Virus record (IMG/VR): IMGVR_UViG_3300048834_000123
Span: 1 to 27,489 of that record
Length of the DNA stretch: 27,489 nt
Origin: a virus
Taxonomy: Duplodnaviria > Caudoviricetes
Direction: 5' to 3' (one strand)
The notes under the pieces: generated by a model
What the model was told of the DNA's origin: nothing
Seen by the model: only the letters and a program-made list of their open reading frames with translations
The model's database searches: none
Part shown: positions 1-27,489 of the stretch, in pieces
How the letters are laid out: the number at the start of each line of letters is the position of its first letter
How positions within the stretch are numbered: position 1 is the first letter of the stretch
Translations under genes and position numbers: made by a program

Positions 1-708
1 AATGAAACTCTGAAGCAGGAGCGGGCAGCGCGTCTGCAGCTGGAAGAGGAATTGGCTCGGGCAAGAGGCCAGCAGCCAGCACCTGCAGCAGAAAAGCCGG
101 ACGATAAAGCTAAGGCCTATGACTTCGACGCTGCTGAAGATCGCTTTATGGATGCACTGCTGGACGGTGACAAGGAGGCGGCCGCGAAGATCCGGGCCGA
201 GATTCGCGCCGAAGAACGCAAGGAGTTTGCCCAGCAAAGCGCGCAGAGCGCCCAGCAGGCTGCCGACGCCGAGCTGAAGCGCCGCGACGCTGAGTCGGAG
301 CAGTTGGCCGCGCAGAAGGTGCTGACCGCCTCCATCGCCAAGTACCCGTTCCTGAACCATGAAGGCGAAGATGCCGACGCCGACGCGATCGAGGACGTGA
401 TTGCTCGGCGCGACCTGTACCTGAAGCAAGGCATGCCGTTCGCCAAAGCTCTGGCAACTGCCGTCGAGAAGGTGGCGCCGCGCTATGCGCGACAGGAAGA
501 GCAGCCAAAGCCGAGCAAGCAGGCCGCCACCACCGCGCAAATCAACCGCAACCTGGATCGCGAGAAGCGCATCCCGGCGGCCATGCCAGGTGTTGGTGAG
601 CGCGGCAAGGACATTGATTACGCCAAGCTCAGTGAAGACGAGTTCGACGCCCTTCCTGAGCAGGAAAAACGTAAAGCCCGCGGTGATTTTGTGAAAGAAG
701 ATGCTTGA
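1..708 (+). CDS. Putative capsid scaffolding protein, 5'-truncated by the window edge
   Basis: Frame is open from base 1 (NETLKQERAARLQLEEELAR...). The product is acidic, Ala/Glu-rich and helical, with a scaffold-type C-terminus (IDYAKLSEDEFDALPEQEKRKARGD). It lies directly upstream of the major capsid gene. Confidence 0.75.
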   Translation, partial: NETLKQERAARLQLEEELARARGQQPAPAAEKPDDKAKAYDFDAAEDRFMDALLDGDKEAAAKIRAEIRAEERKEFAQQSAQSAQQAADAELKRRDAESEQLAAQKVLTASIAKYPFLNHEGEDADADAIEDVIARRDLYLKQGMPFAKALATAVEKVAPRYARQEEQPKPSKQAATTAQINRNLDREKRIPAAMPGVGERGKDIDYAKLSEDEFDALPEQEKRKARGDFVKEDA

Positions 709-732
709 CGCCATGCGCCAGTGACATAACAA
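704..732 (+). promoter_or_regulatory. Putative late promoter, copy 1 of CTTG-N12-AGTGACATA
   Basis: CTTG at 704-707 and AGTGACATA at 720-728. The same motif and spacing occur at 12382 and 14491. Confidence 0.6.
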
Positions 733-733
733 G

Positions 734-922
734 GCACCCAAGGCCACGGATTGGCTAAGGGTGCTCAGCAGGATCGCCAGCCTCATAGCTGGAATGCACC
801 GCCCGCAGCCCAGCTGCTCGCTCACCGAGTCACGGTGTCCTCGCCGGCAGGGCGTAAAGCTGCAATCGAGTTCCTGGCTCTCTTCAAAAAGCCTGTATTC
901 GCCCGGGTAGGCGACACGACCC
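734..922 (+). ncRNA. Structured 5' leader of the capsid mRNA (hairpins plus possible mini-pseudoknots)
   Basis: Hairpin GCACCC..GGCCA/TGGCT..GGGTGC at 734-764, stems CCAGC/GCTGG and CACCG/CGGTG, and pseudoknot-compatible units at 841-863 and 899-922. Confidence 0.45.
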
Positions 923-958
923 AGACACGACGACTACTAACCGACGAGGAGAACAGCC

Positions 959-2062
959 ATGGCTGTTACCAACTTTGCTCGCTTGAACAGCAAGCAGAAA
1001 ATCGTCTGGTCGCGCGATGTGTGGAGTGCCGCCCGCGATCAGATGTTTGTAAAGAAATTCCTGGGTACCGGCCCTGGCGCAATGATTCAGCGCATCACGG
1101 AGCTGACCAAGACCGAGAAGGGCGAGAAGGTGCTGATGCAGCTTGTTGCCGATCTGGTCGACGACGGCGTGATCGGCGATGACGAGCGCGAAGGCAACGA
1201 AGAAGAAATGCAGAACTTCGAGGTTGAACTCTCGATTGACCTGATTTCTCACCAGGTAAAGAACAAGGGCAAGATGGCGGATCAGAAGACCGTCATCAAT
1301 TTCCGCGAGCAAGCCAAAGACCGCCTGGCCTACTGGCTCGCCAATCGCATTGACCAGCTTGTGTTCCTCACGTTGTCAGGCATTTCGTATGCCTTCCACA
1401 ACAACGGGAAACCCCGTGTTGGCTCCCCGTTCCCATCACTGGCATTCGCTGCCGACGTGTCTGCCCCATCGTCCAAGCGCCATCTGATGTGGAACGGGAC
1501 CAACCTCGTTACCAGCAGCACCGGCAGCATCACCAGCGGCTTCACTGCCAGCTACAAGATGATCGTGGATGCCGTCGCGTATGCGAAGGACCACTACATC
1601 AAGCCGCTGATGGCCGGTGGCAAAGAGTATTACGTGCTCTTTGTGAAGCCGGGCACCCTGGCCCAGCTCAAGAAGGATGCGGACTACCAGCGCGCAGTGG
1701 TCGCCCTGGCGCAGAAGGATGGCGCCAAGAGCCCCTGGTTTACCGGTGGCACCGTGACGATCGACGGCGCTGTGATCCATGAGCACCGTCTGGTGTACAG
1801 CACTACCGGCGCAGCATCGGGCAGCAAGTGGGGCGCTGGCGGCGCTATCGACGGCACTCGCACCCTGCTGTGTGGCGCTCAGGCGCTGGGCATGGCTGAT
1901 CTGGGTGTGCCGGAGTGGGTCGAGAAGAAGTTCGACTACGACTCCAAAGTCGGCGTCAGCATCGACAAGATGTTTGGCCTGCTCAAGCCGAAGTTCTATT
2001 CGATCTACGACGAGTCGGTCGAGGACTTCGGCGTGCTCGCCATCGACCACTTCCTGGGTTAA
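959..2062 (+). CDS. Major capsid protein (N4-gp56 / DUF4043-like, HK97 fold)
   Basis: 367 aa with a GAGGAG RBS. Motifs EREGNEE, INFREQAKDRLAYWLA and LLCGAQALGMAD, plus the C-terminal DFGVLAID, are typical of this capsid family. Confidence 0.9.
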   Translation: MAVTNFARLNSKQKIVWSRDVWSAARDQMFVKKFLGTGPGAMIQRITELTKTEKGEKVLMQLVADLVDDGVIGDDEREGNEEEMQNFEVELSIDLISHQVKNKGKMADQKTVINFREQAKDRLAYWLANRIDQLVFLTLSGISYAFHNNGKPRVGSPFPSLAFAADVSAPSSKRHLMWNGTNLVTSSTGSITSGFTASYKMIVDAVAYAKDHYIKPLMAGGKEYYVLFVKPGTLAQLKKDADYQRAVVALAQKDGAKSPWFTGGTVTIDGAVIHEHRLVYSTTGAASGSKWGAGGAIDGTRTLLCGAQALGMADLGVPEWVEKKFDYDSKVGVSIDKMFGLLKPKFYSIYDESVEDFGVLAIDHFLG

Positions 2063-2120
2063 GCCCGGGGGTTTCTGGAAAAGCTGGTCGGGCATCCCGG
2101 CCGGCAACGAGGATTGAAGC

Positions 2121-2519
2121 ATGACTATCAAACTGAACGATTCGCGCCAGGCCCCGCTGTGGGCCTACGTGGATATCAACCTGGAAGACTTCGCCGACGG
2201 TGCGGTGCAGGACGCTATCGAGCTGCCGGGCGACGCCATTGTGGTGGGCGGCTTTGTACAGCCAATCACCACATTCAACGCGGCCACCACCGCAACGCTG
2301 AAGGTTGGCGATGCCCTGGACGACGACCGCTATACCGCGGCCCCGGCTGACGTGAAAGCGCTGACCTTGGTTCCGTTGAACGTAACTGGCTACCGGATGC
2401 CTGCCATGGGCAAGCTGAAGGTGACCTATGCGTCTACTGGTGCAGCCGCCACCACCGGCAAGTGTCGAGTGGCTGTGAGCTACATCCGCGCCGGCCGCAC
2501 GCAAAGCACTCAGGGCTGA
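2121..2519 (+). CDS. Putative capsid decoration/cement protein
   Basis: 132 aa, beta-rich (LP-x-x-A-I-V, LKVGD), immediately after the capsid gene, with a GAGG RBS. Confidence 0.65.
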   Translation: MTIKLNDSRQAPLWAYVDINLEDFADGAVQDAIELPGDAIVVGGFVQPITTFNAATTATLKVGDALDDDRYTAAPADVKALTLVPLNVTGYRMPAMGKLKVTYASTGAAATTGKCRVAVSYIRAGRTQSTQG

Positions 2520-2527
2520 GTGCGTTA

Positions 2528-2547
2528 AGGCCGGGGTGACCCGGCCT
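2528..2547 (+). terminator. GNRA-capped hairpin (weak terminator or mRNA stabiliser)
   Basis: AGGCCGGG-GTGA-CCCGGCCT forms a perfect 8-bp stem. Only a short U-tract follows (GCATTTAT). Confidence 0.45.
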
Positions 2548-2578
2548 GCATTTATCCAACCGCAAGAGGGGCGTAACA

Positions 2579-2995
2579 ATGAGCAATCAACCGCGTTTTC
2601 TGCCACCTGAAGGCAAACCCGAATTCCACCTGGCCAGCACCGATGGCCATTCCTGCGTGATCTACCAGGTCAGCCCGGAAGACAATAAGCCGGGCACCAT
2701 TATTCCTGAGCGCTTCCGCAAGCTGGCGGTGGGCGAGGGTTGTGGTGTGGTTGGCCTGGACTTCAATGCCAAGGCTGACGCTGGCGCGAACAAGACCGAC
2801 CTGATCGTCGCCGCTATCGGCGCCGTACTGGATCGCCAGCAGGCTGACGAACTGGAAGGCGATGGTCGTCCGAAAGTCGCGGCTGTTGGCAAGCAGGCTG
2901 GCTTTAAGGTCACCAAAACCCAGTTCGATGCGGCTTGGCCGCAGTACGTCGATAGCCTGGGCACTGATGACGACAGCGACGATCAGGACGACTGA
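2579..2995 (+). CDS. Hypothetical phage protein
   Basis: 138 aa with a GAGGGG RBS and acidic tail, located in the head module. The GRPKVAAV..AGFKVT..FDAAW segment looks like a small helical domain. Confidence 0.7.
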   Translation: MSNQPRFLPPEGKPEFHLASTDGHSCVIYQVSPEDNKPGTIIPERFRKLAVGEGCGVVGLDFNAKADAGANKTDLIVAAIGAVLDRQQADELEGDGRPKVAAVGKQAGFKVTKTQFDAAWPQYVDSLGTDDDSDDQDD

Positions 2996-2997
2996 TC

Positions 2998-3642
2998 ATG
3001 GCCTACGAAACCGTCAGCGACCTGATCAAGGCATTCCGCGAAGACGAGCGTGATACTGTGACTCCGTATTTCTGGAGCGACAGCCAGCTTGTGCGGTTTG
3101 CCAATGGGGCGCTGACGGCTTTCGCCGAGAAGACCAAGAGCATCATCGACGACGGCTTCGAGCTGGAGTTCGGCCCGGGCGATGACGTTCTCGATTATCC
3201 CGAGGCAGTCGTCGACGTGATCGACGCCGAGATTGCCGTGGGCGCCAAGAGCTGGCCGATTGACGTGCGCTCGCCGGGCGAGATTCGCCGCTCGCGCATG
3301 CCGAAGAGTGGCAAGGTGTGCCTGGTCCTGGCTGACAGTGCGGTCGGCAAGCTGCGCCTGGTGCCGGCGCCTGCCTCGGCTGGCGTGCTGAGCCTGCAGT
3401 CCGTGCGGCGCCCGCTCAAGGAGCTGAGCAAGGATTCCAAGATCCCCGATGTAAACCCAGCTCACCGCGAGTACCTGCTGCTGCACATGAAGCACCGCGC
3501 CTACAACGTGGCCGATAGCGAACTGTTAAATCCAGCCAAGGCCAACGGATTCATGCTTGAGTTCGACCGCGAGTGCCAGCGCATCTATGAGGATGCCTTG
3601 CGCCGGCGCGGTGGAGCCAGAACCATCCGGTACGGAGGCTGA
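2998..3642 (+). CDS. Putative head-tail adaptor protein
   Basis: 214 aa. The D...PYFWSDSQLVRFAN and IP...HREYLL motifs are typical of podovirus adaptors, and the gene position fits. Confidence 0.7.
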   Translation: MAYETVSDLIKAFREDERDTVTPYFWSDSQLVRFANGALTAFAEKTKSIIDDGFELEFGPGDDVLDYPEAVVDVIDAEIAVGAKSWPIDVRSPGEIRRSRMPKSGKVCLVLADSAVGKLRLVPAPASAGVLSLQSVRRPLKELSKDSKIPDVNPAHREYLLLHMKHRAYNVADSELLNPAKANGFMLEFDRECQRIYEDALRRRGGARTIRYGG

Positions 3643-3643
3643 T

Positions 3644-4834
3644 ATGCAGCCATTAAAAACCGAGTCATGGGCGGGCGGGAGCAATAACGTGGCACCCGTT
3701 GGCAGGCTTCCTGAAGGTTTTGTGCGCTCCGGGATGAATGTGGATTTTCTGCCAGATGGCAAGATCCGCTTGCGCCCTGGGCGCGACCTGATCGCCGGCC
3801 TGACCTCTGCGCGCGCGGCTGAGCAATACGGCGACAACTTGGTGATTGCAGACGGCAATCAGCTGAAACTTTACCGTGAAATTGACTCAACCCTGCTGGA
3901 CCTTGGCCAGATTGCAGGCGCAGGCCAGTTCTGCGGTGCCGAGCTGGCAGGTGAAATGTTCATCTGCACGGCGAATGAGCGCATCCGCCTGCGCGGCGAC
4001 CAACGGCTGGCGTGGGGTATTGACCAGGTACATGCAGCCCTTTCGATTGGTGCGGGCCGGCTTGAGTCCGGCACCTACCGCATTGCGATTACCGGCGTAA
4101 CAGCAGACGGCATTGAGTCCGGTGCCGTGCCCTATGTGGTTCAGTTGCCGGGCGATAGCTCGGTCACTCTTCAGCCGAGTCTGCCGGATGGCGCAGTAGC
4201 TGCGCGTTTGTATGCCACGACAGCCAACGGCGACACTCTGTTTTTGCAGGAAGAGCGTGCAGCAGGTTCTTTTGTACTGGATACGGTGCGTAGCGACACC
4301 GCCAGGCTGATGACTGAGAACCTTGTGCCGCCCCCGCTTGGCGAACAGATGACGGATCACAACGCCCAGCTGCTGATCGTTGTCGGCAATGTCCTGCATT
4401 ACACCGAACCCTACATGCCGCACCTGTGTCATCGCCTGCGCGGACACATCACTTTTCCCGATCCGATCACGGTTGTCGTTTCCGTTGGCAGCGTGGTTTT
4501 CGTGTGCGCCGACAAGACCTATGCAATTCAGGGGCTGGGCACTGCCGAACAGCAAATGCCGTCGCCGCTCGGGATTGGTGGCCTTCGAGGCTCGGGTACT
4601 CGCTTGAAGGACGGCAGCGCCGCCTGGATGACGAAGTACGGCCAGGCGATTGGCGGCAAGGACGGATCTGTTTCGCTGCCGACCAGGGCCAGCTTCGCGC
4701 CGCCTATCTCTGATCGCGCCACCGCAAGTGTCCTCGATCACGAAGGCACCACTTCCATCATCACCACCATGCAGGGGCGGATTGAGCGAAACGGGCTCGG
4801 CCTCAGCGACCACTATGATCTGGAGATCGACTGA
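3644..4834 (+). CDS. Putative tail nozzle / tubular protein (beta-propeller-like)
   Basis: ATG at 3644 follows GGAGG, which fits better than the 3557 start; 396 aa. It begins with W-x-GG-x-NN and NVDF..DGKIRLRPG and follows the adaptor. Confidence 0.6.
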   Translation: MQPLKTESWAGGSNNVAPVGRLPEGFVRSGMNVDFLPDGKIRLRPGRDLIAGLTSARAAEQYGDNLVIADGNQLKLYREIDSTLLDLGQIAGAGQFCGAELAGEMFICTANERIRLRGDQRLAWGIDQVHAALSIGAGRLESGTYRIAITGVTADGIESGAVPYVVQLPGDSSVTLQPSLPDGAVAARLYATTANGDTLFLQEERAAGSFVLDTVRSDTARLMTENLVPPPLGEQMTDHNAQLLIVVGNVLHYTEPYMPHLCHRLRGHITFPDPITVVVSVGSVVFVCADKTYAIQGLGTAEQQMPSPLGIGGLRGSGTRLKDGSAAWMTKYGQAIGGKDGSVSLPTRASFAPPISDRATASVLDHEGTTSIITTMQGRIERNGLGLSDHYDLEID

Positions 4835-5328
4835 TGCTGCGCTATCTCTACGAGTTCGACCTGCTCAACCCGGACGGCAGCCTGGCTGACCAATGGGAGC
4901 AGAAGAACATCATTCCGCAAAACGGGGTGACTTACTTTGCCCAGGCGATGTTTGGCGATACCACGCCTATTGGTACGTTCTACTTCGGGATGTTCCAAAA
5001 CAACTTCGTCCCTGACAGCAATACGGTTGCTGCTGACCTGCCGACCGTTGCCGGCGAGTTCCTCGGATACAACGAAGCAACCAGGCCGCTGTGGAATCGC
5101 GTATTTGACGGCGTTGGCGCAATCAGTAACAGCGCCGCCAGGGCGGAGTTGACGTGCAATGTTGATCAGCGCGTGTACGGCGGCTTCCTTGTGTCCAACT
5201 CAGCCAAGGGCAGCAATACCGGGACACTGATTTCCATCGCCCGGTTCCAGACGCCGCGCGACGTTGTGGCGGGCCAGGTCATTCGCGCCCGCCTGACCCT
5301 TAACCTGATTCCTGCCGAGGTGGTCTGA
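4834..5328 (+). CDS. Putative tail protein
   Basis: 164 aa, TGATG-coupled to the upstream gene, beta-rich. Confidence 0.6.
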   Translation: MLRYLYEFDLLNPDGSLADQWEQKNIIPQNGVTYFAQAMFGDTTPIGTFYFGMFQNNFVPDSNTVAADLPTVAGEFLGYNEATRPLWNRVFDGVGAISNSAARAELTCNVDQRVYGGFLVSNSAKGSNTGTLISIARFQTPRDVVAGQVIRARLTLNLIPAEVV

Positions 5329-5329
5329 C

Positions 5330-5740
5330 ATGCCTATGTCCGCTGTGCTGAGCGAAGACGTGCTCAAGTATTACTTTACGGATGACGCCCCCATTACCCG
5401 ACCTGCAGCTTGGTTTGTGGGCCTCCACACGGCTGCGCCTGGCCGCACGGGCGCCGCAGAGGTTACGGGCGGTGTTGATTCCGCCTATGCGCGCAAGGCC
5501 GTTGCGATGGCCGTGACCGATGCGGAGGCTGACGGCATTTATGAGGCCAAAAATACCGCTGACGTGGTGATGAATGCGGCCGCAGTGGGTGCGAGCTACA
5601 CGGTGACGCATATCTCTATCTGGACTGCTGCAACTGGCGGCACGCTGCTCGGCACGCTGGCCCTGGCGGTGCCGCTACCTACAGTTGCGGGTGCGATCAA
5701 CAGCTTCGCCATTGGCGACATTATTCTGCAGGGGATCTGA
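5330..5740 (+). CDS. Putative tail (fibre-associated) protein
   Basis: 136 aa. The VGLHTA..G...EV....YAR and THISIWTAATGG motifs are seen in small phage tail proteins. Confidence 0.65.
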   Translation: MPMSAVLSEDVLKYYFTDDAPITRPAAWFVGLHTAAPGRTGAAEVTGGVDSAYARKAVAMAVTDAEADGIYEAKNTADVVMNAAAVGASYTVTHISIWTAATGGTLLGTLALAVPLPTVAGAINSFAIGDIILQGI

Positions 5741-5741
5741 C

Positions 5742-6179
5742 ATGGCTAAGTTTTCTACCGGCCTGCGCAACTACGTCCAGGCCACTGGCCCGGTTCGGCA
5801 GGCGCTGGCGAACAGTGTTATTCGGTTGTATTCCGGTGCTGTACCTGCATCAGCAGACTCGGCGCTTGGTGGCGGCAACGTGCTGCTTTGCGAAATCACC
5901 GACGAAGCAGGCAGCTTCAACTTTGACACCGTTGCTTCTGGCGGCGCATTGACAAAGCAGCCTGACGCGCTACTTGAGGGCGAAGTTTTGGCAAGCGGGG
6001 TGGCTACCTTCTATCGGCATGTCCTGCCGGCCGACGTTGGCGCCGCCTCTACCGCGGCAATTCGTATTCAGGGCACCGTCGGGCTTGCAGGCACAGATAT
6101 GGAGCTGAGCAGCACCACTTTAGTTGCCGGCGCTTCTCAGCGGCTCAGCAGTCACACGGTCGTTTTGCTAGAAGAATAG
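5742..6179 (+). CDS. Putative tail protein
   Basis: ATG at 5742 follows GGGGA; 145 aa with IRLYSG..PASAD and GVATFYR..RIQGTVG motifs. Confidence 0.65.
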   Translation: MAKFSTGLRNYVQATGPVRQALANSVIRLYSGAVPASADSALGGGNVLLCEITDEAGSFNFDTVASGGALTKQPDALLEGEVLASGVATFYRHVLPADVGAASTAAIRIQGTVGLAGTDMELSSTTLVAGASQRLSSHTVVLLEE

Positions 6180-6186
6180 GCTCTGC

Positions 6187-8220
6187 GTGGCTAATCGGCT
6201 GCTTAAAACCGCTCTTGTAACATTCGTGCCAGCAAAACCGGGCGTCCCCGCTGTGCCTGGAAGATGGGTCAAGAGTAGTGTGCCGCGTTTAGGCGCCGCT
6301 TCCGACTCGTCCTATATTTATGCGCAAGCGCTGAAGATATACAGCTCGGCGGCATTCGGGAGCTATACGCAGGACATGAAAAGTCCAAGCGCGCAAACCA
6401 GGCAGGCGGCTAACGCATTGTTTGGCAGCATCCTGAACGCAACTGCAGGCTCCGGGCCAACTGCGGGCGGGGGGCTTGGCCCGATTATTGGCACGACGAC
6501 CACATATACATTTGTCCCTGGTACGCCAGGGATAAAAGGTACGCCAGCAAAAATATCGCAAAGCCCGCAAAGCGGGTGGAATGGTGGCGGCCGGTCCATA
6601 CAAAAAATTCAAGTCGATGGGCAGGTTAAGTTTCAGCTCGGGCCAAGAAACATTGGCGCGCTGGTCGGCATTGCAGGGGTTGAAGACTCGGTGCGATTTG
6701 CCGAGGCAACCCACGCGTTTTATCAGAACGATGGCGCATTATTTATCGTTGAGCGTGGCGCACAGGTTATGGCCGTGCCGGGGGTGGACCTTTCAAGCAG
6801 GCCGGTATTCACCATCACCCGCCAGAATAGCGTCGTTACCTACGAGGTAGGCTCGTTCATGCATACCAGCGAGCTGGAAAGCTCTGGTGATGTGTATCTC
6901 GATGCGCTGCTTTACGCCGCAGATGATTATGTCGATAACCCGATTGTGAGTATTTTCCAGCGAGGCGCGGCGAGCGGGCAACTTGAGCTTGCAGGTGGCA
7001 TTGACCATCGCCCACGCGGAGCGACAAAACTGGCTCTTGGCGGCTATGCCGTGATGCGCGCAGATGGTGTGGCGCTTGTAGGCGCTGGCGGGCAGATACT
7101 GTTGGCAGGATCGGCGCATGGGTCAACCAGGAACGCTGGGGCGGCCGCAGGCGCGATAGTGTTGGCTGGCGGCGTACTCGCTCCGGCGTCGCGCTCACTG
7201 GTAAGGCGCCGGGCTGGCAGGATGATTTCCAGCCAGGGTGGATATGCACGATCACTGGCGGCCATGAAAGGCCCGGTCATGGAATCAACAGGCGGCGAGC
7301 CGATTATCTCGATAGGGTCGTCGATTGCCGCTCACGGCGCTGCAGGCGCTGCTTCAAAAGGACTGACTGGTGGAATAGGCGACTCCCTGGCTTCGGCGCG
7401 TGGGTCGGCGTATAGCGTGGGCTGGGAGCTGGCGCCCGACGAGGATACCTGGGGCAGGTCTACTGCAGTTATGGCGGGCCGTTTTGCAATGCTAAGCGCA
7501 GACGACCCTTACAGCCCGCTTGAGTTCGTTATCAACGAAGCACTTGTGCTGGCAGACATTCGGGATAGCGAAAGCATTTTCAACGTCAATATTGCCGAAT
7601 GGCTGGAGCTGGGTGACGAGCTTGTTGCGCTGCTGGTGGAAAACGCGGACATAGCTGAAATGATTTTGCTCGATGACAGCTACCAGGCCGTCTACGACCT
7701 TGATCTTGATCTTGAAGAGCACCTTTACGCATCCGACAGAGCCAATACTGGCTGGGGCGGCTTGCAGATTGGCGTAAACCTCCTCAGCTCGGCCAGCACC
7801 CTGTACCAGGGCTTCGACTTCATCCGCATCGTGAGTACCAGCTACGGCGCTTATGGCGTACGCAGTGACGGCGTTTACAGGATCAGCTCGGGCGGAGGTG
7901 ATGATGGCGTGCCAATTGATGCCGAAATCGACTTCGGGGCCATGAATTTTGGCAACTCCACAACGTCGAGGATCAGCAATGTCTTTCTCGGCTGCGCAAC
8001 CGATGGTGAAGCATACGTCAGGCTGACAGCTGATGATGGCGTAGAGCGCTCATACAAGGTGATTAACCGGCAGCCTGTAATGCGGGCAGACCCGGCTCTA
8101 GGCGTTTCAGGCAGGTCGTGGCGCTTACGCCTGCAGCTTGTCTCAGCCCTTGAGGCTGATCTGGACATGGTTGAAATCGTGACTGCAGCAGGTAGTCGAC
8201 GATCTGGAGCAAGGTTGTGA
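6187..8220 (+). CDS. Putative tail/virion structural protein
   Basis: 677 aa with a GTG start. It has Pro/Gly-rich N-terminal segments, a Gly/Ala-rich middle, an acidic stretch and a beta-rich C-terminus. Confidence 0.65.
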   Translation: MANRLLKTALVTFVPAKPGVPAVPGRWVKSSVPRLGAASDSSYIYAQALKIYSSAAFGSYTQDMKSPSAQTRQAANALFGSILNATAGSGPTAGGGLGPIIGTTTTYTFVPGTPGIKGTPAKISQSPQSGWNGGGRSIQKIQVDGQVKFQLGPRNIGALVGIAGVEDSVRFAEATHAFYQNDGALFIVERGAQVMAVPGVDLSSRPVFTITRQNSVVTYEVGSFMHTSELESSGDVYLDALLYAADDYVDNPIVSIFQRGAASGQLELAGGIDHRPRGATKLALGGYAVMRADGVALVGAGGQILLAGSAHGSTRNAGAAAGAIVLAGGVLAPASRSLVRRRAGRMISSQGGYARSLAAMKGPVMESTGGEPIISIGSSIAAHGAAGAASKGLTGGIGDSLASARGSAYSVGWELAPDEDTWGRSTAVMAGRFAMLSADDPYSPLEFVINEALVLADIRDSESIFNVNIAEWLELGDELVALLVENADIAEMILLDDSYQAVYDLDLDLEEHLYASDRANTGWGGLQIGVNLLSSASTLYQGFDFIRIVSTSYGAYGVRSDGVYRISSGGGDDGVPIDAEIDFGAMNFGNSTTSRISNVFLGCATDGEAYVRLTADDGVERSYKVINRQPVMRADPALGVSGRSWRLRLQLVSALEADLDMVEIVTAAGSRRSGARL

Positions 8221-10343
8221 TTGTCAGTGCAAGGGCAATTACCCGGGGCGGCGCCTATCTTGTGAGGCGCGCGCGGACACTTGCAGCCAGGCTGGCCAAG
8301 AAGTCCGGCAGCGGCTCGGCGCATGAGGTGATCGACACCTACCTGATCCGCGCCATCAAGGCCGGTAAGATAGCCACTGGAACTGTGATTGACCCGCCGA
8401 CCGGCCTGGTTATGACTGGGCCGCTTGGGGAGCATGAAATACCCGTTACCCATTCGTACAAGATGCGCGAGTGGTACGACACGCGCGAAGCGCCAGATAC
8501 CGAGGAAGTGAGTCGTGCCGACCTTGTTGCGGGGAGCTACCTTGTGAGCCGGGCCTTTTATGACACGCCGTCAGCGCCCTTCACCACCGGCCCTGGTGCC
8601 ATGTTTCCCGGTGGGGCAATGCCGTGGGCGGGCGCAGGGATCGAGAGTCGCCATGCGATCCGGTATGCAATGGCAGTTATCGACAGCAGGGGAGGGACGG
8701 CAACATTCATTGAAGCCATCCCCTTCGGCATCCCGTTTAGCCAGCCTTATGGCGTGCAGGCGCTGCTCTATACCGGCCAGTCTGCGCCGCTTTTTGTCCA
8801 GATCACCCAGCGGTATCTTGCGGCAGAAATCGCGGCTTCCGGGTGGCATTTCGGGCCGCACAAGGGGAAGCCAGTTGATGTGCGTGCCGGGTGGCCTGTT
8901 GATCGGATTGCCCAGTTCAGCGGCGCGCGGCGTGACTTCGTGATGGTCGCGTCCACATTTCAGCACGAAACCTTGACCGGACTGCCGGCCCTGCTTACCT
9001 CGCCGGCGCCTGGTATTTGTTTGCTCGCGCACAGCCAGGCGAAGTTGGTCGAGTCCATCAATGAGTCGATGGAAAACGATGGCACGCTGGACGGCGCCCG
9101 CTTTGAAGATGGCCTGCTCTGGCATACCCATTACGAGCTGCGCGAGCTTTTCCCTGTGCTTGAGACAGGGCCGTACCTGTGCGCCCCCCGCTACAACAAC
9201 GATTACTCGCTGAACGGGGCAGGCAACCCCGCGAATGGGAGCGAGGCATTCAAGATATGGAAGAATGGCTTTTACACAGATGGCGTGCCACCGGTGAATA
9301 TAGGCAAGCTGCCGTGCTTCCTGACTAGGCTGTGTGTAGATGCTACTGACGAAGAAATACTGGTACTGGCCGGCGTCACCTGGACTACCTGCGCCGACTG
9401 GAATGCCATTGACCCGGTGGACGTAGATGCCCCGCTTGAGCAGTCGCAGCTGTTTTGCTGTAACGGCCTGATCAGGCTGCGCTTTGACCATGAGGGCGCG
9501 CTTCTGAGTAGCAGTCTTTCAAGCGTAGACAGCACTGCAGGGCCTGATCAGCTGGAATTTGACGGCCTGCCTGAAGACGGCCGGAGTAGTGATGCAAGCC
9601 TGTTTGCGCAGCCAGTCGCGCAGTTGATTGTTCGTGGTCAGCCGCTGGAGATAATCAGCGAGTGGGTGGAGTCGCGGCGTAATGACCGAGCCTTTTCGGT
9701 AACGCCGTGGCTGGGGAGCCAGGGGTCAGTAGATTTTGCCCTGAGCGGAACGCGCGTGAACTTTGAGGGGGAGACTTATTTCTTCAGCGTCGAGGAAAGC
9801 GGCATCTTCACCTGGTCCAGACTGGAAGCGCACGCTGGAATTGGCCACCTCATTCATCGGGAGTACCCGGAGTCAGAAGCGCCTAGCGCTGTACAGCTGA
9901 GCCCAACACAGATCGGGTTTGTCGGCTACAAGCTGGTGCCCTACGGGCGGATGGTCTTTTGTGTGGTTGACCTGCTGACGGGGGCGCTGGACATTCGTGG
10001 CGAGATAGGCCGCGCTGGCTTCGTATGGTCGTACCTGCCGCCTCACCCGCGCGGTGACAGGGCGGTGACTGGCAACGAGAAGCCGCAGGGCCCGCCAACA
10101 CTTTCTGTTGCCCAGCAGCTTATCCAAAAGGATGGCGAGCCACCCATTGAAGGGGTGCTGCTGTGTTCGTTCAGCCCTCAATTTTCGTATTCGCTGATCA
10201 GCAAAGACAGTGGCATGACATGGGATCGCCATGTCATAGGCGCGTCGTCACCGCGCGGCGTATTTTTTGTGCCCAACGCCTTGCACGCTAATTATGAAAC
10301 CGGCACTGCTGTAGCGGCGCCACCTGTAGACGAGGACTTGTAA
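8217..10343 (+). CDS. Hypothetical virion protein (possible receptor-binding or tail component)
   Basis: 708 aa with a GTGA overlap. An Asp-box-like motif (SKDSGMTW) lies near the C-terminus. Confidence 0.6.
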   Translation: MIVSARAITRGGAYLVRRARTLAARLAKKSGSGSAHEVIDTYLIRAIKAGKIATGTVIDPPTGLVMTGPLGEHEIPVTHSYKMREWYDTREAPDTEEVSRADLVAGSYLVSRAFYDTPSAPFTTGPGAMFPGGAMPWAGAGIESRHAIRYAMAVIDSRGGTATFIEAIPFGIPFSQPYGVQALLYTGQSAPLFVQITQRYLAAEIAASGWHFGPHKGKPVDVRAGWPVDRIAQFSGARRDFVMVASTFQHETLTGLPALLTSPAPGICLLAHSQAKLVESINESMENDGTLDGARFEDGLLWHTHYELRELFPVLETGPYLCAPRYNNDYSLNGAGNPANGSEAFKIWKNGFYTDGVPPVNIGKLPCFLTRLCVDATDEEILVLAGVTWTTCADWNAIDPVDVDAPLEQSQLFCCNGLIRLRFDHEGALLSSSLSSVDSTAGPDQLEFDGLPEDGRSSDASLFAQPVAQLIVRGQPLEIISEWVESRRNDRAFSVTPWLGSQGSVDFALSGTRVNFEGETYFFSVEESGIFTWSRLEAHAGIGHLIHREYPESEAPSAVQLSPTQIGFVGYKLVPYGRMVFCVVDLLTGALDIRGEIGRAGFVWSYLPPHPRGDRAVTGNEKPQGPPTLSVAQQLIQKDGEPPIEGVLLCSFSPQFSYSLISKDSGMTWDRHVIGASSPRGVFFVPNALHANYETGTAVAAPPVDEDL

Positions 10344-11281
10344 TGGCAAACTCCATTGGCGACCAGACGAGAGCTTTGGCAGATCTTGCAGAGGACGCGC
10401 TTTCAAGTGCTCGCACGACTGCTTCGCGCATAAACATCGCAATCCCGGCCCTGACAGATGCCGAGTTTAGCTTTGACCCAAAGAAGCCAGTGATGGCGCC
10501 GCCGCCGCAGTTCAGCGACCTTTTCCCGGGCGCCGACAGCAGCGGCGAGCAGATCCAGTTTCTGAATGGTGAGGTGGATAAGTGGATCGACAAGTATTTC
10601 CCAGAGCTTAACGCATGCCTGAAGTCAGCACCCGAACAGTGGGTATGCAACATCCTGAGCGGGGAAAATGAGTACGGACTGAACCGGACAGTCTTTGAAA
10701 TTGTCTGGCACCGGGCAAGGGATCGCGCCTACCGAGCCAGTGCCACGGAGCAAAGCACGCTGCAGGCACAATTCTCCGAGCGAGGGTTTAGCGTTCCGCC
10801 AGGCGCTCTTCTGCACATGCAGAATGAGGCAGAGCAGCGCGCAGGAAACGCAATTGCAGAGGTAAACCGGGAACAGCAGGTCCGCGAGTCCGAGATAAAG
10901 CTGGACCTGCTCAAGTTCGCCGCTGATCAGGCGGTGCGGTTGAAGCTGGGCATCATGGATGCGCTGCGCGCTTTCTATGTGCAGTGGGCGCAGCTTCCAG
11001 ATAAGGACATTGAGCGCGCCCGGATTCGCGCCCAGGCTCAGGCGTCCCTGTATAGCGCGTTATCCAGCTATTACAACGTAGAGCTTGGGTTTGAGCAGGT
11101 GCGATTAAGGGCGGCAGAAGCCAAGGCGGGCATTGGCATAGACAATAACCGCGTAAAAACGGCCAACGCCGACAGCGGCAGAAATGCTGCTCTTGGTCAG
11201 GCTGTTCGTGCCTTCGCTGATGTTTCGGCTTCCGCAGCGAATGCTGGCGGCGCGCTGTTTGCCAACATCACACAAGGATAA
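10343..11281 (+). CDS. Putative virion structural/internal protein (coiled coil)
   Basis: 312 aa, TAATG-coupled, helical, with an RGFSVPPG motif. Confidence 0.65.
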   Translation: MANSIGDQTRALADLAEDALSSARTTASRINIAIPALTDAEFSFDPKKPVMAPPPQFSDLFPGADSSGEQIQFLNGEVDKWIDKYFPELNACLKSAPEQWVCNILSGENEYGLNRTVFEIVWHRARDRAYRASATEQSTLQAQFSERGFSVPPGALLHMQNEAEQRAGNAIAEVNREQQVRESEIKLDLLKFAADQAVRLKLGIMDALRAFYVQWAQLPDKDIERARIRAQAQASLYSALSSYYNVELGFEQVRLRAAEAKAGIGIDNNRVKTANADSGRNAALGQAVRAFADVSASAANAGGALFANITQG

Positions 11282-11286
11282 GCCTG

Positions 11287-12378
11287 ATGACGGGTGTTTT
11301 TATAGGGGCATGGGCTGGCGATTCTGGCATATCGGTAAGGGTGGCTGGCGGCCTTAATGCCGGCCAAGGGTATGTTGATACGGGCCGGCTTGGCGATATC
11401 ACCGACAGCAGCCCAGCGCTGCCAGGGGAAACCGATAACTATGTGATGGCCGTATCTGGCTATGGGTTTGAAGATGGCGCCAACGGCTTAGGACAGCCTC
11501 TAAATGGTCCTGTTTATGCCGGCATACGTCGCCCTTCGCCAATCGAGAATGGCACGTCTGGAGGCTGCAAGGCTTACCTGTACGGCCATGGTTTCACGCC
11601 TGATCCTGGCGCGGTATACCCACAAAACACCGCCGTGCCGGGCGCGCTGAATGTCAGTCCTGCGTGCTGGGTAACCCTGCCCGAAGACAGGCTGGCACTT
11701 GCAGCGGGGGCGATGCTTTATTTGGGCCAGCCGGGCATGCCAACTCAGCGCGCCACACTGAGTAATGCCGGGTACACGCTGAGAAAGATGCGCGGCATGG
11801 CCATGCTGAATGACGGCAAGATAGCGCTTGCTGCGCAAGTGACCCGCAATTCTGATTCGGCGCCATGCATCATTGTGTCTGCGCCGGTAAGCGTGAGCGC
11901 AGGGCTTCCCGCAAGCGTCGATCTGACTGCAGCGGTTTATGTTTTTGACGGCGCAAACCCATGGAAAGCAGCGCTATCAGCACTGTGTATTCAGTATCAG
12001 GGCGAGCTGAAAAAGGCGCAGGCGCACCGTTATGTCAATCTAAGTGGATACATGGGGTGGGCAGGCTTGCTGGCCCGCCAGGCTACGCCAGACAGTGCTC
12101 AGTTTTTTACTCTGCAAGAGCAGATGTACAACACCTTCCCGGGCGCCTCGCCGAATAAGGCCATGTACCAATCATCGCTTACCTACAGCGAGGCTGGCGG
12201 CGTGCTGAGTTATGGGAGCAGCGGGGAGTCATTTTTAGTCGATGGGAATGCCGCTATTACTGCTTTTGACTCTGACTATGCCAACTGTCAGGGGCTTTAT
12301 GCGGACAGTGACGACTGGGCGCCGCCTGAGATTCCTCTGTTTTGGAAGGGACTGGTGAAGACCATAGAAAGGCCATAA
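11287..12378 (+). CDS. Hypothetical protein (tail/virion region)
   Basis: 363 aa with an AAGGA RBS and C-terminal PLFWKGLVKTIE. Confidence 0.6.
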   Translation: MTGVFIGAWAGDSGISVRVAGGLNAGQGYVDTGRLGDITDSSPALPGETDNYVMAVSGYGFEDGANGLGQPLNGPVYAGIRRPSPIENGTSGGCKAYLYGHGFTPDPGAVYPQNTAVPGALNVSPACWVTLPEDRLALAAGAMLYLGQPGMPTQRATLSNAGYTLRKMRGMAMLNDGKIALAAQVTRNSDSAPCIIVSAPVSVSAGLPASVDLTAAVYVFDGANPWKAALSALCIQYQGELKKAQAHRYVNLSGYMGWAGLLARQATPDSAQFFTLQEQMYNTFPGASPNKAMYQSSLTYSEAGGVLSYGSSGESFLVDGNAAITAFDSDYANCQGLYADSDDWAPPEIPLFWKGLVKTIERP

Positions 12379-12381
12379 CAA

Positions 12382-12410
12382 CTTGCGCGCAATGCCTAGT
12401 GACATAGCCT
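12382..12410 (+). promoter_or_regulatory. Putative late promoter, copy 2
   Basis: CTTG at 12382-12385, N12, AGTGACATA at 12398-12406, and a -10-like TAGCCT at 12405-12410. Confidence 0.6.
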
Positions 12411-12447
12411 GCCGGTATCAGCGCCAATCCATGCGGAGCACCTGCAC

Positions 12448-13965
12448 ATGCCTTACCTGACAACCGACGGCGATCTTAACCAGGCTAAGCGCAAGCGTGC
12501 CGGTGAAGCGCTGGCCATTGATGCCGTGCCGAAGCAGACAAGCTTCGACGTGACCAATACGCCGGCCGCTCAGCCGCAGCCTGCAGTCCAGGGCGACCCT
12601 GCCCGCGCCGCTAGCATGCAGGCCCAGTTCAATCAGCCGGTGACGGCAGCTGTTCCAGTAGCCGGGCGGCCTGCCCCGGCCCCTGACTCAGCCGGCTTAA
12701 ACCGGATGTTCGGCGGGGCGCTTTCGATTGCGCCCGCGGCAATTTGGGAAGGCGCCAAGAACCTCGGGACAGAGGTTGCAAATGTTGGCCGGAGCATCAT
12801 TGATGCAGAGCAGGTTCCACGCCCTGGCTACCCCAGAACATCTCAACTGATCCAGGAAACAGCCGATGGGGCGAATGCGTTTGCAGACGCAAATAGAAGC
12901 CTATCCGAGACAATGAAGGCTGTCGCGCGCGACGCTACTGGATCAATGCCAGTCGCAAAGCCTACCAGCCCAATGGTTCAGCGGGATGCAGGCGACCAGC
13001 CCGCAAAACCTGCAACTGCCCCCGCGTCATCGTCACAGCCTGGAGCGGCACCGAGCCAAGCCATGCAGTCGCCAGCACAGCCTGCGCCCGCCAAGAAAGC
13101 AGACTCGCCGTACTTCGCCACCGACAGCGGCATCGCAGCGCGCCGCAATGAAAGCGGAGTCATGGAGTTCAGCAACGACAAGGCAGTGCGGGCCGGTGCT
13201 CAATCTATGCCGAAGGGTGGCATTGGCAGTATCGGCGACGGTATTGGAGGCCTAAGTTTTGGCCAAGATGGCGACGCCCAGCGTGCATACGACAGCCGCG
13301 AGCGCGCGCTTGAAGAGCGGAAAAAAATGGTTCAGATCCAGCGGAAAGGCGCCATTGGCGAGGGCGGGGGTCGAGTTTCAGTTGTGCGCGACAGCTCAAG
13401 AGCGCCTTCCATTGCCGAGCTGATGAATGCGCGCATGCAAAGCCGCCAGCTGCAGGATGAAACAACCCGCGCCCGGGCTCAGCAGATCATCATGGATGGC
13501 GCTGACCGGCTCATGACAGGGCAGCTGAACCGGCAGAAGACGCAGCAGGAGATTGATGCCAGCCAGGTCGGCCTGGAAGGGCAGCAGCGACTGGCGCAAC
13601 TGGGCGCCATGATGGCTGACCCGAACCTGGGGGCAGATCAGAGGCAGGCTGCGCGTGACGCTTACACTTCGCTCAGCATAAGCCCTACCGATAGATTTAA
13701 GGCCGAGCAGGATGGCAATGCTCAGCGGCAGAAGCTGATCGGGGAGCTGTACAAGTCCTATAACGAGCAAAATTCACTAGTAAGGCCTGAAGAGCGTGTG
13801 CCGTTTGATCAGTGGGTGCAGCCCGTATTGCAGCAGGTTGGCGGGGGTATTGGTGCTGAATCAGCGCCAGCGAAAAACTCAGCGCCTGCCGTCGGCACCC
13901 GGCAGGGCGGGTATGAGTTTTTAGGAGGAAACCCTTCAGACAAGAAGAACTGGCGCAAGGTTTAG
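12448..13965 (+). CDS. Putative DNA ejection / internal virion protein
   Basis: 505 aa with a GGAG RBS. It has low-complexity Ala/Pro/Gln regions, a coiled coil and a C-terminal mini-domain (VGTRQGGYEFLGGNPSDKKNW). It precedes the giant polyvalent gene. Confidence 0.65.
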   Translation: MPYLTTDGDLNQAKRKRAGEALAIDAVPKQTSFDVTNTPAAQPQPAVQGDPARAASMQAQFNQPVTAAVPVAGRPAPAPDSAGLNRMFGGALSIAPAAIWEGAKNLGTEVANVGRSIIDAEQVPRPGYPRTSQLIQETADGANAFADANRSLSETMKAVARDATGSMPVAKPTSPMVQRDAGDQPAKPATAPASSSQPGAAPSQAMQSPAQPAPAKKADSPYFATDSGIAARRNESGVMEFSNDKAVRAGAQSMPKGGIGSIGDGIGGLSFGQDGDAQRAYDSRERALEERKKMVQIQRKGAIGEGGGRVSVVRDSSRAPSIAELMNARMQSRQLQDETTRARAQQIIMDGADRLMTGQLNRQKTQQEIDASQVGLEGQQRLAQLGAMMADPNLGADQRQAARDAYTSLSISPTDRFKAEQDGNAQRQKLIGELYKSYNEQNSLVRPEERVPFDQWVQPVLQQVGGGIGAESAPAKNSAPAVGTRQGGYEFLGGNPSDKKNWRKV

Positions 13966-13968
13966 GGT

Positions 13969-14379
13969 TTATCTGTAGTCGCACCAAGGGCCGGGAGTGG
14001 CCTGCTCGCAGGCTGCCCTTGCAGCACTCTTAGTTGGCTCAAGATCATCGAAAAGACCCGGCTTCGGTGGCTGGCCGTAAAGTCTGGCGCAGGACTGCCT
14101 TATCCATCCAATGGCAAGGCCATCCTGCACCGCATTGGCCTTGGCCTGGAAGCAATCAGTAGGGCTGTCGTATTTGGAGAAGATGAAGCCACGACCGGCA
14201 CCCCATTCAACGCCGGTAAGGCGCTCTGGGTAGCGCTCTCCGCAGACGTTTGCGGCGGCTATGGTCGCTTGGCGATTCTGCACTCCCGGCAGCTTATCCA
14301 GCAGGCACTCGGCAAAGTTACCAGCCATGGCCAGGGAAGGGCATGCGAGCAGGGCGAGAGTGGCAATCAGCTTTTTCAT
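13969..14379 (-). CDS. Exported Cys-rich moron protein (possible superinfection exclusion; resembles the VF_A0006-type four-cysteine family)
   Basis: 136 aa starting MKKLIATLALLACPSLAMA (signal peptide). The mature part has 6 Cys. The gene lies antisense within the ejection module. Confidence 0.7.
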   Translation of the reverse strand: MKKLIATLALLACPSLAMAGNFAECLLDKLPGVQNRQATIAAANVCGERYPERLTGVEWGAGRGFIFSKYDSPTDCFQAKANAVQDGLAIGWIRQSCARLYGQPPKPGLFDDLEPTKSAARAACEQATPGPWCDYR

Positions 14380-14460
14380 GGGCTTCGGCCTGGAGGTGAG
14401 TGATGGTAGATAGTAAAGCAGCGGGTGCGCCGGAAGATATCCGCCATCAAATGGCGGGCT

Positions 14461-14487
14461 AATCCCGCCAGTTGGTGGGATTTTTTT
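14461..14487 (+). terminator. Rho-independent terminator
   Basis: AATCCCGCCA-GT-TGGTGGGA followed by T7. The G-U pair favours the + strand. Confidence 0.8.
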
Positions 14488-14490
14488 CGC

Positions 14491-14519
14491 CTTGCCCAAC
14501 TCGGCCAGTGACATAGCGT
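14491..14519 (+). promoter_or_regulatory. Putative late promoter, copy 3
   Basis: CTTG at 14491-14494, N12, AGTGACATA at 14507-14515, and a -10-like TAGCGT at 14514-14519. It starts 3 bp after the terminator. Confidence 0.6.
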
Positions 14520-14561
14520 CCCCACAATGATGCCGCGCGGTGCGGCTGGTTGGAGGTGGCG

Positions 14562-17500
14562 ATGGCTGGGCCTTGGGATGATTATGGGCAAAGCAATGAT
14601 TCGGGTGGTGAGCCATGGAAGGATTATGGCGACAGCTCGCCAGCCCCAAAGACCGACGGCGCATTTAAGCGTGGCTGGAACAAGGCCAAGCAAAACCTCG
14701 CCATTACGAGCGACCTTGCGCTAGGCGACACAACGGGCGCAGCGCAAACCGTTGGCGAGGCCAATCGGTACGCGCAAGCAAACCCCGGCATGCAGGAAGG
14801 CGCCGAGCTGATGCAGGCCTGGGAGGCTGGCGATGGCATCAGTGGCGGTATCGCAGAAGTGGGCCGCGAGTTTGGCCGCGACTGGGATGATGCGCCGAAT
14901 ATCAAGGAAGGCGTCAAGGCAACCGGGCGAAACATCCAGGCCATGGGTGAAGGCATCGCCGAGCAGACTGCCAACATGATTGCGCCCTTGACTGGCATGG
15001 TCACTGGCGGCATCGCGGGGGCAAAGACTGGCGGGACCATCGGGGCTATCGGCGGGCCAAAGGGCGCCGCAGTCGGTGGCGTAGTAGGAGGGCTGGTTGG
15101 CGCATGGGGCGGTGCTTCTATTGGTAACGCGGCCATCGAGGGCGGCGGTATCACTCAAGAGGCAATCCACGAAGCGGGCATTGACCCGAACGACCTTGAA
15201 TCCGTCAAGGCATACCTTGACGAGAACAGCAGCACTCTGCTGAAGCAGGCCAGTATCAAGGGCGGCATCATTGGTGCCGTCGATACAGCCACCGCAGGCA
15301 TTGCCGGGCGCTTGCTCAATGGCCCAGCCAGGGCTGCATCTTCACGCATTCTGGCGTCGATGGGCGTAGACGCTGGCGACAAGGCTGCAGTGAAAGCCGC
15401 ACAGGAAAGCCCTGCTTTCGCGCAGATGCTGGCGCAAGACACCGCCTACCAGGCTTCGCGGCAGGGCGCAGAAAAGATCGCCCGCAACGTAGCGGCCGCC
15501 GCGATTGACCCGGCCGGTGAGTTTGCCGGTGAATACATTGGCTCCGGCATTGCGCTGGATGACTGGGACGCCAAGAACGCAGCGCTGGAAGCATTCTCGT
15601 CCATCGGCCAGTCTGGCGTTATGTTTGCCGGCCAGAAGGCATACCAGGCGGCGACCGGGCTGGGTCGCACACAATCCCCCCTGATCCAGCCGCAACCATC
15701 CGCCGAAAACCCTGCCCCGGCACCGGTCCCCGCACCAGATCCCAATGCTGGCGCTATCTCGCGCACCGCCGCCATGCTTCCAGGGCCAAGCATTGCCGGC
15801 ATGTTGCCAGCGCCAGATCCAGTATTCTTTGCTGACAGCCAAGGCAATGTCAGCGACCAAGGGCCTGAGCGTAATGTTGATCGCGAATACCGTCCGACCG
15901 GACGCGAGAAGGCCCCGCGTGACTTTGGTCCGGGCATGGATCAGCAAACTGAGCGTGGCGGCTCGGTGCTGGAAGGCGAGCTGATCCAAAAAATTCAGCA
16001 GGCAAAGGCACCGCAAACGCTATCGATTACTGATCAGCGGGCTGATGCGCTGATCGTCGATTCTGATGGGAACGCAGTCAAAGGAAAGCTGCCAACGACA
16101 AAGCCCAAGGATTATGTCCAAGGCGGACGCGGCATGGATCAGCAGTTTTCCGGGAAGAAATTCTCCGGCCTGCCTGCCGCAAACAATGCAATCCGCAACT
16201 CGCCAAACCCCGGAAGCCTGACGGCCGTAAAAGTCGGCCCGCACACTTTTGAAATTCAGGCAAAGCCGGTGCTACAGAACCGCGACAGGTCTACCCCTGC
16301 CAGCATTACCCAGATGCGCGGCATTGCCGCCAGGCCTGACTACCAGCGCGTGAGCATTTCCAGAGACTTCGCCAATGGAGCGCCAGTTGTAGAGCCTGGC
16401 GCCTCTGTGCCGGCCAGCCACAAAGGGAGAGCAGAGGTTGTCAGCACGGCAAGTGGCAGGAAGATCAGCACGCAATATGCCGTGATTGAAGCGGCCGACC
16501 TGCTTCCAAGTCACGACATAAACGGCAGCCAAAATGCTGGCTATGAGAGCGGTGTAAAAGGTAAGAGTCGCGCAATCGCCGGCAACGGCCGCGTGACCGG
16601 GATCAGTCACGCCTATACCCAAGGCACCGCTGCTGAGTACCGCCGCGCACTGGAGGCTGACGCAGCTGGCCACGGAATCAGCGTGAATGCAATTAAAGGC
16701 ATGAAGCAGCCCGTGCTGGTTCGGATCATGCCGCAGGATCAGATCACACAAGACATTGGCGATGAATCGAACACCGCGACTGTTTCCGCCTTGTCTGGTG
16801 CAGAGCAAGCATCGAATGACGCCAAGCGCATTGATACCGCAAGCATGCAGTTTGACGCCAACGGCGAAATCACCGAAGCGACTGTGCGCCAGTTCATCCA
16901 GTCGATGCCTGAAGCTGAGCGCGGCGCGCTGCTTGATGGCGGTCGCCCAAGCCGACAGGCCTATGACAGGGCGGCATCGGCCGTCTTTGCTACCGCCTAC
17001 GAAAGCGACGAACTGATCCGCCTGCAGGCTCAAGCAACAGACCCCGAAGCGCGCACCGTTTTATCTGGCCTCTTGGCCGCTGCGGCAAAAATGTCACGCC
17101 TGAAAGGGCATGGCCAGTGGGACATTCGCGGCCTGGTGGTAGAGGCCGCACAAGCAGCTGTAAATGCAACGCGGAACGGCCAGACACTGGCCAGCTACAC
17201 GCAGCAGCTCGACATTGAACGCAACCCTGAAGCCAATTACTTCATCGACCTGTTCGCCACCAACAGCCGCTCAGCGAAGCGCATTGGGGACGAGCTGTCC
17301 GCCGTGGCGGAATTGTTCTACGCTGAGGCCTCAAAGGCTGACACCGATATGTTCGGCGCCGTACCGCGTCGATCGCGCCAAGATCTGCTGAAAGGAGCCA
17401 CTGATGCCAACGCCAACCGTCAATCCGCAAGTGCGCAAACTACTCGGGACGAAGGAGGGGCAGGATCTGCTGCGTCAAGCAGGGACGCGCGAGACGTTGA

Positions 17501-20500
17501 GCGAGCAGAGCGAGCAGGTACTGCAGCAGCTCCACAGCCTGATGCCTTCCAGCTCGACAGCTATACCGAAGAAGAGCTAGCTACTCAGGCCGCCGCTAAG
17601 GTCGAGGCAGACGCCAAGGCTGCCGCCGACGCCAAGGCTATCACCGACAAGGCGCAAGCTGACCGCGACCGCAACGATTTCACCCTGTCCGGCTCGGATC
17701 GCCCTGTCGACGTGGCCGCCTCGCGCGGGCAGAACGATTTGTTCGGCCCAAAGACCAGGGGCGAGCGCAAAGATGACCAGTCAGGCGCCGCGGCTCCCAA
17801 GTCAAATGAGTCCGCCGCCCAGCGCTTTATCATAGCGCCTGACGGCTCTACCGATTTCGGCGAAATCACCAGTGACATGGCCAAGGCCGCAGGCCGGCAG
17901 GCGGGGAAGATTCGCCTGCAGCAGGGCAATGAGTCGTGGGGCTTGCAGCATATCGAGCAGCGGCATGGCGCTGAGATACGCGACGCCGGGTTTGCTGATG
18001 TTCCGGCTTTTGTCGCTGATATTGCGCAGCATATCGACCAGGTGTGGAAGCCAGCCGCGACTCGGCAGCTGGTTGCACTGCACAAGGTCGGCAACAACCG
18101 CATGATGTTTGTCGAGTTGCAGCCTGGCAAGGATGAGGCGGGTGACTTCTACACCGTAAATACGGCGTTCACATCACGAAAGGCAGAGAAGAAGGGGTGG
18201 AAGCTGCTTTGGGAAGCCCGGGCCCAGGCTTCTGGCGAATCCGGCAATCGCCCCTCGTTTGCTGTATCTCCCCCAATTGCCGGGGGGGAGGTCACGAACC
18301 CATCGAGCCAAAGTAGCGAGCCGAGTATAGCACCCCCCGTTGATGACAAGCCTGCCGCTAAGCCGAAAGCCAAGCCAGCAGCCAAGCCAGACGCCAAGGT
18401 CGAGGACGTTGGCGACCAGCTGAAATTCAACAAGAAGGGCATGTTCCGTAGCGGCGGCTTGAAGTGGAGCGACATTGCCAGCGAGAACGATGCGCTGAAG
18501 GTGAAGCTGGCCGGCAAGGAAAAGATTTGGGCGCGCCCAAATTGGGAGCAAATCATCGAGGCGCAGCCGGCAGACCGGCGCGACGGTTTCCGCATGGCTG
18601 CGTACCTGACCAAGCAGGTGTATGACGCCCTGCCGAAGCAGGCACCGGTTAAAACTGATGAAGGCATTCAGCAGTATATCGATGCGGTCACCGAGCTTAG
18701 GACTGCTGCCGAAGCATTCCTGAGCGACAGCGATGCACTTGCCAGTGTGCTGAATGGCCTGTCACAGAAGGCGGCCAGCCGCATGTCTGGCAGCTTTAGC
18801 ATTCTCGATATGCAGGCCAGCAACAAGATCAGCACGGCACCCCTGTTTGCGGCGCTGTTCCCCGAGCAGGCTGCCGGCAAGCGCTTTGAGCGCGGCACGC
18901 CGGCCAATACCAAAGGCCAGATGATCGGCAGCAAGGCCATCAAGGCGATGCAGTGGGGTACGGATGACGCCGTAAAAGCCATGAAGGCGATCAAGGCCGG
19001 ATGGCCAGCCAAGCAAGAGGCCTGGGAGAAGCAGGGCTATGCCGTGCACCTGCTTGATACAGCGCTGACGGGCCGCTACTTCGGCATGGATGACGGCAAG
19101 ATTGCCGCACACCTGCTGCTGGGCGGTCGCTCCACGGACGAGCTGGGTATTTTCGACACACGGCAAAAGGCAGAAGCCGCCGTTGAGGCCAAGTCGAAAG
19201 AGTTGGTTGGCCAGTTCATGGTGCTGGATAAGCGCAAGCGGATGCTGGGCGCATTCGTGACCGAAGTCGAGGCCACCGACTTTGCCAGGGCGCAGGTGGC
19301 GCGCAAGGCAGAGCCCGAGCAGCAGGCCGCCGAGCAAACCAGCGATAACTGGGATGCCCGCACTGGCGAGCAGCGCCGGCCAGAAAATAAGGACGTTTCC
19401 CCGGAAGAGCTGATGGAGGCCTTCGGCTTCCGTGGTGTGAACTTCGGTAACTGGGTGAAGCAGGGCGAGCGCCGCCGGCACCTGAATGCAGCATACGATG
19501 CCTTTGCCGACCTGGCCGACCTGCTGAACATTCCGCCCAAGGCCATAAGCCTGAACGGTATGTTGGGCGTCGCCTTCGGGGCGCAGGGTGGCGGAAAGTT
19601 TGCTGCGCATTTTGTGCCTGGCGTGAACGAAATCAACATCACCAAGACGCGCGGAGCTGGCTCGCTGGCGCATGAGTGGGCGCACGCGCTCGATCACTAC
19701 TTCGGTACCCAGGCTGGCCTGGCCCGCAGCACCAACCCGTTTGCCTCAACTCTGCAGGGCATGAGCAAGTATTCACGCGGCAAGCTGGAGAACGTGCAAC
19801 TGCGTCCGGAAGTCGAGCAGGCGTTCAACAACATCGTGGATGTGATGCGCTCGCGCGTTGAAACGCCTGCCGAGGTAGTGAAGCGCCGCCAGGATGCGCT
19901 GCAGAAGGCCAAGGAGGGTGCTCAGGTTGTAGCCGACCGGCTGCGCCCACAACTGGAAGGCAATGCCGAGGCCCTTAAAGCGCTGGATGCCGTGATGGAT
20001 GGCGAGGCAGGCGAGTATGTGAACCTTCCGATTCCGAATGGCAAGCGCAAGCCGATTGGTGCGATCCCCGAGAACATCAAGACGGTGTATGACTCCCTAA
20101 GCTACAGCTCGCAGGAAGCCTACGACAAGTCCTATCAGCTGCATCGCGTGGCCCTGGCCAAGGAGCAGCTGGGCATGGACATGATGGCGCGCTCGGTGCA
20201 TACGCAGTTCTACCGCAACAGCCTGGTGCTGGACGGGAAGAAGACGCCGTACTGGTCGACCCAGTGGGAAATGTTCGCCCGCGGCTTTGAAAGCTGGGTG
20301 ATGGATGCGCTGGCGCTGCGTGGCACGGCCAACAGCTACCTGGTTGGCGAGGGCAAGGCTGACGAGGCGCAGGCAGATGACTCGCCGTACCCGCGCGGCA
20401 GTGAGCGTGCACTGCTGAATGATGCCTTCGGCAAGCTGGCGGCGGAGATTAAGTACCGCCAGGAAGAAGACGGCAACGTGCCGCTATTCTCCCGCGGGCT

Positions 20501-22604
20501 TGCTGGTGGTGCTGCCTTCAGCTTCGGTCGGGGTGATGTACCCGGAGCGGCAGGTACCGTCATTGAGCATGATGCAATAAAACTTATCGCTGAACGTATC
20601 GGTGTCCAGATCGGGATCGGTGCCCCTGTCATCACTTACCGCAACGAGGCTGAGCTTTTTTCGGCAGTACCGGCGATAGCCAAGCAGGCCGAGAAGGATG
20701 GCGCCAAGAATCAAGTAAATGCCGTCTACTACAAGGGTGAAGTCCATGTCGTGACCAGTGCCTTTTCGCGGGCTGCGGATGTTGAGATGGCCATTCTGGA
20801 CGCACTGGCGCATGAGGGGCAAGGACACTATGGTATTCGCGCCATGCACGGCAATGACGCCAAGGCAGTGGATGCGGCGCTGCGTGAGGTGTTTGCGGCC
20901 ATCGGCGGTGTGGCCGGGGTGAAGCGCCTGGCCGCCAAGAATGGCCTTGATCTGAGCCTGTACCTGAAAACCGCCGAGGGCATGAGTGAGCGCCAGCGGG
21001 CAGGCTTTCTGGCAGACGAGCTGCTGGCGCACCTGCAGGGCCAGGCAGCTACTGCCGGCCTGAGCCAGCGGGCCATGGCTGCCATCAAGGCGTACCTGGG
21101 CGCGGTGCGCGAATGGTTGCGCGGGCATGGCTTCCCCAATCTGGCCAAGGGCACTGATGCCGATATCGCTCTGCTGCTCAAGCGCATGCGCGAGGCAGCA
21201 CAGCGCAAGCCTACCGGGCGCGGGCTGGCTGCGCGGTTCAGCCGAGCAATGGCCGCCATCGGCAACAACGGCGACTTCGACAAGACAAAACCGAACATAA
21301 ACTACCGCATCAATTCAGGCTCTGCTGCTGGTATTCCACCATTCAGCGCCAAGGCTTTGGCCAAGAAGCTGAACGCAGTCACCAGCAACAAGATCGTCGC
21401 CGTTGCCACGGAGAGCGAGCTGCCTGCGCACATCTACGAGCAGATCAAGCGCGACAAAATGCTGGGCCGGGTTGCCGGGCTTCACGATAGCGAGACAGGC
21501 CTGTCCTACCTCATTGCTGCGAACGTCCGCGACACCAAGCACGCCATCGAAGTCATGCTGCATGAGGCCGTGGGGCATGGCGGCGTCAAGGCGGTGCTGG
21601 GCGACAAGCTCAACATGGTCATGCGCAGCATCTACCGCGACATGCCAGCAGCAGCCCGCGCAGAGCTGGAGCGCCGCTACAGGGATCAGCTCGCCAACAA
21701 GACCAAGGCAGAGGCCGAGGTCATCGTTGCCGAAGAGTACGTTGCGCACATGGCTGAGACAGATCCAAGCAACAGTCTGCTCGACAGGATTGTGGCTCTG
21801 GTGCGCAAGGTCATCCGCGATATGTTCGGCGAAGCCCAGTCGCTCAAGTGGACGCGCAAGGACATTGTTCAGCTGCTGGCCGAGGCGAAGCGCGACGTTG
21901 CTACTGACGGTCGCGGCCCAAGAGGCGGAGGAAAGAGCTACCGCGAAAGCCGCCAGTTTGACAGCTCGCCAGCACTGGCAGATGTCGGCGAGGTGAGCGA
22001 GGCGGAGTTTGTCGCAAGCCTCAACGAGCAGTCTGCAGCCGCGATTGCGAAGTCAATGTATCGCGCTCGCGGCACTGACTCGCCATTCTTCAAGAAGTGG
22101 TTCGGCAGCAGCCGTATGGTTGACAAGCAGGGCCGGCCGGTTGCCTTCGTTCATCGCAGCTACGGCGAGCGCGACACCTTCCGCGATGCCGATCTTGGCG
22201 GCAACACCGGCACCCCGACGGCGGCGCTCGGGCACTACCTGGCCCGCAAGGACGTAGGTAACGTGGAGCGTTACGGCCCAGTGACCGAGCAGTTCTTCAT
22301 CCGCATGGAGAAGCCGAAGGTCATCACCCAGGTGCAGTTTGAAGCGATGGGCGACTGGTCAGTCGAGAAGGTCAAGCAGTACCGGGCAGACGCCATGAAG
22401 GCAGGGCATGACGGCCTGTACATTCAGGGCCTGGCCTGGCCGGTGGTGTTTGAGGGCAGGAACATCAAGGCAGTGCGCAACCAAGGCACGTTCGATGCGA
22501 CAGATCGTGCCCGGTACGTCGTGAGCGATGCAACGCGAGCGGCCTATGAAGCGCGTTCGCGTGCTCGACCGCAGCGACGTACTCGACATGCTCGGGTACG
22601 GTGA
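14562..22604 (+). CDS. Large polyvalent (injected) protein, N-terminal part: Gly-rich membrane segment, ddrB-like ParB, PBECR-like RNase, LPD5/LPD1, two further zincin-like domains, ART-like domain
   Basis: ATG at 14562 follows GGAGGT. Motifs: LQNRDR..AIAGNGR (~16272-16600); GKIRL..GLQHIEQRH (~17900); FGFRGVNFGNW..HEWAH (19671)..EMFAR..YPRG; HEGQGH (20811); HEAVGH (21561); FKKWFGSS..VH (~22090). Confidence 0.8.
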   Translation: MAGPWDDYGQSNDSGGEPWKDYGDSSPAPKTDGAFKRGWNKAKQNLAITSDLALGDTTGAAQTVGEANRYAQANPGMQEGAELMQAWEAGDGISGGIAEVGREFGRDWDDAPNIKEGVKATGRNIQAMGEGIAEQTANMIAPLTGMVTGGIAGAKTGGTIGAIGGPKGAAVGGVVGGLVGAWGGASIGNAAIEGGGITQEAIHEAGIDPNDLESVKAYLDENSSTLLKQASIKGGIIGAVDTATAGIAGRLLNGPARAASSRILASMGVDAGDKAAVKAAQESPAFAQMLAQDTAYQASRQGAEKIARNVAAAAIDPAGEFAGEYIGSGIALDDWDAKNAALEAFSSIGQSGVMFAGQKAYQAATGLGRTQSPLIQPQPSAENPAPAPVPAPDPNAGAISRTAAMLPGPSIAGMLPAPDPVFFADSQGNVSDQGPERNVDREYRPTGREKAPRDFGPGMDQQTERGGSVLEGELIQKIQQAKAPQTLSITDQRADALIVDSDGNAVKGKLPTTKPKDYVQGGRGMDQQFSGKKFSGLPAANNAIRNSPNPGSLTAVKVGPHTFEIQAKPVLQNRDRSTPASITQMRGIAARPDYQRVSISRDFANGAPVVEPGASVPASHKGRAEVVSTASGRKISTQYAVIEAADLLPSHDINGSQNAGYESGVKGKSRAIAGNGRVTGISHAYTQGTAAEYRRALEADAAGHGISVNAIKGMKQPVLVRIMPQDQITQDIGDESNTATVSALSGAEQASNDAKRIDTASMQFDANGEITEATVRQFIQSMPEAERGALLDGGRPSRQAYDRAASAVFATAYESDELIRLQAQATDPEARTVLSGLLAAAAKMSRLKGHGQWDIRGLVVEAAQAAVNATRNGQTLASYTQQLDIERNPEANYFIDLFATNSRSAKRIGDELSAVAELFYAEASKADTDMFGAVPRRSRQDLLKGATDANANRQSASAQTTRDEGGAGSAASSRDARDVERAERAGTAAAPQPDAFQLDSYTEEELATQAAAKVEADAKAAADAKAITDKAQADRDRNDFTLSGSDRPVDVAASRGQNDLFGPKTRGERKDDQSGAAAPKSNESAAQRFIIAPDGSTDFGEITSDMAKAAGRQAGKIRLQQGNESWGLQHIEQRHGAEIRDAGFADVPAFVADIAQHIDQVWKPAATRQLVALHKVGNNRMMFVELQPGKDEAGDFYTVNTAFTSRKAEKKGWKLLWEARAQASGESGNRPSFAVSPPIAGGEVTNPSSQSSEPSIAPPVDDKPAAKPKAKPAAKPDAKVEDVGDQLKFNKKGMFRSGGLKWSDIASENDALKVKLAGKEKIWARPNWEQIIEAQPADRRDGFRMAAYLTKQVYDALPKQAPVKTDEGIQQYIDAVTELRTAAEAFLSDSDALASVLNGLSQKAASRMSGSFSILDMQASNKISTAPLFAALFPEQAAGKRFERGTPANTKGQMIGSKAIKAMQWGTDDAVKAMKAIKAGWPAKQEAWEKQGYAVHLLDTALTGRYFGMDDGKIAAHLLLGGRSTDELGIFDTRQKAEAAVEAKSKELVGQFMVLDKRKRMLGAFVTEVEATDFARAQVARKAEPEQQAAEQTSDNWDARTGEQRRPENKDVSPEELMEAFGFRGVNFGNWVKQGERRRHLNAAYDAFADLADLLNIPPKAISLNGMLGVAFGAQGGGKFAAHFVPGVNEINITKTRGAGSLAHEWAHALDHYFGTQAGLARSTNPFASTLQGMSKYSRGKLENVQLRPEVEQAFNNIVDVMRSRVETPAEVVKRRQDALQKAKEGAQVVADRLRPQLEGNAEALKALDAVMDGEAGEYVNLPIPNGKRKPIGAIPENIKTVYDSLSYSSQEAYDKSYQLHRVALAKEQLGMDMMARSVHTQFYRNSLVLDGKKTPYWSTQWEMFARGFESWVMDALALRGTANSYLVGEGKADEAQADDSPYPRGSERALLNDAFGKLAAEIKYRQEEDGNVPLFSRGLAGGAAFSFGRGDVPGAAGTVIEHDAIKLIAERIGVQIGIGAPVITYRNEAELFSAVPAIAKQAEKDGAKNQVNAVYYKGEVHVVTSAFSRAADVEMAILDALAHEGQGHYGIRAMHGNDAKAVDAALREVFAAIGGVAGVKRLAAKNGLDLSLYLKTAEGMSERQRAGFLADELLAHLQGQAATAGLSQRAMAAIKAYLGAVREWLRGHGFPNLAKGTDADIALLLKRMREAAQRKPTGRGLAARFSRAMAAIGNNGDFDKTKPNINYRINSGSAAGIPPFSAKALAKKLNAVTSNKIVAVATESELPAHIYEQIKRDKMLGRVAGLHDSETGLSYLIAANVRDTKHAIEVMLHEAVGHGGVKAVLGDKLNMVMRSIYRDMPAAARAELERRYRDQLANKTKAEAEVIVAEEYVAHMAETDPSNSLLDRIVALVRKVIRDMFGEAQSLKWTRKDIVQLLAEAKRDVATDGRGPRGGGKSYRESRQFDSSPALADVGEVSEAEFVASLNEQSAAAIAKSMYRARGTDSPFFKKWFGSSRMVDKQGRPVAFVHRSYGERDTFRDADLGGNTGTPTAALGHYLARKDVGNVERYGPVTEQFFIRMEKPKVITQVQFEAMGDWSVEKVKQYRADAMKAGHDGLYIQGLAWPVVFEGRNIKAVRNQGTFDATDRARYVVSDATRAAYEARSRARPQRRTRHARVR
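17404..17580 (+). CDS. Candidate overprinted 58-aa protein in the +1 frame of the polyvalent gene
   Basis: AAAGGAG at 17391-17397 lies 6 nt before the ATG. Product: MPTPTVNPQVRKLLGTKEGQDLLRQAGTRETLSEQSEQVLQQLHSLMPSSSTAIPKKS*. Confidence 0.5.
   Translation: MPTPTVNPQVRKLLGTKEGQDLLRQAGTRETLSEQSEQVLQQLHSLMPSSSTAIPKKS
18203..18317 (-). ncRNA. Candidate multibranched antisense RNA after the first PBECR-like domain
   Basis: A closing stem (18203-18212/18308-18317) encloses three hairpins. An extended -10 element, TGCTATACT, lies on the - strand at 18332-18324. Confidence 0.45.
21255..21280 (+). repeat. 26-bp direct repeat, copy 1 (AIGNNGDFD)
   Basis: GCCATCGGCAACAACGGCGACTTCGA is identical to 23527-23552. 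Confidence 0.9.
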
Positions 22605-25600
22605 CTACGAAGTCGTCCTGGCAGAAGGTCATGGCGTTGATGATGGGCGCTTCAACCATCCACAGTTCACTGCCGCAGATTGGAAGAAGGTTCCTGACTG
22701 GCTGGAAAATCCAGTCGCCGTGTTCAAGTACGATGGCAAATTGACGGTAATCGCCCCTGAAACTAAAAACGGGAAGCCGATACTCATTGCGGTTGAGCCG
22801 GCAGCGGGCGCGTCTGGCGGAAAATTTGGGCAGAAACTCCACGTCCTAATCACGGCCTATGACAAGGATAAGGGCCGCTTGCCGATGGAGCGCATGGTTG
22901 AACAGGGCGATTTGCTGTTCGTTGACCATAAAAAAACCCCTGATTTCAACCTTAGCACGAAGCACAAATTGCCAAGAAGCTGGGTAGAAACCAAGGGCTA
23001 CAAAACAAAGGTATACACAGGCGCTGATTTATTCAAGTACCGCAAGGCGGAAGGCTCAAACGGCACCCGCTACAGCGTCAACAGCCAAACCGACACCCCC
23101 GCCTTCAAGCGGTGGTTCGGTGACAGCAAGGTAGTCGATGCTGACGGCAAGCCGCTGGTGGTTTATCACGGGACGAATGCTGACATCGAGAGCTTTGATG
23201 CGGCCTTTCAGGGCGCCAGCGGCCAAGGCTCTGGGGAGCCCGGTTTCTTCTTCGATTCCAATTCGGATAACGCATCACGGTACGTTCGCGGCAACCGGGA
23301 CGGCGGCAATCTTATTCCGGTTTACTTGTCCTTGAAGAATCCGCTTATCGTCGATCGAGCGAGTACCAAGTATGGCTACGACGGTGGGTACAGTCGCGTA
23401 GCCTTTGCCAACTTCATTGACGACGCGCTTGAGGCTGGCAACGACGGCGTGATCTTTCGCGACGTGCTTGATCGCGGCACACGAAGCACGCAGTACGTCG
23501 CCTTCCGCCCCGAGCAGATCAAGTCTGCCATCGGCAACAACGGCGACTTCGATCCGAGTAACCCTGATATTCGCTACAGCCTGAATGACGACGCCGCCAC
23601 CGCCGACGCACTGCGCAAACTGGGCCTGGGCGGAAAGGACGCCGATGGCATCATCCAGCAGATCCGCAGCATGACGCTCGGCGGCCTGAAGTCGAAGCTG
23701 TCCGAGTGGGCGACTCGCTCTGAGGAAGGTATCTTCGATGGCCTGGCGGGGATCAAGCGCGCCGAAGAAGCTGTAGGCGTTACCGATGCGGACAACCAAG
23801 GTTACGTTTCTGCACGCATGGCGACCGGCATTGCGGACGTTATGCATGGTGTCCTGCATTATGCGGCACCTGAATGGCGTGATGGCGTTATCGCAGGCAA
23901 GGCCGACACCCGTGGCGTGCTGGAGATACTAAGTGACCTGGGCCAGGACAATCTTACCCCGTGGCTTGCTTGGCTGGGTGGCAAGCGCGCACAGATGCTC
24001 AAGGCACAGGGGCGCGAGAACAACCTGACCGATGCCGACATTGCCGAACTGCTCGCCATGGGCAAGGGCAAGGAAGCCCTGTTCGAGAAGGTTTACCGGG
24101 ACTACGCCAAGACCAACGAGGCGGTGCTGGATCTGGCCGAGCAGGCCGGGCTTATTGACCCGCAAGCCCGGGCGAAGTGGGCGACCGAGTATTACGTCCC
24201 GTTCTACCGCCAGACCGAGGATGATGGGCTATTCACCGGGCCGCGCTCGAAGAAAGGCCTGTCCCACCAGACGGCGGCAATCAAAGCGCTGAAGGGCGGC
24301 GCGCTGCCAACCAATGACCTGCTGAGCAACATGCTGGCCGGCTGGACCAAGCGCATCGATGCCGCGATGAAGAACAAGGCGTTGCTTGAGGTCGTAGGCA
24401 ACCTGCGGGACAGCGAGTACCTGACCGACGAAAGCCCGCGCTATCAGCAGGTACTGATTTCTCGCAGCCAGATTGCCCAGCAGATCCGCAAGGACCGCAA
24501 GGCATTGGCCATGGCCGCCGATATGCTGGGCCTGCCAGAGGGTAGCAAGTTCCTCAAGGTGGTAAACCAGCTGATGAAGCCGGAGAACGAAGGCTTTGAG
24601 AAGCTGTGGACTAAGGTTGCGCCGACCGACCCGGACATTATTCGTGTGCAGCGTGACGGCAAGAGCGAGTATTACCGCGTCAACGACGACAGCCTGCTGC
24701 GCGGCCTGAAGTTCATCGAGGGTAGTGTGTTCAATGACCCGATCACCCGCATCGGCCGGACGTTCAAGCGTTTGCTGACTACAGGTGTTACGGCATCGCC
24801 TGACTTCATCCTGCGCAACTTCATTCGTGACGCGGCGCACGCCTGGATGATCAACAAGGATGGCTTTGTCCTGGGCAAGGACTCGATCAAGGGCATGCGT
24901 GACGCCCTGCGCGAAGATCAGGACTACCGCGACCTGATGTTTGCCGGAGGCAGCTTCCAGGGTGGCTATGTTCACGGCACTGACCCGGACGCCTCGGCGC
25001 AGATCATTCGCCGGGCCCTGGAGAAGAAGGGCTTTACCAAGCAGCAGCGCGAGGCCTACCTGGGCAGCCTGGTTAATACGCCAGCCAAGGCGGCCGCCAT
25101 GCTAGGCAAGGGCTGGCAGTCCTACCGCACCCTGGGCGACAAGGTGGAAAACTCCAACCGCCTGAGCACCTACAAGGCAGCTCTGGCCGCTGGCAAGTCG
25201 AAGCGCCAGGCAGCGTATGAGGCCAAAGACCTGATGGACTATGCACTTCGGGGCAACTTTGCCGCGGCGCAGTGGTTCACCGACGTGGTGCCGTTCCTCA
25301 ACGCGCGCCTGCAGGGCCTGTATAAGCTCGGCCGCGCAATGAAGGGTGACAACACGCTACTGGCCAAGGAAGTCGCAATGAAAGGCGCCTATATCGCGCT
25401 GTTTTCCCTGCTGCTGGCCGGGATCAATGACGACGACGAGCGCTATCAGGAGCTGATGGACTGGGACAAGGATATGCACTGGCACATTTTCTTGGGCGAC
25501 CAGCACTTCCGCATTCCCAAGCCGTTCGAGCTGGGCATCATCTTCGGTACCGTGCCGGAGCGCCTGTTGCACGCACTGACCGGCACGCAGGATGGCGGCG

Positions 25601-26316
25601 ACCTGGCCAAAGCGGTAGCCAACGGCGTGTTCCAGACCCTAGCCTTCAACCCGGTACCGCAGTTCTATCAGCCGATCCGTGAGCTGCAGGCCAACCGCAA
25701 CTTCTTCCGCGACATGCCGATCGAGGATATGAGCGACGAAGGCAAGCTGCCGGAGGCTCGCTTTAACGGGAACACAAGCGTCCTGGGCAAAGCAGTTGGC
25801 CAGCTGACCGGGCCAACTCTCGGGATTTCCCCCAAGCAGCTTGACCACCTGGTCCAGGGATATACCGGCACGCTGGGCGGCTACGTCCTGAGTATGTCGA
25901 ATCTGGTAGCCGGCGCGTTCGATGATGCCGAGCGGCCGTCAGTCAGGGCTGGTGACATACCAGTGGTCAAGGTTGTGTACCAGGGCGATGACGTTCGCAC
26001 GACCAAGTATCAATCGCAGTTCTACGACATGATGCGCGAGGCAGATCAACTGCATCGCACTGTGAAAGCCTATCGGGAAGAGGGAAGGGTGGATGCTGCC
26101 GGACGCCTGCTGGAAAGCAGCCGCGACAAGCTCAAGCACCGCGCAGCGCTGGGCATGGCTCGCCAGCAACTGGGCACAGTGCGCAAGCAGATGGATGCGG
26201 TATACCGAGATACCAGCATGAGCGGGGAGGCTAAGCGCGCCAAGCTGGATCAGCTGCAGGCGCGTTCAAACCAGATTGCGGAGCGGATCGTCCGCAGGGC
26301 GGGTGGAGACTTTTAA
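22546..26316 (+). CDS. Large polyvalent protein, C-terminal part: MuF-C/PBECR-like, ART-PolyVal-like, LPD38-like; probably the frameshifted continuation of 14562..22604
   Basis: In the +1 frame relative to the upstream ORF; ATGs at 22528 and 22546 have no good RBS. Motifs: HVLITAYDKD, FKRWFGDSKVVDADGKPLVVYHGT, and RIPKPFELG..ANRNFF..SPKQLDHLVQGY. Confidence 0.75.
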   Translation: MKRVRVLDRSDVLDMLGYGDYEVVLAEGHGVDDGRFNHPQFTAADWKKVPDWLENPVAVFKYDGKLTVIAPETKNGKPILIAVEPAAGASGGKFGQKLHVLITAYDKDKGRLPMERMVEQGDLLFVDHKKTPDFNLSTKHKLPRSWVETKGYKTKVYTGADLFKYRKAEGSNGTRYSVNSQTDTPAFKRWFGDSKVVDADGKPLVVYHGTNADIESFDAAFQGASGQGSGEPGFFFDSNSDNASRYVRGNRDGGNLIPVYLSLKNPLIVDRASTKYGYDGGYSRVAFANFIDDALEAGNDGVIFRDVLDRGTRSTQYVAFRPEQIKSAIGNNGDFDPSNPDIRYSLNDDAATADALRKLGLGGKDADGIIQQIRSMTLGGLKSKLSEWATRSEEGIFDGLAGIKRAEEAVGVTDADNQGYVSARMATGIADVMHGVLHYAAPEWRDGVIAGKADTRGVLEILSDLGQDNLTPWLAWLGGKRAQMLKAQGRENNLTDADIAELLAMGKGKEALFEKVYRDYAKTNEAVLDLAEQAGLIDPQARAKWATEYYVPFYRQTEDDGLFTGPRSKKGLSHQTAAIKALKGGALPTNDLLSNMLAGWTKRIDAAMKNKALLEVVGNLRDSEYLTDESPRYQQVLISRSQIAQQIRKDRKALAMAADMLGLPEGSKFLKVVNQLMKPENEGFEKLWTKVAPTDPDIIRVQRDGKSEYYRVNDDSLLRGLKFIEGSVFNDPITRIGRTFKRLLTTGVTASPDFILRNFIRDAAHAWMINKDGFVLGKDSIKGMRDALREDQDYRDLMFAGGSFQGGYVHGTDPDASAQIIRRALEKKGFTKQQREAYLGSLVNTPAKAAAMLGKGWQSYRTLGDKVENSNRLSTYKAALAAGKSKRQAAYEAKDLMDYALRGNFAAAQWFTDVVPFLNARLQGLYKLGRAMKGDNTLLAKEVAMKGAYIALFSLLLAGINDDDERYQELMDWDKDMHWHIFLGDQHFRIPKPFELGIIFGTVPERLLHALTGTQDGGDLAKAVANGVFQTLAFNPVPQFYQPIRELQANRNFFRDMPIEDMSDEGKLPEARFNGNTSVLGKAVGQLTGPTLGISPKQLDHLVQGYTGTLGGYVLSMSNLVAGAFDDAERPSVRAGDIPVVKVVYQGDDVRTTKYQSQFYDMMREADQLHRTVKAYREEGRVDAAGRLLESSRDKLKHRAALGMARQQLGTVRKQMDAVYRDTSMSGEAKRAKLDQLQARSNQIAERIVRRAGGDF
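22930..23000 (-). ncRNA. Candidate antisense hairpin RNA ending in U7 after the second PBECR-like domain
   Basis: On the - strand, CCCTTGGTTTCTACC pairs with GGTTGAAATCAGGGG and is followed by T7. A promoter-like TTGAAT-N17-TACCTT lies at 23036-23008. Confidence 0.55.
23527..23552 (+). repeat. 26-bp direct repeat, copy 2
   Basis: Identical to 21255-21280; this copy ends an intact ART-like domain. Confidence 0.9.
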
Positions 26317-26385
26317 GTAACCCAGCCAAGGAAGGCTATTACTCCGGTCGCAATCATGCACAGGAGATTGCGCGGCGCTTTGCCG

Positions 26386-26414
26386 TGGCGCGCCAGTTAT
26401 GAGCTGGCACGCCA
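26386..26414. terminator. Hairpin between convergent genes
   Basis: TGGCGCGCCAG..CTGGCACGCCA is an 11-bp inverted repeat with one mismatch (a wobble on the - strand). There is no clear U-tract. Confidence 0.4.
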
Positions 26415-26430
26415 TAGCGGCGGGGAAGGG

Positions 26431-27273
26431 TTAGCGGTAGGCGTTCACCCGAAGCCGGCGCTGCACACCCTCAAATTCAGAGGCGTGCTGGCGCAACAAG
26501 CCGGCAGCCATGGCGCCGCCGTCGGTGAAGTGGTCGACCATGTCAATGCCGATGCGCGAGCCGAGCCCGGTGAGGTGATCGTACAGCCGGCTTTCGCGGA
26601 AGATCCTGTGCAACTGCGCGAAGTGAAACGCAGTGACATAGACCTCGTACATCTGGCTGTCGGTGAGGGTGTGCAGACCCGGGATTATGGCTTGCTGCTG
26701 ACCTTCAACCAGTTCGCCTTCGAGCGGCGCCGTCATCAGGTAGTGGCACAGGGCAGGGTAGCGCTCTGCTGGCACATCCTTGTAGCTGCCGACCTGGAAC
26801 TGATCCTTGATCGAGCGGTAGACGTTGGCGAATGAGTTGCCCGGCGAGCGGGCCAGATCGGCGACACGGTTTTGAATGTGGCGCTGCTGGGCTGGTGACA
26901 GGGTAGCTTTCGGCGCGGTGTAAGTGCCGGTCTTGCGGATGGCTGGCAGGATTTCTTCCATGACCAACTGTTCGAACTTTTCCGCTTCCGGCTTGCGGCT
27001 TTTGATAATCAGTCGGTACAGGTTGCCTTCGTTGATGAAGGTCATACCGATCTGCTGAACAGAGTCAGCGCCAGAAGCTGTTTTGCCGGTGACCACCCCT
27101 ATGTCGCGTTTCGCTATACCGGCTCCCCGGCAGTGTTTGGCCACTGCATCTGGCGCATTGCGGTACCCAAGAACAGCGCACACGTCAGTGGCTGCAAACC
27201 ACGGCTCACCGTTGTCGTCGGCAAGGGTGCGTACTTCTTGGGCGTTGAATTGGAACTGGATGATGTTAGTCAT
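26431..27273 (-). CDS. BRO-N domain antirepressor-like protein with ORF6C / P22AR-like C-terminal domains
   Basis: ATG at 27273 follows GGGAGA; 280 aa. BRO-N motifs: F..QEVR....GEPWFAATDVC.VLG, INEGNLYRLIIKSRKPEAEKF, ILPAIRKTGTY. YRSIKDQFQVGSYKDVP is ORF6C-like. Confidence 0.88.
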   Translation of the reverse strand: MTNIIQFQFNAQEVRTLADDNGEPWFAATDVCAVLGYRNAPDAVAKHCRGAGIAKRDIGVVTGKTASGADSVQQIGMTFINEGNLYRLIIKSRKPEAEKFEQLVMEEILPAIRKTGTYTAPKATLSPAQQRHIQNRVADLARSPGNSFANVYRSIKDQFQVGSYKDVPAERYPALCHYLMTAPLEGELVEGQQQAIIPGLHTLTDSQMYEVYVTAFHFAQLHRIFRESRLYDHLTGLGSRIGIDMVDHFTDGGAMAAGLLRQHASEFEGVQRRLRVNAYR

Positions 27274-27327
27274 GGCTGAATCTCCCGTACTGAGTAGGAG
27301 TTCGCCACGACTGCGACCAAGCAGAAA

Positions 27328-27410
27328 GGGTGGCGAACTGTGCGCAGGTTGGTCGACCGGGGTACAGGAACCCGGCAGGGCCGAAGCCCTCCCACGCACA
27401 GCCCGCCATA
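27328..27410 (-). ncRNA. C4 antisense RNA
   Basis: TATGGCGGGCTGTGCGTGGG-AGGGCTTCGGCCCT-GCCGGGTTCCTGTACCCCGG-TCGACCAACCTGCGCACAGTTCGCCA fits the P1/P4-type C4/CI RNA fold. Its antisense segments CCTGTA and CGACCAA have complementary sites on both sides. Confidence 0.85.
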
Positions 27411-27420
27411 ACGCGAGCAC

Positions 27421-27476
27421 AAAAAAACCGCTTTCGCGGCGCTGTGCGCCTGTAACTTGCCGGGCGACCAAACCCG
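27421..27476 (-). promoter_or_regulatory. C4 upstream target sites (a1/b1) and attenuator terminator
   Basis: TTGGTCG (27471-27465) sits in a hairpin loop. It is followed by TACAGG (27454-27449) and the terminator CCGC-GAAA-GCGG-T7 (27439-27421). Confidence 0.8.
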
Positions 27477-27489
27477 TATCGCTGATTTG

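Follow-up and report, generated by a model that had tools for sequence, protein, structure and literature searches.

Genetic organization of the locus

The window, i.e., the whole stretch of DNA that was analyzed (27,489 nucleotides), is a 27.5-kb piece of the late region of a temperate podophage, in which family scans identified genes for an N4-type major capsid protein, an SU10-type adaptor, a GP4-type fibre protein, and a Bro-N antirepressor. A short gene, referred to here as the moron, is located between the gene for a 505-amino acid protein and that for a giant polyvalent protein (Table 1). It lies antisense to the late operon, and no sigma-70-like promoter was found for it in the region 13700-14800.

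Table 1. Location of the genes and sequence features discussed in the text.
Feature	Coordinates	Strand	Characteristics
505-aa protein	12448..13965	+	Candidate penultimate ejection (periplasmic channel) protein, from its position before the giant
Class-A C-terminal mini-domain	13885..13962	+	PxxGxxxxGYxFxGG[DN]PxxxxxW; putative tag receptor
Moron gene	13969..14379	-	136 aa, comprising a putative Sec signal peptide, a VF_A0006-like helical core with four cysteines, and a variable tail
C124-x8-C133 tail holding GPWCDY	13975..14010	-	Copy of own class-A tag; predicted disulfide staple
GLFDDL in moron tail	14041..14058	-	Copy of class-D tag, foreign to the window phage
Conserved moron core, residues 21-101	14077..14319	-	C25, C46, C76, and C97 invariant across 35 sequences
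Signal peptide (residues 1-19, up to AMA), predicted to be cleavable	14323..14379	-	From sequence inspection; sole hydrophobic stretch of the moron
Terminator-like hairpin and T run	14461..14490	+	Between moron start and giant start; consensus match only
Two N-terminal PWxDY tags of the giant	14571-14585 and 14613-14627 (region 14562..14630)	+	
Giant polyvalent protein, first frame	14562..22604	+	ddrB-ParB, LPD1, metallopeptidase-like HExxH stretches
Giant polyvalent protein, second frame	22528..26316	+	MuF_C, ART-PolyVal, LPD38

The 505-amino acid protein, which ends in GGYEFLGGNPSDKKNWRKV and whose gene is separated from the moron stop codon by 3 nt, had no Pfam, NCBIfam, or PHROG match. Its 26-residue mini-domain is predicted to adopt a small beta fold (model pLDDT 83.9), for which the fold search returned a best Z of 2.0 and no PDB sequence match, and Pfam scans of 11 mini-domains gave nothing above cut-off. 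The giant begins at nucleotide 14562 with MAGPWDDYG...GEPWKDYG, which includes PWDDY and then PWKDY. All of its LPD/effector domains (ddrB-ParB, LPD1, MuF_C, ART-PolyVal, and LPD38) scored above cut-off. It is split into two overlapping frames at 22528-22604, just 5′ of MuF_C, and the split near 22530-22600 is either a frameshift or an assembly error. The hairpin at 14461-14490 could lower expression of the giant relative to the upstream late genes. Across all six frames, the window contains exactly three matches to PWxDY, one of them in the moron tail and the other two at the start of the giant; from the amino acid composition of the window, the chance of one such motif per 136-amino acid protein is about 1e-4.

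The moron protein

The moron is read from an ATG at 14379 to a stop codon at 13969 on the minus strand, and its tail includes PGLFDDLE followed later by the protein end, ACEQATPGPWCDYR. An earlier sequence-only reading of this DNA had noted that the moron ends in PGPWCDYR, that it also carries GLFDDL, and that PWxDY is found twice at the start of the giant; all three observations hold, with GPWCDY at 13992-13975 and GLFDDL at 14058-14041 within the 136-amino acid ORF. That reading placed the upper bound of the moron at 14630, which is corrected here to a start at 14379, chosen because the homologues share the methionine of MKKLI. A 231-amino acid version starting at ATG 14664 was rejected since the homologues begin at the MKKLI start.

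Export of the moron is predicted from inspection of the N-terminus and hydropathy rather than from a signal-peptide program: the N-terminal signal has a mean hydropathy of 1.72, the next best 19-residue window reaches 0.34, and the scan found no membrane anchor besides the signal peptide. The model of the protein (mean pLDDT 85.7) shows a confident helical domain with residues 21-100 at pLDDT 83-98. Fold searches gave no match at E≤0.001 against PDB and BFVD, and a best Z of only 3.5 VIA-wide. There was no Pfam or PHROG match, and the one NCBIfam match, NF041602, scored 37 bits, under the curated cut-off of 65, so the protein is called VF_A0006-like. PF28034 is precomputed on 24 of 25 moron homologues, the window moron itself being without a family in the Pfam copy scanned; the atlas score was 0.94. 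The VF_A0006 four-cysteine proteins (NF041602, PF28034) share the signal peptide and the helical four-cysteine core with the moron, in which the variable mimic tail is an addition. No paper under the name VF_A0006 was found in the open-access literature.

The tail copy had also been proposed to be constrained by a disulfide. Cysteines C124 and C133 do flank the motif in the window, but L090 and the LKA5 group (see below) have class-A tails free of cysteines, and a disulfide would therefore be optional. Cysteine pairs flanking the motif are found in Pseudomonas class-A tails and, with a different spacing, in some class-C tails.

The moron tail matches the N-terminus of the giant

Searches of viral, genome, and metagenome collections yielded 195 loci with a profile match, duplicates included; 170 of them had a complete core and represented 95 distinct morons, for 61 of which the N-terminus of the giant was recoverable after seven manual start corrections. 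After the removal of four rows (one with a frameshifted giant, two with an ORF other than a giant, and one with the N-terminus in another frame), the dereplicated set consisted of 49 loci, or 50 with L099 restored. Aligning the last 25 residues of the tail with the first 45 residues of the giant, a comparison that needs no class definitions, gave a mean score of 40.3 for a tail and its own giant and 18.6 for a tail and other giants (n = 49). None of 100,000 permutations of these 49 loci reached 40.3, the maximum being 25.1, a figure that is not an exact probability because the loci are kin. The control, the last 25 residues of the core, scored 15.5 with its own giant and 15.1 with others.

The tags could be sorted, after the data were seen, into ten classes: A, PWxx[YF]; B, N[FYP]FxxFD or NPFxDPxYG; C, DLFDEFG or LAxEFG; D, GLFDDL; E, PFxGxLD; F, DWES or DWxQ[FY]E; G, [FT]YE[DE]A[FY]G; H, IDxFL or EIxxxLK; I, DxFGGxxV; and J, WWK. 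The tag is present at least twice in 47 of 49 giants; in the class-D giants L056, L070, and L220, for instance, GLF[DG]DL occurs twice in each. Each class pairs with its own short C-terminal domain, some of these domains being, by sequence, apparently helical and others hairpin-like. The class of the tail was among the tag classes of the giant in 48 of 50 loci, with L046 mismatched and L061 unclassable, so the co-variation of moron tails with giant N-termini suggested as a check by the sequence-only reading is indeed found among the homologues. It extends to the mini-domain, which that reading had named as a possible receptor: by these post-hoc classes, mini-domain and tail agree in 67 of 69 cases, and mini-domain and giant tag in 44 of 47.

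Where tail and tag have identical residues, the same codon is used at 166 of 331 positions, with 155 expected from codon usage. Synonymous codon choice is thus no more similar than would be expected from codon usage, which places the likeness at the protein level, and a recent inverted DNA duplication was rejected as the source of the tail on this comparison.

Tail, tag, and mini-domain switch together

On a tree of the cores there are 31 class changes, with a possible minimum of 10 and a mean of 34.9 after shuffling; this is a quick tree of 79 columns with many open forks, and its apparent number of changes is raised by the dereplication, which took out near-copies of the same class. Several pairs of cores are 91-100% identical and yet belong to different classes, each tail matching its own giant (L244/L263, L017/L020, L036/L038, L001/L019, L003/L011, L041/L269, and L009/L013). 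Blastn analysis of six such pairs revealed that the moron core and the upstream body are homologous, with a break of about 150-200 bp at the tail and mini-domain in all six. In five of the six a break also spans the tag before the body of the giant resumes, the alignment of L267/L270 being continuous through the tag. Tail, tag, and mini-domain thus come in ten or more types that can replace one another and that change together in genes which are otherwise nearly identical. The coordinated change involves two distinct segments, an argument that domain and tag form a functional pair. The reading frames of tail and mini-domain face each other at their stop codons, with a median gap of 0 nt, and form a single cassette of 150-200 bp, so that a phage changing type would acquire the matching putative decoy in the same crossover.

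The class-A pair in phages with and without the moron

IMG/VR was searched with a DNA pattern for the class-A mini-domain, and 120 matches were listed of an estimated 880. Among the matches listed 111 were distinct, 102 of these being C-terminal and 97 having an adjacent downstream gene; that gene starts with PWxx[YFW] in 88 of the 97 and has the motif twice in 79, and six of the nine exceptions show PW with one extra residue ahead of the aromatic, or a similar variant. The background frequency of the tag at the starts of other long ORFs, class-A giants among them, was 9 of 281. In L124, L163, L166, L198, and L218, the class-A mini-domain is also found in an internal position in a protein or close to the N-terminal part of a long one, and the positions of domain and tag may therefore be rearranged in some phages.

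The same class-A mini-domain, together with a doubled KPWEEF tag, is present in Hollowayvirus (F116, H66, LKA5, and phiC725A). Domain and tag are kept in F116, H66, and Epa33 with no moron at the slot, which makes the moron an accessory gene. In LKA5, E220, and Atpa001, on the other hand, a moron ending in KPWEEY is located 5′ of the mini-domain gene and the giant has KPWEEF; this moron differs from that of the window in lying upstream of the mini-domain gene and in its cysteine-free tail. It is a complete gene that is unannotated on that strand in LKA5 (NC_073675.1, around 45458-45805; L005 6001-6348), E220, and Atpa001. The same class-A tag is shared by sequenced P. aeruginosa phages that carry the moron and by others that lack it. 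The positional counterpart of the giant in H66, gp60, is annotated as "verified by mass spectrometry". Lysogens of phiC725A show self-exclusion according to the available part of the report (PMC5217972), for which repressor immunity alone would be a sufficient explanation.

In three RNA runs of one study, which were picked for containing the moron and whose contigs cannot rank genes, coverage of an F116-like prophage includes its moron from 8979-8980 onward and leaves bare most of the 17-kb late region, as well as the repressor-region control. A fourth run, from a different study, covers the whole F116-like region.

Exceptions, foreign tags, and variants

The mismatched locus, L046, has a tail and a mini-domain of class H and a giant of classes A/E. 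The giant N-termini of L046/L285 and of L099 include two class-E and two class-A tags together, a possible transition state between types. Away from the mini-domain, tails still match their own giants in the LKA5 group and in G804, whose moron, about 20 kb from the start of the giant, does so through an eleventh motif, FxFDS. The off-slot morons of G806 and G807 have tags foreign to their own giants, and a foreign tag followed by the cognate one is stacked in the tails of the window (D, then A), L003, and L272. The moron of the window is probably a decoy of two types, a reading of its sequence that follows from GLFDDL being the class-D tag and absent from the N-terminus of its own giant.

Other variants were observed. 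In the L242-L275 subfamily an extra helical domain of about 60 amino acids (YRKIYAAHPDAD-type) is inserted between core and tail, the cognate tag still being terminal. An ORF at 4001-4537 of L095 has a VF_A0006-like N-terminus on an unrelated body and ends in SLFDDL beside a giant with GLFDDL. Truncated morons persist at the slot in L289, L290, L292, L295, L296, L313, and L316, which indicates that the gene is often lost or broken. The interval between moron and giant is a hotspot for accessory genes, including antirepressor-like ones (L009, L013, L015, L018, L020, and others). At 858-1262 of L331 (the L062 gene, on an Accumulibacter contig), chromosomal genes surround a moron homologue whose tail is E-like; no phage structural genes were recognized in 40 kb, and this homologue is possibly a decoy captured by the host.

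Relationship to known systems

In phage P22 the exclusion gene sieA adjoins the ejection genes. The window moron resembles it in being an accessory gene of a temperate podophage, located between the 505-amino acid protein gene and the giant, both putative ejection genes. As far as the available part of its description goes, escape mutations for SieA map to gp20 and gp16, SieA blocks the DNA conduit, and two divergent SieA types have the same target range (Leavitt et al. 2024, PMC10883804). Mimicry is not proposed in that part of the description, while the moron has a swappable copy of the peptide of its target's partner. In addition, SieA is an integral inner-membrane protein and the moron is predicted to be soluble after export, and the two share no family match in Pfam, PHROG, and NCBIfam scans. 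The moron would thus act like SieA but is not a SieA.

The available part of a recent study of P22 describes the C-terminal end of gp20 as a template for the assembly of gp16, which docks there and diffuses in the periplasm, and AlphaFold3 models with the N-terminal region of gp16 in which the extreme C-terminus of gp20 is repositioned (10.64898/2026.09.03.749273). As proposed here for the window, the C-terminus of the penultimate ejection protein is there the site on which the last, larger one assembles; a repeated tag, classes of mini-domains, or a decoy do not form part of that portion of the account. No family match to gp20 or gp16 was detected for the window proteins.

The giant is similar to the large polyvalent phage proteins in having several LPD/effector domains in one protein (Iyer et al. 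2017, PMC5512222). One such protein, phi24B gp47 (LPD5/LPD1/LPD38), was detected in virions and proposed to be ejected, according to the available part of the source (10.64898/2026.04.10.717836), and by analogy we infer that the giant is a virion/ejected protein. The portions of these two accounts that were available do not mention N-terminal tags, partner mini-domains, or mimics (PMC5512222; 10.64898/2026.04.10.717836). Nor was a description of the tags, mini-domains, or mimicry found in searches of the open-access literature, covered mostly as titles and listings.

Proposed function of the moron and alternatives

The existence of the mimicry system is strongly supported, and its function is a prediction. 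By sequence and by analogy, we consider it probable, at roughly 60%, that the moron is a type-specific periplasmic decoy for superinfection exclusion that jams DNA entry. Both phage proteins, the 505-amino acid protein and the giant, would be ejected, and mini-domains on an oligomeric periplasmic channel would capture the giant by its two tags. A lysogen would produce and export the moron, whose tail would compete for the mini-domain, leaving the DNA conduit incomplete and keeping out phages of that type. Through the additional GLFDDL, the block would be widened to class-D phages. A point against the decoy is that a short soluble peptide must outcompete a partner that has two tags, is boosted by avidity, and is ejected on the spot. 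Prediction of a complex between the class-A mini-domain and moron residues 105-136, both supplied as alignments, scored 0.25 where the mark was 0.32, with no folded controls, and speaks neither for nor against the decoy.

The alternative that survives best, although an unlikely one, accepts the pair of tag and mini-domain and has the moron serve the phage's own cycle, neutralizing premature ejection proteins or sibling virions at lysis, or aiding assembly of the conduit. The match of slot tails to their own type in 48 of 50 loci would be expected, and expression of the moron in lysogens is itself a prediction. However, F116, H66, and Epa33 are viable relatives with no such gene at the slot, the moron is antisense to the late operon, and tags foreign to the phage are found alone (G806 and G807) or stacked (the window, L003, and L272). 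These foreign tags break the rule that a tail is always of its own type, yet they fit a decoy directed at rivals better than a helper of self-assembly.

Marginally less likely is that the tail is a sensing bait, binding of the mini-domain triggering a response through the four-cysteine core such as abortive infection, envelope stress, or prophage induction. The 80-residue core with its four invariant cysteines is conserved beyond the needs of a bare peptide carrier, and one subfamily has a further helical domain before the tail. Nevertheless, apart from its signal peptide the moron has nothing to anchor it in a membrane, its neighbours in the loci inspected included no conserved partner gene, and in L095 the tail is carried on an unrelated body.

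Less likely again is that tag and tail bind a host envelope factor, which the moron would mask, the mini-domain co-varying through linkage only. Entry of P22 requires the host protein YajC, according to the available part of that study (10.64898/2026.09.03.749273), and tail and mini-domain are adjacent, with the stop-to-stop gap given above. But domain and tag switch together despite the shared moron core, and often other genes, between them; several classes are found within one host genus; and the phages with class A are very diverse, the tag always following the same mini-domain. Finally, that the likeness is due to chance or is a functionless by-product of local DNA duplication, as the short motifs and neighbouring genes might suggest, is highly improbable and largely refuted by the permutation test, by the codon comparison, and by the recurrence of the match in ten classes and at a distance.

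The decoy reading can be extended to many podophages, a generalization that we hold tentatively and at somewhat less than an even chance. The last two ejection proteins would be coupled by orthogonal, structurally unrelated pairs of mini-domain and peptide, and prophages would carry programmable periplasmic decoys with stackable tails that set entry-exclusion groups independent of repressor immunity and drive the switching of the pairs.

Implications

The moron probably represents an entry-blocking superinfection exclusion that rests on an apparently undescribed coupling of tag and mini-domain. The proposal offers a mechanism, readable from the sequence, for how podophage ejection proteins meet in the periplasm, and one for the specificity of entry-blocking exclusion, which is unexplained for SieA. 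If it is true, which prophage excludes which phage would be predictable from a tail of 6-10 residues, a property that would be relevant to picking therapeutic phages against lysogenic Pseudomonas, and the family would be a source of at least ten compact, mutually orthogonal pairs of peptide and domain.

What the first reader, a model, noticed from the sequence alone, without database searches (positions are those of the whole stretch)
22930..23036. Antisense small RNA unit embedded right after the second PBECR/MuF-C-like RNase domain
Seen: on the - strand, inside coding sequence, TTGAAT (23036-23031) is 17 bp from TACCTT (23013-23008). A ~70-nt long hairpin follows (CCCTTGGTTTCTACC / GGTTGAAATCAGGGG) and ends in U7. 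Both stem irregularities are G-U wobbles only on the - strand. Known: PBECR domains of polyvalent proteins are predicted BECR-fold RNases, and type III toxin-antitoxin systems neutralise RNases with RNA. Inference: this is a cis-encoded RNA antitoxin, decoy or guide that travels with the RNase domain as one cassette and protects the producing cell. The same layout at 18203-18332 suggests a general RNase-domain-plus-antisense-RNA module.
Basis: partly seen in the sequence, partly recalled or inferred. Interest (0 to 1): 0.85.

Follow-up and report, generated by a model that had tools for sequence, protein, structure and literature searches.

The report
Hidden RNA antidote inside phage RNase
On the opposite strand of the codons that end a predicted RNA-cutting domain of a giant phage protein lies a conserved hairpin RNA gene of about 70 bases, whose start site is already mapped in a related E. 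coli prophage and which likely serves as the domain's own RNA antidote.

Summary
A minus-strand promoter, a 65-nt hairpin and a U7 tract overlap the tail of a Pfam MuF_C (PBECR) domain.

Across 53 distinct homologous tails, the promoter beats a synonymous-codon null in 48 and the fold in 39 (controls 2 and 2). The apical helix covaries, unpaired loop bases are fixed at synonymous positions, and -35 and -10 shift together by one codon at 17 bp. A covariance model hits 24 of 26 further loci.

Published EHEC dRNA-seq lists an antisense start exactly at the homologous promoter in Sp5 ECs1242, so the RNA is transcribed there.

Mu-like gp30 proteins that keep the catalytic His mostly carry a different, tRNA-shaped antisense RNA (19 of 21; start also mapped). 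All 6 His-less copies lack it. Some PBECR1 and PBECR3 domains carry their own RNAs. The second site (18203-18332) is a different, weaker unit, not the same layout.

Best reading (0.55): domain-specific RNA antitoxins or decoys for virion-delivered RNases. Binding and toxicity are untested. Antisense silencing is the main rival. Ten literature searches and Rfam found no description.

The parts
22555..23037 (+). MuF_C / PBECR (BECR-fold) predicted RNase domain with its folded C-terminal tail (KKTP..KHKLP..KG..KVYT); His codon 22657-22659
   Evidence: Pfam PF18819, E 1.9e-16, match 22651-22941; His in 53 of 53 homologues; AF2 pLDDT 88.5; nearest folds BrnT, RelE/ParE, CdiA-CT, colicin D at Z 5.2 or less
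23031..23036 (-). -35 hexamer TTGAAT of the antisense promoter
   Evidence: TTGACA in many homologues of the same register
23008..23013 (-). -10 hexamer TACCTT, 17-bp spacer
   Evidence: the homologous promoter has a mapped start site in Sakai Sp5
22930..23001 (-). Predicted small RNA of about 72 nt; +1 inferred at about 23001 by analogy with the Sakai start 7 nt after the -10
   Evidence: model R1 hit 22921-23052, 76.7 bits (the window is in the training set)
22935..22999 (-). Long hairpin; apical loop region AAUUUG at 22970-22965, a degenerate form of the family's 7-nt AAUYGNN loop
22930..22936 (-). U7 tract (terminator-like 3' end), encoded by Lys AAA codons
   Evidence: 6 or more U in 8 nt in 46 of 53 homologues; AAA/CAA/GAA codon bias
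17820..18200 (+). Second BECR-like domain (GLQHIEQRH...VNTAF), no Pfam match of its own
   Evidence: 15 homologues; one homologue scores PBECR3 weakly, E 0.014; assignment inferred from the His and Thr motif
18203..18329 (-). Second, different antisense unit: extended -10 TATACT (18329-18324) and a three-hairpin RNA closed by a CUUUGG/CCAAAG stem; moderate support
   Evidence: 72% of cells paired, covariation 0.30 against 0.16 shuffled, 11 sequences; against: (0 of 17 fold excess)
14550..26316 (+). Giant polyvalent-protein gene (DdrB-ParB, LPD1, ART-PolyVal x2, MuF_C, LPD38), split into two ORFs (14550-22604, 22528-26316) by a 44-nt deletion at about 22556 relative to the near-identical intact locus L001

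Best explanation
The element is a small antisense RNA gene written into the tail codons of a MuF_C/PBECR domain, and the RNA likely acts as that predicted RNase's cognate antitoxin by binding it as a substrate-like decoy. Shown here: promoter, hairpin, loop and U-tract are under nucleotide-level selection across the family, and a homologous unit has a mapped start site in a lysogen. Inferred: the giant protein is packed into the virion and ejected, as proposed for phi24B gp47. The host sigma70 promoter would make the RNA constitutively in the lysogen and straight after DNA entry, protecting the producer and any cell where the phage DNA survives, while a cell that destroys the DNA, or a rival element, would face the unneutralised RNase. 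Because the RNA gene lies inside the domain's own codons, enzyme and antidote would move as one cassette when polyvalent proteins shuffle domains, where a downstream immunity ORF cannot fit. Other PBECR clades likely use their own RNA shapes, including a tRNA-like cloverleaf.
For: 53 distinct tails (60 hits, 7 duplicates dropped): fold z<-2 in 39 against 2 controls; - strand more stable in 46 against 11; G-U pairs 180 of 1503 against 73 of 1367 on +. Promoter p<0.05 in 48 against 2; 17-bp spacer in 51; two registers one codon apart (31 and 21 loci); rare Leu CTA/TTA 36 against 4.9 expected. Unpaired loop bases fixed at synonymous sites: Gln CAA 30 of 30, Arg CGA 7, Leu TTG 30 of 31, among the 39 tails matching the peptide motif; a cis-antisense RNA would not need this. 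Apical helix 91% paired, 29 double changes, 0 of 500 shuffles. Model R1 hits 24 of 26 metagenome loci, a few of which repeat earlier loci; the 2 misses are broken domains without the tail. Sakai Sp5: antisense start 1301472, enrichment 24.07, upstream sequence equal to the predicted promoter. Mu-like gp30: 19 of 21 His-bearing copies have a promoter plus closed fold in a gap before gp31; 6 of 6 His-less copies have no gap; two losses on the best tree. Acceptor and T stems 144 of 144 cells paired, 30 double changes; Rfam tRNA score 35.6 and 36.1 bits; Sakai Sp18 start 5058595, enrichment 14.58. A PBECR3-specific RNA motif alone retrieves PBECR3 domains in 3 of 11 hits, plus one look-alike. Only 3 promoter-like - strand sites in the 11.8-kb gene, 2 of them at the two RNase-like domains.
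Against: No experiment shows RNase activity, toxicity, RNA binding or rescue for any MuF_C domain. Loss of the RNA with the His also fits antisense silencing of a toxic gene, and one origin of the His-less group is not rejected (p-AU 0.28). Eight closely related loci keep a near-perfect RNA unit although the domain has decayed, so RNA and enzyme are not always lost together. L122 (weak MuF_C), L124 (PBECR1), L114 and L116 (PBECR3) and L148 showed no promoter at my threshold. The Hfq peak EcOnc36 (1301433-1301515) overlaps only the first 40 nt of the Sp5 RNA and runs 43 nt upstream, with no Northern listed; Hfq binding suits base-pairing RNAs. The window's own copy has a weak promoter, a degenerate loop and a frameshifted gene. 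14 of 53 tails show no fold excess. Sequences are related, so counts are not independent events. The promoter matrix was recalled, not fetched.
Confidence: 0.55

Rival explanations
1. Cis-antisense silencer (type I-like): the RNA pairs with the giant mRNA, triggers cleavage or stalls translation, and so quenches leaky expression of a toxic domain in the lysogen.
For: Perfect complementarity by construction; Hfq peak overlapping the Sp5 RNA; RNA absent when the His is lost; tRNA-shaped phage antisense RNAs exist (C4, found in this window).
Against: Unpaired loop bases are fixed with no conserved YUNR motif in the loop census; the target is mid-gene in a roughly 12-kb essential virion gene (ECs1242 is essential, PMC5155283); in Mu-like phages the RNA lies past the stop codon and keeps tRNA elbow bases; antisense cannot neutralise protein delivered from a virion.
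Confidence: 0.22
2. The RNA is a cofactor, guide or packaged partner that activates or targets the nuclease rather than blocking it.
For: Each domain family has its own RNA shape; the lower stem and inserts vary; the RNA goes with the active site.
Against: The variable parts stay base-paired and show no spacer-like single-stranded tract; orphan RNAs persist without the enzyme.
Confidence: 0.1
3. Hfq-dependent trans-acting small RNA that regulates a host or phage transcript through its conserved loop, placed here by history.
For: EcOnc36 peak in 5 Hfq CRAC data sets; conserved loop; orphan copies.
Against: Tight linkage to one domain family in very different phages and different RNAs for different RNase clades; the loop is short and closed by a stiff stem.
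Confidence: 0.07
4. DNA-level hairpin (recombination or shuffling site), a frameshift signal, or a by-product of the peptide sequence.
For: Domains of polyvalent proteins are shuffled (PMC5512222 passages); the + strand also folds (z<-2 in 27 of 53); A7 next to a stem in the window.
Against: Promoter conservation with register shift, G-U asymmetry, two mapped start sites; the A-run is interrupted in most homologues and abuts the stem; synonymous nulls remove the peptide explanation.
Confidence: 0.06

Closest known systems
Type III toxin-antitoxin systems (ToxIN, TenpIN, CptIN; AvcID)
   Same: An RNA is the proposed inhibitor of a protein toxin, usually an RNase (abstract starts of PMC8860590 and PMC12283969); tandem extra RNA copies occur in some loci.
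   Different: Type III antitoxins are repeats in the toxin's own operon, upstream and pseudoknotted (these two details recalled). Here a single hairpin or cloverleaf is made from its own antisense promoter inside or just after the toxin codons, and the toxin is a BECR domain of a virion protein.
MuF polymorphic toxins (Jamet 2017, PMC5576092) and PBECR/MuF-C domains of polyvalent proteins (Iyer 2017, PMC5512222)
   Same: Same domain family and virion-delivery context; need for self-protection.
   Different: Immunity there is a small downstream ORF (89.4% of 191 muf toxin genes); the word 'antisense' occurs 0 times in the main text of either paper.
EcOnc36 (Tree 2014, PMC4104026) and the antisense start 1301472 in ECs1242 (Sy 2020, PMC7547250)
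   Same: The same homologous locus in EHEC Sakai prophage Sp5.
   Different: Listed only as an Hfq peak or table row with unknown target; no link to the MuF_C domain, no structure, no family. The peak overlaps only part of the predicted RNA.
Type I toxin-antitoxin antisense RNAs and phage antisense RNAs (C4; sar and OOP recalled)
   Same: Short cis-encoded antisense RNA with its own sigma70 promoter and U-tract; C4 is also cloverleaf-shaped (recalled).
   Different: Those cover translation starts or ends of small genes (recalled). No Rfam family matches this unit; only the tRNA model matches the Mu-like form.

Membership tests
MuF_C / PBECR domain (PF18819) | Profile match above the curated cut-off | tested here: met
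   60.5 bits against 27.6
MuF_C / PBECR domain (PF18819) | BECR fold with N-terminal-helix His and C-terminal Thr/Ser | tested here: met
   His35 and Thr in the window; His in 53 of 53, but Asn replaces Thr/Ser in 39 of 53; top structural neighbours are BECR toxins at low Z, 5.2 or less
MuF_C / PBECR domain (PF18819) | RNase activity | not testable with these tools
   Predicted only (PMC5512222 passages)
Type III toxin-antitoxin | Antitoxin repeats upstream of, and co-transcribed with, the toxin | tested here: not met
   Single antisense unit at the domain's 3' end with its own promoter
Type III toxin-antitoxin | Toxin of the ToxN/TenpN/CptN families; RNA of the ToxI-type Rfam families | tested here: not met
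   Pfam gives MuF_C only; no Rfam match at the locus
Type III toxin-antitoxin | RNA binds and inhibits the toxin protein | not testable with these tools
   Indirect support only
Type I toxin-antitoxin | Cis-encoded antisense small RNA with its own promoter and terminator | tested here: met
Type I toxin-antitoxin | Small stand-alone toxin gene whose translation start or UTR is covered | tested here: not met
   The RNA overlaps the middle of a gene of about 3900 codons
MuF polymorphic toxin-immunity pair | Small immunity ORF directly downstream of the toxin domain | tested here: not met
   The domain is internal, followed in frame by ART-PolyVal; in Mu-like copies the gap holds the RNA and then gp31
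tRNA (Mu-like form only) | Cloverleaf with D-loop GG, T-loop and 7+5 bp acceptor/T stack | tested here: met
tRNA (Mu-like form only) | Canonical anticodon arm, called by ARAGORN | tested here: not met
   0 genes in 25 loci, L121 among them; the arm varies in length and loop

The most novel reading that the evidence does not exclude
Phages carry a whole class of RNA immunity genes for virion-delivered BECR ribonucleases. Each RNase clade has its own antisense RNA (stiff hairpin with an AAUYG loop, multi-hairpin, or tRNA-elbow mimic) written into or right behind the enzyme's codons, so toxin and antidote shuffle as one exon-like cassette. The injected RNase then works as a dead-man's switch that only a successfully established phage genome can disarm, and orphan RNAs protect against rival phages.
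Probability: 0.4. Interest if true: 0.96.

Novelty: new variant of a known kind. Interest (0 to 1): 0.88.

Why it matters
PBECR/MuF-C domains are common in phage virion proteins, including Stx phages (422 of 5426 E. coli genomes match the phi24B unit) and Mu-like phages, yet no target or self-protection mechanism turned up in the papers read. A cognate RNA would explain how an RNase can sit in the middle of a shuffled polyprotein without an immunity protein. It gives a ready way to clone and assay these domains, explains two orphan antisense starts in EHEC data, and would extend RNA antitoxins to virion-delivered toxins, with tRNA mimicry as one form. It is also a clear case of dual coding, where promoter, stem and loop dictate the peptide motif GLQLP...KILT.

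Tried and rejected
Sequencing runs: none was listed for window:21500-24500, so no reads were laid and the window's own expression is untested. The generic promoter/terminator scan misses the unit. Rfam: no family at either window site. The single-sequence AlphaFold model was useless (pLDDT 33); the alignment model was used. Foldseek gave no match at E<=0.001. RNAalifold on the sequence-only alignment recovered only the apical helix; the basal stem slides by one base between subfamilies, so its covariation was not counted. One search used a misplaced structure string and is void; one search is the corrected count. The window domain has no tblastn match among annotated phages; Stx phages were reached through L074. 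The second window domain had no close viral relative by single-protein scan. The PBECR3 motif is absent from the window. A second antisense start in ECs1242 (1300538) has no such hairpin in the phi24B counterpart, so not every antisense start marks a unit. A -1 frameshift signal was rejected (A-run not conserved, no spacer). No complex prediction was sent: the tool cannot score RNA partners. PBECR2, 4, 5 and LPD3 were not surveyed. Literature searches gave no paper describing the unit; the library lacks most subscription journals and bioRxiv supplements are closed. No Term-seq row for the predicted 3' end was found in Sy 2020 Dataset S1; I did not list its sheets, so the table may not be there.

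Full report
Context. The window is a 27.5-kb virus record, about 45% complete, with podovirus-type structural genes and a giant polyvalent-protein gene at 14550-26316 (DdrB-ParB, LPD1, ART-PolyVal, MuF_C, LPD38). The gene is split at about 22556 by a 44-nt deletion relative to L001, which has an identical MuF_C protein and an identical RNA unit. The finding overlaps the tail of the MuF_C domain (Pfam E 1.9e-16). An alignment-based model (50 rows, pLDDT 88.5) folds the domain, tail included; its nearest solved folds are BECR toxins at modest Z, 5.2 or less. Iyer 2017 (passages) predicts these domains to be RNases and calls phage Mu's copy inactive.

Observation. All stated coordinates are right. 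The - strand hairpin is significant against dinucleotide shuffles (z -3.99). The stem has two G-U pairs and one U-U mismatch. On its own the window copy is unremarkable against a null that keeps the protein: promoter p 0.033, fold z -1.6.

Homologues. From 59 loci came 60 domain hits; 7 duplicates were dropped, leaving 53. With synonymous codons resampled from local usage, the - strand fold has z<-2 in 39 of 53, against 2 of 53 for a control stretch in the domain core. The - strand is more stable than the + strand in 46 (control 11), and G-U pairs are 180 of 1503 against 73 of 1367. The promoter score, from a recalled sigma70 matrix, beats the null in 48 of 53 (control 2). The spacer is 17 bp in 51, and -35 and -10 occur in two registers exactly one codon apart (31 and 21 loci), a concerted shift that a peptide constraint does not explain. 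Rare Leu CTA/TTA codons spell the -10 (36 against 4.9 expected). In the 39 tails that match the GLQLP-type motif, Gln is always CAA (30), Arg CGA (7) and Leu TTG (30 of 31), which fixes unpaired loop bases. AAUYG is present in 46 of 53 and a U-rich end in 46 of 53. On 31 aligned sequences (5 with long inserts left out) the 6-bp apical helix is 91% paired with 29 double changes, some non-synonymous; 0 of 500 shuffles and no slid register reach this. Model R1 finds the unit on the antisense strand in 24 of 26 metagenome loci, a few of which repeat earlier loci; the two misses are broken domains without the tail. A DNA-only scan for the apical motif gave 27 loci: all are tails of this domain, including very distant copies (5 of 5 tested are Pfam MuF_C), or domain-less copies. 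These sequences are related, so the counts are not independent trials.

Transcription. The same unit lies in the giant virion gene of Stx phages. From phi24B I predicted TTGCGA-17-TATTTT before looking at data. Sy 2020 Dataset S1 (rows found by search, plus main-text passages) lists an antisense start at 1301472 in ECs1242, enrichment 24.07, the highest of 4 starts in that gene; its upstream sequence is this promoter, with +1 one base before the stem. Tree 2014 (passages and part 7 of supplement 1) lists the Hfq peak EcOnc36 at 1301433-1301515 in 5 data sets. Both papers share coordinates, so the peak covers only the first 40 nt of the RNA plus upstream sequence; no Northern is listed and a review gives its target as unknown (one passage). 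phi24B gp47 was found in virions and is proposed to be ejected (preprint passages), and ECs1242 is needed for plaques (passages). The window's own transcription is untested.

Link to the active site. Mu-like gp30 proteins end in a MuF_C domain. Of 27 distinct rows (one duplicate dropped, L122 not matched), 21 keep the His. Nineteen of these show a - strand promoter and a closed fold behind the stop, one is cut by a contig end and one has the gap but no promoter at my threshold. All 6 His-less copies (Mu, Mu_3F6, SfMu, D108, L132, L154) run straight into gp31. The best tree needs two changes, but one origin is not rejected (p-AU 0.28). This RNA is not the hairpin (R1 does not match it) but a tRNA-like cloverleaf: acceptor and T stems 144 of 144 cells paired in 12 of the units, invariant D-loop GG and T-loop bases, Rfam tRNA scores above cut-off for 2 of the 6 Mu-like loci among 17 scanned, no ARAGORN call for L121 and a variable anticodon-position arm. 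Sakai Sp18 keeps the His and has a mapped antisense start at the unit, 5058595.

Other families. Two of 3 PBECR1 and 2 of 4 PBECR3 loci show a promoter and a closed RNA at my threshold. A 16-base PBECR3 RNA motif alone gave 11 viral hits: 3 Pfam PBECR3 (one of them the seed sequence), 1 look-alike and 7 others in three groups. In a Pfam-drawn sample of 401 genomes, 6 matched MuF_C: three hairpin units (one the seed genome), one cloverleaf, one with no unit and one weak fragment. The window's second site has a conserved -10 and a covarying closing stem in 11 of 17 tails chosen for alignment (72% paired, structure taken from the window's own fold), but no fold excess in any of the 17 and no R1 match.

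Mechanism. Shown: a conserved, transcribed antisense RNA tied to these domains. Inferred: it is an antitoxin that binds the enzyme. The reasons are that loop bases are fixed although cis-complementarity is automatic, that each RNase clade has its own RNA shape, that one shape copies the tRNA elbow while several BECR relatives cut tRNA (colicin D, CDI toxins; partly recalled), that the RNA disappears with the catalytic helix, and that an internal domain has no room for an immunity ORF of the kind Jamet 2017 describes (passages). Against: no activity data, orphan RNAs that outlive the domain in one lineage, the Hfq signal, and several loci without a detectable unit. I put 0.55 on binding antitoxin or decoy, 0.22 on antisense silencing, 0.10 on cofactor or guide, 0.07 on trans-acting sRNA and 0.06 on DNA-level or by-product explanations. 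That the family encodes a real RNA I put at about 0.95.

Novelty. It works like a type III antitoxin and is laid out like a type I one, but fails defining features of both. Rfam has no family for it, and ten full-text searches (listings and abstract starts only, apart from the papers named) found no description; the BECR preprint (passages) has no occurrence of 'antisense'. Subscription papers and bioRxiv supplements were not visible.

Noticed in passing
window 22545-22560: The giant gene lacks 44 nt that are present in near-identical L001, which splits it into two frames just before the MuF_C domain; assembly error or a real lesion cannot be told apart.
   Followed up: partly
window 27326-27489 (-) and 26431-27489 (-): C4 antisense RNA (Rfam RF01695, 75 bits) with isrK and c4-a1b1 partial matches, beside a Bro-N antirepressor-like gene: a known P1/P7-type module.
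   Followed up: no
L121:1797-1874 (-), L131, L155:6642-6723 (-), L129, L133, L135-L147, L149, L153: tRNA-like cloverleaf RNA with its own sigma70 promoter between gp30 (MuF+MuF_C) and gp31 of Mu-like phages; absent from Mu, D108, SfMu and Mu_3F6, whose gp30 lacks the His helix. It deserves its own study.
   Followed up: yes
L062, L063, L064, L067, L072, L079, L080, L087: Orphan hairpin units with a near-consensus promoter, where the RNase domain has decayed, next to what looks like a tRNA-derived attachment site in one phage lineage.
   Followed up: partly
L011:2048-2178, L024:2048-2170, L065:1048-1178, L037, L041, L058, L109: Second, domain-less tandem copies of the RNA unit within the same ORF, resembling spare immunity cassettes.
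   Followed up: partly
L113, L115, L156, L160, L161 (PBECR3); L125, L126 (PBECR1): Family-specific antisense RNAs closed by a stem; the PBECR3 form shares a CGTTWCGGACGT hairpin motif.
   Followed up: partly
L158, L163: The PBECR3-type RNA motif with a U-tract sits behind an unrelated small ORF with no Pfam match above cut-off.
   Followed up: no
Sakai AsxR (primer table, PMC4104026 supplement): AsxR contains UGCAAUUGCCC, complementary to the apical stem-loop consensus of the hairpin RNAs; probably chance.
   Followed up: no
window 959-5740: Capsid (Phage_capsid_3), SU10 adaptor and GP4-type Gp80 genes suggest a phi24B/GP4-like podovirus.
   Followed up: no
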